This document shows, one piece after another, positions 1 through 64,000 of a DNA stretch of 64,000 nucleotides. The stretch lies in the NCBI GenBank assembly GCA_964426385.1, contig CAYRQF010000001.1, positions 167,939 through 231,938 of the forward strand, read 5' to 3'. Position 1 is the first letter of the stretch; every line of letters begins with the position of its first letter. The notes below the pieces were generated by a model. That model worked only from the letters and a program-made list of their open reading frames with translations, searched no databases and was not told the DNA's origin. Position numbers and translations under genes: made by a program. The stretch is from an uncultured Candidatus Saccharibacteria bacterium. Its GTDB lineage: Bacteria; Patescibacteriota; Minisyncoccia; Phycocordibacterales; CSBR16-119.

Positions 1-450
1 ATGAAGCAGTACGTGCGGAATTTTTTGCCATCCATCCTGGCAGCATACGCGTAACCTGATGCCTGAGATATGCCCGACCCTAGTGGCCCGGAGGTGTTCT
101 CCATACCTGGCAACTTCTCTCTCTCAGGATGTCCCTGGAGGCGTGAGCCAAATTTACGCAGAGTTCGGAGCTCCTCCACCGGGAAATACCCGGCATGAGC
201 CATCGTGGCGTATCGGACGGGTACGATGTGACCGTTTGAGAGGAAGAGTCTATCTCTATCAGGCCATTCAGGCTTCTTGGCGTCGTGATTCAATATATGA
301 AAATAGAAAGCTGTGAAGACGTCGGTCATGTCGAGTGGTCCAGCGGTATGACCAGATCCAGCATCTTCGAGCATGTCGATAATACTCTGGCGGATATCAT
401 TCGCCTGTAGCTCGAGAGTCTTTTCTTTTTCAGGGGTTAAGTTAGACATA
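1..450 (-). CDS. tkt: Transketolase N-terminal subunit (partial; the 3' end lies beyond the window edge)
   Basis: Reverse-strand translation from the ATG at 450-448 gives MSNLTPEKEKTLELQANDIRQSIIDMLEDAGSGHTAGPLDMTDVF..., containing the thiamine-diphosphate enzyme signature SGHxG. Not in the ORF track because it has no stop inside the window. Confidence 0.8.
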
Positions 451-451
451 A

Positions 452-967
452 TTACCAAGACCAATTTCTAAAAGAATATAAAAATCCCCACATAAGCATT
501 CCACTATATGTCAGCATTAAAAATAATAAATAAATGGTTTTCTGTGGTCCATTCTTCTTTAGACTCACTAGACCGTTCATTGAGACAATAATACAAATCA
601 TCCAAATAAAACTAAGCAAGCTGGCTGACCTTTCAAAGTCAGTAATCATACCAAAGACGAATACAACTATCGCAACAAGCAGGCTAATGAAAATTTGATA
701 AGTTCCTGACCTTGATTTTCTTTCTAATACCGACGAATCAAGTGATGGTTTATTTTGAAGATTTCTACTTTTACCTATTTGAAGAATCCCGTAAATCAAG
801 AAACAGAATCCTCCTAAAAATGCCAAGAATCGTAAAATTCCGATTACAGGATCATCGATACTGCTATCTGTCAGACTAAATGTTGCTTTGTATAATGGAA
901 ACAAAGACCAAAGTAATATGGCAATAAAAATCTTTATAACTCCTGAATTTCTTTTATTCCTATCCAT
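452..967 (-). CDS. Hypothetical multi-pass membrane protein
   Basis: 171-aa ORF with several hydrophobic segments. Its 5' end overlaps rpe by 8 bp, consistent with operon packing. Confidence 0.5.
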   Translation of the reverse strand: MDRNKRNSGVIKIFIAILLWSLFPLYKATFSLTDSSIDDPVIGILRFLAFLGGFCFLIYGILQIGKSRNLQNKPSLDSSVLERKSRSGTYQIFISLLVAIVVFVFGMITDFERSASLLSFIWMICIIVSMNGLVSLKKNGPQKTIYLLFLMLTYSGMLMWGFLYSFRNWSW

Positions 968-1637
968 TTGAAATATGTTTGAAATCCTCTATTGAAACTC
1001 CCGGATTGTTCGCTCCAAATACTATAGATCCAGATACGGCTCGCGTGACGCCAATCTGTGCTAGATCGTGAGCGGTCTCGAGTGTTATCCCTCCGTCAAC
1101 TGAAATTATAGCATTCGGTTTAATTTGCTTAATGTGATTAACTTGATCGAGAGTTCGCGGATCGAACGGCTGACCCTGGTAGCCGATATTTTCTATACCC
1201 ATGAGCTGGACGAAGTCAGATTTCTCTATCACATCGCTCCACTCGCGCACATTGTCCGTCGCGAGAAACGCCATCCCCCATTCTACTTTTAATTTGCTAA
1301 TTTCTGAGATAAGAAGTTCTCTATCTCCTACAGAGTTCGCATGGATGATGAGCCGGGACGCACCAAGAGAAACATATTTCTTCAGATCCGTTTCAGGATT
1401 CCTGACCATGAGGTCGAACTCGTATTTCAGTCTGTCAGAATACGGAAGCTTAACCTTCCCATCCATGAGCTCCCTCGCGCTCTGTTTGTCCTTGTCAAAA
1501 AAAGGCCAAGTTTTTGGCTCGACGAATTCCCCATCCATAAGATCGAGCTGTACATAGTCGACGTATTCGAACACTCGTTCGACATGCTCACGTATATCGT
1601 CGAAACTTTTCGGCATTATTGCTGGGATGATTTCCAT
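960..1637 (-). CDS. rpe: Ribulose-phosphate 3-epimerase family protein
   Basis: 225 aa; MEIIPAIMPKSFDD...VDYVQLDLMDGEFV... and a C-terminal ISVDGGI...SGSIVFGA match the RPE/TIM-barrel phosphate-binding pattern. It sits inside the tkt/fba/rpiB/gap cluster. Confidence 0.65.
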   Translation of the reverse strand: MEIIPAIMPKSFDDIREHVERVFEYVDYVQLDLMDGEFVEPKTWPFFDKDKQSARELMDGKVKLPYSDRLKYEFDLMVRNPETDLKKYVSLGASRLIIHANSVGDRELLISEISKLKVEWGMAFLATDNVREWSDVIEKSDFVQLMGIENIGYQGQPFDPRTLDQVNHIKQIKPNAIISVDGGITLETAHDLAQIGVTRAVSGSIVFGANNPGVSIEDFKHISNG

Positions 1638-1688
1638 AGGTTTATTTTACCATTTTCTATAACCTATGACCTATTACCTACAACCTCG

Positions 1689-2681
1689 TTATAACCCTTG
1701 ATCTGCCATAGAATTGAGTTCGAGCCTCTCGAGGAATGCTATCTGTGCGAGTCTCGGCTCTGTCATATTTTCCGCCCATGTGCGAAGCGCATCGTTCTGG
1801 AGAGCGCGTGAGTATGAGAACGCTACCTGCCATGGCAGAGGCTCGAGCTTGGCTATTTCACGGAGATTATTCGCCGCCTCATCTGGTGTCTGTCCGCCCG
1901 AGAGGAACACTACCCCGGCAACCTTCCTAGGAACATTAGCGGTCAACATTTCAGTAGTGAATTTGGCCACCGTTTTGGCATCGGCACGGATAGTAGCGTC
2001 ACCGCCGGATATGACCATGCTGGTCTTCAGTATCAGACCCTCGAGATTCACAAAATATTTCGGAAGTTCTTCGAAAACGATTTTCATTACCCTATCGGTA
2101 ACCAATTTTGACTTCTCGATACTGTGCACCCCATCAAGCATAACTTCAGGCTCGATTATCGGAACTATGCTTTCGTCCTGACAAGCCTTGGCATACCTGG
2201 CCAGGATTTTTGCATTCTCTCGTATCGCGTCGTCTGATGGAGTCGTTGCAGAGATCTTGAACGCCGCACGCCACTTCGCGAATGACGCACCCATAGACTT
2301 GTACTCCATGAGCCGGCCTGGGAGACCGTTCAGACCCTGAGTAATGTACTCCTCCGGTGATCCCGGCATCGGGATGAGTCCTTCGTCTACCTTGATACCT
2401 ACCAGGATACCTTTCTTCTCGAGCAACTTGGCGAACGGGACACCTTTTTTTGTAGACTGCCTGATCGTCTCGTCATAGAGGATGACTCCAGTGACGAAAT
2501 GCTCAATGTCGGGTGTCGTGAGTAGTAACTCTCGCCATGTTCGACGCATCTCTTCAGTCTGGGGCACACCGAATGCCTCGAAGCGTTTGTTGCAAGTATT
2601 ATTACTTTCGTCTGCCGCAAGAATCCCCTTCTTAGGTTCAACAAGACGATTAGCTATTGTGTGTAGTCGTTGGATATCCAT
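1689..2681 (-). CDS. fba: Fructose-bisphosphate aldolase, class I
   Basis: 330 aa; the KGILAADES motif near the N-terminus is the class I FBA hallmark. Confidence 0.9.
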   Translation of the reverse strand: MDIQRLHTIANRLVEPKKGILAADESNNTCNKRFEAFGVPQTEEMRRTWRELLLTTPDIEHFVTGVILYDETIRQSTKKGVPFAKLLEKKGILVGIKVDEGLIPMPGSPEEYITQGLNGLPGRLMEYKSMGASFAKWRAAFKISATTPSDDAIRENAKILARYAKACQDESIVPIIEPEVMLDGVHSIEKSKLVTDRVMKIVFEELPKYFVNLEGLILKTSMVISGGDATIRADAKTVAKFTTEMLTANVPRKVAGVVFLSGGQTPDEAANNLREIAKLEPLPWQVAFSYSRALQNDALRTWAENMTEPRLAQIAFLERLELNSMADQGL

Positions 2682-2685
2682 CCCA

Positions 2686-3129
2686 TTAGTTATCTAATTT
2701 TAAAATTCTTCTCTTGTGACGCTCGTCTCCAGAAAACTTTGTCTCGAGAAACAAGTCTACTGCACGCTTGGCCTCTTGTTCAGAAATAAATCGGGCGCCA
2801 AGAGAAAGAATATTTACATCATTGTGCTCGCGAGCAAGTTTTATGATTTCCTCCTGACCACCGTAGTACACAGCCGCTCGTACACCAAAGAGTCTGTTAG
2901 CCTCTATCGCCTCGCCGGTTCCTGATCCACCGATTACAATCCCCATGGCACCAGAATCAACTTCAGCGACCCCTTCAGCAACTAGGGCAACAAAGTCTGG
3001 ATAATCGTCTGCAGGATCTAAATGGTCGGGGCCCTTGTCCACAACTTCGTGACCCATGAGTTCAAGGTGGCTCACAAGAACCCTCTTCATCTCAAACCCG
3101 GCATGATCTGATCCAATAAATAGCTTCAT
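2686..3129 (-). CDS. rpiB: Ribose-5-phosphate isomerase B
   Basis: 147 aa; MKLFIGSDHAGFEMK... matches the RpiB/LacAB family N-terminus and length. Confidence 0.9.
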   Translation of the reverse strand: MKLFIGSDHAGFEMKRVLVSHLELMGHEVVDKGPDHLDPADDYPDFVALVAEGVAEVDSGAMGIVIGGSGTGEAIEANRLFGVRAAVYYGGQEEIIKLAREHNDVNILSLGARFISEQEAKRAVDLFLETKFSGDERHKRRILKLDN

Positions 3130-3132
3130 AGT

Positions 3133-3210
3133 GATTAGCTTTTAGCTTCTAGCTTTATTAAACTGGTAATTATCATTTTCATTGTACTAAAAGCTAACAG
3201 CTATAAGCTA
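3133..3210. repeat. Inverted pair of TAGCTTN heptamer repeat blocks (CTAGAAG family) between gap and rpiB
   Basis: GATTAGCTTTTAGCTTCTAGCTTT lies at about 3133-3158, and CTAAAAGCTAACAGCTATAAGCTAGCAGCTGAC at about 3176-3208. The two blocks carry an 11-bp complementary core, TTAGCTTTTAG / CTAAAAGCTAA. Confidence 0.6.
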
Positions 3211-4235
3211 GCAGCTGACTTTAATACATGCTGTATTAAAGTTGCAGTATAACCGTACTCGTTATCATACCAGGCCATGACTTTCACCAAGTTTCCTCCG
3301 ACAACACGTGTCATCTCGAGATCTACGATTGAGGGAACAGTGACGCCGATAATATCTGACGAAACTATCGGTTCATCAGTAACGGCGAGAAGACCTTTCC
3401 AACGAGAACTTCGCGAAGCATCTGTAAGTAATTTATTAACTTCTTCTACGGTAGTTGGTTTCTTAGAAATAAATGTTACATCAACAAGAGAACCCACAGG
3501 TACTGGCACGCGGATAGATATACCGTCGAATAGTCCGGTAAGTGCTGGAAAAGCTTTGGTCACGGCTATCGCCGCACCGGTAGAGCTCGGAACGATGTTT
3601 TCTGCAGCAGCACGACCTTCGCGCAGATCTTTCTTCGACGGTCCGTCAACGAGGGCTTGAGACGCAGTATAGCCGTGAACTGTCGAAAGGATCGCCTTCT
3701 CGATACCGAGAGACTCATGAAGCACCCCGATAAGAGGAGATGCGGCGTTAGTCGTGCATGACGCGTTTGAAGTTATGTCGCAGGTACCGAATTTATCTTC
3801 GTTCACACCGAGAAGTATCGTCTCGCCCGGAACTGTTCCATCACTGTCCTTGGCCGGAGCAGAAATCACAACTTTTTTCGCACCTTGGTCGATGTGGAAC
3901 TTCGCCTTATCAAATGATGTAAATAATCCTGTCGACTCGACTACGACATCTATGTCGAGCTCTTTCCACGGGAGTCCTGCAGGATCTTTGGATGACACGA
4001 ACCGAGTTTCAAGTTTTTTAGTTCCGTCGGATACAACAAGGTTGCCATTAGAGAAATCAACTGAGAAAGGTGCACGGCCATATACTGTGTCGTACTTGAG
4101 TAGGTACGCGAGACTCTCGGCTGTTCCGAGATCGTTCACAGCAACGACTTCGATATCGTCCCTCTCCCACGCCATTTTGTAGAATGCTCGGCCGATACGA
4201 CCGAAACCGTTTATTGCAACACGAACTTTTTTCAT
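3201..4235 (-). CDS. gap: Glyceraldehyde-3-phosphate dehydrogenase
   Basis: 344 aa; INGFGRIGR Rossmann motif and the ASCTTNA active-site Cys motif. Confidence 0.95.
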   Translation of the reverse strand: MKKVRVAINGFGRIGRAFYKMAWERDDIEVVAVNDLGTAESLAYLLKYDTVYGRAPFSVDFSNGNLVVSDGTKKLETRFVSSKDPAGLPWKELDIDVVVESTGLFTSFDKAKFHIDQGAKKVVISAPAKDSDGTVPGETILLGVNEDKFGTCDITSNASCTTNAASPLIGVLHESLGIEKAILSTVHGYTASQALVDGPSKKDLREGRAAAENIVPSSTGAAIAVTKAFPALTGLFDGISIRVPVPVGSLVDVTFISKKPTTVEEVNKLLTDASRSSRWKGLLAVTDEPIVSSDIIGVTVPSIVDLEMTRVVGGNLVKVMAWYDNEYGYTATLIQHVLKSAASL

Positions 4236-4265
4236 CTAACTATTGTAGCAAATGTAGAATCCTGA

Positions 4266-4601
4266 CTATTCACACCCGGCCTTAGGAGTTGAAATTTCTT
4301 CGAAATGTTTCCATACAATTTCACTATTTGTCATTTTTACAAGAATTTCTGGGACATATCCGTATTTAGGGTTACTTAATACCTCAGGAAAATTAGTTTC
4401 TGTGTATTTCGCACCAATTCTCCAATTAATACCATCCCGGAGGTTTGGTCTTGCTGTTAATGATAAAATTTTAATATTTTCCCCTTCCCAACACTTCTCC
4501 ATTACTGGCAAAGCAACTTCTTTTGCTTTCGCTTGTGAGCGAATGAGAAAAGTACAGAGAGCAACAACAATGACCAAAACAATTAGAAAAACTTTTTTCA
4601 T
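4266..4601 (-). CDS. Hypothetical secreted protein
   Basis: 111 aa with an N-terminal signal-like hydrophobic segment. It shows a 4-bp start/stop overlap with gatB. Confidence 0.5.
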   Translation of the reverse strand: MKKVFLIVLVIVVALCTFLIRSQAKAKEVALPVMEKCWEGENIKILSLTARPNLRDGINWRIGAKYTETNFPEVLSNPKYGYVPEILVKMTNSEIVWKHFEEISTPKAGCE

Positions 4602-6010
4602 TTCAATATCTCTTGGAGTATTTTAAGAGCAAGCTGAGGATTCGCAGAACCTTTGGATTCTTTCATGAACTGCCCTACTAGAAACTGGATAGATTTCTCA
4701 TTGCCTGCTTTGTAGTCAGCGACAACTTTTTCATTTGCGGAGATAACAGTCTCGGCAATAGCTTTTAGCTTACTTTCGTCGAACTCTTGGATAAGTCCGT
4801 GTTCTTTGGCGTAGGATTCAGGGTCGATATCCCCCGTTACTAATGCGGCGATAAGATCCTTGGCGGCTCTAGAATTTATCTTGTTATCTCCGAGCATCTT
4901 CATAATCTTGCCGAAGCTCTCAGCTTTTGGAAGCTTGAAGTCTGCATTAGCTGAACGAAGTCCTGACAAGTCTGACAAAATATAGTTCGCAGTTTTCTTG
5001 ACCGCCTCACCCGTAAGCCCGGTCGCGATAACTTCCTCGAAGAATTTAGCGAGTTCTGGATCTGTTACGAGTATCTCTATGTCCTCGGCTTTGATACCAA
5101 AATCCTTCACATATCGTTCACGCTTCGTAGATGCGAGTTCTGGAAGATTGCTTCGCATTTTCTCTAGATCAAATAATTCATGGAGGTACATTTTGGGAAT
5201 ATCAGGCTCTGGGAAATATCGATAGTCATGAGAATCTTCTTTCTTTCTCTGAGAGAAAGTCACCTGCTTGTTTTCGTCCCATCCGCGAGTTTCCTGGACG
5301 ATTTCAGCACCCCTGCCCTCCTCGATAAGCGCGATATGTCGCTTGATCTCGAAGTCTGCCGCTTTCTCGACGGCTTTGAATGAATTTATATTCTTCACTT
5401 CAACTTTCGTTCCAAACTTATCCGTATCAGAAACAGAAAGGTTGAGCTCCACGCGCATCTCGCCCTTTTCCATGTTCGCATCAGATACGCCGAGTGTTCG
5501 TAGAAGTAATTGTAATTCACGACCGAAGTCACCCGCCTGCTTGGCAGAATGAATTACTGGCTCAGTCACGAGCTCCATGAGCGGTACGCCAGCACGGTTA
5601 TAGTCGATGAGTGAGAAGTCGCCACGATCGTGTTTGTTATTCGCCGTGTCTTCCTCGAGATGAACTCGAGTCACCTGCACACCATTCAGCTCACCGCCAG
5701 AAACGATCGGATATTTGTATTGAGAGATTTGGTAGCCCTTGGGGATATCGGGATAGAAATAGTTTTTGCGGTCGAACTCAGTGAAGTTCGCGATATTTGC
5801 GCCGATAGCGAGACCGACTTTGACCACAGACTCTACGGCCTTCATATTCGGCACAGGCAAAGTTCCCGGATGCGCCATGCACACAGGACAGACATTAGAG
5901 TTAGGTTGTTCCTCATCGGGATTGTTCCTGCAAGCGCAGAACATCTTGGTGATGGTTTTTAGCTCGGCATGAATTTCGAGACCGATAGTTACTTTATATT
6001 TAGAATCCAT
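4598..6010 (-). CDS. gatB: Asp-tRNA(Asn)/Glu-tRNA(Gln) amidotransferase subunit B
   Basis: 470 aa; MDSKYKVTIGLEIHAELKT...CPVCMAHPGTLP is the typical GatB N-terminus. Confidence 0.95.
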   Translation of the reverse strand: MDSKYKVTIGLEIHAELKTITKMFCACRNNPDEEQPNSNVCPVCMAHPGTLPVPNMKAVESVVKVGLAIGANIANFTEFDRKNYFYPDIPKGYQISQYKYPIVSGGELNGVQVTRVHLEEDTANNKHDRGDFSLIDYNRAGVPLMELVTEPVIHSAKQAGDFGRELQLLLRTLGVSDANMEKGEMRVELNLSVSDTDKFGTKVEVKNINSFKAVEKAADFEIKRHIALIEEGRGAEIVQETRGWDENKQVTFSQRKKEDSHDYRYFPEPDIPKMYLHELFDLEKMRSNLPELASTKRERYVKDFGIKAEDIEILVTDPELAKFFEEVIATGLTGEAVKKTANYILSDLSGLRSANADFKLPKAESFGKIMKMLGDNKINSRAAKDLIAALVTGDIDPESYAKEHGLIQEFDESKLKAIAETVISANEKVVADYKAGNEKSIQFLVGQFMKESKGSANPQLALKILQEILK

Positions 6011-6047
6011 AGCAAAAAGTATATCAAAACAAGGAAAATTATATTGG

Positions 6048-6075
6048 TTGACAATATCTGCTTATATGTTATAAT
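6048..6075 (+). promoter_or_regulatory. Near-consensus sigma70 promoter (TTGACA-16-TATAAT)
   Basis: TTGACA at 6048-6053 and TATAAT at 6070-6075, 22 bp upstream of the ATG of the small gene at 6098. Confidence 0.6.
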
Positions 6076-6097
6076 ACTATTAACCTAAATTCTTTCC

Positions 6098-6304
6098 ATG
6101 AAAAAGCTCACGAAGACCCGTCGTAACGAGATCGCCTTCACCATGGTCATGGTGCAAATGGCCGGTGATGGCATCCACTTCCCAAAGCCGAGTGCCAAAG
6201 CACGCAAGACCATGAAGAAGCACGGCATCAAGAAAAGCGAGCTCGTAGAGTTCGCCCGCGAAATGGCAGGCATGTTGGCGAAGAAGAGCTTCAAGAAGAG
6301 CTGA
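6098..6304 (+). CDS. Small lysine-rich basic protein (68 aa), unknown function
   Basis: GC-rich ORF with its own consensus promoter and a downstream inverted repeat plus T-run. The antisense ORF 6085-6294 is judged spurious. Confidence 0.5.
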   Translation: MKKLTKTRRNEIAFTMVMVQMAGDGIHFPKPSAKARKTMKKHGIKKSELVEFAREMAGMLAKKSFKKS

Positions 6305-6357
6305 TCACCTTAGGGAGATCAGAAGTGGCGTCACCATCCGGGGGCGCCATTTTCTTT

Positions 6358-7326
6358 TTACTTCCTAAGAATCTTTACGAGTTCATCCCCCACTTTCTTC
6401 ACCGATTCATCATCAAATGCTGACATAGTGAGAACTGGAACCCCAAGTTTTTCAAATCTTTTTATTTCTTTTTTAACCGTATCCGCGTCAGACATATCAG
6501 TCTTGGTCAGGATTATAACTTCATTTTTCTTCGCAAGTTCTGGATCATATTTCTCTAGCTCCTGGCGAATATTTTTGTAGGACTGCATCATGTCTTCATT
6601 CTCAAACGACACGAGATGCGCGATCATTTTCGTCCTCTTGATATGCTTGAGGAATTTTACGCCTAGACCTTTGCCCTCTGAGGCGCCCTCGATGATCCCA
6701 GGGATGTCTGCGATAACGAATTCCTGCAGGACTCCGAGATGCGGGTCGAGTGTGGTGAAGGCATAGCTTCCAATTTTAGACTTGGCGTTGGTCACAGAGT
6801 TAATGAGAGTAGACTTGCCAGCGTTCGGATATCCGACGAGTCCGAGATCTGCGAACAAACGTAGCTCTACGAACAGGCTCGCATTCTCACCAGGCTTGCC
6901 CGGAGTAGATTCGTACGGCGTCGTGTTTACAGAAGATTTGAAATGCTCGTTACCGAGTCCACCTTTGCCACCTTTTAGTATAAGTATTTTTTGACCTTCT
7001 TCGGTAAGCTCGTACTCGTCATCGGTGTCGAGATTCTTGACGAGCGATCCGACAGGAAGCTTGATATAGAGATCCTCGCCGTCCTGGCCGGACATTTTCT
7101 TCTTGGCTCCGGCTTCCCCGTTCTCTGCGATAAATCGCGTGTCGTGAGTATAACGTGCGAGAAGGTCTGAGTCTTTGACTCCTTCTAGATAGACATCTCC
7201 GCCCCGTCCGCCGTCTCCGCCAGCAGGGCCTCCGCGGTCCTCAAACTTGTCCTGGCGCCAACGAACAACCCCGTCTCCGCCGGTTCCTGCTTTTGCGTAT
7301 ATTTTCAGTTCATCGATAAATGCCAT
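6358..7326 (-). CDS. obg: GTPase Obg (short form, 322 aa, without the C-terminal extension)
   Basis: N-terminal glycine-rich Obg fold (GGDGG RGGDV) followed by a G domain (GYPNAGKSTL). Confidence 0.95.
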   Translation of the reverse strand: MAFIDELKIYAKAGTGGDGVVRWRQDKFEDRGGPAGGDGGRGGDVYLEGVKDSDLLARYTHDTRFIAENGEAGAKKKMSGQDGEDLYIKLPVGSLVKNLDTDDEYELTEEGQKILILKGGKGGLGNEHFKSSVNTTPYESTPGKPGENASLFVELRLFADLGLVGYPNAGKSTLINSVTNAKSKIGSYAFTTLDPHLGVLQEFVIADIPGIIEGASEGKGLGVKFLKHIKRTKMIAHLVSFENEDMMQSYKNIRQELEKYDPELAKKNEVIILTKTDMSDADTVKKEIKRFEKLGVPVLTMSAFDDESVKKVGDELVKILRK

Positions 7327-7328
7327 AT

Positions 7329-7370
7329 ATAGGTTAGCTTCTAGTCGCTAGCTTATAGCTTCTAGAAACG
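7329..7370 (-). repeat. CTAGAAG-family heptamer repeats immediately upstream of obg
   Basis: Plus-strand TTAGCTTCTAGTCGCTAGCTTATAGCTTCTAGAAAC. In the obg sense this reads CTAGAAG CTATAAG CTAGCGA CTAGAAG CTAACCT..ATG. Confidence 0.6.
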
Positions 7371-7381
7371 ATATTTTAAAG

Positions 7382-8275
7382 TTAACTGTTTAATGCCTTT
7401 TTAGCAAGCGCGATAGCGCCCTCGCGAGACCGGGCCCCGGCCAGGAATCTCTTCGGATGAGCAAAGACTGCATCAGAAACTCCACTAACCTTCTGAAGTT
7501 CTGCCTCAGGTAGTCCAGCCCAAGCTTCTGGGAGAGCCTTGCGAGGCTTAAACATCTCGGCCTCTACCGTCTGCACATGCCAAGCGCCCGTAATATGCGG
7601 ATAGACGGCATATATCGTGTCGGGTTTGTGTTTCAACACCCCATGCCATGGCCAGTACTGATCGAGAACGATGACTTCCTTGTTACGAGCATGCTCATAC
7701 GCCTCCTCAACATGGTGACGACCCTCTACCTTGTCACAAGTTTTTTTTATGAGACGTGTGAGTATCTCAGTTGCGACTGAGACTAGCGTCATGAAGTGTC
7801 TGTCATTTTCCCGAGAGTCTTCTTTCCATGTTGAGTTAAAATACGCCACAACATGCGATATCTCTACCGGAGTGATATCGCGGTTTATAGGCTCATAGAT
7901 GACGTGTCCGGTGTCGTGGGCGTCTATCGGGGTGACGAAGTCTTCGTCGATCTCTCGCCATATCTCAGCTGAACCTGCTATGGCCTCGCCATAGTGACGC
8001 CAGACGAGTCCGAACGCCGCATACGGCATGCCGTTCTCCCTCTCTCCTGCACCACCACGCTGATGATGGTCGAAGCGATTATGTTCGGCCTTGTATACCC
8101 CACCAACATCGAAAACGAAGTCTCCCTTTTGGAACATTTTCTCGTCACGTGTACGCACGAGCTTCCAAGGAAGCTTCTGCTTCTTCAGATACAGCGACAG
8201 TGTTGCAGCGGCGAACACATCGTCTGCATGAAACGGACCGTTATGAGTTACTAAGAGTCGTTTTCTTTTAAACAT
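7382..8275 (-). CDS. MYG1-family metal-dependent hydrolase (UPF0160)
   Basis: 297 aa; the N-terminal THNGPFHADDVFA motif is typical of MYG1/UPF0160. Confidence 0.8.
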   Translation of the reverse strand: MFKRKRLLVTHNGPFHADDVFAAATLSLYLKKQKLPWKLVRTRDEKMFQKGDFVFDVGGVYKAEHNRFDHHQRGGAGERENGMPYAAFGLVWRHYGEAIAGSAEIWREIDEDFVTPIDAHDTGHVIYEPINRDITPVEISHVVAYFNSTWKEDSRENDRHFMTLVSVATEILTRLIKKTCDKVEGRHHVEEAYEHARNKEVIVLDQYWPWHGVLKHKPDTIYAVYPHITGAWHVQTVEAEMFKPRKALPEAWAGLPEAELQKVSGVSDAVFAHPKRFLAGARSREGAIALAKKALNS

Positions 8276-8276
8276 C

Positions 8277-8621
8277 TTAATCTTTTTTCTTGGTTACGTG
8301 ATCAGCTATCCAGTTCAGGACTGAAACGATGAGCGAACCGAGGAATGCTGCCATGAATCCGTCGACAGTCATCCCTGGGACAAGTCCGGAAACGAACCAG
8401 AAGAATAGAGCGTTAAGTATGAGGAGGAAGAATCCTAGAGTGAGGAGCGTGATAGGTAGTGTCAGAATCTTTACTATCGGCTTCACGGCAACTTGGATGA
8501 TGGTAAGAGCCGCACCGGCGATAACTATCGAGACCCAATCAGCGAGCTCTATCCCTGGAACGAAATAGTCTGCGACAAAAACCGCGAGTGTGAGAAAAAT
8601 GAATCTGAATAAAATCTTCAT
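8277..8621 (-). CDS. Four-TMS holin-family (Phage_holin_4_2-like) membrane protein
   Basis: 114 aa with four hydrophobic helices; the VPGIEL...LTLPITLLTLGFFLLILNAL...VPGMTVDGF pattern resembles the 4-TMS holin superfamily. Confidence 0.7.
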   Translation of the reverse strand: MKILFRFIFLTLAVFVADYFVPGIELADWVSIVIAGAALTIIQVAVKPIVKILTLPITLLTLGFFLLILNALFFWFVSGLVPGMTVDGFMAAFLGSLIVSVLNWIADHVTKKKD

Positions 8622-8735
8622 CCCGTTAGAGATAGCAAATTATTAATTTGCGTACCTTTGTTAATCTTTGTAATTAAATAACCTTTGTAAATTATACCTG
8701 ATTAGCGATCTCTCAAACAGAACATCTCTAACGGG
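8622..8735 (-). promoter_or_regulatory. Structured leader/regulatory element, copy 1 (12-bp terminal inverted repeats plus internal palindrome)
   Basis: CCCGTTAGAGAT (8622-8633) and ATCTCTAACGGG (8724-8735) are perfect inverted repeats. The palindrome GCAAATTATTAATTTGC lies at 8635-8651. The element abuts the start codon of the holin-family gene and matches copy 2 at 58824-58938 at 32 of 33 positions. Confidence 0.6.
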
Positions 8736-8746
8736 ATTCATGCCCT

Positions 8747-9202
8747 CTATTGGAATAATGAATCTACGGCATTCTTAACATCATTTCCATCAGCTTTACC
8801 CTTGAGGTCCTTCATGAGTGCTCCAACGAGCATTCCCTTCTTCGAGGCATCTGTTATTCCGAGCTCAGCTTTCTTGGCCTCAACGATTTTCCTCACTTCG
8901 TCGATAGACATCATCGTTGGTAAGAATTCCTGGAGTATAGAGAGCTCCTTGGCTTCACCCTCGGCGAGTTCTGGTCGTCCAGCACTCTCGTACTGAACCA
9001 TCGACTCCTTGCGTTGCTTGGCGAGTCTCGTGATAACTGCAACAGCTTCCTCGTCCGTGAGCATATCCTGAGGGGTGCGTTTGGTCGCAACAAGTTCATT
9101 TGTAAAAGCACTCGTCATCCCGCGCATAACCATGAGCCTAGTCTCGTCCTTGGCCTTCATGGCCGTCTTGATCCCGTCTTTTATTTGTTCGTGTAGTGTC
9201 AT
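8747..9202 (-). CDS. GatB/YqeY domain-containing protein
   Basis: 151 aa; MTLHEQIKDGIKTAMKAKDETRL... follows the YqeY family pattern. Confidence 0.85.
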   Translation of the reverse strand: MTLHEQIKDGIKTAMKAKDETRLMVMRGMTSAFTNELVATKRTPQDMLTDEEAVAVITRLAKQRKESMVQYESAGRPELAEGEAKELSILQEFLPTMMSIDEVRKIVEAKKAELGITDASKKGMLVGALMKDLKGKADGNDVKNAVDSLFQ

Positions 9203-9203
9203 G

Positions 9204-9491
9204 TTATTTTTTATTAACCTTCTGTTCTAATCGATTGAAACGCATGACGAAATTATCAAATTCAGATCTTTTAACATAAGAATCTCGAATATCCAAAATG
9301 TCATTATTAATTTTCCTTTGGCCGTCTTCGAGATTCTTGAGACGGTCATCAACCTTGTCTAATTTTTTATCTACAGATTCAAATCCTTTAGCTACGGATA
9401 CGGCTAGCTTATCCACGACATCTGAGAGATTATCGATTTTTGACTCTAGTATTCCAGTTGCCGGATTTTTCTTTAGGACCTTCTTTTTCAT
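9204..9491 (-). CDS. Hypothetical coiled-coil protein
   Basis: 95 aa, charged and heptad-rich. Its stop lies 2 bp from the start of the gene at 8747-9202. Confidence 0.45.
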   Translation of the reverse strand: MKKKVLKKNPATGILESKIDNLSDVVDKLAVSVAKGFESVDKKLDKVDDRLKNLEDGQRKINNDILDIRDSYVKRSEFDNFVMRFNRLEQKVNKK

Positions 9492-9518
9492 AACGAAATT
9501 TTAACACATCTGATATAA

Positions 9519-10247
9519 TTGCGAAATATGATTCAAAAACTCGTATTTCTAGACACCGAAACCACCGGCAATATGCCGACAGACCGGCTATGCCAGCTTT
9601 GTTACAAAATTGATGGCGAGATAGTAAGCGAGTTGTACAAACCACCCATCCCGATAAGTATCGAGTCGATGGCTATCCACCACATCACCGAAAAGATGGT
9701 CGCGGATAAACCTGCCTTCACAGATAGTCCGGAATACGAGAAACTCACGAAGCTTTTTGCTAATGGCGCAGTATTCGTCGCTCACAATGCCAAGTTCGAT
9801 ATAGGAATGGTTGAAAAGGAAGGTCTCAAGATAGATAAATACATCGACACATACAGGGTCGCTAGACACCTAGACCCTGAAGGTAAGATCTCATCATATC
9901 GCCTACAGTACCTGCGCTACCTGCTAGGTATAGAGATCGAGGCGACAGCTCATGACGCCAAAGGTGACGTGCTCGTTCTCGAACAGCTATTCGAGAGACT
10001 AGTCAAGAAAATTATGGATGCGGAGAATCTTTCTCGAGAGACTGCGTTAGATCAGATGATCGACATATCGAGCAAACCGGTACTTTTCAAATACATAAAC
10101 TTCGGTAAATACAAAAACTCGAGTCTCGATGAGGTGGTTCAGAAAGACGCCGCATATCTGCGATGGCTACTCGACCAGAAGAAACAGACCCCAGATGAAG
10201 AGGAAGACTGGATATACACTCTTGAAACTTATCTCCATATAAAATAG
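9519..10247 (+). CDS. DEDDh 3'-5' exonuclease (DnaQ/epsilon-like) with a C-terminal extension
   Basis: 242 aa; the FLDTETTG (Exo I) and HNAKFD (Exo II) motifs and the H..D (Exo III) region are present. Confidence 0.85.
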   Translation: MRNMIQKLVFLDTETTGNMPTDRLCQLCYKIDGEIVSELYKPPIPISIESMAIHHITEKMVADKPAFTDSPEYEKLTKLFANGAVFVAHNAKFDIGMVEKEGLKIDKYIDTYRVARHLDPEGKISSYRLQYLRYLLGIEIEATAHDAKGDVLVLEQLFERLVKKIMDAENLSRETALDQMIDISSKPVLFKYINFGKYKNSSLDEVVQKDAAYLRWLLDQKKQTPDEEEDWIYTLETYLHIK

Positions 10248-10265
10248 AATAAGCAAAACACCCCT

Positions 10266-10487
10266 TTGCCCATGAAAGCATTTGGAAGATGGGTTGCAAA
10301 CAACCCAACGCTCTGCATTTGCGCCACAATGGTCGGCCTTTGGTGGGCAGAACATCGCCTGCTCTATGAAGCGTGGGACAATCGCTTGTCACACGGAATT
10401 TTCTGGCTACTCGTTACTGGCCAGGTTCTGTTCATTGTTTTCCTTGTGTTCTCTGTCTTGAGAACGAAGCTGAAAGCATGGCGATAA
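10266..10487 (+). CDS. Small hypothetical membrane protein (73 aa)
   Basis: Two hydrophobic segments, followed by a clean rho-independent terminator. Confidence 0.45.
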   Translation: MPMKAFGRWVANNPTLCICATMVGLWWAEHRLLYEAWDNRLSHGIFWLLVTGQVLFIVFLVFSVLRTKLKAWR

Positions 10488-10500
10488 CCCCACACCCGAG

Positions 10501-10536
10501 CAAAGGAGGTTCGCAAGAGCCTCCTTTGGTTTTTAT
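10501..10536 (+). terminator. Rho-independent terminator
   Basis: CAAAGGAGG TTCGCAAGAG CCTCCTTTG is a 9-bp stem followed by GTTTTTAT. Confidence 0.7.
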
Positions 10537-10551
10537 GGTAAAATGTAATCC

Positions 10552-11595
10552 ATGAATCAATGGATTTTCCTCATACTTGGACTCATCGGCGGCTATATAG
10601 TCGTCTCGCTCATACGTTCCAAGAAAAAAACTACTAGCGATGATCCTCAACTATTCAAGCTTCTAGCAGATGAGATGAAGGACATCCGCCGGACTCTCGA
10701 CGAACGTCTGCATCAGTCGAGCGAGAAGATGTACGAGTCGCTGAAGTACCAGTCCAAAGAATCTATCGAGGCTATCAAAGACGTAACTGAGAGACTCGTG
10801 CGTCTCGACGAGACGAACAAGCAGGTCGTGAACTTCACGGACCAGCTCCAACAGCTTCAGAACATGCTGAAGAATCCAAAAGGCCGAGGCATCCTCGGAG
10901 AGTACTACCTAGAAACCGTACTGAAGAACGTCCTACCTCCACGCTCATACCAGATGCAATACGGATTCCCAAATGGTGACATCGTCGACGCAGTGGTGTT
11001 CGTCAAAGGTAAAGTGATCCCTATCGACTCCAAATTTTCTCTAGAAAACTACAACCGCATGATCGAGGTGCAGGACCAGGGTCTCCATGAACAATACGAA
11101 CGTGAATTCAAAGCAGACCTCAAACGTCGCATCGACGAAACGAGCAAGTACATCCAGCCAGACAATGGCACGATGGATTTCGCTTTTATGTTCATCCCGC
11201 ACGAAGCGATCTACTACGATCTACTTGTAGCCGAAGTTGGCGGTATCAAGATAAACACGCATGACCTCATCGAATACGCATTCAAGAAGAACGTTCTGAT
11301 CGTCTCGCCGACGAGCTTCCTCGCATTCCTCCAAACAGTACTCCAGGGACTCAAGGCTCTCCAGATCGAGGAGTCAGCCAAAGAGATCCAGAAGCGTGTA
11401 GGCGAACTCGGCAACCACCTCAAAGCTTTTGCCGAGTATCATGACAAGATGGGTAAAAGCCTCGGCACTGTGGTCAACCAATACAACCTATCAAACAAAG
11501 AATTCAAGAAGATAGACAAGGACGTTCTCCGCATCAACGGCGAGGCTATGAATATTGAGGTCCTAGAAATAGATAAGCCCCACGAAGATAGCTAA
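10552..11595 (+). CDS. rmuC: DNA recombination protein RmuC
   Basis: 347 aa with an N-terminal TM helix, a coiled coil and a C-terminal RmuC nuclease-like domain (...FAFMFIPHEAIYYDLL...NVLIVSPTSFLAFLQ). Confidence 0.85.
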   Translation: MNQWIFLILGLIGGYIVVSLIRSKKKTTSDDPQLFKLLADEMKDIRRTLDERLHQSSEKMYESLKYQSKESIEAIKDVTERLVRLDETNKQVVNFTDQLQQLQNMLKNPKGRGILGEYYLETVLKNVLPPRSYQMQYGFPNGDIVDAVVFVKGKVIPIDSKFSLENYNRMIEVQDQGLHEQYEREFKADLKRRIDETSKYIQPDNGTMDFAFMFIPHEAIYYDLLVAEVGGIKINTHDLIEYAFKKNVLIVSPTSFLAFLQTVLQGLKALQIEESAKEIQKRVGELGNHLKAFAEYHDKMGKSLGTVVNQYNLSNKEFKKIDKDVLRINGEAMNIEVLEIDKPHEDS

Positions 11596-11694
11596 AAAGT
11601 CCCTTTCCTGTGCCATGCCTTATATTGACAAATAGGGCTTTTTAGTGTATACAGTAATAGAACCTGCAACACTTACAACAAAATCAACCGACCC

Positions 11695-12612
11695 ATGAAA
11701 AAGCTGCTTTTCCTGACCCTCTTCGGCCTCCTCGGAAGCCAAGTATTCGCGCAAAACAGCGCCACCCTCGTTTCCATCGATGACGTCCACTACGACCAGA
11801 TCGCTGAGGACATGCTCGATGCGGATATCGACAATGTGGAGCCCTGGGGCAAACAGAGGAAGCCCACCAAGGCGGTGCTCATCCTCGACGGTGACTATAT
11901 CGCCCTCGGCAATATCACCCTCGTCAAGAGCGACTCCGCGGATATCTCCTTCTACAGAGGTGACAAAGACACTGCTCGAGTGTTCCCGCTCTACGATGAA
12001 CGGTACTCTATGTCGTCCGGAGGTGTCCTCCAAGGCGCCGATGGCGAGAAGCTCGAAGCGATCCTCATTACACCACAACAAGGAAAAGGCAAGACGGCAT
12101 GGATCACCTTCAACAATAAAGGTGTGTCCAAGAACATTGAGCCTGACAATTATGAGATCATCCTCGAACTTCGCCCTGAACATGAGGACGTTGAGTGGGC
12201 ATCCCGAGGCAAGTACTATACGCCCAGCATTTCTTCCCAGACGGTCAACATGGTCGACAGCAACCCAGAGGGTTCCTATGCACTCTCGGTCAAAGGAAAA
12301 TGGGGCCGGAAGTATGGTTTCTTCTTCCTCAAGGAAGCTGAAAACCACGGCCTGGTCAAAACTCAGGTTTTCGAACCTGCCATTGACCCCCATGACCCTT
12401 CGACCATTCATCGCTTCGAGCTGAAGGATGGCCAATACATCCTGGATGGCAAGATCAAGGTGAAGAAGCTTGTTCTCATTCGTGTGAATGAAGAGAAGGC
12501 AACTGGCTCCGTAAAGCAAAAGCACGATGGGCGCCAACGCAAGGACCTGCGGAAAAAGCAGAAGGCCGAGCGCAAACGCCAGAAGCAAATTCGCAAGAGG
12601 GTTGAGAACTAA
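11695..12612 (+). CDS. Secreted hypothetical protein with a C-terminal Lys/Arg-rich tail
   Basis: 305 aa with a signal peptide (MKKLLFLTLFGLLGSQVFAQ). It is GC-rich and followed by a strong terminator. The antisense 339-aa ORF is rejected. Confidence 0.6.
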   Translation: MKKLLFLTLFGLLGSQVFAQNSATLVSIDDVHYDQIAEDMLDADIDNVEPWGKQRKPTKAVLILDGDYIALGNITLVKSDSADISFYRGDKDTARVFPLYDERYSMSSGGVLQGADGEKLEAILITPQQGKGKTAWITFNNKGVSKNIEPDNYEIILELRPEHEDVEWASRGKYYTPSISSQTVNMVDSNPEGSYALSVKGKWGRKYGFFFLKEAENHGLVKTQVFEPAIDPHDPSTIHRFELKDGQYILDGKIKVKKLVLIRVNEEKATGSVKQKHDGRQRKDLRKKQKAERKRQKQIRKRVEN

Positions 12613-12643
12613 CGAGCACACGCAGCTTCGGCTGCACACGAAA

Positions 12644-12674
12644 AAGGCGGCCCATGTGGACCGCCTTTTCCTTT
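12644..12674. terminator. Bidirectional rho-independent terminator, preceded by a GCAGC-UUCG-GCUGC tetraloop hairpin
   Basis: AAGGCGG CCCATGTGGA CCGCCTT followed by TTCCTTT. It sits between convergent genes. Confidence 0.65.
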
Positions 12675-12689
12675 GCCAATTTATTATTT

Positions 12690-13274
12690 CTATCTTACGA
12701 TTTCAGTAACATTGACCTTATACCACTCTTTCCATTCAGGCTCAACGCCATCTTTAGTCTCACGCATTTTCACTAGAACATTTTCTGAGTCCTGTAGAAC
12801 TACGAATTCATGTGTAGTGCCAGAACCTTCACATGTAGCATACGCAAATGGGATACCGTTCTCAGAAGAAGTGTCGATATATTCAGTTTCTTCGCATGTC
12901 CCTGGATGGACGCCTAGCTTGTATGGTCGGCCGAAAGTAATTGCACTGCCGTTACGAGTAAAGTCCGCGAACTCCATCTTGACCCAAGTCTGATTCGTTT
13001 CAGCGACTTCAGGACTCTCGGTATCAAATATCCACTTCACTCCCTGCCAGGCATATTCATAGTCACCTGACTGAACAGGTTGAACGACTTCGAGCGCATC
13101 GCTGTTGTCGGTTGCTTCTACAGCAGGAATAGTCTCATCAGCTGGAATGATGTCGCTATTTTTCTCCCGACTCACTAGGATTATTACGATAATAACGGCA
13201 ACCAAGATTACTCCTCCAATAATTTTATTAGTAAGACTGCCGTTAACCCCGCCCCTGTTATTTGTATCTGCCAT
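12690..13274 (-). CDS. Membrane-anchored hypothetical protein
   Basis: 194 aa with an N-terminal TM anchor (IIGGVILVAVIIVIILV) and a Cys-containing extracytoplasmic domain. Confidence 0.55.
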   Translation of the reverse strand: MADTNNRGGVNGSLTNKIIGGVILVAVIIVIILVSREKNSDIIPADETIPAVEATDNSDALEVVQPVQSGDYEYAWQGVKWIFDTESPEVAETNQTWVKMEFADFTRNGSAITFGRPYKLGVHPGTCEETEYIDTSSENGIPFAYATCEGSGTTHEFVVLQDSENVLVKMRETKDGVEPEWKEWYKVNVTEIVR

Positions 13275-13362
13275 ATATAGCCAGATTCTACCATGTGGGA
13301 AATTTGAGGTAAAACCTTGATTAAACTCTCCTTTTTGGGTATTCTATGCAGGTCTTTTATAA

Positions 13363-13434
13363 GGCCCTATCGTCTAATGGTTAGGACAGATCCTTCTCAA
13401 GGATTAAATCCGGGTTCGATTCCCGGTAGGGTCA
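13363..13434 (+). tRNA. tRNA-Glu (anticodon CUC)
   Basis: A 72-nt cloverleaf: acceptor GGCCCTA/TAGGGTC, D arm GTCT..GGAC, anticodon loop TTCTCAA, T arm CCGGG TTCGATT CCCGG. CCA is not encoded. Confidence 0.85.
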
Positions 13435-13438
13435 CAAA

Positions 13439-14011
13439 ATGCGCAAAGCAGGGAAACTAGCTTACTCGATTCTTTTAGTGTTTATTGCTTTTGTTTTGAT
13501 TGCGCTTGTAATCATAAAATTCAGTAATGGAAGCTTCGATTCCGCCGACAGTACCGTCGTACTCGGTGCTGCGGCATGGGACGGAAATCCGTCACCGGTG
13601 TTCCAGGCACGAATTGATCATGCCATAGACTTATATAAGGCAGATAAAATTCAGAAACTTTACTTCACTGGCGGAAGCGATAGTCCTGATCAACTAACAG
13701 AAGCCGAGACTGCAGAGAAGTACGCTGTATCAAGTGGTGTAGACACAGAAGATATAGCTATTGAAACCACTTCTCAAACAACGATGCAGAATTTGCAGAA
13801 TATTTCTGCTATGACAGAACCGGGTGAAAGTATTTTAATAATAACTGACCCCTTGCATCAATACCGCTCTATAAAAATGGCGCACACGCTTAATCTCGAC
13901 GCTTACCCATCTCCAACTCCACACACTCGATACATATCAACCAAAACACGGCTACCCTTCCTTATCCGAGAGACATACTTTATGATTGTCTTCTGGATAT
14001 TCGGAATATAA
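13439..14011 (+). CDS. YdcF/ElyC (DUF218) family protein
   Basis: 190 aa with an N-terminal TM helix; the VLGAA.....P...R...A..L and ...TGG motifs are typical of DUF218. Confidence 0.75.
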   Translation: MRKAGKLAYSILLVFIAFVLIALVIIKFSNGSFDSADSTVVLGAAAWDGNPSPVFQARIDHAIDLYKADKIQKLYFTGGSDSPDQLTEAETAEKYAVSSGVDTEDIAIETTSQTTMQNLQNISAMTEPGESILIITDPLHQYRSIKMAHTLNLDAYPSPTPHTRYISTKTRLPFLIRETYFMIVFWIFGI

Positions 14012-14013
14012 AT

Positions 14014-14376
14014 ATGAAAAGATTTTCAAAACTCACTTATCTCTACATGTACCTTGGCTCAGTTGTGGTGTTAGTAATATTCCTGAGTATTTTTTCTTCT
14101 TATAAGATCAAGGGGGACGCCCGTGTCACATACGTCGACACTCTACCGGGGAGCATCATGGCTATGACTCTACCGCCTTTTGGGATATTTATCGAAGAGA
14201 AATATATAGACCAAGGCGACGCCAAGGGATCCATCCTCGCGCACGAACGTATCCACTGGCTCCAATATCAAGAACTCGGACTTTTCGGTTTCTACAACAA
14301 ATACATTAACGGTTGGCTTAAAAATGGAAGACTTTATAATGAGATGGAGGCAGACGCTCGCAAGCGTAGCGAATAG
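14014..14376 (+). CDS. Small membrane protein with an HExxH motif (putative metalloprotease-like)
   Basis: 120 aa with an N-terminal TM helix and AHERIHW (HExxH). Confidence 0.45.
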   Translation: MKRFSKLTYLYMYLGSVVVLVIFLSIFSSYKIKGDARVTYVDTLPGSIMAMTLPPFGIFIEEKYIDQGDAKGSILAHERIHWLQYQELGLFGFYNKYINGWLKNGRLYNEMEADARKRSE

Positions 14377-14377
14377 T

Positions 14378-14746
14378 ATGCAATCGAAACCAACAACCAT
14401 AACTGAATACATCGCCGCAGCGCCAAAAGACACTCGGAAGAAACTGCGTGAGATTCGAGCGACGATCAAAGCCGGTGCGCCGAGAGCCATAGAGAGTCTC
14501 AAGTGGTCTATGCCAGCTTTTTCATATTCCCGTATCCTCGTAACATTCGCTGTATTCAAGAACCACATCGGTTTCTACCCCACCCCGTCAGCCATAACAA
14601 AATTCAAGAAAGATCTAACCAAGTACAAAACCGCCAAAGGTTCTATCCAATTTCCGCTCGATAAACCTCTACCCCTACCCCTCATCCGCAAAATCACCGC
14701 CTTCCGCACCAAAGAACTCCGCACTGGAGAAAAAAAGTGGAAGTAA
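14378..14746 (+). CDS. DUF1801 (YdhG-like) domain protein
   Basis: The start is placed at the internal Met (MQSKPTTITEYIAAAPKD...) to avoid overlapping the upstream gene. The ...PKDTRKKLREIRATIKAGAP... pattern is typical of DUF1801. Confidence 0.7.
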   Translation: MQSKPTTITEYIAAAPKDTRKKLREIRATIKAGAPRAIESLKWSMPAFSYSRILVTFAVFKNHIGFYPTPSAITKFKKDLTKYKTAKGSIQFPLDKPLPLPLIRKITAFRTKELRTGEKKWK

Positions 14747-14754
14747 TATAATAC

Positions 14755-15705
14755 TTAAGCAGCTTTTCTTTCTTCTTGACCCTGTTCGATTCCTAGATCA
14801 CTTTCTTTTATAATTTCTCTTATTATTTCTGGAGAGATTTCTTCATTGAACTCAAACTTGGTTCCATCTGATAGATCTTTGGAATACTCAATCATGATTT
14901 TTTTCTCTCCATCCTTATTCTCTATGCGGATAGTCGCGCCTTCGACAAAACCGAATCCCATACCGCCGAGAGCATCGATAAATTTGTTTCGAAAATCAGC
15001 GCCACGAGTTTTCTCCATAACTTTCGCCAGGAAAGACTCTGTAACCGTCTGATGAGTTCCCAGGAATCTATTGAGTTCTTTGTCATAGCCTTTGCTTTCA
15101 TCTTCCACAAGCTCTTCCCAACGATCTGACGCTCGAAAGTATTTTTCAACGAGAGAAGCAACGTTTCCTGCCATTCTGGAATATGTCGAAGTAACCGTGT
15201 CTTTATTTGCGCGAGCCATTTCATCACTCTCTTCTACTAGCCATTTCAGGGTTTCTTTGCGCTCATATGCTTTATTAAAAGCTTCTCCTGTTTCTCCTGC
15301 CGCTGCAAAATTTAGTCTCTCATCGACCCCAACCTTTGATCCCATTTTTAGATCCTTATCTAGTTCAGCCAGAGTCTCCTCGTAAGTCATCTCCGGACCT
15401 GTATTGGTGCCATCCATAACGTGCATCGCTGTTTCTCTAGAGCGGATTCGTGGACTGCCGTAGGCTAGAGATTGTGACATGTCTCCACTGGCGTCAGATG
15501 CATCGAAAGCTTGTACCCTACCCTCTGGGTTCAGTTTTATCCAGTAGTCCTTATCTATTTCTAATCCTTGAGACTTCAAAAGATCAAACCTCGCCTGATC
15601 TTCAGCTGTCATGGCTTTCTCTTTATTGCCATGTCTAAAGATTCGCAAAACTATAGCTGAGTCATGGCTTCCCTTTCTTTCCAAACTCGGTAGTGATTCT
15701 TTCAT
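14755..15705 (-). CDS. Histidine phosphatase superfamily (phosphoglycerate-mutase-like) protein
   Basis: 316 aa with an N-terminal LRIFRHGNKE motif (catalytic RHG). Confidence 0.7.
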   Translation of the reverse strand: MKESLPSLERKGSHDSAIVLRIFRHGNKEKAMTAEDQARFDLLKSQGLEIDKDYWIKLNPEGRVQAFDASDASGDMSQSLAYGSPRIRSRETAMHVMDGTNTGPEMTYEETLAELDKDLKMGSKVGVDERLNFAAAGETGEAFNKAYERKETLKWLVEESDEMARANKDTVTSTYSRMAGNVASLVEKYFRASDRWEELVEDESKGYDKELNRFLGTHQTVTESFLAKVMEKTRGADFRNKFIDALGGMGFGFVEGATIRIENKDGEKKIMIEYSKDLSDGTKFEFNEEISPEIIREIIKESDLGIEQGQEERKAA

Positions 15706-15843
15706 TAATTACTTATATTTTAGCAAATTTAACTATTTCTTTATGCCTTGACTTTTCTACTATTTGTATTATAATGTCGTTTGACAGTACTTCCATTCAG
15801 GCAGTACGCACATTCAACAACCCATTCCAATACAGTTACGACC

Positions 15844-16488
15844 ATGCGCAAGATCGTTTCCGTCCGTCACGGCAAAGCCGTATCCCCCGAGGGTGTCACC
15901 GATGATTCCCTGCGTGTCCTCAACGATGAAGGCATCAATAAGACGCGTGCTCTGGGCGACCAGCTCCGTATGCTCGGCTTCGTGCCGGACCGGATCATCG
16001 TATCCGGCGCCAAACGTGCCGACCAAAGCATGCGCCACATCATGGCAGAGATCGATCCTGGCGATCGCCTCAAACTGGTGAAGACCATGGTGACCGTGGT
16101 ACCCGGCTTGTACAAGTGGGAGGAACTGAACACCGCCGCCGCAGAACCCGAAGATGGCGGCCTCGGTTTCCATCTGCACCTCGCAGTGTACCAGGACAAG
16201 TTCCCCGAAGACCTCGCGAACTTCGAACACAACCGGGTGAAGGCCCTCCTCGACGCCCTCGACGAGCCCATCGGCGACGACGAGAACGTACTGATCGTGA
16301 CCCATGCCTGGATCTCGAATGTGAGCCTCTACCCCTTCGCACTGAAGCAGGAGCTGCGCGACGAGCTGCGTGAGATCGGTGTTCCCGAAGCGCATGCCCT
16401 GGTACTCCACGGCAATGGCGAGCTCGAAGCCTACGGCCCCGATGGAAAGGTGGAGATCGCCAGCCTGAAGCGGGTAGTGGAAGCCTGA
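15844..16488 (+). CDS. Histidine phosphatase superfamily protein (SixA-like), GC-rich
   Basis: The start is placed at ATG 15844 (MRKIVSVRHGKA..., RHG motif); the track ORF begins at TTG 15781. Its GC content is clearly higher than the flanks. Confidence 0.7.
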   Translation: MRKIVSVRHGKAVSPEGVTDDSLRVLNDEGINKTRALGDQLRMLGFVPDRIIVSGAKRADQSMRHIMAEIDPGDRLKLVKTMVTVVPGLYKWEELNTAAAEPEDGGLGFHLHLAVYQDKFPEDLANFEHNRVKALLDALDEPIGDDENVLIVTHAWISNVSLYPFALKQELRDELREIGVPEAHALVLHGNGELEAYGPDGKVEIASLKRVVEA

Positions 16489-16555
16489 GGCTTCAAGGAA
16501 TGAGTAGAGAGAGATTTGTGACGAAGAGCCCTGCTGTATAGCGGGGCCTTCCTTT

Positions 16556-17917
16556 TTATATAATTCTGACTATACCTTTGTTTGCATCAACTTCGACAAT
16601 ATCTCCATCTTTGAGGATTCTGGTCGCATTTTTAGTTCCTATAATACAAGGCTTCTTAAGTTCGCGAGCAACAATAGCCGCATGGGAAGTTATTCCACCC
16701 TCATCAGTTACAAAAGCGCTAGCCCTGGGCAATATCGGCATCATTTCAGGACGAGTCATGCTCGTCACAATAACATCGCCGTCCAGAACCTTACCAAAAT
16801 CCAGAGCACTATTAATTATAACGACTCGCCCGGTGGCTACGCCAGTGTTTGCAACAAAGCCCTTTACCTCATTACCCAGACTTTTATTGATTGACTCTGT
16901 TACGCTTAGGTTTTCCTTTTCTGCATCTACTCCATACTTAAAATCTCGGAACGTCCACCAAAATCCTTCATTTGCTTTTTTTGACTGTTCTAAAAGTTCT
17001 TCTTTTGAAAAATCGGTAAACCAAGTGAAGTATGCCGATTGAAGTATAACTTTTTCTGTTTCTTTATCGAACTTATAAAGGGATAGTAATTTTTTGTATG
17101 CCAAATCTAAAATAGAATTTGCTCGATAAATTTCTTCTTTTCTTGCATCCTGAAGATCGATTGCTTTTGAAAGTAAGTAATTGATTTTCTGCTCAGGCGT
17201 GATTAATTCACTTACATCAACTCTTATTTCTTGATGAGACTCAAAAGAAGAAACAATTTCTTCTGCTTCTTCCTTTTGAATTTTATTTAATTTTGCTTCG
17301 AGAGATTTAAGATCAAAAAGATTAAAATTACTATAACTATTCTCAATCCAGGAGAAATTTCTTACAAAGTCTTCTTTTGTATATTTACTTCTCTCTAATT
17401 TTAAGAGAGCAACTTCATATTCAAATCTTTTTGTAAAGCTTGGCTCAAGAGGAAAAACCTTTTTACTAAATTCTTCTGAGGTTTGATTAAAATACTTGAG
17501 CCAATACTCATTATCGAGCGCTATCCCATCAGTTATATAAGCATGCGCTGTAACATCAGAGGCATACTCATAAAACTTTTTAAGCCAGTCTTTTATACCC
17601 TCTTCAGAATCCAATCTCTCTACTTCTATAACCAGAGAAAGATATTTTGACTTTAAGTCATCAATAATGGAAAAGGCTTTGGGGAAATAAGTATTAATAA
17701 AATCTTGATCTTGGTTAATTTTCTTCAAGAACTCCTGACGTATCCTCTCTAGATCATCTTTGTGTACATAGGCGGTGACTTTCTGATCTTTATAAAAATA
17801 TGTGCCATCTTTCCAAAATTCACCGCCAAATACATCATTGAATTTCTTTAGGGCATTCATTTGAAGTCCGAATGGTCCGTTATGTGCATTAAACGTTTTT
17901 ATTAGATATTTCTCCAT
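16556..17917 (-). CDS. Protein with a C-terminal PEP-utilising-enzyme mobile (swivel phosphohistidine) domain; N-terminal domain unknown
   Basis: 453 aa; the C-terminus reads ...GDVIVTSMTRPEMMPILPRASAFVTDEGGITSHAAIVARELKKPCIIGTK. Confidence 0.85.
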   Translation of the reverse strand: MEKYLIKTFNAHNGPFGLQMNALKKFNDVFGGEFWKDGTYFYKDQKVTAYVHKDDLERIRQEFLKKINQDQDFINTYFPKAFSIIDDLKSKYLSLVIEVERLDSEEGIKDWLKKFYEYASDVTAHAYITDGIALDNEYWLKYFNQTSEEFSKKVFPLEPSFTKRFEYEVALLKLERSKYTKEDFVRNFSWIENSYSNFNLFDLKSLEAKLNKIQKEEAEEIVSSFESHQEIRVDVSELITPEQKINYLLSKAIDLQDARKEEIYRANSILDLAYKKLLSLYKFDKETEKVILQSAYFTWFTDFSKEELLEQSKKANEGFWWTFRDFKYGVDAEKENLSVTESINKSLGNEVKGFVANTGVATGRVVIINSALDFGKVLDGDVIVTSMTRPEMMPILPRASAFVTDEGGITSHAAIVARELKKPCIIGTKNATRILKDGDIVEVDANKGIVRII

Positions 17918-17920
17918 ATA

Positions 17921-18919
17921 TTAGTTTAAAATTTTAACTATCCCCTTATCTGCATCGACTTCTACTATATCACCAGTCTTGAGTACAGACGTAATTCCCT
18001 TTATACCAACCACACAAGGGATTTTGAGTTCACGTGAGGTTATCGAGGCATGACATATTGCTCCTCCATGCTCGGAAAGTATGGCTCTCGCCTTCTTCAT
18101 AGCTGAGATGAAGTCTGGTGTTGTGGTTGAAGATACAAGGATTTCACCTTCTTGGAATTCGGCGACTTGATCTCTATTTTCAACTCTTCGAACCGAGCCC
18201 TTTATGACACCTCCTTTATAAGCCACTTGGCCCTTCAAAAGAGACGAATCTATTTTTTCCTGCTTGAGTATGATATTTTCCCGGCTCAGAACTTCTGACA
18301 AACTGTACTCGATCTTCTGATCTATAACTACATAATTCCTGAGCCTATTTTCCAGAACCTTAATCGGCTCGAGTTTATTGTCCCTGACTTCGGCGATAGA
18401 TATAACATCAACGTACTTCTCATAACCTGGGAAGATTTTTCGTAAGGAATTTCGGATAGTGCCAGCGATTCCCGGCCCCATGTATTCGGTCTCTTTGCGA
18501 ACGGCGAGTACGTCCTCCATTGGGAGTTTATGCTTGTCGTAATATTCGATCATCCACCACATGCAATCCCACCATGTCCAGGAATTCTTTATCTGGTCGA
18601 GAAAAACTATTAATTCTTCACGACTAAGCGCTCTCTCACTAAGTATCGTATCTTTAACTATATTAAAAAGCTCCAGAGTTTTCGACTTCATAACCTCCCT
18701 ATCGAAGTGTCCTGCCTGCTCGATCTTCCATTCGATACCCTTCGGATCATAGATATAGCTAAGCATCCCGCTCTTACCCTCAAATATACAGAATGGACTG
18801 AAAGAAAATTCTTTGTCTGACCACGGAATATGTTTCTGCGCCTCTCCATAACTCGTAAGCTCCGCGATAATTAGCGGAAATTCGTGGCTCAGTAGTAACT
18901 CATACCCTCTCTTTTCCAT
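17921..18919 (-). CDS. Protein with a C-terminal PEP-utilising-enzyme mobile domain; N-terminal domain unknown
   Basis: 332 aa; the C-terminus reads ...GEILVSSTTTPDFISAMKKARAILSEHGGAICHASITSRELKIPCVVGIK. Confidence 0.8.
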   Translation of the reverse strand: MEKRGYELLLSHEFPLIIAELTSYGEAQKHIPWSDKEFSFSPFCIFEGKSGMLSYIYDPKGIEWKIEQAGHFDREVMKSKTLELFNIVKDTILSERALSREELIVFLDQIKNSWTWWDCMWWMIEYYDKHKLPMEDVLAVRKETEYMGPGIAGTIRNSLRKIFPGYEKYVDVISIAEVRDNKLEPIKVLENRLRNYVVIDQKIEYSLSEVLSRENIILKQEKIDSSLLKGQVAYKGGVIKGSVRRVENRDQVAEFQEGEILVSSTTTPDFISAMKKARAILSEHGGAICHASITSRELKIPCVVGIKGITSVLKTGDIVEVDADKGIVKILN

Positions 18920-18921
18920 AA

Positions 18922-20436
18922 TTATTTATCTAGAATCTTCACAACACCATTATCAGCATCCAGTTCAACCTGATCACCATCCTTTAATATTTTTGTTGCA
19001 TTCCTTGTCCCGATTATACAAGGCTTATTAAGTTCTCTGGAAACTATAGCTGCATGGCAAGTGATACCTCCCTCATCAGTAATAATCCCGGCAGCTTTTC
19101 TCATCGCAGGAACAAAATCTGGCGTAGTCATAGCGGTAACTAAAATATCACCATCGGAAACTTTGCTAATCTCAGTAGAAAGATTACAAACTTTTACAAC
19201 GCCTTTCGCAAAACCTTTACAGGCAATTGATCCCTTTAACTCTTTTACCTCAATAACATCGTCAGCAAAACCGTTAATTTTTATAAAATTCTTAGCCTCT
19301 TCACCAACAATCCAATTAAATTTTAAATCTTTTAAAATAAGAACTCCGGCAAACAACCTTTCTTTTATATTTAATTTAAAATCCTCCTTAATTAAACCTT
19401 CTAATAGAGATGCTTTTATTTCCTGTGGCGACATATATCTTATATACTCGTCGGAGACATTTAGTCGCCTAGCTATTTCCGGAACTACAAGTAATTGTAA
19501 AATCGGATGGCTTCTAGTTTGCGCCGTCTTTTTTAATTCTTGTAGATATGATAATTTCCTAACAGATTCGACAAGCGTTAATATTTCTTGAGGTGCTGAT
19601 AATTTTTTAACTAGAGTATCTCTTGCTTCTAACTTTCTTATTAAATCTAATTTGTTTTTTTCTAAAATTTCAGAAAAATCAACGTCTTCTTTAATCTTAG
19701 TATTAAATTTATTTATAAAATAACTATCGTCCCACAAGACGCCGGTATTATACCCGAAAGGGATAGAAGTGTAGTCTCTTATGTGATTATTGAATAGGTC
19801 TTTTAAATTCTCCGACAAATCATTTACAGAATTAATCTGATCCACCTTCTGACTCTTTGCTAATTTACAAATTTCCATAAAAGAAATATCCTCCTCAGCG
19901 CTTTCTGTTTGGAACTCTAGAGGCTCAATAGCTTCATGTAATACAGAATCATCTAACTCATTGAGGGTAAAGAATTCTTTCAGTGCTTCAACGGTTGCGT
20001 CACTCCCCACCCACCAGGCAGGAGTATTTTTAAAATGAAAAAATCTATATTTTTCACAATATTCAACATAAACATTAGCCAACTGCTCGTTAGACATGTT
20101 TTTTCCCAACTTACCGTCCACTCCAAAAGAACTCTCTAAATAATCTCTGAGGGAATTCTTTTGAGACTCAGACCACAAAATCAAATCATCTAAGTAATTT
20201 AGATCCTTTTTAAATTTACCGACAAGAAAATCTTCAATTTCTTCGTACTCTTCTATTGTATTCACTGCGGTGTTCAGATTTTTTTCGTCAAAAACATAAA
20301 TTATTGAAGTGAGTCGTCCTCCATACTCCTTTAAGGATAAATCGCTCGCTAAATAATCTGTATTGAAAGTAGCCGGAAATGGTGGTATGTGATTTTTAGG
20401 TCTACTTCTAAATAATTTTAAGTTTAGTTTTTCCAT
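18922..20436 (-). CDS. Protein with a C-terminal PEP-utilising-enzyme mobile domain; N-terminal domain unknown
   Basis: 504 aa; the C-terminus reads ...[50 protein letters not shown]. Confidence 0.85.
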
Positions 20437-20437
20437 A

Positions 20438-21721
20438 TTATTTATTCAATATTCTAAGCACTCCATTATCAGCATCCAGTTCAACCTGATCACCATCTTT
20501 AAGGATTTTCAATGCCTCGGATACTCCGATAACCGTCGGGATCTTGAACTCTCGAGCAAAGATAGCGCTATGACACAAAAGACCAGCCATCTGAACTATC
20601 ATACCTTTGGTCTTATGAAGATAGGGCTCTTGTTGAACTAGGGTTTCATTAATAACTAGAATATCCCCGTCTTTAACTTTTATGATTTCGTCAGGATTGT
20701 AAACACATACGATATTACCACTTACAATGCCTTTGCAAGCAGACCTGCCTTTTAATATATTCGTTCTTTCAACTTTGGTATTTAGAAAGATATCGTAGAG
20801 CTTTTCGTATTCATCGTTTGTTCCATGACGAACTACTTCATTATCGATCAAGATAATTCTCTTTGAGTACCTGTCATCAACGCCCGCAGGAAGAGTTCCT
20901 GTCTCGATGGCTGTATGTAACTCATCCGGGGTGAGAACTTCCCAATATTTCAAATCTATGTTTTTAGATGAAAGTAACCTTTGAACCAATGGGCGCATGG
21001 CATAGAGCACATAGTTGATTATGTCTATTCTCTCGAATTTGAGCCACATCAAATCTTGCAAAGCATGAACTTCAGCGTTCTCTGGTATTTTCAAGTCTCT
21101 TTTTACATAAGGACGGGATTGGATCTCCTTCAAATAATCCATTGAAAGTCCTGGAGCTCTCATCAAATTTATTCCATACCAATCCCACTTCACACGGATA
21201 GTTTCCAAATCCTGACCATTACTAGCCTTTGAAACCTCTTCATGAAGCTTCTCTGAAGAAATCTTCTCACTAGGTGTTACATCTTCGAATTTTAGGTCTG
21301 GATAGCTTTTTATGAAATACGCCTCTGCGATATCTGAAATCTCAAGATAAGTCCAAAGAAATGCTAACGCATCTCTCGCTTTATCTTCATAAACTCTTAG
21401 TAACTCATAGTCACCTAATTCAGTCTTCGAAGTATCGTTATCTATATACTCTCGGAGGTCTCGAATGACTTTCTTAAAAGTTTCTGTATACTTTTGAATA
21501 CTTTCGGAGGGATTCTTGCCAAATTCCCCCATAAAGCATTCGTTAGAACTCTTGGATCGGAAATATGTATCGGCAACACCAACAAAATCTCCGAACCCAC
21601 ACTCAACACCAAAAAACTTTTTGAAGCGATCTTTGGACTGAGCTTCTAGAGAAAGCGCATTAAAATACGTTCCGTTCGTCCACGTTCCAATCTTTCTATA
21701 ATTATTGGGTGATATATCCAT
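20438..21721 (-). CDS. Protein with a C-terminal PEP-utilising-enzyme mobile domain (divergent); N-terminal domain unknown
   Basis: 427 aa; the C-terminus reads ...[50 protein letters not shown]. Confidence 0.75.
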
Positions 21722-21733
21722 AAAGCTTGTTTT

Positions 21734-24700
21734 TTACTTCAAAATCTTAACTACCCCCTTATCAGCATCCACCTCAACCATATCACCATCCTTGAGAAGC
21801 TGGGTAGCGAACTTAGTTCCGATTACGCAAGGCTTATTGAGCTCACGTGCAACGATTGCTGCATGGCATGTTATGCCTCCCTCGTCGGTTACTATAGCAG
21901 CGGCTTTCTGCATGGCGGGAACGAAATCAGGGGTCGTCATAGTTGAGACGATAATATCACCCTCTACTGCCTCATTTATTTGCTCTTTGCGTTTCAGGAT
22001 CCTCACGACACCTTTCGCGTAACCTTTGTTGCCAATTTGGCCTTTTAGATCTGAAACTGCTGTTGGAGCTTTTTCGATATTGAAATGTAACTCCGGATGT
22101 CTCGACTGATACTGCTCGATAGTTTCTACGGCCTCCTCCACTTCTCCAACCATCATGAAATGCTTCTTTCTTTCCTTGAGTACTTCTAGACTTGGTGGAT
22201 TTTCTATTTCTTTTCGCAGAATTGCAGACTCATAGCCTTTTAACTCAGGATATATCTCAACTAGGCTCTTGCGCATGAGTTTATCATTCGTATCGAAGTA
22301 GGTGTCGACATCACGCATCTTGAGCGCTCTCTCACGGATTGCTACCGGAGTTCTCTCGTCCATAGCTGTGTAGTACATGAATATAAAACCGTCCATTACA
22401 CCAAAAACTCTGTCTACATATTTTGTAAATTCTGATTTGGAAGAGATTGGTCCAGCCTCCCAATAAGACTTTATCTCTCCAAGGTTCTCTTCGTATTTGT
22501 CTAGTATAGAAGTAATAAACTTATTATCGCTTTCAATCGTGGATTGTAGATTATCCATAAACCATTTGGTCGACTCTTCGTTTTCCCATATCTCGATAAC
22601 GCCATCATTCATAAAGTGAACCACCGGCGGAACGTGAGGGTTCTTCAGGCCATTCTGACGTTCGAATGCATAAGCAACAACATCATGCCATCCCTGCTGG
22701 ATAATGAGGGTTGTATCACGCGTATAAGTCTTCTCGTAGTGCTTACCGCTTGATGACTTCTTTTTTATTAAACGCACTACGCCGATATTTGCATCAACTT
22801 CTATCTCATCTCCGTTTTCAAAAACACGAGTTGCGATCTTTGTACCTATAACACAAGGCTTTTTAAGCTCTCTAGAAACAATCGCTGCATGACACATGAT
22901 TCCACCTTCCTCGCTTACGATAGCCGAGGCTGTAGAAAGTACGGGCATGAGGTCCGGGCTTGTGTTAATAGAAACTATAATTTGGCCCGGAGTGTAGTTT
23001 GCCATGTCACTGGCGTTATCTACGCGACAAACGATACCTTTCGCATATCCTGGAAATGCTACAGTTCCAAGTAGTAGGCCGTCAGACTCAATAACTTCCT
23101 CCTTTAATACCGGTAGATCATTTACTATGGCGCGGTCATAATCGTATTTCATATCGAGACTATCCTCTTTGTGCCAGAAGACACACCAACCACGACGCTG
23201 ATTAAGTTCTTCTACTGTTGGAAGATTGCCTACCTCTATGAAACTGATGATCTCCTTCGGGTTTAGTTTGTCTATTAGATCTATTTCTTGAATGCCTGAC
23301 TTCTCGCTTATGAGCTGCCAGAAATGCGCAAGCATCGATCGTTCAAGCTTTGGATAAGTAGTAAATCCACGCAAAGGGTCTAGAGCAGTCAAAATCTTTT
23401 CAAATTGGTCCTTGGATTCACCGTGCTCAATGGCGTCATCAATACCGCACAATGCCAAGTATGGGACAGTTACAGTGTGCAAAAGTATCTGAACGAATTC
23501 GTCATAATACTTTTTGAAGTCGTCAAGCTTCACTTCGTTTCTGTTTTCACCCTCAAACAGATCTATTAGCTCATGAGCCCTCTTGTCCCATGCAAGCCCG
23601 GTCTCCCTCCAGCTCACAACTTTTTCCGGATCCGTTTTTACCAGATTTAGAAAATGCTCTAAAGACTCCTTTAGCTCTGAGGCAGATCGATAGTGTGTAC
23701 CCCTGTCACCCACCCACTTATATAAGTGATGTTTATACTTGAAACCAGTAACTTTCTCTAGATGCACGAATTCTGCCTCAATGTATGGGTGGTATATAAA
23801 GCATGATCGACGCCTATCTAAGAATTTCACCCAATCAACATCCGACATAGTATGCTTCTTCTTTGGTTCCACAGCCCTTGATAACGTAGTGATAGGCCTA
23901 GACTGGACGATGTAGAACTTGCCTCCTTCAAATGCCCATTCGATATCGCAAGGGAATCCATAGTGGTTCTCGATGCGCATGATAATCTCGCCGAGCTCTA
24001 GTATTTGTTTCGTATCGAGCACCTGCCTATTGCCGTCAGCTTCTGACAGATCTATCCATTCATTTCCACCCCCAGCCTTGCGCCAGAGAGCGCGGTTCTG
24101 CGAACTCACGTTTATATCGAGAATATTTCGAGGCTCCTTTTCTATAACGTACGAATCCGGTGTAACTGATCCAGAGACGATAGCTTCGCCGAGTCCGAAT
24201 CCTGCCTCGATGATCATCTGGTTATAATCCTCTGTCACAGGATGGACTGAGAAAGCAATACCCGAGACTTCAGAGTTAACCATCTTCTGAACAACGACGG
24301 CGACTGAAATATGTGTCGAATGTAGACCCTTCTCGAAACGATAGAATATTGCACGAGGAGTAAAAAGTGATGACCAACATTCCTGGACTCTCTCGAGGAT
24401 GCCGTCCTTTGTGACATTCAGATAACTCTCGAGTTGTCCGGCCCAGGCATGATCGGCACCATCCTCTGCTGTCGCTGATGAACGGACTGCGACGAACTCT
24501 GTGTCCATGTCGGCAAATGAGTTCATGATATCTACCTTGATATCCTCTGGCATTTCTTTCGACAAGATAAGTGCTCTGATTTTCTCTGATGCAGTGTCTA
24601 CAGTGTGAATAGCTTTATGGTCTACACCGCCGAGAATAGAGTCTATTTCTTGAACTAGGTCAGTTTCCTTGATGAAGTGTTCGAATGTCCCAGCAAGCAC

Positions 24701-24844
24701 GACGAAGCCGTTCGGCACTGGTATACCGGCATTCAGCATTTCCCCCAGAGACGCACCCTTACCCCCAGCGAGATCAGCGTCTCGCTTGGTGAGGCCATCG
24801 AACTTCCTAGTGAATTCCATATTTTTGATTTTATCACTTTTCAT
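21734..24844 (-). CDS. PpsA/PPDK-type ATP-grasp domain fused to two PEP-utilising mobile (swivel His) domains; no PEP/pyruvate TIM-barrel domain
   Basis: 1036 aa. The N-terminus (...DADLAGGKGASLGEMLNAGIPVPNGF ... CDIEWAFEGGKFYIVQSRPITT) matches the PEP synthase/PPDK nucleotide-binding domain. The swivel motif [23 protein letters not shown] lies mid-protein and [23 protein letters not shown] at the C-terminus. Confidence 0.85.
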   Translation of the reverse strand: MKSDKIKNMEFTRKFDGLTKRDADLAGGKGASLGEMLNAGIPVPNGFVVLAGTFEHFIKETDLVQEIDSILGGVDHKAIHTVDTASEKIRALILSKEMPEDIKVDIMNSFADMDTEFVAVRSSATAEDGADHAWAGQLESYLNVTKDGILERVQECWSSLFTPRAIFYRFEKGLHSTHISVAVVVQKMVNSEVSGIAFSVHPVTEDYNQMIIEAGFGLGEAIVSGSVTPDSYVIEKEPRNILDINVSSQNRALWRKAGGGNEWIDLSEADGNRQVLDTKQILELGEIIMRIENHYGFPCDIEWAFEGGKFYIVQSRPITTLSRAVEPKKKHTMSDVDWVKFLDRRRSCFIYHPYIEAEFVHLEKVTGFKYKHHLYKWVGDRGTHYRSASELKESLEHFLNLVKTDPEKVVSWRETGLAWDKRAHELIDLFEGENRNEVKLDDFKKYYDEFVQILLHTVTVPYLALCGIDDAIEHGESKDQFEKILTALDPLRGFTTYPKLERSMLAHFWQLISEKSGIQEIDLIDKLNPKEIISFIEVGNLPTVEELNQRRGWCVFWHKEDSLDMKYDYDRAIVNDLPVLKEEVIESDGLLLGTVAFPGYAKGIVCRVDNASDMANYTPGQIIVSINTSPDLMPVLSTASAIVSEEGGIMCHAAIVSRELKKPCVIGTKIATRVFENGDEIEVDANIGVVRLIKKKSSSGKHYEKTYTRDTTLIIQQGWHDVVAYAFERQNGLKNPHVPPVVHFMNDGVIEIWENEESTKWFMDNLQSTIESDNKFITSILDKYEENLGEIKSYWEAGPISSKSEFTKYVDRVFGVMDGFIFMYYTAMDERTPVAIRERALKMRDVDTYFDTNDKLMRKSLVEIYPELKGYESAILRKEIENPPSLEVLKERKKHFMMVGEVEEAVETIEQYQSRHPELHFNIEKAPTAVSDLKGQIGNKGYAKGVVRILKRKEQINEAVEGDIIVSTMTTPDFVPAMQKAAAIVTDEGGITCHAAIVARELNKPCVIGTKFATQLLKDGDMVEVDADKGVVKILK

Positions 24845-24887
24845 ATCATTAAATAAGCCTTATTTTACTTGACTTTTCCTATAATTA

Positions 24888-25538
24888 ATGATATTAAATA
24901 TCCCGAAGTTCTCATTAAAACCAGAAACCATGACTCACGAATTGATCGGAAAGATCTCGGGAGCCATCGTGCTCCTGAGTGGAATTATCTATATGAGGCA
25001 GATCATCCAACGGCGAGTTCACCCGAACTTCGCTAGCTGGTGCATCTGGGCCCTAATAGGTGGAGCTGTGTGGATCAATTACAAAACCTCAGGAGCAACC
25101 GATAATGCCTGGGTCGCATTCTTTGGGATGATAAACCCTGTCGTGATAGCAATACTCGCATTCTTTTACGAGAAGAGGGTGTGGCCTGACAGGACGGAAG
25201 TTATATGTCTGATGTTAGGTCTCATCTCGATCACCATCTGGTGGTTCATGGAGAAACGCGGTGCAGAAATCGCGCTTTACGTGGCCATCTTCGCTGACCT
25301 CTGCGCCGCGTTCCCTACTGCAAGGCTTTTTCGAAAGGAACCCTGGCAAGATCGGCCGCTCATGTGGATCTTGTTCGCCCTCGGCTTCGGTTTAGCGATG
25401 TTCGCCATCCCTGATGATGGCCAGAACCTCGCTAACTACGCCTTGCCTGTTTACATGGTGACAATGTCTAGCGTACTTGCCTGGTTTCTCGTTCGTTATC
25501 GGATCAAAAATAAAGATCCATTTAGCGAATGGTACTAA
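24888..25538 (+). CDS. Hypothetical polytopic membrane protein
   Basis: 216 aa with about 6 hydrophobic helices. The true start may be the internal Met at 24930 (MTHELIGK...). Confidence 0.55.
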   Translation: MILNIPKFSLKPETMTHELIGKISGAIVLLSGIIYMRQIIQRRVHPNFASWCIWALIGGAVWINYKTSGATDNAWVAFFGMINPVVIAILAFFYEKRVWPDRTEVICLMLGLISITIWWFMEKRGAEIALYVAIFADLCAAFPTARLFRKEPWQDRPLMWILFALGFGLAMFAIPDDGQNLANYALPVYMVTMSSVLAWFLVRYRIKNKDPFSEWY

Positions 25539-25554
25539 GTACACCCCTTACAGA

Positions 25555-25590
25555 AAGGCCGCCTTCAATTGGGCGGCCTTCCTCGTTTTA
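25555..25590. terminator. Bidirectional rho-independent terminator between convergent genes
   Basis: AAGGCCGCC TTCAATTG GGCGGCCTT (9-bp stem) followed by CCTCGTTTTAT. Confidence 0.65.
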
Positions 25591-25593
25591 TAT

Positions 25594-26625
25594 CTAGTAC
25601 ATTCTCGGCTCCTTCTCGAATGGTGGATATATATCTCTGTCGATAGTTCGGGAGAAACATGTCCTACCGGCCTGGTGATCCCAAGACTCGTTCACACCAC
25701 CACCTGGGTATGGATATGAGGACATCGCCACATCTTCGGCTACACCGCCGAACATCGGACGAACTCCGCCGTAACCCTCTTGCCAACCCTGTGGCATAAC
25801 TGCAGTAAATGTCGCGCAGAGCTCGAACGTCATGTCGGCAGTCTTCTTGTACTCATATACCAAACCTTTCTCGAACTCTGGATCAACAGGAGTCATGAAT
25901 CCTGAGAGTGGGTTCGACATATCAGAAAGCTTCTCTGGGAGCATCTCTTTCTGTTGCCAGTAATTTATAACCTGCCATTGGATAGACTGTAGATCCTGAG
26001 TACGTCGCTCGTCGAGGCGCCATGCGCGTTGTTCTTTTGGAGTACCGATAACAGTAAAGCTCCAGATGATGAGTGCTAGGACGAGTACTGTCGCCTTGAT
26101 CGGAGACGTAGTATTGATGTTCATTCCCATCATCATCTTCTTACCCTGAAGTTCACAGATGTAGTACCAACCCACGAATACTGCGATGATGAGAGTGATG
26201 ACGACCTTGTAGATAAATCTATCTGTTATCTCACCTGAGACGAAGTATCGAACGAGTGTGACGAGGTCGACGATGACGACAATGCTCGACATGAACAGTA
26301 TGAGATAAAGCATCCATTTACGGATAACCTCGTCGATGTGGCTCAATCCATTTTTGACAACCTTGCGCCAAAAATGAGAAATGATGAGATACGCTGGGAA
26401 AACAATGATGAGTGTCGCGAGTGCTGCCCGAGCAGCCTCAAAACTATAAGTGTTATACCCGTATTGATAAACAGAGTTCAGTGCGTCTGGGAATTTCTTG
26501 TCGAGGGTCTGAAATACTAGATTTAGAAACGACGTCACTGTAGCGATGAGCGATACGAGAACTCCGAGGGAGAGAAAGAAAAATTTAGGTGTAAGCTTCT
26601 GATTTCCTGAATGTGTGTTGTCCAT
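25594..26625 (-). CDS. Hypothetical membrane protein (DUF5671-like)
   Basis: 343 aa with multiple TM helices in the N-terminal two-thirds and a soluble C-terminal domain. DUF5671 is common in CPR genomes. Confidence 0.45.
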   Translation of the reverse strand: MDNTHSGNQKLTPKFFFLSLGVLVSLIATVTSFLNLVFQTLDKKFPDALNSVYQYGYNTYSFEAARAALATLIIVFPAYLIISHFWRKVVKNGLSHIDEVIRKWMLYLILFMSSIVVIVDLVTLVRYFVSGEITDRFIYKVVITLIIAVFVGWYYICELQGKKMMMGMNINTTSPIKATVLVLALIIWSFTVIGTPKEQRAWRLDERRTQDLQSIQWQVINYWQQKEMLPEKLSDMSNPLSGFMTPVDPEFEKGLVYEYKKTADMTFELCATFTAVMPQGWQEGYGGVRPMFGGVAEDVAMSSYPYPGGGVNESWDHQAGRTCFSRTIDRDIYPPFEKEPRMY

Positions 26626-26663
26626 ATTTATATCTTAATGTTAATAATACTATTTTAAGCCTT

Positions 26664-28385
26664 TTATCGATCTGGCGCTACCTCGTAGTAGTTAATAAGG
26701 AATTTGGTCATATCAAAGAATGGTGCAGATAGCGTCTCTGCGGCGTATTTAACGCCTTTTGGGGCTGTAATAGATAGGAATATGACGAACTGTGGGTCAG
26801 AGGCTGGGAAATACCCTACGAATGAGTGGAGGTTCCTGTCGGTAAAATACCCCCCGTCTGCCGGGTTCGGGATCTGGGCTGTACCGGTTTTTGCCGCGAT
26901 GCTGTAGTTCTCCATCTTGTACTTACCATCCCCATAGACATGGTCGACGCTGTATACGAGCATATCGCTAATAGCGCGAGAAGTTTCGGGCTTGATAATC
27001 GTCGGTTGGTCCTCTTTCAGATACTCAAAAGTTTTCCCTCCACCCTCCTCGTACTCGATCTCTTTGACCACATGAGGTCTGACGAGATACCCGCCGTTTC
27101 CGAGCGAGGCGATAGCCCGGATGAGCACAATCGGTGAGAACGATATTCCCTGGCCGAATGAGATGTTCGCATACTCGAGCTCACGAGGCTCATCGAGGTT
27201 CCCAGTTAGACCCTTGGCCTCGTTCGGCAGGTCGATGTTAGTCTTCTCACCGAGACGAAAACCCTCCATATACTCTTTGAACTTGTTACGTCCGATTTTC
27301 TGCATACTGTAGACCATACCCGTGTTTAGTGACTCTGAGAGAACGTCCTGCATCGTTATCTGTCCACGACCGAGCTTATCGAAGTTGAAAATCTCTTTGT
27401 CTTCTACTCTCACCGAACCCTTATCATAGAACGGCGTCGAGGCAGAAATAACACCGAGGTCTATACCCGAAGCGATGACGAGAGGTTTCACAACAGAGCC
27501 GAACTCGTAGACATTCTCGACTAGGGGGTTACCGTAGATTGATGGGTTCGAGACACCGCCGAAGTCATTCAGGTCAAAATTCGGGAAACTCGCCATTGCA
27601 TATATCTCTCCAGTCTGTGGACTCATGATGATACCGCTCGCAGACTCTGGGTGGTATTTGTCCGTGATTGCGACGAGCTCCTTCTCAAGAGAGTTTTGGA
27701 CTGTAGGCTCAATCGTAGTAATGATATCTCCGGTACGCTCGTCACCCTCGAACACGACAGCCTTCACTCCGGAGAAAATCTCTGCAAAAATGTTCACGTA
27801 TAGATTCTCTTCATCCTTCGTCAGTGTCTCGTTATAATACTTCTCCAAACCGTATTGACCCGATACTGTGTTGTCGGATCCGTAGCCCATGAACCCTATC
27901 GTTTGAGCTGACATTTCCCTGCCTGGATAGAACCTCCACTTATGCTTGCTCATCGTAACACCGGAGAGCTCCAGTGCCGATATAGCGTCTGCGTTCTCAC
28001 GACTTATCTCTTTTGCGATTTCCTCATACGGATCGTTTTTCTTCGCCGCTTTCTCTATAAATTTGGCTTTGTCGATATCGATAACAGTAGAAATTTTTGT
28101 AAAAGTATCCTCAGGGTTCTCTAACAAGTTCGGATTAATCGCCAGGATATATCCTGTATTAACAGTAGCAGCTGAGATATGACTCCCATCCTTTTTTGAA
28201 AAGTAGATAGCCCCGCGATCAAACGTATCTGAGGAACGAACGTATGAACTGTCCGCCTGATCAGAATAGCTCTCGCCACGAACTACCTGTAACGAGAAAA
28301 GCCGGGCTAAAACTGCCCCGCCAACGATGATGGTAAAAAACGCAATGAGTCTGATTCGAAATAAGAATGTTTGTTTCGATTCCAT
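26664..28385 (-). CDS. ftsI: Peptidoglycan D,D-transpeptidase FtsI / penicillin-binding protein
   Basis: 573 aa with an N-terminal TM anchor, a PBP dimerisation domain and a transpeptidase domain (SVVKP, an SxxK-type motif). It sits in the dcw cluster after ftsL. Confidence 0.85.
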   Translation of the reverse strand: MESKQTFLFRIRLIAFFTIIVGGAVLARLFSLQVVRGESYSDQADSSYVRSSDTFDRGAIYFSKKDGSHISAATVNTGYILAINPNLLENPEDTFTKISTVIDIDKAKFIEKAAKKNDPYEEIAKEISRENADAISALELSGVTMSKHKWRFYPGREMSAQTIGFMGYGSDNTVSGQYGLEKYYNETLTKDEENLYVNIFAEIFSGVKAVVFEGDERTGDIITTIEPTVQNSLEKELVAITDKYHPESASGIIMSPQTGEIYAMASFPNFDLNDFGGVSNPSIYGNPLVENVYEFGSVVKPLVIASGIDLGVISASTPFYDKGSVRVEDKEIFNFDKLGRGQITMQDVLSESLNTGMVYSMQKIGRNKFKEYMEGFRLGEKTNIDLPNEAKGLTGNLDEPRELEYANISFGQGISFSPIVLIRAIASLGNGGYLVRPHVVKEIEYEEGGGKTFEYLKEDQPTIIKPETSRAISDMLVYSVDHVYGDGKYKMENYSIAAKTGTAQIPNPADGGYFTDRNLHSFVGYFPASDPQFVIFLSITAPKGVKYAAETLSAPFFDMTKFLINYYEVAPDR

Positions 28386-28696
28386 TACCTAAGTGTTAGG
28401 GGAGACTTCTTGGCCACGTATTGAGTACTCTTCGCATTCACGAAACCGAGTTCGTAAGCTCTCTCGATCGAAACAGAGTCATTCAGTGACAGTGCCTCGA
28501 GCTCGAACTCTGATATCTCTGTCGCGAGAGCACGATTCTCGTTAACCATGTTCTTCTCTGCAACCAGCCTTCCAACAGTCTGACCGATAAAGAAAAGATA
28601 CAGCACGAAAGATACGAAAACGAATGCCGACAAAGTATAGAGACTAGTAGAGCGTCCACCGTTGTGTGCTATTGATTTTGTGTTTGTACTGTTCAT
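28385..28696 (-). CDS. ftsL: Cell division protein FtsL-like
   Basis: 103-aa bitopic membrane protein with a coiled coil, positioned between rsmH and ftsI. Confidence 0.55.
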   Translation of the reverse strand: MNSTNTKSIAHNGGRSTSLYTLSAFVFVSFVLYLFFIGQTVGRLVAEKNMVNENRALATEISEFELEALSLNDSVSIERAYELGFVNAKSTQYVAKKSPLTLR

Positions 28697-29586
28697 ATTT
28701 TTTCTATTATTCTAAGTTTTGCACTACGTGACTTCGGGTTTGCCTTGAGCTCTTCGGGACTTGGGGTTATCGGCTTCTTGTATAAAACCCTGCCTACTTC
28801 TTCCCTGTCTCTATCTCTCATAAAATTCTTCACTATACGATCCTCGAGACTATGGAACGAGATGACCGCGAGTCTACCGCCTGGACGCAGGGCTTCGAAA
28901 CCTTTATCGAGCACTATCCGCAGATTCTCTAGCTCACTGTTGACTGCTATTCGAAGCGCCTGGAATGTTTTCGTTGCGGGGTGAATCCTTCCACGCTTAT
29001 ATGCCGAAGGTACAGCGCTCTCGATAATCTTGACGAGTTGATGTGTCGTCTTGATGTCTCCTGTGTTCTCTCGTGCTTCGACTATCTCTCTGGCGATACG
29101 CCTCGCGAATCTCTCCTCACCGTACCCATAGATAACGTTCGCGATATCTTCTTCTTGCCAGCTGTTCACGATGTCTCCTGCATCGAACTCGTTCGGACTG
29201 ATCGACTTCTTCAGCGTCATCAAGAGTGGTTCGTCGTTTCGGAAACTTATCCCACGTCCACTAGACTCAAGCTGGTCGTTACTAAATCCGAGGTCGAGCA
29301 GTATGCCATCAACTTTCGCTACCTTCATCTCCCCCAACACCTTGTCGATATCTCGGAAATTACTCTCACGGTATTCGATATCACAATCAAGTCCTGCAAG
29401 TCTCGCCCTAGCCCGGTCGATAGCGTCTGTGTCGAGATCAAGTGCGATGACTTTGATATTTCTGCCAAAGTTCTCACACATGAGCTCAACGTGTCCTCCG
29501 CCACCGAGAGTTCCGTCAACAACCGTTGCCCCTTTCCGGATATTTAGCCCATCAACGCTTTCTTTTAGGAGTACTGTCGTGTGCAT
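28693..29586 (-). CDS. rsmH: 16S rRNA (cytosine1402-N4)-methyltransferase RsmH
   Basis: 297 aa; MHTTVLLKESVDGL...VDGTLGGGGH...DLGFSN are RsmH/MraW motifs. Confidence 0.95.
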   Translation of the reverse strand: MHTTVLLKESVDGLNIRKGATVVDGTLGGGGHVELMCENFGRNIKVIALDLDTDAIDRARARLAGLDCDIEYRESNFRDIDKVLGEMKVAKVDGILLDLGFSNDQLESSGRGISFRNDEPLLMTLKKSISPNEFDAGDIVNSWQEEDIANVIYGYGEERFARRIAREIVEARENTGDIKTTHQLVKIIESAVPSAYKRGRIHPATKTFQALRIAVNSELENLRIVLDKGFEALRPGGRLAVISFHSLEDRIVKNFMRDRDREEVGRVLYKKPITPSPEELKANPKSRSAKLRIIEKI

Positions 29587-29587
29587 A

Positions 29588-30022
29588 TCAGATGACGCCC
29601 GCGCCCCCTAACTTTTCGGCTAGAGAATCGGCCTGCTTCTCAACCTTTTTCTTGTAATCGCTCCAGAGCTTGTCGTTCCAAACCTCGAGACGGTTCTGAA
29701 CACCGACAAGAGCGGCCTTGCCCTTCAAACTTGCACGCTCCTTCAAAAAATCTGGAAGCAGAAGTCGTCCGATAGAGTCGACAGTAACTTCTGTCGCCCC
29801 GCCGAACATGAAGCGGTTGAAACTACGGTTGTCTGATGAGAGCATCGAGAATCCCGAGAGCTTCTCGGAAATCTTCTGCCACTCTTTCTTTGTGAAAATG
29901 AACAAGCAATTATCAAGTCCCGGAGTAATGACAAGATCAGCACCCATTTCTTTGCGAAACTTCGCAGGAAGTGAGATACGATTTTTCTCGTCGATTGTGT
30001 GTATAAATTCTCCGATTAACAT
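29588..30022 (-). CDS. mraZ: Transcriptional regulator MraZ
   Basis: The start is placed at the internal Met (MLIGEFIHTIDEKNRISLPAKFR...) and the protein has two SpoVT/AbrB-like repeats. The track ORF extends to 30100. Confidence 0.85.
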   Translation of the reverse strand: MLIGEFIHTIDEKNRISLPAKFRKEMGADLVITPGLDNCLFIFTKKEWQKISEKLSGFSMLSSDNRSFNRFMFGGATEVTVDSIGRLLLPDFLKERASLKGKAALVGVQNRLEVWNDKLWSDYKKKVEKQADSLAEKLGGAGVI

Positions 30023-30046
30023 AAAATTTCTCTTGCTAAAATCATC

Positions 30047-30118
30047 TCCCACTTCATCCCACCTAGAGCAAATTATACACCACTTCATCCCACTAACCAA
30101 AAACGCCTTCCCACCCTG
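30047..30118 (-). promoter_or_regulatory. Candidate MraZ operator (direct GTGGG repeats) in the mraZ promoter region
   Basis: On the minus strand GTGGG occurs at 30052, 30062 (10-bp spacing), 30093 and 30118, within the direct repeats CACTTCATCCCAC x2. Confidence 0.45.
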
Positions 30119-30371
30119 TTTTGGGGATAACTTTGACTCATTTGACAGAGATATTATGGAATTGTATTATGTAGAAAAAACAACCCGGACCCATGGACAC
30201 CATCATCTACGGCATGAATTTGGGGAGACTTGTTCCCATTGCGGTGCTTGGGGACCCGATACCACCCACGCCTGCTGAAGAAAAACAGGTCGGATCAGAA
30301 GATCCAAAAGAAGCAGCAAAGCTTCAGCACACAGACGAGAAATAACGCATATTTCGTCACCAAACGAAGAA

Positions 30372-30400
30372 GCCCCGGCATTGACCGGGGCCTCAACGTA
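30372..30400 (-). terminator. Rho-independent terminator downstream of lysS
   Basis: On the minus strand, GAGGCCCCGG TCAATG CCGGGGCTTC followed by TTCGTTTGG. Confidence 0.55.
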
Positions 30401-30408
30401 TCAATTTC

Positions 30409-31863
30409 TTAATTTTTTGGTTTAACCAGCGGAAAAAGCTGAGTTTCGCGGAGTGGCTTGTCTACCAGAAACGCAAAAAGTCGGTCTCCGTAAGCAAAAC
30501 CAAAGGCAGGTGGCATACCATGCTCGAGCATTTCAACAAATTCCATATCTGGCATCATGGCCTCTTCGTCACCGCCTTCAATCAGCCTCCTTTGAACGTC
30601 GAACCTCTCTCTTTGATCAACAGGATCGTTTAATTCTGAGAAACCGTTACTGCATTCTGCCCCAGCAAGTATCAGCTGGACTCTCTCGGTCAGCAAAGGG
30701 TTATCGGTCTTTGATTTTGACAGCGGCGAAACAAGCTTAGGAACGTCTATAAGCCATGCCGGACCTGAGATCTGCTTACGGCAATACTTCCACAGAGTGT
30801 CAGTCAATCGCTCCCTATTGGCGCCCTCGTATTTAACACTGAGATCAGCTAGTTTGTTTCTCATCTCATCGTCTGTTGAAGTCAGAACGTCTATACCAAT
30901 CATTTCCTTGATAGTTTCAACATACGAAATCTTTTTCCAAGTTCCTGACAGATCGAATTTGTGACCACGAGTCTCGAATTCTGTTTTTCCAAAAGTCGCC
31001 TCGACGACTTCTTTTATCATCCGCTCTGTGAGCTCAATACCCCCTTCGTAATCCATATAGGCGGCGTAAAACTCTACGTTTGTGAATTCTTGGAGATGTT
31101 CAGGGCTGGTTCCCTCGTTGCGGTATACGCGCCCTATTTCAAACGTCTGAGGAAAGCCTGCAGCAAGCAATCTTTTTTGCCATAATTCCCCTACTGAGAT
31201 ACGTAGATAGACATCGATATCAAAATCATTGTGATGTGTTTTAAACGGGCGTGCTTCTGCTCCACCTGTCGTGACTTCGAGTGTCGGTGTCTCAACCTCG
31301 AGGAAGCCCTCCTTCTTCAGAAAGTTTCTTGTAGCTTCCCAAAATTTGGCTTTTTTATAAAATATTTCTCTCGCGTCGTTGTCGAGCAGAAGATCTAGAT
31401 ATCGTTTGCGGAGCCGCAGCTCATCGTCCTGTATGCCTGACCATTTCTCCGGCATTGGAAGCAGAGACTTCGTTAGCATCTTCCAATCCTTCACGAGCAG
31501 ACTCTTCTCGCCTTTCTGTGTCAGGAACAATGTACCAGTAGTCTCGATGAAGTCGCCGACATCTACTGTGTCGCCGAAGAGACTAAATAGTTTCTCATCG
31601 AGTTCGTCTTTTTTGAACACCGACTGGAAAGTATCTGTACCATCGTTAAGCACGACGAACTGTATCGCCCCCTGGCCACGGATGGCCATAACACGTCCGA
31701 CGATGGAGAAAGTTTTTTCAGTGCCTAGCTCGTCGAATTTCTCCTTGATATCTCGCAACCAAAAATCTCGCCGAGCTTTTGCCGGAAACGCATTCATACC
31801 CGCCTCAGCGAGCTTTGCGAGCTTACCGAGACGCACTTGTTTTATTTCTTCCTCGCCTGACAT
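30409..31863 (-). CDS. lysS: Lysine--tRNA ligase (class II)
   Basis: 484 aa with an N-terminal OB anticodon-binding domain and class II motifs (...FEIGRVYRNEG..., ...GGAEARPF...). Confidence 0.95.
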   Translation of the reverse strand: MSGEEEIKQVRLGKLAKLAEAGMNAFPAKARRDFWLRDIKEKFDELGTEKTFSIVGRVMAIRGQGAIQFVVLNDGTDTFQSVFKKDELDEKLFSLFGDTVDVGDFIETTGTLFLTQKGEKSLLVKDWKMLTKSLLPMPEKWSGIQDDELRLRKRYLDLLLDNDAREIFYKKAKFWEATRNFLKKEGFLEVETPTLEVTTGGAEARPFKTHHNDFDIDVYLRISVGELWQKRLLAAGFPQTFEIGRVYRNEGTSPEHLQEFTNVEFYAAYMDYEGGIELTERMIKEVVEATFGKTEFETRGHKFDLSGTWKKISYVETIKEMIGIDVLTSTDDEMRNKLADLSVKYEGANRERLTDTLWKYCRKQISGPAWLIDVPKLVSPLSKSKTDNPLLTERVQLILAGAECSNGFSELNDPVDQRERFDVQRRLIEGGDEEAMMPDMEFVEMLEHGMPPAFGFAYGDRLFAFLVDKPLRETQLFPLVKPKN

Positions 31864-31865
31864 AT

Positions 31866-32333
31866 TTATTCGATTCCGAGAATCGTGTACTCTATCGCTC
31901 CAGCTGGACTATCAAATATTACCTTGTCACCTTTCTTGCGCTCAAACAATGCACCGCCGAGTGGTGACTGATAAGAAATTCTTCCGGTAGCCATATCTGC
32001 CTCGCCTTCGCCAACAACAGTATAAATCTTTTTCTCTTTGTCTCCTTTCTTCTGGACAGTAACATCTGAGCCGATACCCACCATATCCCCTTTGTGTCTA
32101 GCAGAAACAACCTCAGCGTCTTTTAGAATCCTTTTGATCTCGCGAACGCGGTCCTCGAGTTTCGCCTGGGCTTCACGAGCCTGGTGATATTCGGCATTTT
32201 CAGAAAGATCGCCAAGTGATTTGGCGAACTCTAAAGCTTCGATTATCTCTTTGCGCTCCTCACCTTCGAGGCGCCGTAGCTCCCCCTCTAGTTCTAATTT
32301 ACGCTCTTTGGTTATCAGTTCTTTGTCTATCAT
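31866..32333 (-). CDS. greA: Transcription elongation factor GreA
   Basis: 155 aa with an N-terminal coiled coil (...DLSENAEYHQAREAQA...) and a C-terminal FKBP-like domain. Confidence 0.95.
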   Translation of the reverse strand: MIDKELITKERKLELEGELRRLEGEERKEIIEALEFAKSLGDLSENAEYHQAREAQAKLEDRVREIKRILKDAEVVSARHKGDMVGIGSDVTVQKKGDKEKKIYTVVGEGEADMATGRISYQSPLGGALFERKKGDKVIFDSPAGAIEYTILGIE

Positions 32334-32379
32334 ATTGGGGCTATTTTAGCCTTTTGGTGGCCCTCAGTCAATCTAGTTG

Positions 32380-35049
32380 TTAGAAGCACTTCGAATTTAA
32401 GATACCCCGAGTAATAGGACCAACTATCCCATCAGCGTCGAGACCATGAGTCTTCTGGAAGCCTTTAACTCCCGCATCTGTAATACGTCCAAAGATGCCA
32501 TCCACTACACCTACATCGAATTGTAGTGAATTAAGCATAGTCTGAAGATTTGATACCTCGACACCACGTGACCCTAGGCTCATTAGTGTAATGAAGCTCG
32601 GACAACTCTTACTAGGAGCTGGAGACTGATCTGGAATAACCATAGGTTCTTCTACTGTTTGTTTGACTGTAGGCACTGACCCTGACGATGTGACTGTCGT
32701 TTCTTCTATCTCTTGCTCTACAGAATTCGTTGTAGTGTCAAACATCCTAACTAAGCCATCCTGAAAGCTTGAATAATAAATATCTGTTCCAACGACCGAC
32801 ATCCCAGACGGAGAATGTCCGACAGCAATCTCGCTTTCGACTAGACTCGTAGCAACATCAATCACTGATATCGTCCCCGAGTCAAAGTTCTCAACATAGA
32901 CCTTGCCACTGTTGCCGACAATACCTCTCGGGCCACGGCCAACATCAATCGTGTCTACAACGTTGTTCGTATCAGTGTCTATCACAATAACTTCATCTGA
33001 GAGGTATCCTGTCACATAAACTTTATCACCGAGCACGGCGACACCCCTAGGGCCGACACTGTCAGCGGGAAGTCGAATAACATCTGAAATCTCGTTTGTC
33101 AGAGTATCTATAACGAAAACACTGTAACCGCTAGAATAATGCGGGTTGCCATAATTTGCTACGTAAAGATCAGTACCGTGAGGTTTTATACCCCTAGGGT
33201 AGACCCCGACGTCGATTGTGTCAGTAACGCTATTTGAATTAGCATTGATAACTGTGACTGAATTTGATCCGCCATTTGTCACGTAAACATTTGTTCCAAC
33301 TGTGGCTATGTAATATGGCTTTACGCCTACATCGATAGTATCTATCACCGTGTTCGTTGAAGTGTCTATGACCGAAACATTATCAGAATTTATATTCGCT
33401 ACATATACATAGGTCGTAGCTCCAATAGACATCGTTGCTAGACCATAAGGCTCCTCTCCCACGGAGATAGTATTTGTCACTTCGTTTGTCTCTACATTTA
33501 TCACTGAAACATCGTTACTTCCCTGATTTGCAACATAAATGAAACCATCGATATTGCCCGAGATCTGATATGGATTTTCTCCAACGTCTATATCAACATA
33601 GTCGCCAATTTCAATATTCTTTAAGTCACCTAAATTTCTAGTAATAAATGAATTTTCCGCTTCAAAATCTCCTTGTGAAGATGGTAACTCATAAGCTGTA
33701 CGAGTATAAACTCCGGTTGAATCGGTCACCGTTGCTTCTACCACAGAAGATACCCCTAGATCAGGTGTGTCTGTGCGCCCGGTAACCACAAAATTACCAG
33801 ACAGGGTCGAGCCACTGACTTCATCGAGCAATACACGCGATCCATTATCAAGCTGGACATTCATGCTCGAACCCGCCAAGATATCGCGACCAAAATGAGC
33901 GGTAATATCTATAGACTGACCCATACCAGCAGTGCCGTTACCCGTCGTTGTACTAAACCTTAGTAGTTCGGGACGTCTTGTCGTGACAGTCGTGGTGTCG
34001 ATTACCGATACGCTGTCCCCGACCGAATTAGCGATATAAATTTTCTTGCCTGCGACTGTCGCGCGCGATGCCTCGTCGCCGATAGCTATGGTCTCGATGA
34101 CTGTATTGCTGGCTGTATCGATGACCGAGACTGTATCAGCATCATTATTCAGGACATATACTCTATCATCGACAACCTGAACACTGACAGGAAAATCGCC
34201 GACGGGTATGGTCGCTATTACAGTGTCAGTATGCGTATCAATAACTGATACGGAATCATCGCTCACACTCGGAACATAAATCCTAGATCCGAAAGGGGTA
34301 GGAGCTATCGGATTATTCCCAACCGTTATCGTATCAATCACTGTATCTGTCTCAGTATCAATGACTGAAACAGTATTCTCATTAGAGTTATTAACATACA
34401 CTTTGTCTCCGACTACAGCCATATTGCTCGGAGAGCTGCCGACAGGTATGGTGGCCACAACGGTGTCAGTATCTGTATCTATTACTGAAACAGTTTCGTC
34501 ATCAACATTCACACCGTATATTTTATTTCCAGAGATGACAGCATAATATGAATTGATGCCGATAGGTATGGTCGAAACGACTGTATCACTCTCCGTATCT
34601 ATAACAGAAATGGCTGCGCTACCCGCATTATATATATAGACCCTAGTGCCGTATACGATAGCAAACTGTGGTTCGACACCAACCGGTATGGTAGAGACAA
34701 CGGTATCAGTTTCTGTATCAACGACGGTAACGGTGCCTGCCGCATTATTTGTTGTGTAAAGCTTCCTACCAGCAATAGCAAAATTAATAGGCTCATCTCC
34801 AACGGGTATCGTCGCAATAACAGTGTCGGTAAGGGTGTTTATGACGGAAAGAGTATCAGATGCTGAGTTTGCAACGTAAACCTTGTTGTCTAATGTTGAT
34901 AGGGTGTAGGGGGCATCTCCGACAGGGATGGTCAATGCGTGCGAAAACTCAGGCATAAGTAAAAACAAGAAAACGAAGAGTGCGCAGATAGGCCTAAAAA
35001 AGGTGATGTTGTCTCTCGTAAATATATTTCGAAACTTCATAATACGCAT
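32380..35049 (-). CDS. Large secreted protein with about 14 YVTN-type beta-propeller repeats and a C-terminal peptidoglycan-binding (PG_binding_1) domain
   Basis: 889 aa with a signal/TM segment at the N-terminus, repeated ...VYVxNxxSxTVSVIDTxTDTVxxTIPVG... units, and a C-terminal ...LQTMLNSLQFDVGVVDGIFGRITDAGVKGFQKTHGLDADGIVGPITRGIL. Confidence 0.8.
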   Translation of the reverse strand: MRIMKFRNIFTRDNITFFRPICALFVFLFLLMPEFSHALTIPVGDAPYTLSTLDNKVYVANSASDTLSVINTLTDTVIATIPVGDEPINFAIAGRKLYTTNNAAGTVTVVDTETDTVVSTIPVGVEPQFAIVYGTRVYIYNAGSAAISVIDTESDTVVSTIPIGINSYYAVISGNKIYGVNVDDETVSVIDTDTDTVVATIPVGSSPSNMAVVGDKVYVNNSNENTVSVIDTETDTVIDTITVGNNPIAPTPFGSRIYVPSVSDDSVSVIDTHTDTVIATIPVGDFPVSVQVVDDRVYVLNNDADTVSVIDTASNTVIETIAIGDEASRATVAGKKIYIANSVGDSVSVIDTTTVTTRRPELLRFSTTTGNGTAGMGQSIDITAHFGRDILAGSSMNVQLDNGSRVLLDEVSGSTLSGNFVVTGRTDTPDLGVSSVVEATVTDSTGVYTRTAYELPSSQGDFEAENSFITRNLGDLKNIEIGDYVDIDVGENPYQISGNIDGFIYVANQGSNDVSVINVETNEVTNTISVGEEPYGLATMSIGATTYVYVANINSDNVSVIDTSTNTVIDTIDVGVKPYYIATVGTNVYVTNGGSNSVTVINANSNSVTDTIDVGVYPRGIKPHGTDLYVANYGNPHYSSGYSVFVIDTLTNEISDVIRLPADSVGPRGVAVLGDKVYVTGYLSDEVIVIDTDTNNVVDTIDVGRGPRGIVGNSGKVYVENFDSGTISVIDVATSLVESEIAVGHSPSGMSVVGTDIYYSSFQDGLVRMFDTTTNSVEQEIEETTVTSSGSVPTVKQTVEEPMVIPDQSPAPSKSCPSFITLMSLGSRGVEVSNLQTMLNSLQFDVGVVDGIFGRITDAGVKGFQKTHGLDADGIVGPITRGILNSKCF

Positions 35050-35055
35050 ATTACC

Positions 35056-36765
35056 CTATTCGTCAGTACTTACAAAATACTCCGGCGTATTCAGCTGAAC
35101 CCAGTCAATGAATGTCCTCATGGCAAATGAGGCACTCCTGGTTCCGTCGTTAGGACCCTTCTCCATCAGGAGAACAAAGGCGTATTTCGGTTCTTCATAC
35201 GGGAAGAATCCGAGAGTCCAGGAGTTGATGAATTTGTTTCCGAGTCCCGTCTGAGCGGATCCGGTCTTGGCAGCGATATCGACATACGACACGTTGAGGG
35301 CTCCGCCAGTACCCTCGGTCACAACTTTCCGTAAACCTTCTCGGACCACCTCATAATCGCTTTCTGGTAGATCCTTCTCAAGTTTCTTGAACGTCAACGC
35401 AGTGTCAGATATAACATGCGGACTAACTAATGTTCCGCTATTGGCGATTGACGACATCGCACGGAGCATCTCAACGGGTGTCACCTGGAATCCATACTGT
35501 CCGATCGAAGTGTTGTATGTATCTCCGAGCCTCCACGCATCACCATCAAAAACACGCTTTTTCCATTCTGGATTCGGTACTGTTCCTGAGACCTCTCCGA
35601 GAATATCGATTCCTGTCTTGTCCCCTATCTCAAATAATCGAATGTATTCTTCGATTTTGGTGATACCGAGACCCGGCTGGTTACCATAGCCTCCACCGAT
35701 AGCATAAAAGAAAGTGTTTACAGACTCGGCGATGGCTTTTGTTACGTTTGTCACACCATGACCACCCTCCTGCCAGTCTCGAAATGTCGTGAAGAGCTCT
35801 TTGTCATATGGATTCTGCACTCGCACCTCTCCGGTAGACAGTATCGTCGTCGACGGTGTGATGATGCCTTCGTTCAGGGCTCCGAGAGCGATGAACGGCT
35901 TGACCGTTGAACCCGGAGAGTATAGTCCAGACACTAAACGATTCAAGAACGGCTTCCTAGAGTCATTGAAATATCCATTTATAATCTCAGTATTAGCTCC
36001 ATCAGCAATTACTGAGCCATCGTACTCTGGAAAACTTGTAGCAACGATAAGCTCACCTGTATTTATATCCATGATTGCACCAGCTCCACCCTGATAACCT
36101 ATATCTTCTGATAGAGCCTTGATAGCATCGTACATCGCTCCCTGGAGACGCACATCGATAGTGAGGTGAAGATTCTTGCCATGCTCCGGAGTATTTAAAA
36201 TATTCTCTGATGAAACGTCACCTAGCGCATTGACCTCGATGATTTTTGAGCCGTTTACACCGTTTAGGTAATCGTTGCGCTCCTTCTCCACACCGTCCAT
36301 ACCGGTGTAGCTGGTCTGCCAATAAAAACCACGTTTATCTTTCTGCGGGTATTTAACATAACCGAGAAGAACAGAACTACCTGGAGTCGTAGTATAGGCC
36401 CGAAGCGAGGGGTCGAACTCTGTCATCTCGGGTGTGCGTACGTTCCATGCAAGCTCTACATCATTGCGATCAAAAATAACTCCTCGGTCGGCAAAGACTA
36501 TCTGACTATCCAAACTATTCTTCTCAGATAGAACTGAATAATCCTCGCCATTTTGTATCTGTAGTATATGAAGTTTGCCAACAAACACAGCTACAACTAA
36601 TACAAAAAATCCGCCGATAAACCACACGGTCTGCTTTGAGATAGTCTTTTCGATGCGACCCTCGAACTGTTGAGTATCAAACGCATGGATATTTCTCGAA
36701 TCCATAAGTATCTCATCAAAATCTATACCAATTTTATTTAACTTTCTCCTATTTCTCCAGATCAT
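35056..36765 (-). CDS. mrdA: Penicillin-binding protein 2 (peptidoglycan transpeptidase, MrdA-like)
   Basis: 569 aa with an N-terminal TM anchor, the SxxK motif (SPGSTVKP), an SxN region and a KTG(S/T)-like KTGSAQ. Confidence 0.85.
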   Translation of the reverse strand: MIWRNRRKLNKIGIDFDEILMDSRNIHAFDTQQFEGRIEKTISKQTVWFIGGFFVLVVAVFVGKLHILQIQNGEDYSVLSEKNSLDSQIVFADRGVIFDRNDVELAWNVRTPEMTEFDPSLRAYTTTPGSSVLLGYVKYPQKDKRGFYWQTSYTGMDGVEKERNDYLNGVNGSKIIEVNALGDVSSENILNTPEHGKNLHLTIDVRLQGAMYDAIKALSEDIGYQGGAGAIMDINTGELIVATSFPEYDGSVIADGANTEIINGYFNDSRKPFLNRLVSGLYSPGSTVKPFIALGALNEGIITPSTTILSTGEVRVQNPYDKELFTTFRDWQEGGHGVTNVTKAIAESVNTFFYAIGGGYGNQPGLGITKIEEYIRLFEIGDKTGIDILGEVSGTVPNPEWKKRVFDGDAWRLGDTYNTSIGQYGFQVTPVEMLRAMSSIANSGTLVSPHVISDTALTFKKLEKDLPESDYEVVREGLRKVVTEGTGGALNVSYVDIAAKTGSAQTGLGNKFINSWTLGFFPYEEPKYAFVLLMEKGPNDGTRSASFAMRTFIDWVQLNTPEYFVSTDE

Positions 36766-37058
36766 AATCTTTTGCTGACAAATAATGACTCTCGAAGTGC
36801 GCCAATAAGTAGGAAGAGTGCGACAGCACCGATGGTCATGATGCCGTATATGGGAGCTATGCTAAAAAGCTCGAAACTATAAACCGCATCCACGATAAAT
36901 ATAATTATGATTCCTATAAAATAGTTAACATATAGGATATTGGCTACAACAAAAAGGCAGATGGTAAGCCAAAATGGCAAAAACAGCGCTGAAAACGCGA
37001 GAAGTAAAGTTATAGGGATGTAGAGTTTCTGCTTGTCCACCAACCTATTATAGGGCAT
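36762..37058 (-). CDS. Small polytopic membrane protein (possibly MreD-like)
   Basis: 98 aa and very hydrophobic; it overlaps the mrdA start by 4 bp. Calling it MreD-like rests only on position, so confidence is low. Confidence 0.35.
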   Translation of the reverse strand: MPYNRLVDKQKLYIPITLLLAFSALFLPFWLTICLFVVANILYVNYFIGIIIIFIVDAVYSFELFSIAPIYGIMTIGAVALFLLIGALRESLFVSKRL

Positions 37059-37082
37059 AGTGTGGCCGTTAGCAAATACAAA

Positions 37083-37502
37083 CTATTCGCGCCGAAATGC
37101 ACCAAATACGATGTTGATTATACGCCTAATTATACTTATGCCGATTAGTATCGCCGCAGTATAGAATACGAACTGTAGAGAAAATACAAATAGAAGCGCC
37201 GCAAGTCCATATATGTGAAGCATGGTTAGAACTTTCATAGCCGGCTTGGCATCCTTGTTCGCCATACGGCGTTCTTCGGTTTTTTCCATCGATTCCTTGA
37301 AGTCTACAGATTTTTGTTTGCGCCATTTCTCTATACCGTCAGTTATGCTTATGACTTTGGCGTTGATCATCTCGGTAAATGAAGATTTTTCCTGCGAGAC
37401 TTCTTCCTTGTCCTCCTCCTGTGTTTCTGCCTTGTCCTGCGCGAGTAAACTGCCCGGCATAACCAGAACTAGGAGAAAAAAGAATGTCGCCAATCTCTGC
37501 AT
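37083..37502 (-). CDS. Hypothetical secreted/membrane protein
   Basis: 139 aa with a signal peptide (LLVLVMPGSLLAQ) and a C-terminal TM helix. Confidence 0.5.
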   Translation of the reverse strand: MQRLATFFFLLVLVMPGSLLAQDKAETQEEDKEEVSQEKSSFTEMINAKVISITDGIEKWRKQKSVDFKESMEKTEERRMANKDAKPAMKVLTMLHIYGLAALLFVFSLQFVFYTAAILIGISIIRRIINIVFGAFRRE

Positions 37503-37507
37503 GAGAA

Positions 37508-37972
37508 TTATTTTAGAGGGTCGGTCTCGCTAATGTAGTTATCCATCGAGAGAGTGAATGCACCCATAACCCCATTCACTTCCACAGAATAAGTTCCCTT
37601 TGAGAGCCCGACAACACCGTTGAGAGAGATCGTCTTCTCGAAGTTCTCTATGACCTGTATACACATTTCTGCGTCGAGTGGACGCTTGGACTCTAGAGTT
37701 ATAGTGAACTTACTAGCGTCATAGCTCTGTTTAACATCCCCGAGAGTCGTACAGCTGTCTGGAAGATATCCTTTGGCAATGACGTTAACCTGTACTGGGA
37801 AAGATTCTAACTGGACAATATCTATACTCTCGACTTTGGCAGTGCCGATAACGTTATTCTCATCTCCCACGTTTTTCTTGTTCTTGGTTAGGAATACAAC
37901 GGCGAGAATGACTATAATCAGCCCGAGAGCTATATACATAAGTGTCTTGAATGAATTTGAATTATTATCCAT
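37508..37972 (-). CDS. Membrane-anchored hypothetical protein
   Basis: 154 aa with an N-terminal TM anchor (LMYIALGLIIVILAVVFL). Confidence 0.5.
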   Translation of the reverse strand: MDNNSNSFKTLMYIALGLIIVILAVVFLTKNKKNVGDENNVIGTAKVESIDIVQLESFPVQVNVIAKGYLPDSCTTLGDVKQSYDASKFTITLESKRPLDAEMCIQVIENFEKTISLNGVVGLSKGTYSVEVNGVMGAFTLSMDNYISETDPLK

Positions 37973-38050
37973 ATTATTATTTTCTTAAAAGTTAATAACA
38001 ATATTATACACTAAATACTACCGGAGGAAACTCGTTTTGGTATAATTATA

Positions 38051-38746
38051 TTGCCTTACACCATGGAAGAAACAGATTTAATAGCAAATTCACTTGGCGG
38101 CCTTTCTTATGGAGGGCTTTTTATCGTGGCACTGCTATCAAACATCGTCATACCAGTACCCGAAGAGCTAGTGCTTCTAGCAACAGGCTACCTAACAGGG
38201 ATCGGGGTCTTTGACTACAAATCAGTCGTGGTTATATTCATCGCTGGTATGCTCGTCTCCGACTACATCCTGTACTCCCTGTCTTTCCGCGGTAGTCGAC
38301 TAGTCTCGAAACTGCACGACAAACTCGAGAAAAAAGGCCTACTAAAGAATCAGGCCTATATGCGCAGACACATAAAAAAGATTATTTTCTTCTCCAGATT
38401 TCTAGTATACCTACGATTCATCGGACCGGTAGTCGCCGGATCACTCAAGATAAAGAAAAAGACTTTTCTCATATATGACCTCGTGGCACTCATAATATAT
38501 GTAAATATTTTTGCTGGACTAGGTAACTACTTCCACGATCAGATCAAATTCATAACCGAAGGTGTCGCCAAGTTCAAGAATTATATCCTTATCGGCCTTG
38601 CGGTCATCGTGACAATAATCGTACTGCGTTATATCGAGAAAAACTTCCTCAAATGGATGTACGCTATCGGTGAATTTATGCCTACCATCATACCGGGCCT
38701 AGAGATAAACGAACCGCAGAATAAAAAGAAGAGAAGAAAGGACTAA
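38051..38746 (+). CDS. DedA/VTT-domain (SNARE-associated) family membrane protein
   Basis: 231 aa; the ...PEELVLLATGYL... pattern and topology are typical of DedA. Confidence 0.75.
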   Translation: MPYTMEETDLIANSLGGLSYGGLFIVALLSNIVIPVPEELVLLATGYLTGIGVFDYKSVVVIFIAGMLVSDYILYSLSFRGSRLVSKLHDKLEKKGLLKNQAYMRRHIKKIIFFSRFLVYLRFIGPVVAGSLKIKKKTFLIYDLVALIIYVNIFAGLGNYFHDQIKFITEGVAKFKNYILIGLAVIVTIIVLRYIEKNFLKWMYAIGEFMPTIIPGLEINEPQNKKKRRKD

Positions 38747-39450
38747 AGTAAGTTATTCAACCCCTCGTAGTTAATAAATCTGAGAATATCATAGGCCCAT
38801 ACTGATATAAGGCTAAAATTGTCTGTGAACAGTAGTACTCCTACGAATATAAGTATCGCCCCGGCGAGGATATTAAATATACGATAAGATCGAATCCGGA
38901 CTTCCCTATGCGACCTCTGTACTAGATATGCGACGACGAGAAACGGTAATATAAACCCGAGCGCGAAGAATAAGAATAGCCAAAGTGCCTGAAACACGCT
39001 GAATGCAAAAGTTGCATAGAAAAATATCCCGGCCAGAACCGGTCCAACACATGGGGACCAGCCAGCTGCGAATGAGACGCCGAATATAAATGGTGAGAAT
39101 CTAGTCTTCTGCAGGCGGTGGAAATAATCTGTGACTCTCGAACCGTTAAAAAGTGATAGTTTAAAAATCCCGAGAATATATAGGCCGAAGAATATGATAA
39201 ATAGCGCACCAAGCTTCTGAAGGAATATCTTATAAGGCGCGAGAACGTGTCCGAGAAGTCCAGCGAGTATCCCGAACACGAGAAAAGTAAGGAGGAACCC
39301 GAGGCAAAACATCAGAGCCCTTCTGACGGCTTTCTCCTTCTCGTTCGCAGAAATATAGGCAATAAACCCCGGCACGAGTGGTAGAGTGCATGGCGCCAAG
39401 AACATCAGCACGCCAGCAACGAAAGCTGTGATTATATTTACGTGTTCCAT
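38743..39450 (-). CDS. ccdA: Cytochrome c-type biogenesis / thiol-disulfide transporter CcdA (DsbD transmembrane-domain family)
   Basis: 235 aa and polytopic, with the conserved Cys pair in LAPCTLP and GWSPCVGP. Confidence 0.8.
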   Translation of the reverse strand: MEHVNIITAFVAGVLMFLAPCTLPLVPGFIAYISANEKEKAVRRALMFCLGFLLTFLVFGILAGLLGHVLAPYKIFLQKLGALFIIFFGLYILGIFKLSLFNGSRVTDYFHRLQKTRFSPFIFGVSFAAGWSPCVGPVLAGIFFYATFAFSVFQALWLFLFFALGFILPFLVVAYLVQRSHREVRIRSYRIFNILAGAILIFVGVLLFTDNFSLISVWAYDILRFINYEGLNNLL

Positions 39451-39522
39451 GAAAGGAATTATACAGGATTTAAGAATTAACCCTCCTACGCTTTAGCTAC
39501 GGACGGGCAAGGATTTAGGATT

Positions 39523-39562
39523 TATGAAAAAGAACAGCCCCATCCATCGGACAGGGCTGTTC
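39523..39562 (-). terminator. Rho-independent terminator downstream of the gene at 39615-40397
   Basis: On the minus strand, GAACAGCCC...GGGCTGTTC (9-bp stem) followed by TTTTTCAT. Confidence 0.6.
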
Positions 39563-39614
39563 GTGCGTTCAAGGATCACTGCTTTGCTTATCAGGATTTG
39601 GTGCAAACAAGCGC

Positions 39615-40397
39615 TCATGCTCTCATTGACCAAACCTCTCTCCCTACTCGGGTAGGACTTGAGTCGTCGTTTTCACGATACAAACTAACGCACAGTCCGC
39701 CTTTCTCCCCAGCAATTGGAGCGATACCTGCCCACCGCCTATCAAACTGGGACCCGAAATGTGTGCCACTGATAGTTGGCTCCGTAAACAGCTGCTTGCC
39801 TGGATTGTGAAGGGTGTACATGACAGCTGATTGTAACAATACCCCGATATGAGGCGCGTTCTCCCTCAGACCCTGGGATGGAGTAGCATCTAGGACATCG
39901 ACCCTCCTGATCAAATGCCAATCACCACTACTACCGATAGTGGCGCCTCTCGACAGATTTTTGTCGATCTGGATCTCTCCCTGGTAATACTTACCTACCT
40001 TGAAGCGGTGGCCAACTTTGACCAAGATGTGGGTGTCTTTCACATCTTCAAGTATCCGGCGTGAAAAAGGAACCATTCCGTCATCAGGTAAGAACAATCG
40101 ATCGTTCTCTTCCTTCATGATCTTCCAATATTGTTCAGGCCCGATGAAGTTCTCTGTCCCGATAGCATATTCTGCTTCGAGGTAGGGAGTATAAAGGTTT
40201 CTGCCGCCATTTTTCACGAAAGCGATCGTTCGATAGAACAATCCCTCGTCGTGAGCCAAGGACGCAAAGAATTCCTTATCAAGCCCCACTTTCCGACCGG
40301 TAACAGCCGCCTCGTGCATAACACCGAGGTCTTTCCCGAAACCTTCGTCTTTTGACGCACCATGTTTAGACATGACACACCGGTATTTGATGTTCAA
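39615..40397 (-). CDS. Hypothetical protein, GC-rich, unknown fold
   Basis: 260-aa ORF with a clean downstream terminator and upstream palindromes; no motif I can place. Confidence 0.5.
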   Translation of the reverse strand: MNIKYRCVMSKHGASKDEGFGKDLGVMHEAAVTGRKVGLDKEFFASLAHDEGLFYRTIAFVKNGGRNLYTPYLEAEYAIGTENFIGPEQYWKIMKEENDRLFLPDDGMVPFSRRILEDVKDTHILVKVGHRFKVGKYYQGEIQIDKNLSRGATIGSSGDWHLIRRVDVLDATPSQGLRENAPHIGVLLQSAVMYTLHNPGKQLFTEPTISGTHFGSQFDRRWAGIAPIAGEKGGLCVSLYRENDDSSPTRVGREVWSMRA

Positions 40398-40549
40398 AAA
40401 CGTTCGAACGGACGGACTTGCCTCTTCTTGAGACGAGCCGGTCGTTGCCGAAATTCAGCAAAAACAGGCTCGTCTCAAAATGATCCTTGAATTTTAAGGA
40501 GCTAAATTACGTCGTGATTCTAAAGGAGAAATACGTATCTGTCAATGAC

Positions 40550-41230
40550 TTATTTTAGCTTTTCTTCAGAGACAATTTTCCCATCAGCAAGATGAATTAT
40601 GCGATCGCAATATAGGGTGTACTCTTTCTCGTGAGTGACCATGACGATAGTCTGACCCTTTTTGTTGATATCTCGGAGGACTTCGATAATGTGTTCACCA
40701 GAAGCAGAGTCGAGGTTCGCCGTAGGTTCATCGGCAAAAAGTATCTGAGGATCCTCACATATGGCACGAGCGATAGAGACTCTCTGTTGTTCCCCGCCGG
40801 ATAGCTGACTCGGTCTATTGTTTTCCTTGTCACCCAAGCCGACGTTCTCTAGGGCGCCCTGCGCCTTCTTTTTCGCCTCACTCTGACTCATACCCTTCAT
40901 CAGTAGCGGAACCATGATATTCTCTCCCGCAGTAAGTTCTGGCACCAGGGCATAGTCTTGGAAAACATAGCCTAGCTTGTCGAGGCGAAACTTTGTCTTG
41001 GCCTTGTTAGACAGCTTGAGGACATCTACGCCTTCGACGAATATCTCGCCTGTCGTCGGCTCATCGAGTAGACTCATCTGATACATGAGAGTCGATTTAC
41101 CAGCGCCGGACTTACCCATGATCGCGACGAACTCGCCGGCGCGGACGGACATATCGATACCCTTCAAAACCCGGGTTTCAAGTTTACCGTTCGTGAAAGT
41201 TTTTGTTAGATTTTTTATTTCTATAATCAT
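40550..41230 (-). CDS. ABC transporter ATP-binding protein (MacB/LolD/FtsE-like)
   Basis: 226 aa with Walker A (GKSGAGKST), the ABC signature (LSGGEQQR) and Walker B (ILFADEPT). Confidence 0.95.
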   Translation of the reverse strand: MIIEIKNLTKTFTNGKLETRVLKGIDMSVRAGEFVAIMGKSGAGKSTLMYQMSLLDEPTTGEIFVEGVDVLKLSNKAKTKFRLDKLGYVFQDYALVPELTAGENIMVPLLMKGMSQSEAKKKAQGALENVGLGDKENNRPSQLSGGEQQRVSIARAICEDPQILFADEPTANLDSASGEHIIEVLRDINKKGQTIVMVTHEKEYTLYCDRIIHLADGKIVSEEKLK

Positions 41231-41238
41231 TTACCCGC

Positions 41239-41493
41239 CTAAATTTTTAGGTAATTACTTAATATTTTATCTAGATGATTACGACCCCATCCAGTTTTTA
41301 ACCATTGCTCTCTCTGAAACGCATCTTCTTTATTTAAAAAAGCTTCGTAATATATGAGAGTGAGGGGTGTTCGATTTTTAGTAGATTCTATTTTTCCACT
41401 ATTATGTAAAAGGATGCGCTTTTTTAAATCATTCGTACATCCTGTGTAGAATTTTGTATCTCTTTTACTTTTTAGAACGTATACATAATACAT
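41239..41493 (-). CDS. GIY-YIG nuclease domain protein (UPF0213-like)
   Basis: 84 aa; MYYVYVLKSKRDTKFYTGCTNDLKKRILLHNSG... is a GIY-YIG motif. It lies between the ABC ATPase and permease genes. Confidence 0.8.
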   Translation of the reverse strand: MYYVYVLKSKRDTKFYTGCTNDLKKRILLHNSGKIESTKNRTPLTLIYYEAFLNKEDAFQREQWLKTGWGRNHLDKILSNYLKI

Positions 41494-41513
41494 AAAAATT
41501 TTGGCGGGTTAAT

Positions 41514-42761
41514 TTATCTTCCGAGGATAGAATCCAAAGTATTTTTCCTGATAATCATCGACGCTGGGATATATCCGGCGATCACTGTAACGACGAGTAG
41601 AAGCACGAACTTGAACATCACGTCGTTTATCGGCGCGACGAGGATACCATCAGAGAACGGGAAATCTATCGGGTGAGCGTTGAACGCCGGGACCATGACG
41701 GCGTATAGAATAACGAGCCCGAGCACCGCCCCAGAAAGAGCGTAGAAAATAGACTGGAAAATATACGCCCATTTTATCGAACGCGCTTCGATACCTATAG
41801 CCTTCATGATGCCGATATATTTACGCCTGGTGACGGCGTTAATGAAGATGATGATGAATATCGTAATCGAAGCCACGATGATACCAATCATACCGATGAT
41901 GTTACCGAGAAGCCCGAAAGCGAGCTTGATATCGTTTAGAAACTGTGGGATGGCTTCGTTGGCGGTCTGGACCTTGGCTGTCTCAGCGAACCCGCTTCTC
42001 ATCAGGATATCTTTCAGTCCCTCTTCAGACACACCTTCATTGCCAAGTATTGCAACCTCATTGATGTTTAGATTTGTTCGATCGAAGAATCTGACGAATT
42101 CGGCCTCTGTCATAAATATCCGGAAAGATGTCTGATCGACTTTACTATCGACTATTCCCTTCACTGTATATTCCTTGGTCTTTTCACCCGACGTTAAACG
42201 GATCCTTGTGCCAGGGAAAATATCGTCGAGTGTGTCGAAACCTTCGCCGAAGTCAGATATGTATCTCTGGATCATGTTCGCACCAACTAGGACATATGCA
42301 TCGTCGCCAGGCAATAGATACTCGCCTTCGGCAACATATGTAGCGAGACTGGCCACTCTGTCCTCTGCAACGGGATCCATACCGACTATCTGTGCTCCGA
42401 TACTGTCTCGGAGGGCATCAGGGTCGCGCCTAGTTCGATAATTCGCCTCTATAGTAGCTGAGTCGAGATATCTAGCTGTATAACCTCTCACTTCGGGGGT
42501 GTTGTCTAGGGTCTGTAAGATATAGTTACTGTTATCTATCCACGACTCACCTTTGGGTGTTGTTAGTAGAACATTGCCACTATACTGCTCGCGGTTTGCT
42601 TTGACCGAGCCCTCGATGAGACCGACAAGGATACCAGAGACGCCGACGAGGTTTAGGAAAGTCAGCATCATAATAAATATGATGAGTGATGTCGTCCAGA
42701 TATTCGCCCGCTTGATCTGGCGCAACCCTATGAACCATCCGACTCTGAGCGCTTTAAACAT
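41514..42761 (-). CDS. ABC transporter permease (FtsX/MacB-type)
   Basis: 415 aa with an N-terminal TM helix, a large periplasmic domain and a C-terminal FtsX-like 3-TM bundle. Confidence 0.85.
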   Translation of the reverse strand: MFKALRVGWFIGLRQIKRANIWTTSLIIFIMMLTFLNLVGVSGILVGLIEGSVKANREQYSGNVLLTTPKGESWIDNSNYILQTLDNTPEVRGYTARYLDSATIEANYRTRRDPDALRDSIGAQIVGMDPVAEDRVASLATYVAEGEYLLPGDDAYVLVGANMIQRYISDFGEGFDTLDDIFPGTRIRLTSGEKTKEYTVKGIVDSKVDQTSFRIFMTEAEFVRFFDRTNLNINEVAILGNEGVSEEGLKDILMRSGFAETAKVQTANEAIPQFLNDIKLAFGLLGNIIGMIGIIVASITIFIIIFINAVTRRKYIGIMKAIGIEARSIKWAYIFQSIFYALSGAVLGLVILYAVMVPAFNAHPIDFPFSDGILVAPINDVMFKFVLLLVVTVIAGYIPASMIIRKNTLDSILGR

Positions 42762-42762
42762 A

Positions 42763-44148
42763 TTATTGGGTTACGATAGTTGTAACTATAGTCTCGCCTT
42801 CAGACAGACCCTCGAGCACTTCGACGTCACCACCACTACCACGGAGTCCAAATACCGGATACACTTTTTCGGTTTCTCCTTCGGCATTTCGAGTATTAAC
42901 AAATTCACCTCCGTCGTCAGATTCGATAAAGCTCTGTGGTATGGTCAGCACACCGACACGTGTCTCCTTGGTAATGAGAACATTGGCTGTCATACCAGAA
43001 CGGATACGCTCGTCGATAGCGTCGAACAAAACTTTCGCACGATATACAGACACACCATCGACTTTCGTCTCTGCAGGATCAAGTGACATAAGCGTTCCCA
43101 CGAATACAACATTCGGACCATAAGCGTCGAGGGTGATTTGTGTCTTTAGCCCGGGTGCGAGACTCTGTAGATCAACCTCAGGTATCTCGACGACTACTTC
43201 ATATGCGCCTTCTGAGATAACACCAGTTATCACCTTGCCTGCTTCGGCTATCTCACCACGCTTGATATTTATCTTTGAAACTATGCCATTGAATGGTGCT
43301 CGGAGAGTTCGTGCATTTATATCAGCAACAATTTTCGCTACGCGCGCCTCTGCCTGCTTGATACGTGCGTCTGATATCTCCTGTGCAACGTTTGATGACT
43401 CAGCTGCATCTCGACTTGCCAGAGCACTCTCGTAGGCATTCAGATTCTCGACATACGAAGCACCCTGCTTATTCGGGATAGAGACACGCCAAACATCACC
43501 TATTGACGCATCGTCCTCGGAGAATTTTATGTATAGGCCTCTGGTTCCAAGTGGTACGGCTTTGTAAAAAACAATCTCGCTTTCTCCCGACTCTATGCCA
43601 CTATAACGAAATGATCGACGTGAAGCACTGTTAGATAACTCAACACTTATCTTGTACTCTCCTTCAACTTCAGCAGAATAACTACCAGATATTTCAGGGG
43701 CATTGTTAACGATATCCAAGTTTTTTGAGTATGCGATAAGATCATCAGACAGTAGTCGTGCACGTGCATTAACGACATCTCTTTCAAGTTCGGCATTGGA
43801 AACACGAGACTCGGCCCGCTCTAATGCCAAATTCGCCTCAGCTTCCCGGAGGTCAGCACGAAGTGATGAATTATCGAGCTCAATTATCTTGTCACCCGTT
43901 CGCACCATGTCTCCGGCCTTTTTGTAGACACCCTCTACCATCCCTCCTGTTATGAACGCCATCTCGGCACCCTCAACAGGTTTAGCCTCGCCGGCGAGCA
44001 GTAGGTCGTTAGAGATATCCTGACGTGTAACTGTATATGTGCGCAGATTCTCGTCATCGCTACCTCCCCCGATCAACACAACCAGAGCGATAATGATTAC
44101 TGCCCCGATGAGTAATTTCTTCCAATTTGTTTTAAAGTAATTTTTCAT
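42763..44148 (-). CDS. Efflux periplasmic adaptor (HlyD/MacA family)
   Basis: The start is placed at the internal Met (MKNYFKTNWKKLLIGAVIII...). The protein has coiled-coil/lipoyl-like segments and barrel-sandwich hybrid architecture. The track ORF extends to 44343. Confidence 0.8.
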   Translation of the reverse strand: MKNYFKTNWKKLLIGAVIIIALVVLIGGGSDDENLRTYTVTRQDISNDLLLAGEAKPVEGAEMAFITGGMVEGVYKKAGDMVRTGDKIIELDNSSLRADLREAEANLALERAESRVSNAELERDVVNARARLLSDDLIAYSKNLDIVNNAPEISGSYSAEVEGEYKISVELSNSASRRSFRYSGIESGESEIVFYKAVPLGTRGLYIKFSEDDASIGDVWRVSIPNKQGASYVENLNAYESALASRDAAESSNVAQEISDARIKQAEARVAKIVADINARTLRAPFNGIVSKINIKRGEIAEAGKVITGVISEGAYEVVVEIPEVDLQSLAPGLKTQITLDAYGPNVVFVGTLMSLDPAETKVDGVSVYRAKVLFDAIDERIRSGMTANVLITKETRVGVLTIPQSFIESDDGGEFVNTRNAEGETEKVYPVFGLRGSGGDVEVLEGLSEGETIVTTIVTQ

Positions 44149-44221
44149 ATTATTTATTTGATACCCGATATTAACATAACGACACTGTTTTGGGAAATTG
44201 ACAAACTGCATCAATAAATAG

Positions 44222-44255
44222 AAAAGCGCCCTATCTTTAGGGTGCTTTTCTATAC
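44222..44255 (-). terminator. Rho-independent terminator downstream of the gene at 44267-44818
   Basis: GAAAAGCGCCCTA TCTT TAGGGTGCTTTTC is a 12-bp stem with one G-U pair, and it has T-rich flanks. Confidence 0.55.
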
Positions 44256-44266
44256 TAAAGTTATGA

Positions 44267-44818
44267 CTATGAAGCCGAAACCTCAGTAAACGTAGTTCCT
44301 TCTGGTAGATTGAACACTGTGCCGTCTCGTGTCCAAAGATCACACTCGTAGTCGAGCTCCTGGTTCGTATCGAATCCCTGGGAAGATCCTTCGGCCGTCG
44401 CCGTCGAATCGATTTTCATCTTCATTCCACCTGGCATAAGAGGTGACCATGTGTACATGAACTCACCATCAGAAATCATGTGACTCTCGATAGTTGTGTT
44501 AGCTACAGCAACGACTGAACTGAAGTCCCCTCTCATCTCGTTACCGCTGATATATACAGTTCCAGTCGATGTTCCAACCTCAGTGTCTTGCTTGAAAGTG
44601 CATTTGTAGTTACCACCACGAGCAATCAAAGCCTTCATCGAACCTTTGAATTCTGCCATATCTGTCTCTTCAACAGCCGGAGCTGTCTCTACTGCTCCCT
44701 CGGATACTTCTGTGGTCTCCCCCATCTCCTCTTCTGGAGAGTTGCTAGCGCCTTTTATAAGGAGCACCGCCGCCGTAGCGAGGATGAGCCCTAGGAGTAT
44801 TTTTCCAAATATTGTCAT
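44267..44818 (-). CDS. Hypothetical secreted/membrane-anchored protein
   Basis: The start is placed at MTIFGKILLGLILATAAVLL (signal anchor); the track ORF extends to 44890. There is an acidic linker followed by a beta-rich domain. Confidence 0.55.
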   Translation of the reverse strand: MTIFGKILLGLILATAAVLLIKGASNSPEEEMGETTEVSEGAVETAPAVEETDMAEFKGSMKALIARGGNYKCTFKQDTEVGTSTGTVYISGNEMRGDFSSVVAVANTTIESHMISDGEFMYTWSPLMPGGMKMKIDSTATAEGSSQGFDTNQELDYECDLWTRDGTVFNLPEGTTFTEVSAS

Positions 44819-44959
44819 ATTTTCTAATGAAGAGCATTTGCGAGCTTGCTCGTATAATCTCTGAATGACGAAAATATACGAGACGAGCAAAGCGAGGGCT
44901 CTTATATCTAAAGTATTACCTAATAATCAACCATAGAAAATTATACTAAAAACTGTCCC

Positions 44960-45475
44960 CTATGATAAGCCCGTCCAGACTTTCAATAAATGACCGACAA
45001 AGTAAGCGATGGAAGCTGCGATACCACCGATGATCACTGTTTCAACAGAGGACTTGGTTCGGCTATTGCCTGTGACGGTGCCTCGTATGATCCCGATAAT
45101 CACAAATGCCACCATAGTGAATATTATAGACAGTGTGAACTCATTGAACTCTGCATTTCTCCATATAGATTTGACGATAAAAGGCATGAGCGGTACAAGT
45201 CCCACCAAAACAAATGAGCCGAATGTGACAACCGCTGTTTTTATCGAGGACTTATCACCTCCATTACCCATGTCTTTATCGGACTTCGATGATAGATAGT
45301 TAGAACTGGCCATCGAGAAACCATCCGCGAGGACATTGGATACGCCAAGTATCAGGATGATGAACGGTTCGAGACCGGCACCCATTACGCCAGATATGAT
45401 CGCAAAAGTCGTTATGGCGCCATCAGTGGCGCCATAAACGAACTCAGCTAGGTATTTACGAGTGTTTCCCCTCAT
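44960..45475 (-). CDS. VIT1/CCC1 family (DUF125) iron/manganese transporter-like protein
   Basis: 171 aa; the FVYGATDGAITTFAIISG motif is typical of VIT1. Confidence 0.8.
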   Translation of the reverse strand: MRGNTRKYLAEFVYGATDGAITTFAIISGVMGAGLEPFIILILGVSNVLADGFSMASSNYLSSKSDKDMGNGGDKSSIKTAVVTFGSFVLVGLVPLMPFIVKSIWRNAEFNEFTLSIIFTMVAFVIIGIIRGTVTGNSRTKSSVETVIIGGIAASIAYFVGHLLKVWTGLS

Positions 45476-45477
45476 GA

Positions 45478-45945
45478 CTACTTGAAGTTGATAGTCATCT
45501 CAGCGGCATCGTCGAACTGTGATTCACCCGACGGATTGTCTTTTTGGAATATCAGTGTTCCTCTCTCTCCATATGCGGGCTTCACGAACTCTAGAGTTCC
45601 AGTGAAAGGCACGTAGTCTGTCGTCATCCACTCACCATCTGCCATGACGTAACCCTGCTTGATGATAAGTCCATCCCAATCCGTCAACACGAGTCCAGCA
45701 TTCGCCTCGAAGAACCAGTTTCCTGGGGCACGGCCTTTGACTGTGAGCGGACTTTCTATAGCTTCGCCATCTTTTGGCATAGTTATAAAGATTTCTACAC
45801 CCTTGGTACTGGTGAGCTTGAGCTCAGCAGGCTGTTCTACCTCGGGATTCTCTACCACAGGCTCTGTTGTCGGCTTCGGGTTCAGTTTTGTTATGACGAC
45901 AAACACGAGAACTGCTCCGATGATTACGATGATTACATTTTTCAT
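45478..45945 (-). CDS. Gmad2 immunoglobulin-like domain protein
   Basis: The start is placed at MKNVIIVIIGAVLV (signal anchor). The C-terminus (GNWFFEANAGLVLTDWDGLIIKQGYVMADGEWMTTDYVPFTGTLEF...KDNPSG) fits the Gmad2 pattern. Confidence 0.7.
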   Translation of the reverse strand: MKNVIIVIIGAVLVFVVITKLNPKPTTEPVVENPEVEQPAELKLTSTKGVEIFITMPKDGEAIESPLTVKGRAPGNWFFEANAGLVLTDWDGLIIKQGYVMADGEWMTTDYVPFTGTLEFVKPAYGERGTLIFQKDNPSGESQFDDAAEMTINFK

Positions 45946-45982
45946 AAGTTGAAACTGCATCCCATTAGAAATTATTAATAAA

Positions 45983-46726
45983 TTACTTGATAATAAATGT
46001 CGCTCGGACTGTAACCATGACGTCCTTGTCGATAGTCGAAGTATCGTATGTTCCGTAGTCAGAGATGTCGATGGAGTTCGGTGGTAGGACCTGGACAACG
46101 CCAGATGTAGCAGTCTTGAGCTTGCCAACGTTTCCACCGGAAGCTTTGGCGATCTCACGAGCTCTATCCTTGGCGTCCACTATCGCATCACCTAGGAGTG
46201 CTACTCGAGCATCAGCAAGCCCTGAATAGTAGTACTGCGCTCCGTATGTCTGGAACAGGACCCCCTCACCAGCAACATCATCGACGAGGTTTGAGATGTT
46301 GGTGATCTTCGTCACATCAGGCGAGTTCACGGTAACTGTCGCGCGTAATTCATAGCGTTTCGGCAAATTCTGTCCATTGTCGTTATAGCTATAGTCCTGA
46401 TTCAGGTTTACAGGAGAGATAGTTATCTCCTCCTCTGTAGCGCCGTTCTTGATAAGAAAAGCTTTTACTTTCTCAGTATCGCGATCTATTTTCTTGTAAC
46501 CGGTCGCGAGATCGAACTCGTTAGCGTATGCGAGGACTGAACCAGAAAGCTTTCCTGAGTCAGAAACGACACTCATCTTGGCAGATCCGGTTGTAGTCAG
46601 AACATTACCACTCGAACGGAGTGATGATAGAAAAAACCCGGCGATAACCGCAACCACTATTAGAGCGAGTCCAAGTACTGCGGCTGCTGTTGCGTTCTGC
46701 TTTTCTAATATTTGTTTTATTTGCAT
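45983..46726 (-). CDS. SIMPL (DUF541) domain protein
   Basis: 247 aa with an N-terminal TM helix; ...YELRATVTVNSPD... and the C-terminal ...VMVTVRATFIIK fit the SIMPL family. Confidence 0.75.
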   Translation of the reverse strand: MQIKQILEKQNATAAAVLGLALIVVAVIAGFFLSSLRSSGNVLTTTGSAKMSVVSDSGKLSGSVLAYANEFDLATGYKKIDRDTEKVKAFLIKNGATEEEITISPVNLNQDYSYNDNGQNLPKRYELRATVTVNSPDVTKITNISNLVDDVAGEGVLFQTYGAQYYYSGLADARVALLGDAIVDAKDRAREIAKASGGNVGKLKTATSGVVQVLPPNSIDISDYGTYDTSTIDKDVMVTVRATFIIK

Positions 46727-46736
46727 TTGTTTTTTA

Positions 46737-47261
46737 TTAATACATTATTTGTGAATCACGCGGGTCTGACGCATTAGCACTCGCACTAAATATTGCCATC
46801 ATTGCTTCATTACCACCACTCATACTATCCATAACGGCAACGTCTTTCTTTGGGTCAAATACTCCATCGCCATCGTCAGCATGAAGCATAGCATAGTATG
46901 TGGATCCATCTATCAACTTCTCGGTCGTGCCAATATCCTCGTTCGCATAGTTACCAGCTGCGAACCATTTCGATACTCCGATAATGTCGCCAGGCTTGCC
47001 CCCCATATCGTCATGGATAATGACGAATCCGGCCTTTTCGATATTGAGTGCGCTCATAAAGACAACATCTCCGAGCATCTGTTCCTGAACCACAATGGCA
47101 TTCGCCCCGAGCTTCATAAACTGTCCTGATGCTCCACCTGACGTGACATCGGTGGTGTTCTCCTCTGGAACCATAGGGTCTACTGCCTTATCCTTACCCG
47201 CGAATATAACTACTAAAACGATAATAATGACGGCTACTGGAATCCAAATTTTTGGGCTCAT
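46737..47261 (-). CDS. Hypothetical secreted protein
   Basis: 174 aa with an N-terminal signal anchor (IWIPVAVIIIVLVVIFA). Confidence 0.5.
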   Translation of the reverse strand: MSPKIWIPVAVIIIVLVVIFAGKDKAVDPMVPEENTTDVTSGGASGQFMKLGANAIVVQEQMLGDVVFMSALNIEKAGFVIIHDDMGGKPGDIIGVSKWFAAGNYANEDIGTTEKLIDGSTYYAMLHADDGDGVFDPKKDVAVMDSMSGGNEAMMAIFSASANASDPRDSQIMY

Positions 47262-47265
47262 ATAA

Positions 47266-48276
47266 TTAATTGTTTAAATCTTCTCCTAATACTTCGAAAT
47301 AATCTTCTATATATGCGAACATTGTATCACATGCGACAAATGCGATATTTAGCTCGCCATTTTTATTCTTATACTCTTTAAGACGCTTCAGACCCTTCAC
47401 TTCTTTCAAGAAATCCTTGATAGCGGACAATTGCATACCTGTCGAGGGCCCAACGAAGAATCCCTGTCTGATGAGCGCGAGGCTTTCTCGGAACGCTGGA
47501 ATCGTCTCGATCTTGGCTTCGTAGTCAACCACACTACTCCACGGGAAAGCGAGTTTTCTGACAGCGGCCTCACCTCGGGGGCCTGGGATGGCAAAGCCGG
47601 CTTTTATGTATGAAGTTAGGATTTTAATCTTCGGATTCTTTTTCTTCAAGAACTTACCTAATCCCACGACGGTTCCACCCGTTCCGAGACTAGTCATAAC
47701 AGCGCTGAGGCCCGGCCCCATCTGTTCGTATAGTTCCCTACCGATGATACTTCCGGAGGCTTTCGGATTATCGAGGTTCTCGTATTGGTTCAGGTTATAC
47801 CAGCCTTTCTTCTCGCCGAGCTTTTTTGCTTCATATATTCCTCCAATATTCGCACCTACGTCTGGCGAGGCGGGACCGTGCGAGATGATCGTGTTCGCTC
47901 CGACGAGCCGCAGGAAGTTTTTCTTGTTCTTCGGCACATCCGGCGTGATGATGGCGTGCATGTTCGGGATGCCGAAGTGTCTGGAAAGGATAGCTAGAGA
48001 CATGACGGTATTGCCTGAGGAATACTCGACGAGATTTTTGATTTTCTTGAGTTCTGTTTTTGGAATGCCTTCTAGCATGTACCAGGATGGGAGAGACTTG
48101 ATGTTCGCGAGTGGGATGCTCTGCGCGAGCTTGATGAATATGTTGACACCATCTTTATGAAAAGGGTTAAGCGCCGGCGGCAGTTCTACCAGTGGTGTTG
48201 GCCCGAGAGCTCCCGGACGGAGGTATTCTATTACCGCCCTATTCCCTTTAAATACTTTTTTCTCTGACTTTTTCAC
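47266..48276 (-). CDS. PLP-dependent cysteine synthase/CBS-family enzyme
   Basis: 336 aa; SSGNT is a PLP-binding motif of the cysteine synthase family, and the Gly-rich loop GTGGTVVG is present. Confidence 0.8.
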   Translation of the reverse strand: MKKSEKKVFKGNRAVIEYLRPGALGPTPLVELPPALNPFHKDGVNIFIKLAQSIPLANIKSLPSWYMLEGIPKTELKKIKNLVEYSSGNTVMSLAILSRHFGIPNMHAIITPDVPKNKKNFLRLVGANTIISHGPASPDVGANIGGIYEAKKLGEKKGWYNLNQYENLDNPKASGSIIGRELYEQMGPGLSAVMTSLGTGGTVVGLGKFLKKKNPKIKILTSYIKAGFAIPGPRGEAAVRKLAFPWSSVVDYEAKIETIPAFRESLALIRQGFFVGPSTGMQLSAIKDFLKEVKGLKRLKEYKNKNGELNIAFVACDTMFAYIEDYFEVLGEDLNN

Positions 48277-48285
48277 TAAGCCATT

Positions 48286-49065
48286 TTAGCATGTGATTTC
48301 TCCTTCAAACGCTTTTATTGCTGGACCTATCAGCCACACGTTTTCGAAGCCAGTTTTGGTACGAGTAAGTCTAACTTTGAGGTTTCCTCCACGAGCACGG
48401 ATGCTAAATTCATTTTCGTCACCTTCATCAAGACTTGTTGCTAGTGTCCCTGCCACAGCGACCGCTCCTGTACCGCAAGCGAGAGTTTCATCTTCGACGC
48501 CACGTTCGTATGTACGCATTTTTAACTCCTCACCACTCTCGACTATATTCACATTTATGCCCGTTGGGAAATCGGCCGAGTAACGGATACTTTTAGCATA
48601 TGGGATGAGATCGAAACTCTCAGTGTTCGAAACAGTCTCGACATAATGCGGACAGCCAGTATTGCAAACGAATCCCTTGTTATGGCTCGTCGGTGTTTCA
48701 AAGTCGGCTATACTGACAGACACTTCCCCATTTTCTAAAATTTTGGCTTTGTGTATTCCGTCGTGCGCAAGAAATGATATCTCTTCGTCGCCGAAAAGTC
48801 CCAAGTCTCGCGCAAAAGCCACTATCGATCGCGCGCCATTACCGCACATGGTCTCGTCGCCCTCCTGAGCGTTAAAATACCTCATGCGGAAAAGCGCCTC
48901 GTCGGTATTCTCGAGTAGTATTATCCCGTCAGCGCCAACGCCGGTGTGGCGATCGCATATAGAGCGGATCTTGTCGATCGAGATAACTCCGAAGACACCT
49001 TCTCGGTTATCGATCATTACAAAGTCATTCCCACAGCCATGATATTTTGAGAATTTTATGTTCAT
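48286..49065 (-). CDS. dapF: Diaminopimelate epimerase
   Basis: 259 aa; MNIKFSKYHGCGNDFVMID matches the DapF N-terminus with the catalytic Cys region. Confidence 0.9.
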   Translation of the reverse strand: MNIKFSKYHGCGNDFVMIDNREGVFGVISIDKIRSICDRHTGVGADGIILLENTDEALFRMRYFNAQEGDETMCGNGARSIVAFARDLGLFGDEEISFLAHDGIHKAKILENGEVSVSIADFETPTSHNKGFVCNTGCPHYVETVSNTESFDLIPYAKSIRYSADFPTGINVNIVESGEELKMRTYERGVEDETLACGTGAVAVAGTLATSLDEGDENEFSIRARGGNLKVRLTRTKTGFENVWLIGPAIKAFEGEITC

Positions 49066-49120
49066 AAGCTCAAGTATATCAAAATGAAGAAAGCCCCGAC
49101 GAGTCGGGGCTTTCCATTTT

Positions 49121-50908
49121 TTATGCCTGTTGTTTCTTGGCTTTGATTCGCTCAGCGTCGTTTAGGAATTGTTTACGTAGTCTAACTGAGATCGGCGTGA
49201 TCTCGAGGAACTCATCATCTGACATGATCTCTAGTCCTCTTTCGATAGAAAGTGTTAGTGGTGGTACGAGAGTGATCGCTTCGTCGTTTCCAGATGAACG
49301 GACGTTGGTTAGGTTCTTACCCTTGGTCGGGTTCACGAGCATCTCCTCGCCTTTGCTGGTGTTGCCGAGAACCATACCCTCATAGACCTCTGTCGATGGA
49401 CCGATATATAGAACACCGCGGTCCTGGAGATTCCAGAGAGAGTATCCGAGGGCCTTGCCCGTCGCCATCGATACCATCGATCCGACTGCACGCTTCTCTA
49501 TCGCACCGACGTATGGCTTGAAACCGATGACTCGGCTGGCAAAGATGCCTTCCCCTTTGGTGTCTACCATGAACTGTCCGCGATATCCGAGTAGTCCGCG
49601 AGTCGGACCTTCGAGCATGAGTCTTACCCGATCACCTTCTGGTTTGATGTTTGTGACATGTACAGCACGTCGAGAGAGCTTGTCGATGACAGCACCCTGA
49701 GCTTCGGCTGGGATCTCGATCGTGACTTCTTCGAAAGGCTCTGTTTTGTTACCACCCTCTTCTTTGATAATAACCTGTGGCTGTGAGACCTGCATCTCGA
49801 ACCCTTCGCGACGCATGTTCTCGAGTAGGATAGCGACGTGGAGTTCTCCACGGCCGAATACTTTCATCGTATCACCCTCGAAGTCTACACGGAGTCCGAC
49901 GTTGATCTCGAGCTCTTTGAGAAGTCGTTCGCGGATCTGGCGAGATGTTACGAATTTGCCTTCGCGTCCACCGAACGGCGAACTGTTGACGAGGAAGTTT
50001 AGGGCGATAGTTGGTTCATCGACTTTGATCGTTGGGAGCTCCTCGGTATCTTTGGAAACACAGATAGTATCTCCGATGTAGATATCAGGAATACCCGCCA
50101 TCAGGAATATATCGCCTGCCTCTACTTTGTCAGCTTCTTTTCTAGCAGTACCCTCAAATGTAAATAATTTCGTCACACGACCCTGGCCGATAGTGCCGTC
50201 ATGCTTTTTGATGAAAACGTTCGTGTTCGTTGCGAGCTCGCCCTCATATATGCGTCCGACTGCCATACGTCCGAAGAAGTTATCATAAGCCAGGTTAAAA
50301 GGCTGAGCTTTGAGTGGAAGAGTAGTATCATTTTTCGCCACAGGAACAGTCTCGAGTATTACGTCGAGAAGTGGGAAAATATCTTTCTTCTCGTCGTCCA
50401 TGCTTCGCATCGCTACACCCTGCTTGCCGATGGCATACACCGTCGTGAAGTTCAGCTGTTCTTCTGTAGCACCGAGCTCAAAGAATAGCTCAAAGACTTC
50501 GTCATGAGCACGCTTCGCATCAGCGGCTGGTTTATCAATTTTGTTGATCACCACGATAGGTTTGTGGCCAATCTCGAGTGACTTCTTCAAAACGAAACGA
50601 GTCTGAGGCATCGGGCCCTCCTGAGCATCGACGACGAGGAGGACGCAGTCGATAGAGCGAAGCACGCGCTCCACCTCAGAACCGAAGTCGGCGTGGCCTG
50701 GTGTGTCGACGATGTTTATCTTCGTACCCTTGTAATTGACTGAGGCGTTTTTCGCGTAAATAGTAATACCACGCTCCTTTTCGAGGTCGTTCGAGTCCAT
50801 GGATGTGGCGTCGTCTTTGACCATGCCAGTCTGGCGCATAATAGCGTCAGTAAGAGTAGTCTTGCCGTGGTCGACGTGAGCGATAATAGCTATGTTACGA
50901 ATTTCCAT
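49121..50908 (-). CDS. typA: Translational GTPase TypA/BipA
   Basis: 595 aa; [15 protein letters not shown]...DTPGHADF G-domain motifs and EF-G-like domains. Confidence 0.95.
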
Positions 50909-51003
50909 AAATTTTAGAAAAATAAGTTGTTCCCCTTATAAATAAAAGCCCCCGAGGGAGATAGGTCATTACAATACACTATATATATGATTTTGGGAAG
51001 CTC

Positions 51004-51552
51004 TTATTCGTCTCCGAAGTTTTCCTCGAGAAATTCAAAAAGTGTCTTGTATTCGAGCTCGCGTTTGACGAAACTTTCTGGCTCATTGGCTACCCTCTCG
51101 CGAAGTTCACGCCATGGGACGAATTCGACGGTGTCGACTTCTTCTTTCTGAAGTTTCAAATCCCTGATATCGATATCACGCTCGAGTAGATATATGTCAT
51201 CGAAATGATTGTTCGTTCCCTTGCCTGGACCCTTGTCCACCTGCACCTTTAGTTCGTCTATGACTATGAGTTCGGCAGGGTCAGCGGTAACACCTATCTC
51301 CTCACCGAGCTCTTTGACCGCAGCCTCTAGCTTAGACTCGCCGGCACTGACATGCCCCGCGGCAGATACATCAAACATCCCAGGATAATTCTCAACTTTT
51401 GTCGATCTCCTCTGAAGCAATAATTCTCCTTTGGAATTTAAAATCCAGACATGTACACATCGGTGCCATATCCCATTAGCGTGGACCTCTTTGCGGCCCA
51501 TCACTTCGCCTGTCGCATTACCCTTCTCATCTAGTACATCTAATAGTTCCAT
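51004..51552 (-). CDS. NUDIX hydrolase
   Basis: 182 aa with the Nudix box GHVSAGESKLEAAVKELGEEIGV. Confidence 0.85.
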   Translation of the reverse strand: MELLDVLDEKGNATGEVMGRKEVHANGIWHRCVHVWILNSKGELLLQRRSTKVENYPGMFDVSAAGHVSAGESKLEAAVKELGEEIGVTADPAELIVIDELKVQVDKGPGKGTNNHFDDIYLLERDIDIRDLKLQKEEVDTVEFVPWRELRERVANEPESFVKRELEYKTLFEFLEENFGDE

Positions 51553-51647
51553 GACCTCATTTTAACACTTTTTTAGACATTTGCTTTTTCGGCCCTGTGA
51601 GCCTAGTATCAAATAGAAACAACGTTCTAAACACAACGCCACCTGAC

Positions 51648-52406
51648 ATGAAGACCTTGCGCGACATAAGAACAAAGGCGGATTTCAAGATCGTCACTGA
51701 TCGGATCATCCAAGCACCCCGATACCGCAAGCCCGAAGCCTTCGGTCTCGGACTAGCTCACCTCGGTAGAGATGGACGCGTACTAGCTGTTCGGTTCCCG
51801 CATGTTAACCTCCGCGAGAATTTCGGCAGCGCTGCTGTGTTCAAAAGAGCATCAACAAGATGCAAGAAGTTGACCCAAGGAAAGGGTGTCATGACATACC
51901 TCTTGGATATCGATGCGCTACACACGATGGAGGAAGCATTCACGCCGTACCGTAAGGAAAGCGAGGCCCATCCCAACATTCGCGCTCTCAGCCAACTCCG
52001 CGCTATGAAGAGCAAAGGCGTTCACGGCAACTGCGAGATCATTGCGGTGTTCAACTACGACCTGCAGAGTCCGGTTTCGTGCACGAGCGACGCCTATCTG
52101 CGCCTACACCTCCTGTCGACGGGCGCACTTATGCCCCAAGACCTGCATCTCAAGGGACTTCGTCATCACCTGACCAAGTGCGCTTGGACTAACGATGGCC
52201 CTGTTGAAGCGGAACACTTCGATCAGGTGAATCACAACTATGTTCTCGAACATGGGGTGAATTTGCGGGTCGAGTCGGTTCATGAGCTACCGAGCCTGCT
52301 CGAGTTCATCGTATCGCCAAACATACGCGTGATCGACAGAAACATACGCCTAGGCGCGCATCCGTCAACAAGCATCATGGTCATGCCAGAAGAGCTCAAC
52401 TGGTGA
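51648..52406 (+). CDS. Hypothetical protein (GC-rich)
   Basis: The start is placed at ATG 51648 (MKTLRDIR...), downstream of a TTGCTT-17-TAGTAT promoter-like sequence. The track ORF begins at 51597, inside that putative -10 box. A strong terminator follows. Confidence 0.5.
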   Translation: MKTLRDIRTKADFKIVTDRIIQAPRYRKPEAFGLGLAHLGRDGRVLAVRFPHVNLRENFGSAAVFKRASTRCKKLTQGKGVMTYLLDIDALHTMEEAFTPYRKESEAHPNIRALSQLRAMKSKGVHGNCEIIAVFNYDLQSPVSCTSDAYLRLHLLSTGALMPQDLHLKGLRHHLTKCAWTNDGPVEAEHFDQVNHNYVLEHGVNLRVESVHELPSLLEFIVSPNIRVIDRNIRLGAHPSTSIMVMPEELNW

Positions 52407-52425
52407 TGACAGCACCTCTAACGAA

Positions 52426-52460
52426 GAACGCCCCGGATGATCCGGGGCGTTCATGCTTTT
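52426..52460. terminator. Bidirectional rho-independent terminator
   Basis: GAACGCCCCGGAT(G)ATCCGGGGCGTTC is a near-perfect 13-bp palindrome with T-rich flanks on both strands. It sits between convergent genes. Confidence 0.7.
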
Positions 52461-52465
52461 ACATA

Positions 52466-52873
52466 CTATGACATCGGCTTCAACGGCTGATGAATGCCGA
52501 AAACATTTTTCTCGGTATCGAGATAGTACGCCTGCCAAGCCATACCAGCGAGATCCATTTTTGGTACAGCACATATAGAACCTGCTTCTTCGAGAGTCCG
52601 AATTGTCGCGTCGATATCCTCGACAACGATAGTGCAAACATACCCCGTGACACCCTGACGAGGCTTTACTGGGTCGCATTCGGCTGGACGCTTCAGGAGT
52701 CCGCCGTTGATACCAGGCTCGGTAGAGTCTTTGGGTGCAGTCATGATCATCCAATACTCCGTGTCACCTCCCTTCCACTCGACGAATTCCCAGCCGAAAA
52801 TTTTCTTGTAGAAATCCATCGTACGATTTAGGTCGTCTGCTTGGATCTCAAAATGTGACACTCTGTTAGACAT
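52466..52873 (-). CDS. VOC (glyoxalase/bleomycin-resistance/dioxygenase) family protein
   Basis: 135 aa; MSNRVSHFEIQADDLNRTMDFYKKIFGWEF... is the typical VOC beta-alpha-beta-beta-beta N-terminus. Confidence 0.75.
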   Translation of the reverse strand: MSNRVSHFEIQADDLNRTMDFYKKIFGWEFVEWKGGDTEYWMIMTAPKDSTEPGINGGLLKRPAECDPVKPRQGVTGYVCTIVVEDIDATIRTLEEAGSICAVPKMDLAGMAWQAYYLDTEKNVFGIHQPLKPMS

Positions 52874-52985
52874 ATATTCTTAGATTATTTTTTAATTTAC
52901 TTAGTGATTATATCACTAACACTCGTTATAATATTTATTTGACCTACCAGATATTCTATGGTATCGTCTCACAAAACACATTCAC

Positions 52986-53291
52986 ATGCTGGGAGAACAT
53001 GGAAGGCACCAAGAAAGGGTCGTCTCTGAAAGAAATTACAAGCTGGTTGTCGGCTTAGCAATAGTGCTAGTGATCGTACTAGCAAGCATGCTGACTGCGC
53101 TCGGCCTGAAGCTTCAGGACGACGCCGCAGAGAATCTGGCACTGGAGAAGCGCTTGGCAACCTGTGAGCAGGAGAAAGCCAATCTGGCTACTGAACTCAA
53201 GTACTGCCGTAACATCAACACGCCGAGCGGTGATGCCGTCCTGGGACCTGATGGACAGCCCGACAAATGGGAGATCCGCGACAGCAACTGA
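52986..53291 (+). CDS. Small membrane-anchored coiled-coil protein (GC-rich)
   Basis: 101 aa with a TM helix (LVVGLAIVLVIVLASMLTAL) followed by a coiled coil. A TTGACC-17-TATCGT promoter-like sequence lies upstream. Confidence 0.5.
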   Translation: MLGEHGRHQERVVSERNYKLVVGLAIVLVIVLASMLTALGLKLQDDAAENLALEKRLATCEQEKANLATELKYCRNINTPSGDAVLGPDGQPDKWEIRDSN

Positions 53292-53312
53292 GCACATCAA
53301 CAACCAACGAAC

Positions 53313-53534
53313 ATGTCCCAGACACAAACCGATCAAGAAGTTGCCCTATGGGCTACTCGCGATGGTGACCTTATCACTTACCGAAATGAAACGTGGGTAT
53401 TCCACGAAAAACCGGCGGGTGATACAGGTCTCGAAGCTGGCGACCCCGTCCCGAAACAACTCTACAAGGACAGGACCCACAAGAACAAAGCCGCCGAAAG
53501 TGCTGATCTCGATGGTGAATGTCCTGGAATGTGA
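53313..53534 (+). CDS. Small hypothetical protein (73 aa)
   Basis: Begins 22 bp downstream of the previous gene and is followed by a strong terminator. Confidence 0.45.
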   Translation: MSQTQTDQEVALWATRDGDLITYRNETWVFHEKPAGDTGLEAGDPVPKQLYKDRTHKNKAAESADLDGECPGM

Positions 53535-53553
53535 GACCCTGCACAACCCCGAG

Positions 53554-53586
53554 CAAGCCCCGATCCGTCGGGGCTTGTCTTATTTC
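53554..53586. terminator. Bidirectional rho-independent terminator
   Basis: CAAGCCCCGA TCCG TCGGGGCTTG (10-bp stem) followed by TCTTATTT. Confidence 0.7.
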
Positions 53587-54098
53587 AATAGTTCTAAAAT
53601 CTTATTAGCTATATCTTCGGAGTTCATCTCATATGTATCAAGTACCGCAGTATGTTCTGGGACATAACACTCCACACCGAGGAGTTGTTGGTACTGTTCG
53701 ACGCTTTTGATCGAGAGCTTCATGCCAGTCGACTTCGAGTCAGCGAGACGCTTCGTATATCGTTCGATCAATATGTCGTGTGGGGTTTCGAGTCTGACAC
53801 CGACATACTCATGTCCATGAGTTTCAGCTAAAGTTCTGATATGTTTATAGTCCTCCTCGTTAAATATTGGCGCATCGAGAAGTATAGAGAGTGGCAATTT
53901 GCAGACAGTCTCGAGAAGCCCGAAGACGATATCTTTCCTCATGTGTCCGTGCTTCTCACGATCATAGTTCGAAATCTGCCATTTCAGTTTATCTGATGAG
54001 ACAGTGAACATGTCTGGTATTTTCTCAGCCAAGATTTTCGACAAAGTTGTTTTGCCTGAACACGATGGACCTGATATATGTAGTAAGAATTTTTTCAT
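53580..54098 (-). CDS. P-loop NTPase, putative small-molecule/nucleotide kinase (AAA_33/zeta-toxin/CPT-like)
   Basis: The start is placed at MKKFLLHISGPSCSGKTTL (Walker A); the track ORF extends to 54146. The protein is about 172 aa. Confidence 0.65.
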   Translation of the reverse strand: MKKFLLHISGPSCSGKTTLSKILAEKIPDMFTVSSDKLKWQISNYDREKHGHMRKDIVFGLLETVCKLPLSILLDAPIFNEEDYKHIRTLAETHGHEYVGVRLETPHDILIERYTKRLADSKSTGMKLSIKSVEQYQQLLGVECYVPEHTAVLDTYEMNSEDIANKILELLK

Positions 54099-54099
54099 A

Positions 54100-54447
54100 T
54101 TATTTTTCTGTTTCAAATTCAAACGCCATGATTCCAAACTGGGCAAGACGCTCCGGATATCCTGGGAATAGCAAGTATTTGGCTTTTAGTTCTTCGGCTG
54201 TTGTCACTAGTGGATTAATATCCTCGGGTTTGTAGACCTCGAGCATCTTGTCGATACTTTCGAATTTCTGGACTTTTCTTACCACACGTTCGAACGTATC
54301 CCCACCACACTCGATGATGACTGTATCGCCGACAACGATATTCTCATATTTCGGCCCGCCAGCGCGAGTCTCGATACGCTTCTCTCCGCTCTTGATGAAA
54401 TCAAAAGTCTGTCGGTATTTGGTTTCTAGAGGGAATGTGTATTTCAT
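54100..54447 (-). CDS. ASCH (PUA-like) domain protein
   Basis: 115 aa; ...FDFIKSGEKRIETR... with a beta-barrel-like pattern. It shows stop/start overlap with its neighbours. Confidence 0.7.
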   Translation of the reverse strand: MKYTFPLETKYRQTFDFIKSGEKRIETRAGGPKYENIVVGDTVIIECGGDTFERVVRKVQKFESIDKMLEVYKPEDINPLVTTAEELKAKYLLFPGYPERLAQFGIMAFEFETEK

Positions 54448-54448
54448 A

Positions 54449-54838
54449 TTATTTTTGATTCATCTCTATAAAAGTCTTGGTTCGTTCATTAATATCTCGC
54501 TTCAAGAATTCCTCAGCCGTAATCCATTCGAACTGGTCATGTTCCCAACTGATAGTTACTTCGTCAGTGTCAGACACACAGGTATAACAGATAGTGATGA
54601 TGTAGTCCCCGCCACTCGAACTACCGGCCACAACATGAAGAAGCTTCATATCGCCTACTTCCAAATCAGTTTCTTCTTTGATTTCACGTTTGATTGCCTC
54701 GACGAGGTCTTCGCCCTCTTCCACTAGCCCGCCTGGAAGATCCCACTGAAAAGGCTTTGTCGGATGTGTCTCCGAACGCCTCAGTCCAAGATACTTTCCT
54801 TCTTTATTCAAAACTAGTGCTTTAACAGATACTTTCAT
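54449..54838 (-). CDS. NUDIX hydrolase
   Basis: 129 aa with the Nudix box GGLVEEGEDLVEAIKREIKEETDL. Confidence 0.85.
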   Translation of the reverse strand: MKVSVKALVLNKEGKYLGLRRSETHPTKPFQWDLPGGLVEEGEDLVEAIKREIKEETDLEVGDMKLLHVVAGSSSGGDYIITICYTCVSDTDEVTISWEHDQFEWITAEEFLKRDINERTKTFIEMNQK

Positions 54839-54841
54839 AAC

Positions 54842-55609
54842 TTACATTCTTTCAATAAATATATTCTTTACAAACGCACGTTCAGAATTCGAATTCCTTA
54901 AACCAACTGCTCCAAAATCAAAATCGACATTCTGAGTATATGTGATTGTGTTATGTCCACTTGAATTAGTTTCGCTCCTGGTAACTTTTATACTTGGGGG
55001 TATTATGAAAGATCTATCACAAACTGTGTTTTCATTTTTGTCTAAAATTAATATCTTCACATCTCTCTTTTCGCAAGTAACAAGCAATTTATACCAACTG
55101 TCGAGACTTAGTACTTTTTCTAAAGTTACGTCATCGGCAGCTATCCACTCTCCATTTATCCTTAGATGAGGTCTAATGCGATCTATAAATATTTGGTACA
55201 TAACACCATTAGATAAATTATCAGCCCTTACAATAAAACCAATTGAAGTAGATATTATTTTAAAATCAAATTTATATATATAATCATCCCAATTGAGAGT
55301 TTTTGGTAAAATAAACCCAGCATCAGAATTTGTAATTTCAAAGCATTTTCCATTTCTAGAGAATCTTAAATTTCCTCTTCCGACAAAATCTTTATCTTGA
55401 CCAGAGTGGTCAAGGGATAAAAAATAAAAGGTTTTGTCTTTTGTTCTCAAATAAATAATAAAGAATGTGGAAAACAAGAAAATCACGAGAGATACCAGAA
55501 AAGCTTGTTTTTGAGAGAGCTTCACAAATGCGAGAAATATTGTAATTATATTTACAATAAGCGTAATGAATTCGTATTGGTAACTCTTAATAAATACTTT
55601 AAATTTCAT
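54842..55609 (-). CDS. Hypothetical membrane-anchored protein; very AT-rich gene
   Basis: 255 aa with two N-terminal TM helices and a beta-rich C-terminal domain. The gene is conspicuously AT-rich compared with its neighbours. Confidence 0.5.
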   Translation of the reverse strand: MKFKVFIKSYQYEFITLIVNIITIFLAFVKLSQKQAFLVSLVIFLFSTFFIIYLRTKDKTFYFLSLDHSGQDKDFVGRGNLRFSRNGKCFEITNSDAGFILPKTLNWDDYIYKFDFKIISTSIGFIVRADNLSNGVMYQIFIDRIRPHLRINGEWIAADDVTLEKVLSLDSWYKLLVTCEKRDVKILILDKNENTVCDRSFIIPPSIKVTRSETNSSGHNTITYTQNVDFDFGAVGLRNSNSERAFVKNIFIERM

Positions 55610-55778
55610 TATATTGATTCTTAGTACCGATGGGCCTTAGTGAATTATATAGCATCTGTTAATTCTACCATTCCCAGCTATTCGAAAACAGGTGGGGTCT
55701 TTTTGACCCAAAAAAGATTTGGTGGTACTGTTTAGCCGAATTGCCCCACAATAATGTGGGGCATAAAAACCACAACCC

Positions 55779-56162
55779 ATGGATATTTTGCAACGGTACC
55801 TTTCGGGACAGAAAGTGAGTATTGATCAGATGAGAAGCGCTTCGTTTGACGACATACTCGAACTCAAGATCCAGGTTGATGCTGACATTGCCGGGATAAG
55901 TATACAGCTCGATCGAGCCAAAGAAGACGTAAGGTTGCACGGTACGTATTCGGACCCATCATGGTTTAACAGTGCAACCATGGCCAAGAAAATGAAAGGT
56001 GTCCTCTCACAAACGATCCAAAACGTACTCGGCCAAAGGAGAAGAGTCGAGGACGAAGAGAGGCGAAAGTCCTTTGAAGGTCGAGTCATCCTAGCCATGA
56101 GGGAGCAGCTGGAGCCTGAAGTTGTGTCGGCCATCCTGAAGAGAACCAAAGAGCTGGCGTAG
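55779..56162 (+). CDS. Small hypothetical cytoplasmic protein (127 aa), GC-rich
   Basis: ORF followed by the hairpin terminator at 56192-56222. A perfect 7-bp hairpin (CCCCACA ATAA TGTGGGG) lies about 40 nt upstream. Confidence 0.5.
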   Translation: MDILQRYLSGQKVSIDQMRSASFDDILELKIQVDADIAGISIQLDRAKEDVRLHGTYSDPSWFNSATMAKKMKGVLSQTIQNVLGQRRRVEDEERRKSFEGRVILAMREQLEPEVVSAILKRTKELA

Positions 56163-56191
56163 CAACCGAAGCAAGAGGAATCCCCTCGGAA

Positions 56192-56222
56192 CCCCGCCCA
56201 CAAAGCGGGGTTCTTCTTTTGT
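56192..56222 (+). terminator. Rho-independent terminator (CCCCGC-CCACAAA-GCGGGG plus T-tract)
   Basis: 6-bp GC stem followed by TTCTTCTTTTGTTT, which runs into the next promoter's -35 box. Confidence 0.65.
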
Positions 56223-56251
56223 TTGACAGCAACCGAGTCAAAACATATTAT
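56223..56251 (+). promoter_or_regulatory. Near-consensus sigma70 promoter TTGACA-17-TATTAT
   Basis: -35 at 56223-56228 and -10 at 56246-56251, 18 bp upstream of ATG 56270. Confidence 0.6.
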
Positions 56252-56269
56252 TGTAAAAAACCACCGATC

Positions 56270-56674
56270 ATGGACGAGATCCTAAGAATCCGCATTACGG
56301 TAGGACATGTGATGTTCACCCTGCTTCTTTTCGGAGTCATTTGGGCAGTGTGCAATCTGAGGAAAGGATCTGGCGACAGGTCGTCAAAATCTCTTCCGAA
56401 AGTGAAGCGCCACCTGCCTAACAACGAACTCCTGGCGTTCTCGGACTTCGTCCTGCGAAACCTTCGAGGACAAAGCTTCCGGGATAAAAGCCGGATGGAT
56501 GTCGAGACACTGATCTGCAAAGCCATCGACAGCACTCGACATCAGTACAGTATCGTGATCATGCTCCCCTTGCCCGACATCGACGAATATTTCGATGAGC
56601 TCGTTGACGATGTTCTCCAGTCACTTGTCCGGGAGCGCTTGATATCCGAGAAACTCGTTGCTTTACCGCAATGA
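56270..56674 (+). CDS. Small hypothetical protein with an N-terminal TM helix (134 aa)
   Basis: The start is placed at ATG 56270 (MDEILRIRITVGHVMFTLLLFGVIWAV...), downstream of the promoter. The track ORF's start at 56219 lies inside the upstream terminator. Confidence 0.5.
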   Translation: MDEILRIRITVGHVMFTLLLFGVIWAVCNLRKGSGDRSSKSLPKVKRHLPNNELLAFSDFVLRNLRGQSFRDKSRMDVETLICKAIDSTRHQYSIVIMLPLPDIDEYFDELVDDVLQSLVRERLISEKLVALPQ

Positions 56675-56689
56675 AGATGCTCTTACGCA

Positions 56690-56727
56690 GAAGCCCCCGC
56701 CATCCGGCGGGGGCTTCTTCTTTGTTT
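56690..56727 (+). terminator. Rho-independent terminator (GAAGCCCCCGCC-ATCC-GGCGGGGGCTTC plus T-tract)
   Basis: Perfect 12-bp stem followed by TTCTTTGTTT. It is almost identical to the terminator at 57664-57699. Confidence 0.7.
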
Positions 56728-56754
56728 GACAAAAACGTTTTTTAATAGTATCAT
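56726..56754 (+). promoter_or_regulatory. Near-consensus sigma70 promoter TTGACA-17-TATCAT
   Basis: -35 at 56726-56731 and -10 at 56749-56754, followed by ATG 56774. Confidence 0.6.
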
Positions 56755-56773
56755 CACGTTATATCTAACAACC

Positions 56774-57006
56774 ATGCCAACAACGCAAGTGAAACGACCA
56801 GAAGCAAGGAAGCTTCCGGTGCACGACGCTGGAAGAACGGCAAACGCTTTACCCTGCTCGTCGACGGGAAATGCCCCGCATGCGACATAACCCCGGACAC
56901 TCAGAGCACCGCATTCGCGCTCTTCTGTAAAGAGCATGACCTCCCGCTGAAGAATGATCGCTCGTGCCCGAAATGTAGCGTCGTCCACGACAAGCCCAAA
57001 CCGTGA
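56774..57006 (+). pseudogene. Small zinc-ribbon protein gene, apparently frameshifted (or recoded)
   Basis: ATG 56774 opens a 38-codon frame. The frame one nt upstream encodes ...KRFTLLVDGKCPACDITPDTQSTAFALFCKEHDLPLKNDRSCPKCSVVHDKPKP-stop (C-x2-C ... C-x2-C) but has no in-frame start after the promoter. Confidence 0.4.
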
Positions 57007-57028
57007 CGGTCAATATACGCGCTTCCGA

Positions 57029-57060
57029 GTTCCCCGCCCACAAGGCGGGGAACTTTTTTT
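57029..57060 (+). terminator. Rho-independent terminator (GTTCCCCGC-CCACAAG-GCGGGGAAC plus T7)
   Basis: 9-bp stem followed by TTTTTTT. It resembles the terminator at 56192-56222. Confidence 0.7.
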
Positions 57061-57066
57061 GGCTAA

Positions 57067-57095
57067 TTGACGCGACGTCTCACTTCATCTATCAT
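57067..57095 (+). promoter_or_regulatory. sigma70-like promoter TTGACG-17-TATCAT
   Basis: -35 at 57067-57072 and -10 at 57090-57095, followed by ATG 57115. Confidence 0.55.
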
Positions 57096-57114
57096 CCGAA
57101 CAAACCTCCCCGCC

Positions 57115-57642
57115 ATGAAAACCTGCCACCCGCTCCTTATCACCGCGCTCTGCGTCCTGGTTCACACCACCTCAGCCCAAGTTGAGGTCAAAGTCGAAGT
57201 TACATTACCTGACGAGAACCTCGACACTCTCCGCTCTACTGCTGACTACTTCACCTACTGTGTGAACTATCATCTACAACGGAACTACCCTTCCGATGTC
57301 GAGACACTATCTGTCGACCTATACTGTGACAGTGGTCAGGTAAAGCTCCGGTACTACGCACGACTGCTACCATGCGATCAACCTGATGCTGAGTTCAACT
57401 TCAACCACACTGGAAGCTTCGCCCTGAAGAAGAAAGCAAAAAGAGCCCAGAGCTTCGCCGAGAGCGGGATGGAGAAGCGAATCATAGAGACCAGGAAACG
57501 GCTAGACTACACGTATGGCAAGTCAGCCAACAAGGTGTCTAAGACCCGCATGATCGTAAAGTACAGTTCTACCGATATCTGCACCGACTACAGATATAGC
57601 GTAGCGGTGACGGAAGCTTTCTTTGCGACCAAGCGATGGTGA
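57115..57642 (+). CDS. Secreted cysteine-containing hypothetical protein (175 aa)
   Basis: The start is placed at ATG 57115 (MKTCHPLLITALCVLVHTTSAQ, a signal peptide). The track ORF starts at TTG 57067, which is the -35 box. Confidence 0.55.
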   Translation: MKTCHPLLITALCVLVHTTSAQVEVKVEVTLPDENLDTLRSTADYFTYCVNYHLQRNYPSDVETLSVDLYCDSGQVKLRYYARLLPCDQPDAEFNFNHTGSFALKKKAKRAQSFAESGMEKRIIETRKRLDYTYGKSANKVSKTRMIVKYSSTDICTDYRYSVAVTEAFFATKRW

Positions 57643-57663
57643 TGCATAGTTCACACGGACGCA

Positions 57664-57699
57664 GAAGCCCCCGCCGATCAGGCGGGGGCTTCTTCTTTT
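57664..57699 (+). terminator. Rho-independent terminator (GAAGCCCCCGCC-GATCA-GGCGGGGGCTTC plus T-tract)
   Basis: Perfect 12-bp stem followed by TTCTTTT. It abuts the stop of the convergent methyltransferase gene. Confidence 0.7.
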
Positions 57700-58441
57700 A
57701 TACAGGAGTTATGAGAAAGGATTTTGATTTGCGATTATATGAACTGATTTCCTCTACCTTTAACTGCGGATTGGCTTCCACGAACTCGTTGAAAGACTCG
57801 TATTCGCCCACCCCCTTGATATCGAGATCGTTCAGCTTCCAATCATCGAGACAGATAATCATCGTGGACTTGATGAGCGGGGCGATGAAGTCGAGCACAG
57901 ACTTCGATGAACTGTATGTATCGCAGTCGATGAAAACTATACCGATGTTTTCGAAGTTATATTGCGCGACCGTTTGCGCGTTCAATGTGTCCTTGTACCA
58001 GCCTCGGACCCAATTGATCTCCCTAGGATCAACGTTTCTCCTCCCGAGACACCTATTCATATCTTCGAACGAACATGTATAGAATCCCTGCTTCCACACT
58101 CCTTCGTCCTCATTCTCTGAGCCAGCAGGCAAACCCTCAAACGCGTCGAATCCAAATATACGAGTGACAACACGACTCTCCTTACAGGCGTGATAGAAGC
58201 TCGCGACCGAGGCACCGTTGAAAACTCCGAACTCGAGATAGTCACCGATCTTTTCACCCTTGAGTTTCTGCAGCTTCCTAATCGCCCTCTCGAAGAAGCT
58301 CTGCAGTCTTTTAGACGGGACGAGATTTACCAGACAGATATCTTTGACCTGACCCATAGTATACGGAGATGTCGGTACAGGAAGAATCCGGCGCCAGATG
58401 CTAAGGATTCTTGTTTTAAACTTGCTGTAACGGAAAGACAT
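57698..58441 (-). CDS. Class I SAM-dependent O-methyltransferase, TylF/MycF (macrocin-O-MT) family-like
   Basis: 247 aa; the LEFGVFNGAS (SAM Gly-rich motif), FDAFEGLP and IDCDTYSS motifs resemble the TylF family. Confidence 0.65.
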   Translation of the reverse strand: MSFRYSKFKTRILSIWRRILPVPTSPYTMGQVKDICLVNLVPSKRLQSFFERAIRKLQKLKGEKIGDYLEFGVFNGASVASFYHACKESRVVTRIFGFDAFEGLPAGSENEDEGVWKQGFYTCSFEDMNRCLGRRNVDPREINWVRGWYKDTLNAQTVAQYNFENIGIVFIDCDTYSSSKSVLDFIAPLIKSTMIICLDDWKLNDLDIKGVGEYESFNEFVEANPQLKVEEISSYNRKSKSFLITPV

Positions 58442-58445
58442 GCGA

Positions 58446-58823
58446 CTAAGAACTCACGATGACACTGAACCCGCCATACGCCATACGATTCATATCAAAA
58501 GGCATCGGTTTGTTCGCATACTTCGGATCATTCATCGTCGGATCCTTCATGACTTTCGCATTGACCGCATCTCTATGAGCTCGCGACTTGAAAAGAATAT
58601 ATGAGAACACCACGAGCTCTCCTGGCTTGGCGTTCGCCATTTTACCAAAAGGCATCAGTACATGTTTCGGTTTCGGATCTTCGATAACACACTCTTTGTA
58701 ATCGAGTGCTCCGTGCTTCATCCAGAGTTTGCTTCCCATCGTCGCCATCTCTTTATAATCCGCAAGCTTCTTCTTAGATACAACCATCACAAAACCGTCG
58801 ACATAATTACCTATATTTTTCAT
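58446..58823 (-). CDS. DUF1428 (YbaA-like) domain protein
   Basis: 125 aa; ...YVDGFVMVV...GALDYKECV...VVFSYILFKSRAHRDAVNAKVMKDP...GGFSVIV fits the DUF1428 pattern. Confidence 0.7.
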   Translation of the reverse strand: MKNIGNYVDGFVMVVSKKKLADYKEMATMGSKLWMKHGALDYKECVIEDPKPKHVLMPFGKMANAKPGELVVFSYILFKSRAHRDAVNAKVMKDPTMNDPKYANKPMPFDMNRMAYGGFSVIVSS

Positions 58824-58938
58824 CCCATTAGAGATAGCAAATTATTAATTTGCACAGCTCGTTTATAATTTGTAATTAAACTTCTAACATCCATTTACCT
58901 AACCCTGTGATCTTATAAACTTCCTGATCTCTAACGGG
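58824..58938 (-). promoter_or_regulatory. Structured leader/regulatory element, copy 2
   Basis: CCCATTAGAGAT (58824-58835) and ATCTCTAACGGG (58927-58938), with the palindrome GCAAATTATTAATTTGC at 58837-58853. The one mismatch in the terminal repeat becomes a G-U pair in the minus-strand transcript. Confidence 0.6.
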
Positions 58939-59002
58939 ACAAGTATAGACACTCAACTTAATAATATGATCTATTTTACCACTTTCTCCATGCTGAAGAA
59001 AT

Positions 59003-59036
59003 AACAAAGCCTCAGTCTCACGACTGAGGCTTTGTT
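59003..59036 (-). terminator. Rho-independent terminator (perfect 15-bp stem)
   Basis: AACAAAGCCTCAGTC TCAC GACTGAGGCTTTGTT. On the minus strand an ATTTCTT run follows. It lies downstream of the gene at 59045-59401. Confidence 0.65.
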
Positions 59037-59044
59037 ATTCGATA

Positions 59045-59401
59045 TCAGGACCCTTTGGGTTTTTTCCACTGACCCGTCATGTCGTCAAAATCGGCGAGAG
59101 TGTCTCCCGAATCTGGCATGTCGTCTTTGTAATAGACAACCTCAATGACCGTCACCGCGCCATTATTACTATATCTCTTGCTGTTTGTTATGGGGTATAT
59201 ACCTTTTCTTTTATATACATACTCATTGAAATCTCCGGTAATCCCGTTTTCCTTTTTAACCTCAAGTAGATATATTCCCTTGTCATCTGCTAGTTCACGC
59301 ACGAATTGAGCATTCTCAACAAAGGTACTTATCTTTTCTAGTATCTCTTCTTTGGTAAGAATCCTTTCCCGAGCTGCTTCAAATTTGAAACCCTCACCCA
59401 T
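59045..59401 (-). CDS. Hypothetical protein (118 aa)
   Basis: ORF with a downstream terminator; no recognisable motif. Confidence 0.5.
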   Translation of the reverse strand: MGEGFKFEAARERILTKEEILEKISTFVENAQFVRELADDKGIYLLEVKKENGITGDFNEYVYKRKGIYPITNSKRYSNNGAVTVIEVVYYKDDMPDSGDTLADFDDMTGQWKKPKGS

Positions 59402-59402
59402 A

Positions 59403-60005
59403 TTATTTACCAGAATTCAATATTCTGTGTAGCCACATACCGAGCACTCCTCCAACTACAGGACCTACCAGGTAGGCAACGCCCCAGATTTTTACTCCGA
59501 CTGCCACAGCTGGGTTTAGGATTCCGTATGACCCAAGTCCACCAGCAATATATGAACCAACCATCAGTGATCCACCAACGAGTAGTGCTGTTACTGCCTG
59601 ACCCTTACTTGATGAAGACATTGCTCCTGCCACACCGAATGCAAACACTGTCATACCGATAATTTCTGCTACGAGAGTAGCGACAGAAAAATCTGTTACG
59701 AAAGCCGGCATAACATGACCAAACCCGAGAGATATACCATACGCAACCAACCCTCCGAGTAGCTGAGCTACTATATAAAACAGTGCATCTTTCTTTGAGA
59801 TTCGTCCGACTGACAACGCACCAAGAGTAATACCTGGGTTAACATGAGCACCGCTTACAGCGCCAATCATTAGAACGATAACAGCCAGAGTGATACCCAC
59901 GAGTACTGCCGTCGGCCAACCCGCTGCCGTAAATATAGAGGCGATGACGATAAGCGACAAAACAAGTGTCCCAAAAAACTCTGCGAAATATTTCTTCATC
60001 ATCAT
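59403..60005 (-). CDS. MIP/aquaporin family channel
   Basis: 200 aa with six hydrophobic helices; the first half-helix motif is SGAHVNPGIT (NPA-like) and the second is NPAVAVG. Confidence 0.85.
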   Translation of the reverse strand: MMMKKYFAEFFGTLVLSLIVIASIFTAAGWPTAVLVGITLAVIVLMIGAVSGAHVNPGITLGALSVGRISKKDALFYIVAQLLGGLVAYGISLGFGHVMPAFVTDFSVATLVAEIIGMTVFAFGVAGAMSSSSKGQAVTALLVGGSLMVGSYIAGGLGSYGILNPAVAVGVKIWGVAYLVGPVVGGVLGMWLHRILNSGK

Positions 60006-60133
60006 GTGAATTATCCAACTAATTTTAATGGCTATATTATAGCACCCCTAAGCCGAAGAATGACTCACTTACAATATAGATGTGGAGAAAATCGACCCAC
60101 TATGGAGGGACTCCAGCGAAAGCCTACTGCTGA

Positions 60134-61825
60134 CTAGATGCCCTCGGCTTTCTTCTTGGAAAGCTCAGCGAAAATTCCTGTTCCTCTGACGAGGCCAAGT
60201 GGAGTAAGCACCTCATCTCGGTAATGTTCCTGGAATCTTATTAGGGCACCCTCTGTTCTAGAAGAGAAAAAAATTGTTTCATTACCAGGTGAACCATACC
60301 CCGATTCACCCAGAAGAAATCCTTCACAGTTTAAAAACTTCTGTAGACTTCTAACATCTTCGCCCTGCACACCGAGTTTCAAAACTCTCTGCGGTATCTC
60401 TAGCCCACATTTACCAACTTCAGATTTATCGGATTCGGTGTTCGCCACACTTTGGTTTTCTTTTTTTAATAAATTTATGACTGGCGATGTATTCCTATTG
60501 GCAAGATTTCTAGTCCTGGCCGACACAGTAGTCCCCGTAGAGGTATTTGATACTGGTGGCAACAAAGCAAACTCGGCGCTCACTGAAATATTCGCAGAAA
60601 CATTTATATCGGTTCTCGGATTTTGAACAGAAGCGTCTGACCACTGCACGAATTCATATCCATTATCTGGTACAGCCGTTACAGCTGTACCGTTATCGCC
60701 ATCGAGCACGGTCTGAGAACTTGTTCCTACTAGCACCCCACCTATTCCCGCCACATATTCTAGATCATAAGTCACAGCCTCATCAGTAGTAAAAGTTAGC
60801 TCCGCACCATAACTTGTCCCTTCTGAATTTGTTGCATACGCCCGAATATAGTAATCGGTTTCTGGAGAAAGCCCGGTGACAGAACTTACAAACACCCCTG
60901 TTCCGGTGCCGTCTAATGTACAATCATCGCTAGTTGTTGCCGGAGAAACGACACTCCAGCAGACACCCCTGGTGGTAACTTCAGCACCTTGGTCATCCGT
61001 CACATTTCCGCCTGTACTTGCTGTATTTGCTGTCACGCCAGTGACGCTCTCTGTTGAAACGATCGGAGCACCTTCTTCTACAAACACAGCACCACCCTCA
61101 AGCTCAATTAAAAAATCATCTATTTTTTCCATCCGTGAACCCGCTGCTGCAAAAAATCCGTGAATTATACTGGCACCCCCTAGGTCAGCATTAACCACTC
61201 CGTCCAATGTCTTCTCTGTTTTCATTGAGCCCAGAACCCCGCTCGCATCAGAATTCCAGATTTGAAATACTAAATCATAGGTATTGTTACCTTGCGCCGA
61301 AACCTCAAAGATCATTTTATACCAGTTCCCGAGGACCAAATCTGGTGGCCAAGACACGTCTGTATACACTCTATTATTAACAAATGAGCCACCCCCTCCA
61401 TGAAATGACATTCCGATACCCTTGAGCGGATGCCCTGTGAAGTCACCTGAGTTTGTATCTGAGTTAGAAAATCCTAATCCTCCATAACCACCGTTTTGCT
61501 GGATTTTGAAATATGCGCTAAACGTATACACGTCACCAGCACCAGCAACACTATAGCCCTGCTTCGTAGTCCAAATATCAGTTGTACCCAGTGGAACATT
61601 TATTGAGCCAGTGTTCCCTATCCCCCCTGTTGCCATATTAGTAAATTGGGCCGACCCATCAGAATTAAAAAAATCTGTCAGGTCTGTCGTATCATTAAAA
61701 TCAACGAGATTGGTAATGAGCGCATGCGCATTACTTGGTACACAAAAAGAGGCGGTAAAAATAACTCCGGCGAAGAAGAACCAAATAAGCTGAATGATTT
61801 TTAATTTGTAGTTATTAGAACTCAT
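60134..61825 (-). CDS. Secreted lectin/LamG-like plus Ig/FN3-like protein with a C-terminal peptidoglycan-binding (PG_binding_1) domain
   Basis: 563 aa with a signal peptide and Gly/Thr-rich beta domains. The C-terminal ...VRSLQKFLNCEGFLLGESGYGSPGNETIFFSSRTEGALIRFQEHY... resembles PG_binding_1. Confidence 0.7.
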   Translation of the reverse strand: MSSNNYKLKIIQLIWFFFAGVIFTASFCVPSNAHALITNLVDFNDTTDLTDFFNSDGSAQFTNMATGGIGNTGSINVPLGTTDIWTTKQGYSVAGAGDVYTFSAYFKIQQNGGYGGLGFSNSDTNSGDFTGHPLKGIGMSFHGGGGSFVNNRVYTDVSWPPDLVLGNWYKMIFEVSAQGNNTYDLVFQIWNSDASGVLGSMKTEKTLDGVVNADLGGASIIHGFFAAAGSRMEKIDDFLIELEGGAVFVEEGAPIVSTESVTGVTANTASTGGNVTDDQGAEVTTRGVCWSVVSPATTSDDCTLDGTGTGVFVSSVTGLSPETDYYIRAYATNSEGTSYGAELTFTTDEAVTYDLEYVAGIGGVLVGTSSQTVLDGDNGTAVTAVPDNGYEFVQWSDASVQNPRTDINVSANISVSAEFALLPPVSNTSTGTTVSARTRNLANRNTSPVINLLKKENQSVANTESDKSEVGKCGLEIPQRVLKLGVQGEDVRSLQKFLNCEGFLLGESGYGSPGNETIFFSSRTEGALIRFQEHYRDEVLTPLGLVRGTGIFAELSKKKAEGI

Positions 61826-61866
61826 ACTGGTATGACTCGTAAATTATACCAAGAATAATAATTTAC

Positions 61867-61903
61867 TCCAGACAAATTCTCATAGCTGCGGGACTAGGGC
61901 TCG
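61867..61903. repeat. 37-bp direct repeat, copy A (duplicated tRNA-Gln 3' end plus 18-bp flank)
   Basis: TCCAGACAAATTCTCATAGCTGCGGGACTAGGGCTCG is identical to 62054-62090. The two copies flank a GC-rich 146-bp segment. Confidence 0.8.
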
Positions 61904-62053
61904 GTCACAAATCACTAAGTCTTTTATTTCGCTCTGCTCATAAAATCCAAAGTGTTCGCGACCCCGCCTCGGCACTCCACCCTGCTTTAGCAGGCGTGCC
62001 TGCGGCCTTCTCGCCCTCAGACGACACCGCAATGCAAATTTGCCATGGAAGAA

Positions 62054-62090
62054 TCCAGACAAATTCTCATAGCTGCGGGACTAGGGCTCG
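62054..62090. repeat. 37-bp direct repeat, copy B (overlaps the genuine tRNA-Gln 3' end)
   Basis: Identical to 61867-61903. Confidence 0.8.
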
Positions 62091-62143
62091 AACCTAGATA
62101 CCCAGGACCAAAACCTGGTGTCCTACCATTAGACGATCCCGCA
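62073..62143 (-). tRNA. tRNA-Gln (anticodon UUG)
   Basis: On the minus strand: TGCGGGA TC GTCT AATGGTA GGAC A CCAGG TTTTGGT CCTGG GTAT CTAGG TTCGAGC CCTAG TCCCGCA G. The 7-bp acceptor, 5-bp anticodon stem and T arm all pair. Confidence 0.8.
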
Positions 62144-62145
62144 AT

Positions 62146-62180
62146 ATATCAGCTTCTAGTGGCTAGCTTCTAGCTTCTAG
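62146..62180 (-). repeat. CTAGAAG-family heptamer repeats immediately upstream of tRNA-Gln
   Basis: Plus-strand CAGCTTCTAGTGGCTAGCTTCTAGCTTCTAGTAAAAC. In the tRNA sense this reads CTAGAAG CTAGAAG CTAGCCA CTAGAAG CTGATATA followed by the tRNA. Confidence 0.6.
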
Positions 62181-62269
62181 TAAAACTAATGACGTCATTT
62201 TGCCTCAAAATAGAGCTTAAATCAAGGAAGTGATAAAATAAAACTACCTTAAAAATTAACCAAATATTT

Positions 62270-62470
62270 ATGTCAAAAACATTTGCTTGGATATTAGTCA
62301 TCCTTATCATCGCTTTTGGAATCTGGAAATTCAAAACTTCTGACAAAGTCCTCATTCAACCCGACGAGAATGTTGCCTGTACCATGGAGGCCAAGCTCTG
62401 CCCTGACGGAAGCTCTGTCGGACGCCAAGGCCCAAACTGTGAATTCTCTGCCTGCCCTGGTCCTCAATAA
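62270..62470 (+). CDS. Small secreted/membrane-anchored protein with four Cys (66 aa)
   Basis: N-terminal anchor (FAWILVILIIAFGIW), then CTMEAKLCPDG...CEFSACPGPQ. Confidence 0.5.
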   Translation: MSKTFAWILVILIIAFGIWKFKTSDKVLIQPDENVACTMEAKLCPDGSSVGRQGPNCEFSACPGPQ

Positions 62471-62538
62471 GATCTCGTTATACAAGTCTCGAGTTCAAAA
62501 CTCTGCTAACACTCGATTAAAAGTGCTAGAATTGAACC

Positions 62539-62802
62539 ATGACAGAAAAGAAATGGTTCAAACGCAAACTCTACGGCTATGGTTGGACTCCCTCATCAGG
62601 AGAGGGTTGGCTCGTACTCGTTCTATATATAGTTTTCAATATAAAGAATTTTCTCGAAATAGAGAGTGTGTCCCGTACTATAAATATCGCCATCACAAGC
62701 TTCACTCCAACTTTTCTATTATCAACCGCTCTCCTCATCTGTATCTGTATCCGATACGGAGAGAAACCTCGCTGGCAGTGGGGTAAGAGAATCGAAGACT
62801 AG
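62539..62802 (+). CDS. Small hypothetical membrane protein (87 aa)
   Basis: Two hydrophobic segments; immediately upstream of the EamA gene. Confidence 0.45.
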   Translation: MTEKKWFKRKLYGYGWTPSSGEGWLVLVLYIVFNIKNFLEIESVSRTINIAITSFTPTFLLSTALLICICIRYGEKPRWQWGKRIED

Positions 62803-62805
62803 TAT

Positions 62806-63672
62806 ATGTCTACCGGAATACTGTTCGCCATAGTCGCGATGCTCTGCTGGGGCTTCGGGGACTTCTTCATCCAACGCTCAACTAGGAAAATCGGTGACTT
62901 CGAAACACTTTTCCTCATCACATTCTTCGGGAGTCTCGTACTTCTACCATTCGTCTGGTCTGATATCGGGGCACTGTTCTCTGAACTTCAAAGTGGTCTC
63001 GCTATACTACTCGCCGGTGCGGTTATCCTATTCGTGGCGGCGCTACTCGAATTCGAGGCACTAAAACGTGGCAAGATATCCGTTATCGAGCCGACGTGGT
63101 CTCTCGAGATTCCGATGGCCGGAATACTCGCCCTCATCATCCTCGGAGAGACTCTGACTGGTTATCAGACCCTTCTCATCACACTACTAATAGTCGGACT
63201 GTTTCTCGTATCTTTCCGTGGGCGAGCGTTCTCCTCGAGCTTCCTGCTCGAAAAAGGTGTAGCGCTCTCCATCGTGGCAGCCCTCGTCATGGGTAGCGCC
63301 AATTTCTTCGTCGGCTGGGGTGCGCGCGAGACCGACCCCCTACTTGTTAATTTCGCTGTATCTTTCCTCGCCATGCTCGGTGCGGGTGTGTTCCTCCTTA
63401 TCAAGGGTAGATTGTTCACGACGTTTCAACACCTGAGGGAAAGTCCTAAAACTCTGATACCCATGATTACACTCGACAACATCGCTTGGGTTGCATTTGC
63501 CTATGGTATGACGCTGGCCCCTATAGGTATAACTGTAGCTCTGTCAGAGAGCTATATACTCATCGCCGTAATGCTCGGCTTCGTCGTCGGACATGAGCGG
63601 TTAGAGCGTCACCAATACCTCGGACTCTCTCTCGCCGTAGTATCAGCAGTTGCACTCGCTGCGTTCTCCTAA
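62806..63672 (+). CDS. EamA/DMT-superfamily transporter
   Basis: 288 aa with 10 predicted TM helices arranged as two EamA-like repeats. Confidence 0.8.
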   Translation: MSTGILFAIVAMLCWGFGDFFIQRSTRKIGDFETLFLITFFGSLVLLPFVWSDIGALFSELQSGLAILLAGAVILFVAALLEFEALKRGKISVIEPTWSLEIPMAGILALIILGETLTGYQTLLITLLIVGLFLVSFRGRAFSSSFLLEKGVALSIVAALVMGSANFFVGWGARETDPLLVNFAVSFLAMLGAGVFLLIKGRLFTTFQHLRESPKTLIPMITLDNIAWVAFAYGMTLAPIGITVALSESYILIAVMLGFVVGHERLERHQYLGLSLAVVSAVALAAFS

Positions 63673-63690
63673 GGATGTTAAAATATTGAT

Positions 63691-64000
63691 ATGAAATTAT
63701 TTGAAAGCCACAAAGAAACACATGAACTTATACACACCGACTTCAAGCACTTTGAAGGTGGTTGGTATGGAAACAAGTCTTTTCTTGGCAAATATAATGA
63801 TCTTGATCACAACCGACCAGCAATGCTAACTTACCATTTCAAGTTTGATGACGATAACATCAAAAGAGGAATGATAGATGACGAGAAGTGTCCTTTCCCT
63901 GTAGAGATAAAAAGGATTGGCGAGGACTCATACCAAGGGGTGGCATATTCTGATGAACCTGAGGATGTGGCTATACAGTCTTGGATATATCACTATACCG
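63691..64000 (+). CDS. Hypothetical protein (partial; continues beyond the window)
   Basis: ATG 63691 opens MKLFESHKETHELIHTDFKHFEGGWYGNKSF...; no stop before the window end, so it is absent from the ORF track. Confidence 0.45.
   Translation, partial: MKLFESHKETHELIHTDFKHFEGGWYGNKSFLGKYNDLDHNRPAMLTYHFKFDDDNIKRGMIDDEKCPFPVEIKRIGEDSYQGVAYSDEPEDVAIQSWIYHYT

Follow-up and report, generated by a model that had tools for sequence, protein, structure and literature searches.

Tandem CTA-N4 heptads inserted between a conserved -10-like hexamer and gene starts in a Paceibacteria lineage: candidate regulatory 5' leaders

In a 64,000-nt stretch of DNA (the window) from a Paceibacteria/CPR bacterium whose genome is tiny, tandem arrays of 7-nt units lie directly upstream of obg, rpiB and a tRNA-Gln gene. 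Comparison with relatives lacking the arrays showed that such arrays are insertions and that the -10-like hexamer upstream of them is conserved. These blocks most likely constitute a regulatory 5' leader rather than a promoter, and the part of the unit that is maintained is the trinucleotide CTA at a 7-nt spacing.

The preliminary description had reported repeat blocks at these three genes, all oriented alike relative to the downstream gene. The blocks do exist and form a genuine oriented family directly upstream of gene 5' ends:

7331..7365, minus strand: obg leader array, five heptads, CTAGAAG CTATAAG CTAGCGA CTAGAAG CTAACCT
3125..3152, minus strand: rpiB-proximal sense array, CTAGAAG CTAAAAG CTAATCA CTATGAA
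62146..62180, minus strand: tRNA-Gln-proximal array, CTAGAAG CTAGAAG CTAGCCA CTAGAAG CTGATAT

TRF assigned the window arrays a period of 7 and 3.1 to 4.3 copies. When TAGCTTNTAGCTT was searched in the window with at most one mismatch, 7 matches were obtained, versus 0.34 expected from dinucleotide shuffles; one of the matches, at 4759-4771, is a coding coincidence within gatB (ESKLKAIAE). Pfam recognized GTP1_OBG and LacAB_rpiB in the two downstream proteins, GAPDH upstream of rpiB and MYG1 upstream of obg. The obg array is followed by ATAT and the ATG at 7326, a gap of 4 nt, and the tRNA-Gln array by AT and the tRNA 5' end at 62143 (ARAGORN and Rfam), a gap of 2 nt. At rpiB, the ATG (3129-3127) falls within the fourth and last unit, and the repeat continues in codons 2-3 (AAG CTA). 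All three sense arrays are intergenic or abut a gene start, the last rpiB unit entering codons 1-2, and the distance from array end to ATG or tRNA 5' end ranges from 0 to 8 nt; the distances given previously were essentially right but wrong by a few nucleotides. The near-identity of the obg and tRNA-Gln copies over about 30 bp held up, with 28 of 30 positions identical when compared by eye. Searches with Rfam models (gathering threshold for the full window, E<=1 for 61700-62300) returned two tRNAs and nothing else, and a literature search for the heptamer strings found nothing relevant. The window contains a further array built from another unit:

1657..1686, minus strand: second heptad array, sense units GGTTGTA GGTAATA GGTCATA GGTTATA (CTAnnAC on the plus strand)

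The fba stop lies on one side of this array and the canonical rpe promoter TGGTAAAAT on the other; the array is of the TAG type, following a stop codon.

The organism makes essentially no use of Shine-Dalgarno (SD) sequences, and its genes are mostly leaderless. An SD-like motif precedes 1 of 76 window genes (background, 8.7%), and the previously noted absence of an SD sequence before the three genes is therefore true but not specific to them. GGAG, GAGG and AGGA do not occur in the window arrays. In arrays of Acidobacteria, the gene-proximal unit is GGAGCTA at SD spacing in 13 of 35 cases, indicating that arrays of different phyla are not all equivalent. The sigma-70 extended -10 element of the clade reads TGnTAnnnT, with TG at -15/-14, and is positioned 5-10 nt before the ATG.

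The relationship between array and promoter was best seen at obg, where nine loci from close relatives (Obg identity, 80-100%) were compared. All nine retain a -10-like TAAnnT hexamer that overlaps the MYG1 stop. In the two array-less loci (L258 and L264) it is found 9 and 8 nt from the obg ATG, the clade's normal leaderless spacing, while in the other seven (including L259-L263) 3-7 CTA-N4 units lie between TAAnnT and ATG. The relative with 96% Obg identity (L257) carries the same five-unit array with three substitutions, none of which is in CTA. Since the hexamer is kept and the array lies between it and the start codon, the obg array is an insert that probably belongs to the 5' leader and not to the promoter. 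The corresponding segment of the window is the following:

7373..7384, minus strand: putative obg promoter -10 region, comprising TAACTT (7384-7379), which overlaps the MYG1 stop TAA, and TAAAAT (7378-7373)

The same arrangement recurs at fba in L260, L262 and L263, where GATAAT at the rpiB end is followed by 4-5 units and then the ATG; the corresponding GATAAC of the window is 7 nt from the fba ATG. Canonical promoters were identified upstream of arrays at rpsP of L036 (TGGTATAGT), at gltX of L089 (TATAAT) and in L261 (TGTTAATTT), and in other Paceibacteria they are either upstream or downstream of such arrays. Arrays also precede the normally operon-internal rpsC (L092) and, in Acidobacteria, rplQ, rplX and rpmC. 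Among the three roles suggested earlier for the blocks (promoter-proximal element, array of transcription factor sites and processed leader), a transcribed leader fits best, given the -10-like hexamer upstream and the insertion of the array before the ATG.

An unlikely alternative is that the arrays act at the DNA level, either as degenerate -10 copies (C followed by TAnnAn) forming a non-canonical or tandem promoter or as a heptad operator to which a DNA-binding protein attaches side by side. Spacing is what speaks for the promoter version. TAGAAG is 11 nt before the obg ATG and TGGTAGAAT is 10 nt before the ATG of ORF 12690-13274; GCTAAAAG is 9 nt before the rpiB ATG and GGCTAAAAT is 9 nt before that of ORF 31866-32333; and TAGAAT is 10 nt before the tRNA-Gln 5' end in L068, compared with TAGAAG at 9 nt in the window, the -10 elements of clade tRNAs being 8-14 nt before the mature end. 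The clade CTA peak at -13 is due to TGCTAnnnT promoters, phase 0/1 places the penultimate unit 7-8 nt from the ATG, as in canonical promoter spacing, and the heptads of L165 begin at a genuine TGTTACTTT element. Moreover, the position of the fourth unit, TAGAAG or TAAAAG, is almost exactly that of TAGAAT or TAAAAT in canonical promoters of this genome and ahead of the L068 tRNA-Gln, which is why the degenerate-promoter reading retains a small probability. Against it, TGn is absent in every array unit, and the sole unit to have a T at hexamer position 6 is the ATG-proximal CTAACCT, which ends just 4 nt short of the ATG, whereas both features are defining in 100/733 clade promoters and near-invariant there. 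Array hexamers at workable spacing scored -3 to -5 on a promoter matrix, versus at least 8 for 100 real sites, although the matrix was built from a strict regular expression and is seed-biased, so that its scores are only a rough guide. The DNA-level alternative is further opposed by the conserved hexamer upstream of the arrays, by the canonical promoters far upstream of them in L036 and L089, and by the arrays at normally operon-internal positions (L092 and Acidobacteria). Also in its favour, the L070 array and the rpe array of the window are just upstream of canonical -10 elements, and 7-bp operators are known (omega/ParB, PMC9499535; ToxR-bound ctx heptads); but orientation next to starts is strictly sense here, whereas omega-type operators work either way (PMC9499535).

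The heptamer CTAGAAG, earlier taken as the defining unit, is indeed present in the arrays, but conservation is limited to its CTA. Over 52 units from 11 obg leaders, positions 1-3 carried 1.73-1.86 bits and positions 4-7 carried 0.12-0.27 bits, a contrast somewhat inflated by the phasing of units on CTA. Identity between arrays was 0.92-0.96 at CTA positions versus 0.26-0.30 in spacers. Between L131 and L133, whose Obg fourfold sites are 70% identical, changes affected 0 of 15 CTA positions and 8 of 22 others. A near-invariant CTA combined with random spacers indicates selection on (CTA-N4)n. The register was also evident in 733 clade upstream regions, in which CTA-CTA pairs numbered 36 at lag 7 and 23 at lag 14, versus about 11 at other lags, while TAG pairs showed no excess at lags 7 and 14. 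Phased chains of at least three CTA were observed 20 times, compared with 2.15 in shuffles, and obg accounted for 5 of the 7 upstream regions with at least three phased CTA, though it represents 11% of starts. By a hand count over non-independent loci, 11 of 16 cases have their last CTA at -7/-8 (phase 0 or 1). CTA-type arrays adjoin starts, with the CTA strand always the sense strand there, and TAG-type arrays adjoin stops, the two types sometimes pairing as hairpins. The leaders contain little G (4-18%) and are largely without structure. Two candidate roles agree poorly with the unit variants: pairing with the 16S 3' tail (UAGAAG versus UUUCUA) does not fit CUAC and CUAA, and an all-frame stop-codon insulator was rejected because the CTAC and CTAA variants lack stops in all frames.

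These patterns bear on a second alternative, one of limited likelihood, in which the arrays are a neutral by-product, namely heptanucleotide simple sequence repeats (SSRs) arising by slippage and occasional copying and tolerated in the spacers of an SD-free genome, with orientation and composition filtered only by harm near a start. Among long SSRs of prokaryotes, those with a heptanucleotide unit are reported to be the most abundant class (Mrazek 2007, as summarised in PMC4679880). In the clade, 7 is the dominant period once multiples of 3 are set aside (118 arrays, versus 43 of period 8 and 33 of period 10), and the units are very diverse; CTAGAAG arrays occur in many phyla; a 93% relative has no arrays at obg, rpiB and rpe, and a same-sample contig has none at tRNA-Gln. 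Array divergence is also near the synonymous rate, the whole-array identity of L131 and L133 (78%) being close to their 70% at synonymous sites. In viral contigs, (CTAGAAG)3 was found at 8 loci, versus 30 and 15 for same-composition controls; the notion of CTAGAAG as a heptad that is special everywhere was thus rejected. On the other hand, neutral decay would erode all seven positions alike, whereas CTA is invariant and the spacers are randomised. Arrays recur at obg in lineages with unrelated units, are phased relative to the ATG and, as inserts between a leaderless promoter and an essential-gene start, cannot be expression-neutral. Their strict orientation argues likewise: for the CTAGAAG family in 120 genomes, starts within 30 nt number 43 on the same strand versus 10 divergent. 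As to location, 41 of 53 period-7 arrays of the clade are intergenic, versus about 8.5% of the DNA. Both counts are based on longest-ORF gene calls and hence carry errors in start distance.

It is highly improbable that the arrays form a phase-variable contingency switch, in which slippage would add or remove heptads and thereby toggle expression of the downstream gene. Copy number does vary from 3 to 7 units across species, and repeats in promoters and 5'UTRs of pathogens provide a precedent (cited in PMC4679880), but imperfect units disfavour slippage, the genes are core housekeeping ones and the 96% relative L257 has the same five units. In addition, the array is identical in three metagenome contigs that are independent of one another and come from the same species (99.4-100% identity), so that no copy-number variation among strains was seen in this small sample. 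The proposal that a restriction-modification system or methylation motif underlies the CTAG bias found nothing in its favour, the observed/expected ratio of CTAG being an ordinary value of about 0.65 (hand estimate from a count of 159). Mobilisation of the RAYT/REP kind was rejected because tblastn finds no RAYT in the window; the hairpin ATGTTCGAGGTTSAACCTCGAACAT flanking a RAYT-like gene of relatives is a different one, absent from the window.

Two further features were recorded upstream of rpiB:

3187..3216, minus strand: inverted (TAG-type) arm AGCTGCTAGCTTATAGCTGTTAGCTTTTAG, pairing over 12 bp with the rpiB sense array
3135..3182, minus strand: predicted 15-codon uORF encoding MKMIITSLIKLEAKS and a stop, from comparison with L258 (ATAATGAAAATA)

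An opposite-orientation block capable of pairing with the rpiB array had been pointed out before. The pairing is real, extending over 12 bp, but the fold of arm and array was not significantly better than those of shuffles (z, -1.2 to -1.7), and a hairpin selected as such was rejected for this locus. The first half of the arm encodes the last GAPDH residues (SAASL, with the stop at 3203-3201), and TGTTAGCTT (3199-3191) within the arm fits the extended -10 pattern. Hairpin partners with different unit sequences were found elsewhere, in L175 (z, -5.2), L036 (-2.8) and L094 (-2.9). The start of the predicted uORF is a remnant of the ancestral rpiB start (ATGAAAAT); its frame continues across the sense array to a stop codon 5 nt ahead of the rpiB ATG. 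In L258, the gap stop overlaps the rpiB start, and there is no array.

The array at tRNA-Gln had served as an argument for a transcription-level role. That argument lost its force, as the copy is absent in three relatives that have the same tRNA and synteny (L265, L266 and L267). Judged from the sequences, it is a recent duplicate of the obg element in the window lineage and, as a recent near-identical copy, says little about function; it may be a passenger. A general association with tRNAs was rejected, since among 120+80 loci only the array of the window adjoins a tRNA 5' end. The array of L103 follows a tRNA 3' end.

Taken together, a platform of repeated triplets that acts on RNA to control initiation is in our tentative judgement the best explanation of the arrays, though we hold it short of conviction. 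According to this proposal, arrays of (CTA-N4)3-5 have been inserted between promoter and gene start in this Paceibacteria lineage, and a normally leaderless gene would thereby gain a G-poor 5' leader of 35-50 nt. We infer transcription of the arrays from the conserved upstream hexamer, the first three bases of which are a stop codon. The CUA triplets, which recur every 7 nt and end about 7-11 nt before the AUG, would be read on the RNA by a putative factor that is specific for single strands and has a binding pocket for each 7 nt. Candidates for this reader are an oligomeric RNA-binding protein that works as HutP or TRAP does or, possibly, the small subunit of the ribosome. Binding to the CUA triplets would set AUG usage, and an upstream inverted (UAG-type) arm, such as that at rpiB, could lock the CUA array away in a hairpin. 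Further copies would come from slippage and from the copying of whole elements. A point against a translational role at the RNA level is that the tRNA copy is explained only as a passenger.

A more specific and doubtful proposal is that (CUA-N4)n leaders are the operators of an unrecognised post-transcriptional regulon of Paceibacteria, with a putative oligomeric reader in a 7-nt register that is a functional analogue of HutP/TRAP. If so, the regulon would include obg, genes of glycolysis and the pentose-phosphate pathway (rpiB, fba and rpe), ribosomal proteins S16 and S3, EF-Tu, SSB, FtsE and GltX, the inverted (UAG-N4)n arms would be built-in anti-operators, and a gene acquiring such a leader by insertion would change from leaderless translation to a leadered, regulated form.

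Gene-expression signals of the CPR are almost unstudied, and the ones seen here are SD-free and largely leaderless. Heptamer repeats near start codons have been known for a decade in Beggiatoaceae and cyanobacteria, without a mechanism. What is new is the graded series of orthologous loci with and without an array, which shows that it was inserted after a conserved putative promoter and ahead of the start codon; selection on a trinucleotide at 7-nt register instead of a heptamer, suggesting that a reader would have a single small pocket for each 7 nt; and a mirror-image class of arrays after stop codons that is able to pair with the first class. Should a dedicated reader exist, it would be among the first regulatory systems described for the CPR radiation; should there be none, the loci would represent a clean natural experiment in which a leaderless gene tolerates an acquired leader.

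The closest known analogue is the TAACTGA repeat of Beggiatoaceae, which is similar in kind but forms a different family. TAACTGA heptamer direct repeats occur in marine Beggiatoaceae and in some Cyanobacteria and Bacteroidetes (MacGregor 2015, PMC4679880), and heptamer repeats near start codons were reported for Nostoc PCC7120 (bioRxiv 10.1101/2022.06.06.494920). Shared with these are 2-6 tandem 7-nt units in intergenic, forward orientation, mostly a few nucleotides upstream of start codons that lack a canonical SD, essential downstream genes including those for ribosomal proteins, and a patchy phyletic spread in which one species has the repeats and a close relative does not; for those repeats, translational regulation was proposed. 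Unlike TAACTGA, the unit here (CTAGAAG/CTANNNN) is not fixed, with CTA and spacing kept and four spacer bases free; the Paceibacteria lineage that carries the arrays is leaderless and SD-free; they are demonstrable inserts between a conserved -10 and the ATG; and there is a mirror-image TAG-type class that follows stops and can pair with sense arrays.

In possible working, the arrays may resemble the triplet-repeat RNA operators of Bacillus, HutP (XAG-N4)3 and TRAP (G/UAG-N2-3)n, which is a likeness and not membership. HutP is a ring protein reading triplets with a 4-nt spacer (three XAG, U4 spacer) (PMC2425495). Common to both is a conserved trinucleotide that recurs at constant intervals, separated by spacers that are not conserved; the period of HutP sites is exactly 7 nt, and window units (C-UAG-AAG) literally contain UAG-N4-UAG. 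HutP and TRAP sites are in transcribed leaders, whereas transcription of the present arrays is deduced from the conserved upstream -10. The triplet of the clade is CUA, not NAG, with UAG found only in the CTAG variant of the window (relatives have CUAA, CUAC and CUAU), and, unlike at HutP, there are 3-7 contiguous units instead of two sets of three, with no terminator evident.

Among DNA operators, omega/ParB of pSM19035 uses 7-bp WATCACW repeats with one ribbon-helix-helix (RHH) dimer per heptad, functional in either orientation (PMC9499535), and ToxR binds TTTTGAT heptads in the Vibrio cholerae ctxAB promoter (bioRxiv 10.1101/2021.05.14.444153). These share with our arrays contiguous 7-bp repeats at promoters in direct and inverted arrangements, and several contiguous copies are needed. 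Our arrays are contiguous as well, but strictly sense next to starts with inverted arms upstream; omega and ToxR operators conserve most of the 7 bp, in contrast to 3 of 7 here, and our arrays lie downstream of the inferred -10.

Long SSRs (5-11 bp; Mrazek et al. 2007) and the STRR heptamers of cyanobacteria are usually long and near-perfect. A heptanucleotide period, intergenic location, slippage origin and lineage-specific units are common to them and to the arrays described here, which differ in that they are short, with 3-7 imperfect units constrained at a triplet, and in that their position is tied to the start codon.

A two-unit heptad pattern with 1 mismatch allowed matched the window 7 times versus 0.34 expected; one match, at 4759, is a coding coincidence within gatB. 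Arrays of tandem 7-nt units (heptads) stand before obg, rpiB, and tRNA-Gln, all three on the minus strand, with the sequence reported in the preliminary description, whose further observations of an inverted arm near rpiB (placed here at 3187-3216) and of near-identity between the obg and tRNA copies (28/30 identical) also held. Pfam confirmed Obg and RpiB as well as the products of the genes upstream, MYG1 before obg and GAPDH (gap) before rpiB. The heptad element is real, nonrandom, and oriented. A second array, built from another unit, lies upstream of rpe.

Heptad arrays in the window
7331-7365, minus strand: obg array, CTAGAAG CTATAAG CTAGCGA CTAGAAG CTAACCT; ATG at 7326
3125-3152, minus strand: rpiB array, CTAGAAG CTAAAAG CTAATCA CTATGAA; ATG at 3129, within the last unit
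62146-62180, minus strand: tRNA-Gln array, CTAGAAG CTAGAAG CTAGCCA CTAGAAG CTGATAT; tRNA 5' end at 62143
1657-1686: second array, sense GGTnATA x4-5 (CTAnnAC on the plus strand), between the fba stop and the canonical rpe promoter TGGTAAAAT

The unit had been taken to be CTAGAAG, a heptad that turned out not to be special. Scanning CTAGAAGCTANAAGCTA against 185,579 species genomes yielded at least 120 loci, and the matches listed come from Acidobacteriaceae (many), Bacteroidota, Vibrio, Xanthomonas, Planctomycetes, Deinococcales, and 11 CPR genomes. Among these listed matches, only 2/120 arrays lie inside long ORFs, and in the purine-rich orientation a same-strand ORF starts at most 30 nt downstream in 43/105, with a divergent start at most 30 nt upstream in only 10/104; the downstream genes, identified by eye from N-termini, include rplQ, rplX, rpmC, nuoL/M, gcvPA, and coaX in Acidobacteria and rpsP, rpsC, tuf, ssb, ftsE, and gltX in CPR. 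In viral contigs, three-unit arrays of CTAGAAG were found at 8 loci versus 30 and 15 for two scrambled heptads of the same composition. Heptanucleotide repeats are generally common, and CTAGAAG is one unit among many. The gene-proximal unit in Acidobacteria is often GGAGCTA at SD spacing (13/35); thus, the acidobacterial arrays are partly SD related and not necessarily equivalent to those of CPR.

We then took from metagenomes 80 loci with genes for Obg relatives (53-71% identity), 717 kb in all; the named Obg homologues returned by protein search are annotated as Candidatus Paceibacterota or Patescibacteria. Period 7 leads the tandem-repeat periods that are not multiples of 3, with 118 arrays versus 43, 33, and 6 for periods 8, 10, and 5, and 41 of the 53 arrays with at least 2.6 copies are intergenic, intergenic DNA making up about 8.5% by crude gene calls. 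Unit sequence varies between loci, and start-adjacent arrays (CTACTAA, CTATAAC, CTACAAA, CAGCTAG) have CTA in common. A lag count made without any pattern ascertainment in 733 sense-oriented upstream regions gave 36 CTA-CTA pairs at lag 7, 23 at lag 14, and about 11 at other lags; TAG pairs had no lag-7/14 excess in these regions. At least three phased CTAs occur in 7 of the regions, 5 of them upstream of obg (11% of starts) and the remaining two upstream of the window rpiB and of rpe in the metagenome locus L135.

The triplet is also what is conserved between arrays. For 52 units from 11 obg leaders, phased on CTA, which favors the contrast, with in-phase edge units lacking CTA kept in, the information at positions 1 to 3 (C, T, A) is 1.86, 1.86, and 1.73 bits versus 0.12-0.27 bits at positions 4 to 7, and identity between units of different arrays is 0.96/0.96/0.92 versus a random 0.26-0.30. 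CTA is never missing from interior units. Between the metagenome loci L131 and L133, whose Obg 4-fold sites are 70% identical, 0/15 CTA positions have changed versus 8/22 others. Since CTA is kept and N4 is random, the element is (CTA-N4)n; the AAG tail of the window units is a lineage-specific, recently homogenized spacer. By hand count, 11/16 arrays have their last CTA 7-8 nt upstream of the ATG. The leaders contain little G (4-18%) and for the most part lack structure, apart from self-pairing where CTAG palindromes permit.

From a dense ladder of Obg orthologues obtained by protein search, eight further loci (L257 to L264) were fetched and compared at the junction between MYG1 and obg.

From MYG1 stop to obg ATG (Obg identity to the window; array units in parentheses)
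Window, 100%: TAA CTTTAAAATATCGTTT (CTAGAAG CTATAAG CTAGCGA CTAGAAG CTAACCT) ATAT ATG
L257, 96%: TAA CTTTAACTTATCGTTT (CTAGAAG CTATAAG CTAACCA CTAGAAG CTAATCT) ATAT ATG
L258, 93%: TAA GTTGAACAAACT ATG, no array
L259, 91%: TAA TTTA (CTAGAAG CTAGTCA CTATCCA CTAATCA CTTATCT) C ATG
L260, 88%: TAA T (CTAATA CTAATG CTAGTGC CTAATGC CTAGCGC CTAACAA CTAACTC) ATG
L261, 86%: TAA TCT...TGTTAATTT...CTT (CTAACCT CTAATTT CTAAATC) ATG
L262, 85%: TAA TCT... (CTACTTA CTACTTT CTACGTA CTACGCA CTAATCA) AA ATG
L263, 84%: TAA CTTTAAG (CTAATAG CTAAAGG CTAATGG) CCAACAGCTCAAAAAT ATG
L264, 80%: TAA CGTTAGGATAT ATG, no array

A TAAnnT hexamer begun by the MYG1 stop codon (TAACTT, TAAGTT, TAATTT, TAATCT, or TAACGT) is present in 9/9, and its distance to the ATG is 9 and 8 nt in the array-less L258 and L264, the normal leaderless geometry of the clade. 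This identifies the arrays as insertions that separate a conserved -10-like element from the ATG; they would form a 5' leader if TAAnnT is the promoter. The description that fits the element best is a (CTA-N4)n heptad leader, inserted where the putative promoter would otherwise adjoin the start. The fba genes of L260, L262, and L263 are preceded in like manner: GATAAT closes rpiB and is followed by TAG, 4-5 CTA-N4 units, and the ATG. The corresponding GATAAC of the window lies 7 nt from the fba ATG. At rpiB, the gap stop and rpiB start overlap in L258 (ATAATGAAAATA), and the window keeps ATGAAAAT 48 nt upstream of the present start, a remnant of the ancestral rpiB start. A 15-codon uORF (3135-3182, minus strand) opens at ATGAAAAT, crosses the array, and ends 5 nt short of the rpiB ATG. 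Upstream of rpe, relatives carry GnAAGTC heptads (L260, L261, L263) or an inverted heptad pair (L262), and in L135 the reverse-complement unit CTATAAC directly precedes the ATG. L258 has no array at obg, rpiB, or rpe, and the tRNA-Gln array is absent from L265, a locus from the same sample (ERR1352939); all four arrays of the window may have arisen, or disappeared, together.

Phase variation is very unlikely, as arrays are identical in three same-species contigs and unit number is the same in the 96% relative. A REP/RAYT origin was discarded: in relatives, a gene for a RAYT-like Y1 transposase stands between gatB and gap and comes with a different hairpin of its own, ATGTTCGAGGTTSAACCTCGAACAT, present on both sides of the gene in L260 and L261. 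The 30-nt gatB-gap spacer of the window has neither gene nor hairpin.

RAYT-like Y1 transposase genes
11381-11977 in L260
11169-11765 in L261
11082-11693 in L262
9365-9976 in L263

The tRNA copy had been read as arguing for a role at the transcription level. Homologues of the neighboring EamA transporter led to three syntenic tRNA-Gln loci, and 0/3 carry an array before the tRNA: it follows a GIY-YIG gene by 8 nt in L265, is preceded by TGGTAAATC and a 33-nt leader in L266, and has nothing of the kind before it in L267. Hence the tRNA array of the window was recently copied from the obg element, or the obg element from it, and the location of the tRNA array cannot bear that weight. In addition, the last ~26 nt of tRNA-Gln plus trailer (CCCGCAGCTATGAGAATTTGTCTGGA) are repeated 187 nt downstream (61867-61892 and 62054-62079, minus strand), enclosing a GC-rich segment of ~160 nt that recurs almost identically after tRNA-Gln of L265. 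Rfam gave no match there at E<=1, and the arrangement resembles a duplicated integration site or a small RNA not yet described.

The absence of an SD sequence, noted earlier for obg, rpiB, and tRNA-Gln, is true of them but no peculiarity, because SD-free, leaderless expression is the norm of the clade. SD-like sequences precede 1/76 window genes versus 8.7% of random 13-mers. The lineage (the window and the 80 metagenome loci) is largely leaderless: first genes of operons are leaderless, and internal genes are started by stop/start overlap, the upstream stop codon mostly touching the start. In 100/733 clade genes, a strictly defined extended -10 (TGnTAnnnT) has its end 5-10 nt (mode 6) upstream of the start; by our own estimate, chance would give only a handful. 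Two Phage_holin_4_2 paralogues (8277-8621 and 58446-58823) share an upstream palindrome, GCAAATTAATAATTTGC (8635-8651 and 58837-58853), followed by TGCTATCTC and ATG, likely a shared operator plus promoter. Elsewhere, five consecutive minus-strand genes (16556-24844), each preceded by a gene with nearly the same C-terminal peptide (...DGD.VE.DAD.G.VKIL*), suggest a family in tandem whose members share a mobile C-terminal domain.

We consider it unlikely that the arrays act at the DNA level as promoter or operator. TAGAAG 9 nt before the window tRNA-Gln, TAGAAT 10 nt before tRNA-Gln of comparison locus L068, and similar correspondences at obg and rpiB keep a degenerate promoter in play, but none of the units has the TGn extension, and the hexamer ends in T only in the ATG-proximal CTAACCT, too near the ATG. 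L036, L089, and L261 have canonical promoters on the upstream side of their arrays; in L070 and at the window rpe, the canonical promoter is on the downstream side. Arrays are also found in front of rpsC, a gene normally internal to its operon, and, in Acidobacteria, in front of rplQ, rplX, and rpmC. A canonical promoter was thus rejected, and the arrays upstream of gene starts stand as real and oriented but as neither canonical promoter nor SD sequence.

In 179 kb of close relatives, chains of at least three phased CTAs number 20 versus 2.15 in shuffles. Thirteen are in sense orientation, almost all adjoining a start or tRNA 5' end; the others are N4-TAG when read in the direction of the genes beside them, and most come directly after a stop codon, as for yqeY (L257, L261), gap and fba (window), and fba (L262). 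Several loci have a TAG-type arm upstream of a CTA-type arm with which it can pair (z of -5.2 in L175, -2.8 at rpsP in L036, and -2.9 at ssb in L094, with different unit sequences in each). At the window rpiB, the fold of the two arms falls short of significance (z -1.2 to -1.7); L103 has no such hairpin. We tentatively read the element as an RNA-level triplet-repeat platform controlling initiation, at somewhat less than even chances; that it is a neutral slippage product seems doubtful.

We place the element, as a form not described before, among the heptamer repeats that precede start codons, a poorly understood class. Of the known examples, the TAACTGA direct repeats of marine Beggiatoaceae come closest: they occur patchily in 2-6 forward copies a few nucleotides upstream of starts without SD, and no function has been established for them, with S1, Csp, or CsrA proposed as readers (PMC4679880). 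Heptamer repeats near start codons are also known in Nostoc (bioRxiv 10.1101/2022.06.06.494920). HutP, with a conserved triplet and 4-nt spacer, offers a mechanistic precedent (PMC2425495), and omega/ParB of pSM19035 (PMC9499535) and the ctx TTTTGAT heptads (bioRxiv 10.1101/2021.05.14.444153) are precedents for 7-bp DNA operators.

Follow-up and report, generated by a model that had tools for sequence, protein, structure and literature searches.

Introduction

A phage moron is defined as an insulated gene with a σ70-type promoter on one side and a factor-independent terminator on the other; it can be moved as a working cassette by recombination, and close relatives differ in whether they carry it (PMC3714127). 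The exchange of minimal mobile elements (MMEs) in Neisseria, a naturally competent organism, has been attributed to homologous recombination (PMC3082526), and natural competence has also been demonstrated for Saccharibacteria (PMC10633639). Integrons and the Bacteroidales rAID-1 arrays (10.1101/471110) provide a third point of comparison.

Here, we describe an array of four small genes (A–D) in a window of 64 000 nucleotides (the whole stretch of DNA that was analysed), which most likely consists of moron-like, self-insulated units in a chromosomal hotspot that turn over by ordinary homologous recombination. All features of the array lie on the plus strand. The material for comparison comprised three diverged lineages and two very short contigs of low coverage.

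Genes of the array

Gene A (55779–56162) is an intact open reading frame (ORF) for a cytoplasmic, mostly charged protein of 127 residues, gene B (56270–56674) one for a protein of 134 residues with an N-terminal membrane helix and gene D (57115–57642) one for a protein of 175 residues with an N-terminal signal-like sequence. The gene calls of public assemblies start at ATG codons and give products of these same lengths (127, 134 and 175 residues). An earlier note on this DNA had warned that automated callers would mis-start the genes; this holds for the ORF starts of B, C and D that were set mechanically (TTG codons at 56219, 56726 and 57067, which fall in a T-tract or a −35 box), but not for the public assemblies.

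Among 5.8 billion proteins, the homologues of A are itself and one protein at 77% identity, and A has no match at the curated cut-off or at E < 0.001 in Pfam, PHROGs, NCBIfam, PADLOC or the PDB. Three homologues of B were found (95, 75 and 61% identity). D is a member of a small uncharacterized family of 23 cluster representatives (E < 1e-3), which have in common a hydrophobic stretch at the N-terminus and an AQ/SQ motif; a scan of the genome collection with the D alignment gave no relative, and a wider alignment was too diverse for such a scan. When A–D, the genes A′ and F of a relative (see below) and their neighbours were compared with Pfam, PHROGs, NCBIfam, PADLOC and PDB sequences, only sub-threshold matches were obtained. 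As judged from dN/dS (0.14 for A against its homologue on contig L005, 0.18 for B against the relative L056 and 0.12 for D; range 0.12–0.18), all three are real genes under purifying selection. None of them matches a curated family.

The AlphaFold2 model of B is of low confidence (pLDDT 64), with a transmembrane helix and a three-helix domain, and was too poor for a structure search. That of D (pLDDT 90) has no fold match in the PDB; its one match is an uncharacterized caudovirus protein (E = 1.6e-4, TM-score 0.68). Since B and the products of genes E and F of the relatives are predicted to be membrane-anchored and D to be secreted, our best guess is that the proteins may act as envelope or secreted accessory factors.

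The earlier note had described four unrelated intact proteins, with C as a zinc ribbon. A, B and D are indeed intact, but C (56774–57006) is frameshifted and is not an ORF. Its 233 nt are not a multiple of three; the frame of its ATG ends at a stop codon at 56890 after 38 residues, and the cysteine-rich part lies in the −1 frame, reaching the TGA at 57004–57006 without a start codon. The relative L004 carries CAGTAAAGTGCAAGAG at the point (after 56837) where the window has a 16-nt deletion, and its gene is a single ORF of 82 residues with two C-x13-CPxC motifs. In this region, the sequence of the window recurs without change in an independent Logan contig (L003). By this comparison, C is a zinc-ribbon gene inactivated by the 16-nt deletion. 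A programmed frameshift was considered and rejected: a slippery site is lacking, and in the sister strain the gene is simply in frame. Zinc-ribbon matches of C to MPME and IS1595 were likewise discarded, since their E value of 8.6e-5 rose to 0.006 with the intact L004 protein; a search for homologues of C found none.

Terminators

The claim that each gene is followed by a strong hairpin and a T-tract, with two types in alternation, was borne out: the four strongest terminator-like hairpins between 53 and 60 kb are those of the array (56188–56214, 56689–56718, 57027–57055 and 57663–57693). RNA folding gives them −18 to −30 kcal/mol (z from −3.7 to −6.8). They have perfect GC stems of 9–13 bp, followed by T-tracts. 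The attC sites of integrons, by comparison, are imperfect and 57–141 nt in length.

Type 1, CCCCGCCCACAARGCGGGG, is located 3′ of A and C. The copy after A (56188–56222) reads GAACCCCGC-CCACAAA-GCGGGGTTC followed by TTCTTTTGT (−18.4 kcal/mol), is identical in L004 and has one changed loop base in L056; that after C (57027–57062) reads GAGTTCCCCGCC-CACAA-GGCGGGGAACTT followed by TTTTTGG (−23.3 kcal/mol). Type 2, ACGCAGAAGCCCCCGCC-loop-GGCGGGGGCTTCTTCTTT, is located 3′ of B and D, and the two copies were rightly described as nearly identical, the loops alone differing. After B (56689–56725) the sequence is AGAAGCCCCCGCC-ATCC-GGCGGGGGCTTCT followed by TCTTTGT (−29.3 kcal/mol), with the same stem and varying loops in L004 and L056; after D (57663–57699) it is AGAAGCCCCCGCC-GATCA-GGCGGGGGCTTCT followed by TCTTTT (−30.2 kcal/mol). 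The last copy adjoins the stop codon of a convergent methyltransferase gene and is 91% identical to its counterpart in L056.

Generic terminators at a syntenic locus were what the earlier note expected if its modular reading was wrong. The locus is syntenic in relatives, and ordinary genes at 49091 and 53555 are followed by terminators of the same style, whose stems are identical and whose loops are not. Within the window, the exact types are confined to the array (chance expectation below 0.1 matches). A search of JGI metagenomes and IMG/VR with the junction pattern CGGGG..TTCTTCTTT.GTTTGACA gave only a chance match within a protease gene, and the type-2 pattern in IMG/VR gave just eight unrelated high-GC hairpins. 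The type-1 core is common in viral contigs and the same style occurs at ordinary genes; therefore, terminator similarity alone proves little, and part of the repeat similarity of the array may reflect constraint and not shared origin.

Promoters and leaders

The promoters, like the terminators, are predictions. The pattern TTGACR-N17-TATYAT has four copies in the 64 kb, three of them within the array, where 0.06 would be expected. These three promoters and the four terminators are packed into 2 kb, a density far beyond that expected by chance. The predicted promoter and leader of B (56223–56269) comprise TTGACA-17-TATTAT (56223–56251; 11 of 12 consensus matches) and an A/C-rich leader of 18 nt, TGTAAAAAACCACCGATC, without a Shine–Dalgarno sequence; the hexamers and leader are kept in L056 and the spacer has diverged. 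For C (56726–56773), TTGACA-17-TATCAT (56726–56754; 11 of 12) is followed by a 19-nt leader, and promoter and leader are conserved in L004. For D (57067–57114), TTGACG-17-TATCAT (57067–57095; 10 of 12) is followed by the leader CCGAACAAACCTCCCCGCC, and promoter and leader are conserved together with the gene in L004 and L056. In all three, the −10 element ends 18–19 nt 5′ of the ATG.

The earlier note had given every gene a near-consensus σ70 promoter. This stands for B, C and D (10–11 of 12, 17-nt spacer) but not for A, which has no TTGAC(A/G)-17-TAT(T/C)AT upstream. The region 5′ of A (55646–55778) is homologous to L004, L006 and L005, with a sharp onset at about 55646–55648. Here the best candidate, and possibly a weak promoter of A, is TTGACC-17-TACTGT (55703–55731), 47 nt 5′ of the ATG; in L005 the two hexamers are conserved, and the spacer departs from that of the window in its first half. 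The leader of A contains a hairpin, UGCCCCACA-AUAA-UGUGGGGCA (55742–55763; −16.8 kcal/mol, z = −3.7).

From stop codon to ATG, the intergenic lengths are uniform (99–108 nt). In a footprinting comparison with L056, where synonymous sites in the neighbouring genes are near saturation (pS 0.37–0.68), the hairpin stems, T-tract, −35 and −10 elements and leader are kept, and the loops, the promoter spacers and the stretch from stop codon to hairpin vary.

Host and genomic neighbourhood

The host DNA is a cellular chromosome, probably from a Saccharibacteria-like member of the Patescibacteria, a placement that derives from a single match: the flanking DUF1428 protein has one hit in a scan of the genome collection, at 61% identity, to a Saccharibacteria metagenome-assembled genome without the array. 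The neighbours of the array (NUDIX, ASCH, kinase, methyltransferase, DUF1428 and aquaporin) are housekeeping genes. Annotation covered 30 ORFs, among them the annotated genes up to about 15 kb to the left and right of the array; none is a recombinase, and no mobility gene lies within 15 kb. Near the array, neither a phage gene nor an integrase, att-like repeat or attC site was found. An Rfam scan of the window returned two tRNAs only. The genes had been called GC-rich, which is true only mildly: the GC content of the array is 50.6% compared with 45.2% for the whole window, but core genes such as BipA reach 50%, and the array is near core-gene values in both GC and GC3, with overlapping GC3 ranges. 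The apparent contrast in GC is due to an adjoining gene of 30% GC.

Comparison with relatives

An assembly chimera was rejected as the source of the array, since the independent ENA contig L004 is continuous over B, C, E and D, and a synthetic construct was rejected in view of natural divergence across several metagenomes. The array has the same flanks in L004 (∼93% nucleotide identity) and L056 (∼85%), with AAA_33/ASCH/NUDIX genes to its left and DUF1428/MIP genes to its right, and is found at one site across ∼15% nucleotide divergence.

Compared between related strains, as the earlier note had suggested, the unit content differs, with junctions in the intergenic modules. Between C and D, L004 has an additional unit E, made up of a promoter, a gene for 43 residues and a type-1 terminator, that is missing in the window; the alignment places the junction within the type-1 hairpin after C. 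L056 keeps B, D and the intergenic modules but has an unrelated gene A′ (145 residues) in the slot of A and a gene F (132 residues) where C stands in the window, C being absent. A and A′ show no similarity despite the conserved junctions on either side. The promoter and leader of E are orthologous to those of F and are all that aligns, as the proteins show no BLASTP similarity; possibly, E is what remains of F. In the slot to the left of the array, three unrelated genes (255, 158 and 156 residues) occur in different strains. The three lineages suggest the direction of each unit event, gain or loss.

On L005 (1.2× coverage), which could be a chimeric assembly, the homologue of A stands between other flanking sequences, and its terminator is of type 2, not type 1. 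Contig L059 (3×), a clean mosaic of two lineages, could also be chimeric. Breakpoints are also located in promoters and within gene B. The suggestion of modular cassette shuffling or amplification thus survives in part: the units behave as cassettes (E, A′, F and the L005 homologue of A), but there is no sign of amplification, nor of dedicated shuffling machinery, the 30 annotated ORFs having no recombinase among them.

Interpretation

On balance, we think that the region is probably a chromosomal array of self-contained single-gene units (A, B and D intact, C inactivated), the modules of which both insulate the genes and serve homologous recombination. A module of about 105 nt combines a strong predicted terminator of one of two families, an interrupted T-tract, near-consensus −35 and −10 elements with a 17-nt spacer and an A/C-rich leader of 18–19 nt without a Shine–Dalgarno sequence. 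By ending the upstream transcript and starting the next at the predicted sites, each module would give every small protein independent and probably strong expression. Because near-identical copies of the module recur along the array and from strain to strain, the modules would be substrates for ordinary homologous recombination, presumably of the RecA type. In a lineage with known natural competence, this could delete, replace or import whole units and leave the neighbours undisturbed.

Alternatively, the array might be an ordinary cluster of fast-evolving orphan genes passed on by vertical descent, in which the shared signals are the narrow expression solution of the lineage and the differences arose by deletion and divergence, with no exchange of units; we hold this to be unlikely. 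Identical-stem terminators do occur at the unlinked ordinary genes (49091 and 53555) and, equally stereotyped, in the distant relative L063, but the 17 + 18 nt that the two type-2 copies have in common, including the non-stem bases ACGC, are more than would be expected from convergence. Decay, as in C and possibly in E as a remnant of F, would suit such a cluster; the dissimilarity of A and A′ between conserved junctions speaks against it. Synteny and a base composition near that of core genes agree with vertical descent; the different flanks and other terminator type of the L005 homologue and the mosaic L059 speak against it.

A phage derivation, in which the units came on a phage or are the remains of a decayed prophage, is very unlikely. 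Although the architecture fits the moron definition (PMC3714127), the neighbours are housekeeping genes without a phage gene, integrase or att-like repeat, and the array has been stable at its one site over ∼15% nucleotide divergence. The type-1 hairpin and T-run occur in 41 unrelated IMG/VR viral contigs, often directly 5′ of a promoter-like site, but none of these contigs encodes a relative of A–E. The caudovirus match of the D model and the weak PHROG matches of A and C point towards phages, yet blastn and tblastn gave no DNA or protein match in 50 697 phage records and none in plasmids. An integron-like or rAID-like system of site-specific cassettes, with the hairpins as recombination sites for a recombinase encoded elsewhere, is scarcely credible. 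Repetitive intergenic sequences do separate unrelated small genes, and unit gain or loss at hairpin boundaries recalls the rAID-1 arrays (10.1101/471110), but the array has no tyrosine recombinase next to it. Its hairpins, short and perfect, rich in GC and with T-tracts behind them, resemble terminators and not attC sites. No GTTRRRY core is present at the unit boundaries, every unit has its own promoter, and there are breakpoints within promoters and within gene B as well.

Under the preferred reading of self-contained units exchanged by homologous recombination, the locus is a small clean example of orphan small-protein genes that are gained, lost and pseudogenized at a hotspot without mobile-element machinery. 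Patescibacteria have tiny genomes and, to our knowledge, little is known about their gene regulation or the variation of their surface and secreted proteins. The promoter, leader and terminator parts of the locus, delimited by phylogenetic footprinting, could supply expression signals to the new genetic tools for Saccharibacteria. Should exchange of the units between genomes be confirmed, the locus would show how a variable gene array can be built with minimal means. A bolder proposal, which we consider decidedly unlikely, is that the ∼105-nt module is a portable 'expression adaptor', by which a fixed site in competent, genome-reduced Saccharibacteria captures small envelope or secreted genes, expresses them at once and discards them, by homologous recombination alone; if true, this would be a recombinase-free functional analogue of the integron, tuned to an epibiotic lifestyle.

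Comparison with known systems

Integron cassettes mostly lack promoters, whereas every unit of the array has its own promoter and terminator. Tandem small unrelated genes, repetitive intergenic sequences and variable content are common to the array, integrons and the rAID-1 arrays (10.1101/471110), but the present array has just 4–5 units, no adjacent integrase or XerD-type recombinase and no attC-like sites.

The array resembles phage morons in the σ70-like promoters of B, C and D (10–11 of 12, 17-nt spacer; A has a weak candidate only) and in the four predicted factor-independent terminators, hairpins with T-tracts of −18 to −30 kcal/mol. It differs in lying outside a phage or prophage, with no matches in phage collections, and in its tandem units with near-identical signal modules, host-like composition and stable synteny. 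The GC shift that marks morons is equivocal here (50.6% against 45.2% for the window, yet core genes reach 50% and GC3 overlaps).

As with the MMEs, the site is bounded by genes conserved between strains (AAA_33/ASCH/NUDIX and DUF1428/MIP) and holds different whole-gene cassettes (A or A′, C and E or F, and the left-slot genes of 255, 158 and 156 residues); no mobility gene is near, the junctions lie in homologous modules and recombination is the probable route of exchange. Unlike in MMEs, the homology that would drive exchange resides not just in the flanking genes but also inside the array, in the terminator–promoter modules, so that individual units within the site could turn over. Homologous recombination at repeats is a conventional mechanism, and the locus is, with no new mechanism involved, a tidy case of a known kind of variable locus.

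Gene content of the array

The array at about 55.65–57.70 kb is best interpreted as a tandem series of transcription units, each predicted to be self-insulated and devoted to a small accessory protein, and the series lies in a hotspot; on this best-supported reading, one of the proteins would be cytoplasmic and another secreted, and several would be anchored in the membrane. The array described in the earlier note proved largely real and well above chance, but only three of its four small genes, all on the + strand, are intact open reading frames: A (55779–56162, 127 residues), B (56270–56674, 134 residues) and D (57115–57642, 175 residues), which show purifying selection (dN/dS of 0.14, 0.18 and 0.12, respectively). 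The fourth, 'gene C' (56774–57006, +), is 233 nt long; its ATG frame meets a stop at 56890 after 38 codons, and no ATG, GTG or TTG start was found for the cysteine-rich frame ending at 57006. In the lineage of metagenome contigs L004 and L006, C is intact, the promoter-adjacent ATG reading through to the terminator-adjacent stop to give a product of 82 residues with two C-x13-CPxC motifs. Since this intact version holds 16 nt (CAGTAAAGTGCAAGAG) that are absent from the window after 56837, the window copy is evidently a frameshifted remnant. A one-off assembly error was rejected as the cause because the sequence is identical in an independent Logan contig.

The GC-richness ascribed to the genes is mild: the array has 50.6% GC versus 45.2% for the window, BipA and other core genes attain 50% and the visual contrast is due to an adjacent gene of 30% GC. 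The warning that automated callers would mis-start the genes applies to a mechanical ORF list, which starts B, C and D at a TTG in the T-tract or −35 box, but not to the gene calls stored with public assemblies, whose products of 127, 134 and 175 residues correspond to the ATG starts.

The array proteins have almost no known relatives: beyond its own cluster, A has a single homologue at 77% identity, B has three and C yielded none. D is a member of a small, uncharacterised family of proteins of about 165 residues (23 cluster representatives) that have an N-terminal hydrophobic stretch in common. The model of D (pLDDT 90) has an α/β structure with no match in the PDB and a single match, with a TM score of 0.68, in an uncharacterised protein from an uncultured caudovirus; the model of B was poor. 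None of the units could be assigned to a defence system or to a Pfam or NCBIfam family. A distant member of the D family (L065, JGI 3300009082) lies beside an rve-type transposase, just upstream of a ribosomal-protein operon, and the family thus occurs in unrelated contexts.

Transcription signals

Between 53 and 60 kb, the four strongest terminator-like hairpins lie 3′ of A, B, C and D (folding energies of −18.4, −29.3, −23.3 and −30.2 kcal/mol; z-scores of −3.7 to −6.8), in agreement with the strong terminator proposed for each gene, and the two sequence types alternate as described, type 1 after A and C and type 2 after B and D. Promoters are a more mixed case. A consensus scan placed the three best promoter-like sites of the same region, all on the + strand, before B (TTGACA-17-TATTAT, 56223–56251), C (TTGACA-17-TATCAT, 56726–56754) and D (TTGACG-17-TATCAT, 57067–57095), each ending 18–19 nt upstream of an ATG; TTGACR-N17-TATYAT occurs four times in the 64 kb window, three of them in the array, against an expectation of 0.06. 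The near-consensus promoter claimed for every gene was not found upstream of A, for which the best candidate is TTGACC-17-TACTGT (55703–55731, +), 47 nt upstream of the ATG and followed on its 3′ side by a stable hairpin detected by folding (55742–55763, +). The leaders of A, B and units E and F of the relatives have AAAAACC(A/C)CC..CCATG in common. Upstream of about 44 window genes, Shine–Dalgarno sequences are rare, and about 10 of the 44 have an extended −10 element (TGnTAnAAT) 6–11 nt before the ATG, which suggests that leaderless mRNAs may be widespread in the host lineage. The array promoters are unlike this host type, having a strong −35 box and a leader of about 12 nt and lacking the TG extension.

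Comparison with the L056 contig points to working signals. Synonymous positions have changed heavily in the array genes and their flanking genes (pS of 0.37–0.68). Between orthologous intergenic regions, by contrast, conservation extends to the hairpin stems, the TTCTTCTTTT tract, both promoter boxes (−35 and −10) and the leader, and the variation lies in the loops, the 17 nt spacers and the stretch from stop codon to hairpin. This is the footprint expected of functional terminators and promoters, and the signals are predicted to be such. Intergenic lengths from stop codon to ATG are uniform, at 99–108 nt.

The array terminators are nevertheless less specific than they appear. Whether they recur after ordinary genes, as the earlier note had asked, has a divided answer: within the window types 1 and 2 are both restricted to the array (0.00 and 0.07 expected by chance), but terminators of the same style follow unrelated ordinary genes at 49091 and 53555 (spanning 49089–49114 and 53553–53578). 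These have identical 9 bp stems (AAGCCCCGA/TCGGGGCTT) and different loops, the same relationship as between the two type-2 copies, and the stem is present again in L063, a distant relative. As for the type-1 core CCCCGCCCACAARRCGGGG, 41 IMG/VR contigs, unrelated in content, carry it, in most cases with a T-run after it. A shared hairpin alone is therefore weak evidence, and the case for homologous modules rests on the comparative data and on identity beyond the stems, namely ACGCAG before type 2 and TTCTTCTTTTGTTTGACA after both types. Matches to the type-2 pattern in IMG/VR were only to unrelated high-GC sequences, and the terminator–promoter junction motif is absent elsewhere in the JGI metagenomes and IMG/VR, bar one chance coding match. 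As a separate observation, the hairpin CCCCGCCCACAAAGCGGGG with its T-run in the 41 viral contigs (L015–L055) is in many cases directly upstream of promoters resembling CTTGCA-N17-TAGTAAKAT; it may be a terminator that some phage groups favour.

Unit turnover among relatives

Contigs carrying array proteins gave three informative lineages. The first (L004/L006; ENA contigs with about 93% nucleotide identity to the window in the flanks) has the order A, B, intact C, an extra unit E and D. Unit E of L004, comprising TTGACC-17-TATTAT, a gene for a membrane peptide of 43 residues and a type-1 terminator, is missing from the window exactly between two type-1 hairpins. The second (L056/L057/L058; Logan and NCBI contigs, about 85% identity in the flanks) has four units at the corresponding site, bounded by the kinase-side genes and by DUF1428/MIP: A′ (145 residues, unrelated to A, type 1), B′ (131 residues, 61% identical to B, type 2), F (132 residues, membrane-anchored, unrelated to C, type 1) and D′ (175 residues, 88% identical to D, type 2). 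Terminator alternation is thus kept in L056 and is broken in L004, where C and E are both of type 1, at the only place where the window is missing a unit; the promoter spacer, −10 box and leader of E are orthologous to those of F. Judged from these sequences, the unit was most likely lost by the window rather than gained by L004. The short contig L005 (763 nt, 1.2× coverage) has a homologue of A with the same 130 nt upstream region, different and more GC-rich flanks and a type-2 terminator in place of type 1. L059 (ENA ERZ2271710, 590 nt) is 100% L056-like to the middle of B and then 92–98% window-like, and could be a genuine recombinant with its crossover within gene B, or else a chimera from a low-coverage assembly. 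In the more distant L063, genes of the D family (36% identity) lie close to NUDIX and DUF1428 genes, in the same unit style of promoter, A/C-rich leader and AAGCCCCGAC..GTCGGGGCTT terminator.

Genomic context

The window belongs to a cellular chromosome: among its products are BipA, two PBPs, GatB, a class II aminoacyl-tRNA synthetase, DAP epimerase, THDPS, ABC/FtsX transporters and two tRNAs. The 30 annotated ORFs include no integrase, transposase or phage gene. Assignment of the host to Saccharibacteria/Patescibacteria is tentative, as it relies on one match at 61% identity, the sole close species-representative match of the flanking DUF1428 gene, to an uncultured Candidatus Saccharibacteria MAG, in which no array is present. 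An AT-rich region at 17000–21000 (32–36% GC), a compositional outlier in the window, covers PEP-utilizer-domain genes beside a PPDK-like gene of 1036 residues.

The immediate neighbours encode a 255-residue membrane protein, NUDIX, ASCH, an AAA_33 kinase, a TylF-type methyltransferase, DUF1428 and an aquaporin-family (MIP) protein, the last identified through its L056 orthologue. The membrane-protein gene (54842–55609, −; 30% GC, GC3 24%, in a 45%-GC genome) occupies a slot directly left of the array that holds mutually unrelated proteins of 255, 158 and 156 residues in the window, L004 and L056, respectively, and that constitutes a second hypervariable slot. The methyltransferase gene (57698–58441, −) lies between D and DUF1428; in L056 it is absent and DUF1428 directly follows D′, which makes this another insertion or deletion. 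The hotspot is thus variable to the left and right of the array. Some 2 kb upstream of the array is a similar small-gene unit (52939–53578, +), conserved in L004 and L056, with two genes (101 and 73 residues) after a promoter-like TTGACC-17-TATCGT and ending at the 53553 terminator.

Comparison with known systems

The window and its relatives differ by loss, replacement or inactivation of whole units, and the unit junctions lie within shared modules, as homologous recombination of the ordinary kind would have it; experiments have demonstrated natural competence in Saccharibacteria (PMC10633639). Most probably the mechanism is a conventional one. The loss and replacement of whole units among relatives upholds part of the proposed cassette shuffling, but nothing points to a dedicated shuffling system, nor to the amplification suggested alongside it. 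Membership among integrons or rAIDs (10.1101/471110) fails on the recombinase, attC-type sites and promoterless cassettes. In architecture the array fits phage morons as defined in the literature (PMC3714127), although the phage context is absent, and the behaviour of the locus fits that of the minimal mobile elements (MMEs) of Neisseria (PMC3082526), from which the array differs in that recombination homology is also internal to it. The array may accordingly be described as a set of units resembling morons, placed in a chromosomal hotspot that resembles an MME, in a phylum that has been little studied.

Follow-up and report, generated by a model that had tools for sequence, protein, structure and literature searches.

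The element at 58824-58938 of the window, by which we mean the whole 64,000-nucleotide stretch of DNA analysed here, is very probably a MITE-like non-autonomous transposon whose duplication regenerates the start codon. We assigned it to this class because it has inverted repeats, a flanking duplication, multiple copies, empty sites, copies in both orientations and unrelated neighbouring genes. The inverted repeats are terminal, the element is small and without a transposase ORF, copies are dispersed within and between genomes, and orthologous sites occur both empty and filled; terminal inverted repeats and target duplications are the MITE signature, and empty versus filled sites serve as the mobility test (Delihas 2011 review, PMC3184786). 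MITEs as such are known, and this element is set apart from routine members by its exact start-codon placement with regeneration of the ATG, its orientation bias, its two end variants with different targets, and its in-frame pilin leaders.

The initial annotation had described 58824-58938 and 8622-8735 as the same element, and when we read both sites and aligned them in gene orientation this proved correct, with the sequence blocks it had listed present at both sites on the plus strand. Both copies lie on the minus (gene) strand, each flush with the ATG of a gene. Copy 2 (58824-58938, minus strand) is 115 nt long and, with its 13th terminal pair, runs from 58823 (the A of the ATG) to 58939; copy 1 (8622-8735, minus strand) is 114 nt long and with its 13th pair occupies 8621-8736. 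Read on the plus strand, copy 2 consists of CCCATTAGAGAT (58824-58835), GCAAATTATTAATTTGC (58837-58853), TTTGTAATTAAA (58869-58880) and ATCTCTAACGGG (58927-58938), with equivalents in copy 1 at 8622-8633, 8635-8651, 8667-8678 and 8724-8735, respectively. The minus-strand order in each copy is T-CCCGTTAGAGAT, ~47 nt, TTTAATTACAAA, 13-14 nt, GCAAATTAATAATTTGC, T, ATCTCTAA(Y)GGG and the ATG of the gene. The gene-distal terminal inverted repeat of copy 2 (58927-58939, minus strand) reads TCCCGTTAGAGAT, and the gene-proximal one (58823-58835, minus strand) reads ATCTCTAATGGG plus the A of the ATG, with one C>T change from the consensus. Adjoining the gene-proximal arm is a subterminal perfect palindrome or hairpin, GCAAATTAATAATTTGC (58837-58853, minus strand), and the 17-nt palindrome of copy 1 lies at 8635-8651 (minus strand). 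The 17-mer palindrome matched the window only at copies 1 and 2 (chance expectation 0.17), and an nhmmer profile of both copies recovered the two with E=4e-33 and 4e-32 and nothing else significant, giving no third full copy in the 64-kb window. The RNA folds predicted for both copies had minimum free energies of -35.7 and -32.9 kcal/mol (z -5.0 and -4.3), and this predicted fold is simply the modelled pairing of the 12-13-nt arms plus the palindrome.

Shorter related sequences were also seen in the window. At 45958-45990 (minus strand), TTATTAATAATTT-CTAATGGG-ATG lies flush with an ATG and resembles the right ~30 nt of the window copies' subfamily, minus 7 nt. It is located 22 nt past the stop of the upstream gene, its ATG is plausible (MQFQLMKNVII...), and judged by its letters it is probably a truncated copy of the element. 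The exact 11-mer CTAATGGGATG at 2679-2689 (minus strand) also precedes a gene, one that starts with MDIQRLHTIANRLVEPKKGILAADES, and it shares bases with the stop codon of the 147-aa ORF upstream. Exact CTAAYGGGATG occurs four times in the window, always at start codons, and its occurrence at 2679-2689 could be a footprint or chance.

Pfam matches confirmed the downstream genes named in the initial annotation: copy 2 precedes a DUF1428 gene (PF07237; 58446-58823, minus strand, ATG 58823-58821) and copy 1 a Phage_holin_4_2 gene (PF04020; 8277-8621, minus strand, ATG 8621-8619). The perfect 15-bp hairpin terminator of the upstream 118-aa gene is likewise present (59003-59036, minus strand; arms 59003-59017/59022-59036), and a scan called a terminator-like site there too. 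It had been argued that copy 2 must therefore carry or follow its own promoter; in agreement with this, the promoter-like TGGTAAAAT, an extended -10 matching the consensus (58973-58981, minus strand), lies between the terminator and copy 2, a point the initial annotation had missed. Copy 2 is located between the putative DUF1428 promoter and the DUF1428 ATG, and copy 1 splits the YqeY-holin junction. A Shine-Dalgarno-like motif is missing from positions -18 to -4 of all 54 ATG genes in the window, and many of these genes have TGnTAnAAT 6-7 nt before the ATG; this spacing and the absent Shine-Dalgarno motif suggest, from the sequence, that leaderless mRNAs may be widespread. Elsewhere in the window, the hairpin CCCCGC-CCACAAR-GCGGGG occurs twice (56192-56210 and 57032-57050, plus strand), bracketing ~0.8 kb with a G+C content of ~52% (~40-45% nearby) and with short overlapping ORFs only.

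Further copies were collected by two scans. Scan 1 covered one genome per species with TTAGAGAT-N76-106-ATCTCTAAYGGGATG and returned at least 119 loci; scan 2 covered metagenome contigs with CCCGTTAGAGAT-N76-106-ATCTCTAACGGG, did not require an ATG (hereafter the unbiased sample) and returned at least 120 loci. In all, collection scans gave more than 240 further copies, itself a lower bound, almost all in Patescibacteria MAGs or environmental contigs. Among the matches listed, the hosts in scan 1 were almost all Patescibacteria MAGs, labelled Nomura-, Wolfe-, Zambryski-, Yanofsky-, Taylor- and Lloydbacteria, Paceibacterota and Saccharibacteria, and the 80 listed scan 1 loci were spread over at least 64 assemblies, several of which had 2-4. 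Together with its gene content, the relatives also assign the window itself to Patescibacteria (CPR). The element is also multicopy at short range, with two full copies and a likely remnant in the 64-kb window and three copies in 8 kb of L005. Tandem or adjacent elements with only the duplicated 5-6 nt between them were observed at L005 5899-6278, L117 3299-3433 and L108 3018-3416, as well as at L134 (left flank) and L161 (right flank). When the whole window was searched against Rfam at the gathering threshold, two tRNAs only were found and nothing at the copy 2 locus, where the best match at an E-value threshold was irrelevant (E=6.3). A literature search on the exact arm sequences, or on MITEs or leaderless mRNAs in Patescibacteria, found no account of the element.

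Among the matches listed, the element is 98-130 nt long, with a mode of 114-121 nt. Its arms form a 13-bp terminal inverted repeat, Y-CCCGTTAGAGAT ... ATCTCTAACGGG-R, the constancy of which is partly built in because the scans required the arm sequences. Complementarity extends to the 13th pair in 233 of 239 elements (T..A in 192 and C..G in 41, among the matches listed); the inverted repeat is therefore 13 bp, and in the window its last base is the A of each ATG. The interior is A/T-rich, variable and not conserved across copies, without an ORF outside the pilin cases described below. Among the matches listed, 96 of 130 distinct elements, compared with 13 of 130 shuffles, have a hairpin immediately next to one arm, and the listed elements contain 60 different stem sequences. 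Across 700 stem positions, 686 pairs were Watson-Crick, 3 G-T, 4 A-C and 7 other, with neither a G-U excess nor a strand asymmetry of wobbles. Because the stems vary yet keep pairing without wobble or strand asymmetry, the palindrome looks, from sequence comparison, like a DNA-level feature rather than a selected RNA helix. A weak TAAnnT lies just 5' of the hairpin (T.56, A.53, A.71, T.59). Some subfamilies lengthen the long stem instead (AGAGATCGCGGACGC ... GCGTCCGCGTCCTATCTCT), and others have only the terminal CCCGTTAG in common. The latter, with arms CCCGTTAGAAGC/AAGT..., were seen at L017 226-339 and 2424-2538, L050 6714-6833, L054 3769-3886, L072 6210-6323, L038 5207-5275 and other loci; some are just 69-70 nt long, and 6 of 11 lie at start codons, others having non-ATG duplications.

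We then compared the two flanks of the element. When the element is read in the direction of the gene, T-CCCG is usually preceded immediately by ATG plus 1-3 nt, a far flank that repeats the first bases of the gene. Among the matches listed, ATG plus 1-3 nt was the same on both sides in 84 of 94 elements (permutation mean 40.7, maximum 53). In the unbiased sample, the 4 nt outside the 13-bp ends were identical in 73 of 126 elements (permutation mean 11.9, maximum 22), and 75% of these 4-nt repeats were TNNA (both among the matches listed). The insertion site has the form R-TNNA-(Y) with 4-5 nt duplicated, the length of the duplicate varying from 4 to 6 nt, and the commonest site among the matches listed, A-TGAA or A-TGGA, is formed by the opening bases of a gene. 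After insertion at such a site, a decoy ATGNN therefore remains beyond the far end and an intact ATG is restored directly against the near end. Copy 1 has the junction ...TAG agggc ATGAA T[element] ATGAAGATT, in which the left ATGAA duplicate (8737-8741, minus strand) marks the old start-codon position, 6 nt past the YqeY stop codon, and the right duplicate (8617-8621, minus strand) is the working start of the holin-family gene. Among the matches listed, a -10-like hexamer lies 5-9 nt upstream of the far-side ATG in 41 of 94 elements, compared with 20 of 94 at a control distance, which fits old leaderless promoters left behind by the insertion. Copy 2 has no clean target duplication; its far side is ACTTG instead (58940-58944, minus strand), a recurrent alternative left flank in place of the ATGNN duplicate. 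This minority class also includes L008, L014, L016, L045 and L074 (at least 5 other copies). In the window the sequence reads ACTTG(T) at 58940-58945, the variant GCTTG-C occurs in L227 and L231, and in L045 and L074 the ACTTG flank starts 6-7 nt after an extended -10.

Orthologous loci of relatives provided empty sites. In L129-L132, whose holin protein is 65-81% identical to that of the window, the order ExoX-YqeY-holin-MYG1-Obg is kept and the element is absent from the YqeY-holin junction, where only 1-22 nt and a single ATGAA/ATGAG lie between the YqeY stop and the holin ATG. The same junction in the window reads ATGAA-T[114 nt]ATGAAG, and for copy 1 this amounts to the classical comparison of an empty with a filled site. 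As annotated, two close homologues of the holin protein (P0121, 132 aa; P0124, 127 aa) exceed its 114 aa by 13-18 residues; the surplus may reflect a start placed too far upstream, possibly within an element. L123 and L124 (DUF1428 90% identical, with the same MIP and 118-aa neighbours) are identical to the window for 108 nt up to TGGTAAAAT, beyond which an unrelated 49-nt stretch is followed by the same ATGAAAAAT, with the element absent. The copy 2 element is therefore missing from a close relative; a clean empty site for copy 2 was not found among the relatives compared, L123 and L124 having this different 49-nt leader. In addition, the TylF-type methyltransferase gene downstream of DUF1428 (window 57698-58441) is replaced in the 90%-identical relative by a different gene in opposite orientation (L123 4441-4764), so the DUF1428 neighbourhood is variable on both sides.

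Placement was counted in 125 elements of the unbiased sample sorted by flank (among the matches listed). An ATG was found on the hairpin side of 65 elements and on the other side of 12-13, 4 elements abutted GTG starts, and ~43 lay elsewhere; among these matches, ~63% therefore abut an ATG, ~84% of them with the hairpin on the gene side. A separate count of orientation gave a similar picture, with ~113 forward and 17 reverse copies among the matches listed, and over the ATG-abutting copies the forward share is ~84-87% and the reverse share 13-16%. Copies away from an ATG are almost all of the C..G type and lie at GTNNAC-like sites (GTTGAC, GTCAAC, GTTTAC; among the matches listed). Some of these lie in -35 boxes followed by a -10 (L220 3468, L221 3555, L187 790 / L214 5717), where TTGAC is duplicated and TTGACA-N17-TAnnnT is rebuilt on one side. 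The C..G variant also lies inside type IV pilin genes, exactly at G|FTLIE, at L134 2373-2492, L138 3326-3449 and L247 2221-2341. In these three the element is open in frame and encodes a basic leader of 30-38 residues ending in LSLTG; the N_methyl match (PF07963) of L247 is above threshold, and L134 and L138 give only weak pilin-like matches. L176 2738-2851 and L190 121-239 combine an ATGAA far flank with a C..G 13th pair and a GTGAA gene start; here an ATG start codon appears to have become GTG through insertion of a C..G-ended element.

Because the start-codon, -35 and pilin signals are all restored by the duplication, survival of copies at these places can be explained. Restoration is not obviously the reason why T..A elements concentrate on ATGAA/ATGGA over the commoner A/T-only TNNA sites. 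The ~63% at ATG seems more than would be expected from a loose R-TNNA motif in A/T-rich intergenic DNA, and it suggests that more than simple sequence preference is acting, either selection or targeting. Mechanistically, the element would be mobilised by a transposase supplied in trans. No transposase or autonomous partner was found in the ~1.8 Mb of fetched loci, which contained neither a 0.6-3.5 kb unit bounded by the termini nor end pairs 250-4000 nt apart enclosing an ORF. Inserted copies would persist at gene starts, -35 boxes and the pilin G|FTLIE since the duplication mends the broken signal, and the orientation bias could arise from selection for expression signals in the core or from directional insertion. 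If the inverted repeat is read as 13 bp, the A of the rebuilt ATG would be the element's own 13th base, and on read-through from upstream the arms would pair as a 13-bp stem abutting the AUG.

An addition to the MITE reading, not a replacement for it, is that hosts have co-opted the element as a portable gene-start cassette, comparable to Neisseria REP2 or promoter-bearing Correia elements, in which the core would give a promoter and short leader, or a pilin start codon and leader peptide, and the arms or palindrome may bind a host protein. We regard this as possible but rather unlikely. The same end faces the gene in ~84-87% of ATG-abutting copies among the matches listed, which could also result from how the element inserts or from reverse copies acting like terminators. 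Insertion parts an old leaderless-type promoter from its ATG, yet housekeeping genes tolerate it, and in L024, L060 and L118 a terminator-like hairpin precedes the element (together with the duplicated ATG if there is one), and no promoter is obvious in the interval. The in-frame leader ...LSLTG|FTLIE of L134, L138 and L247 and the strictly Watson-Crick palindromes are also consistent with such a role. The TAAnnT 5' of the hairpin also counts in its favour; however, the -10-like signal is weak and its position not sharp, and a simple promoter scan found no sigma-70-type site inside either window copy.

Several specific signals were considered and set aside. Two readings, one taking the palindrome for a dimeric operator that overlaps a -10 and the other taking TGCTATCTC-N7-ATG for a leaderless promoter, were rejected because the hexamer has no final T and is just the conserved arm. 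A positioned internal promoter was rejected because -10-like hexamers are scattered through the A/T-rich core with no sharp peak, and the weak TAAnnT was not accepted as a promoter signal because it could equally pair with TATCT of the arm. A uORF starting at the duplicated ATG (MNPVRD...) is not a conserved peptide, as its frame shifts with duplicate length and the lengths lack 3-periodicity. GTTAGAG/CTCTAAC resemble the core sites of an integron attC, but their order is the reverse of that in attC.

A stronger form of the proposal holds that this mobile family of Patescibacteria actively targets, rather than merely survives at, the first bases of leaderless-type genes. It would then be a portable start module, spread between lineages by some enzyme, which rebuilds the start codon with its own terminal base and brings a promoter and leader, or an in-frame pilin leader up to the prepilin cleavage glycine. 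We consider this claim unlikely as it stands.

A reading as a cis-regulatory RNA leader (riboswitch, thermosensor or protein-binding), in which the start codon would be masked by the stem and the genes of a dispersed regulon would respond together to one signal, is very improbable and already largely refuted. It would account for the stable predicted fold of both window copies, the position of the element flush with the ATG with the A of the AUG taken into the stem, the orientation bias toward the gene, the pairing kept across 60 different stems, and the joint change of the 13th pair from T..A to C..G and of ATG to GTG in L176 and L190. However, the downstream genes have no theme. The 114 proteins beside elements match 172 Pfam families, none with more than 5 members, and the commonest downstream family is glycosyltransferases with 5 members (all among the matches listed); the genes include those for SMC, EF-G/BipA, Toprim proteins, PheT, MurA, Mur ligases, MurG and Dus. 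Close relatives also lack the element at orthologous loci, duplications flank it, 13-16% of its copies are reversed, and some copies lie within pilin ORFs and -35 boxes. Its interior is unconserved, G-U pairs are almost absent from the stems without strand asymmetry, and Rfam gave no match. Since the element inserts before unrelated genes, it is no mark of a shared regulon, and the dispersed envelope- or stress-related regulon hinted at in the initial annotation does not hold, given the 172 unrelated families downstream, the relatives' loci without the element and the two orientations. As for the structured leader proposed there, the 5' position in both genes and the stable predicted fold stand, and the regulatory role is not supported. 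Finally, chance similarity or an assembly artefact confined to the window, which the mere two copies there might suggest, is practically negligible in view of the 17-mer expectation of 0.17, nhmmer E values of ~1e-32, the independent assembly of the locus in three runs and hundreds of copies in independent assemblies.

The reading as a MITE-like transposon removes a false lead: what the holin-family and DUF1428 genes have in common is a transposon insertion, not a regulator. Patescibacteria genomes are very small and tightly packed, and the insertion pattern is unusual, in that a repeat family lands on start codons, duplicates them, prefers one orientation and is tolerated before housekeeping genes. 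The family thus offers a natural system for asking how transcription and translation start once a leaderless gene gains a hairpin-forming leader of ~120 nt, how a transposon finds gene starts, and whether elements rewire expression or, as in the pilin cases, protein leaders. It also matters for annotation, as gene callers may extend ORFs into the element. Its interest would be higher if start-site targeting or donation of a promoter or leader proved true.

Compared with known systems, the element is like riboswitch-type leaders in its 5' position, its closing stem beside the AUG and its stable predicted fold, but differs in having no conserved core, no association with gene function and no Rfam match, and in that its presence varies between close relatives. 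Rickettsia palindromic elements (RPE) are small palindromic mobile repeats that can lie in ORFs and be translated in frame, as the C..G variant is when it forms an in-frame leader in type IV pilin genes. Unlike RPE, most copies of the element lie outside ORFs, exactly at the start codon, and there is no sequence similarity. Correia elements have been reported to contain promoters, and Neisseria REP2 and Borrelia IR-A are repeats directly upstream of ORFs with promoter, RBS and ATG context (PMC3184786). The element shares with REP2 and IR-A this position directly upstream of ORFs; it differs from REP2 in its unrelated genes, its absent RBS and its clear mobility signatures. REP2 is not known to have terminal inverted repeats or to duplicate its target, and it belongs with a set of co-regulated genes.

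The target duplication is TTAA in piggyBac and 4-5 bp in IS1380, both DDE transposons. The element may resemble both in its CCC ends, 13-bp terminal inverted repeat and short T..A-bounded duplication (TNNA); its termini are Y-CCCG and its duplication is 4-5 nt, 75% TNNA among the matches listed. Unlike these families, it has one more base pair, of variable identity, separating CCC from the duplication. We take the likeness to this group as a lead only. piggyBac and IS1380 have themselves been reported to be related (PMC5718144).

The Neisseria Correia elements (CREE/NEMIS) are alike in size (~100-150 bp), in having no ORF, terminal inverted repeats and flanking direct repeats, and in their many copies per genome, often 5' of genes, and in being able to form a long hairpin when transcribed. 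Correia elements have a terminal inverted repeat of ~26 bp and a TA duplication, and we rejected membership in this family because the length and sequence of the repeat differ and the duplication is ATGNN/TNNA. Unlike Correia, the element has a 13-bp repeat of other sequence, an R-TNNA target, a 4-5 nt duplication and a perfect subterminal palindrome; it resides in Patescibacteria, and about two thirds of its copies lie flush with a start codon that the insertion regenerates.
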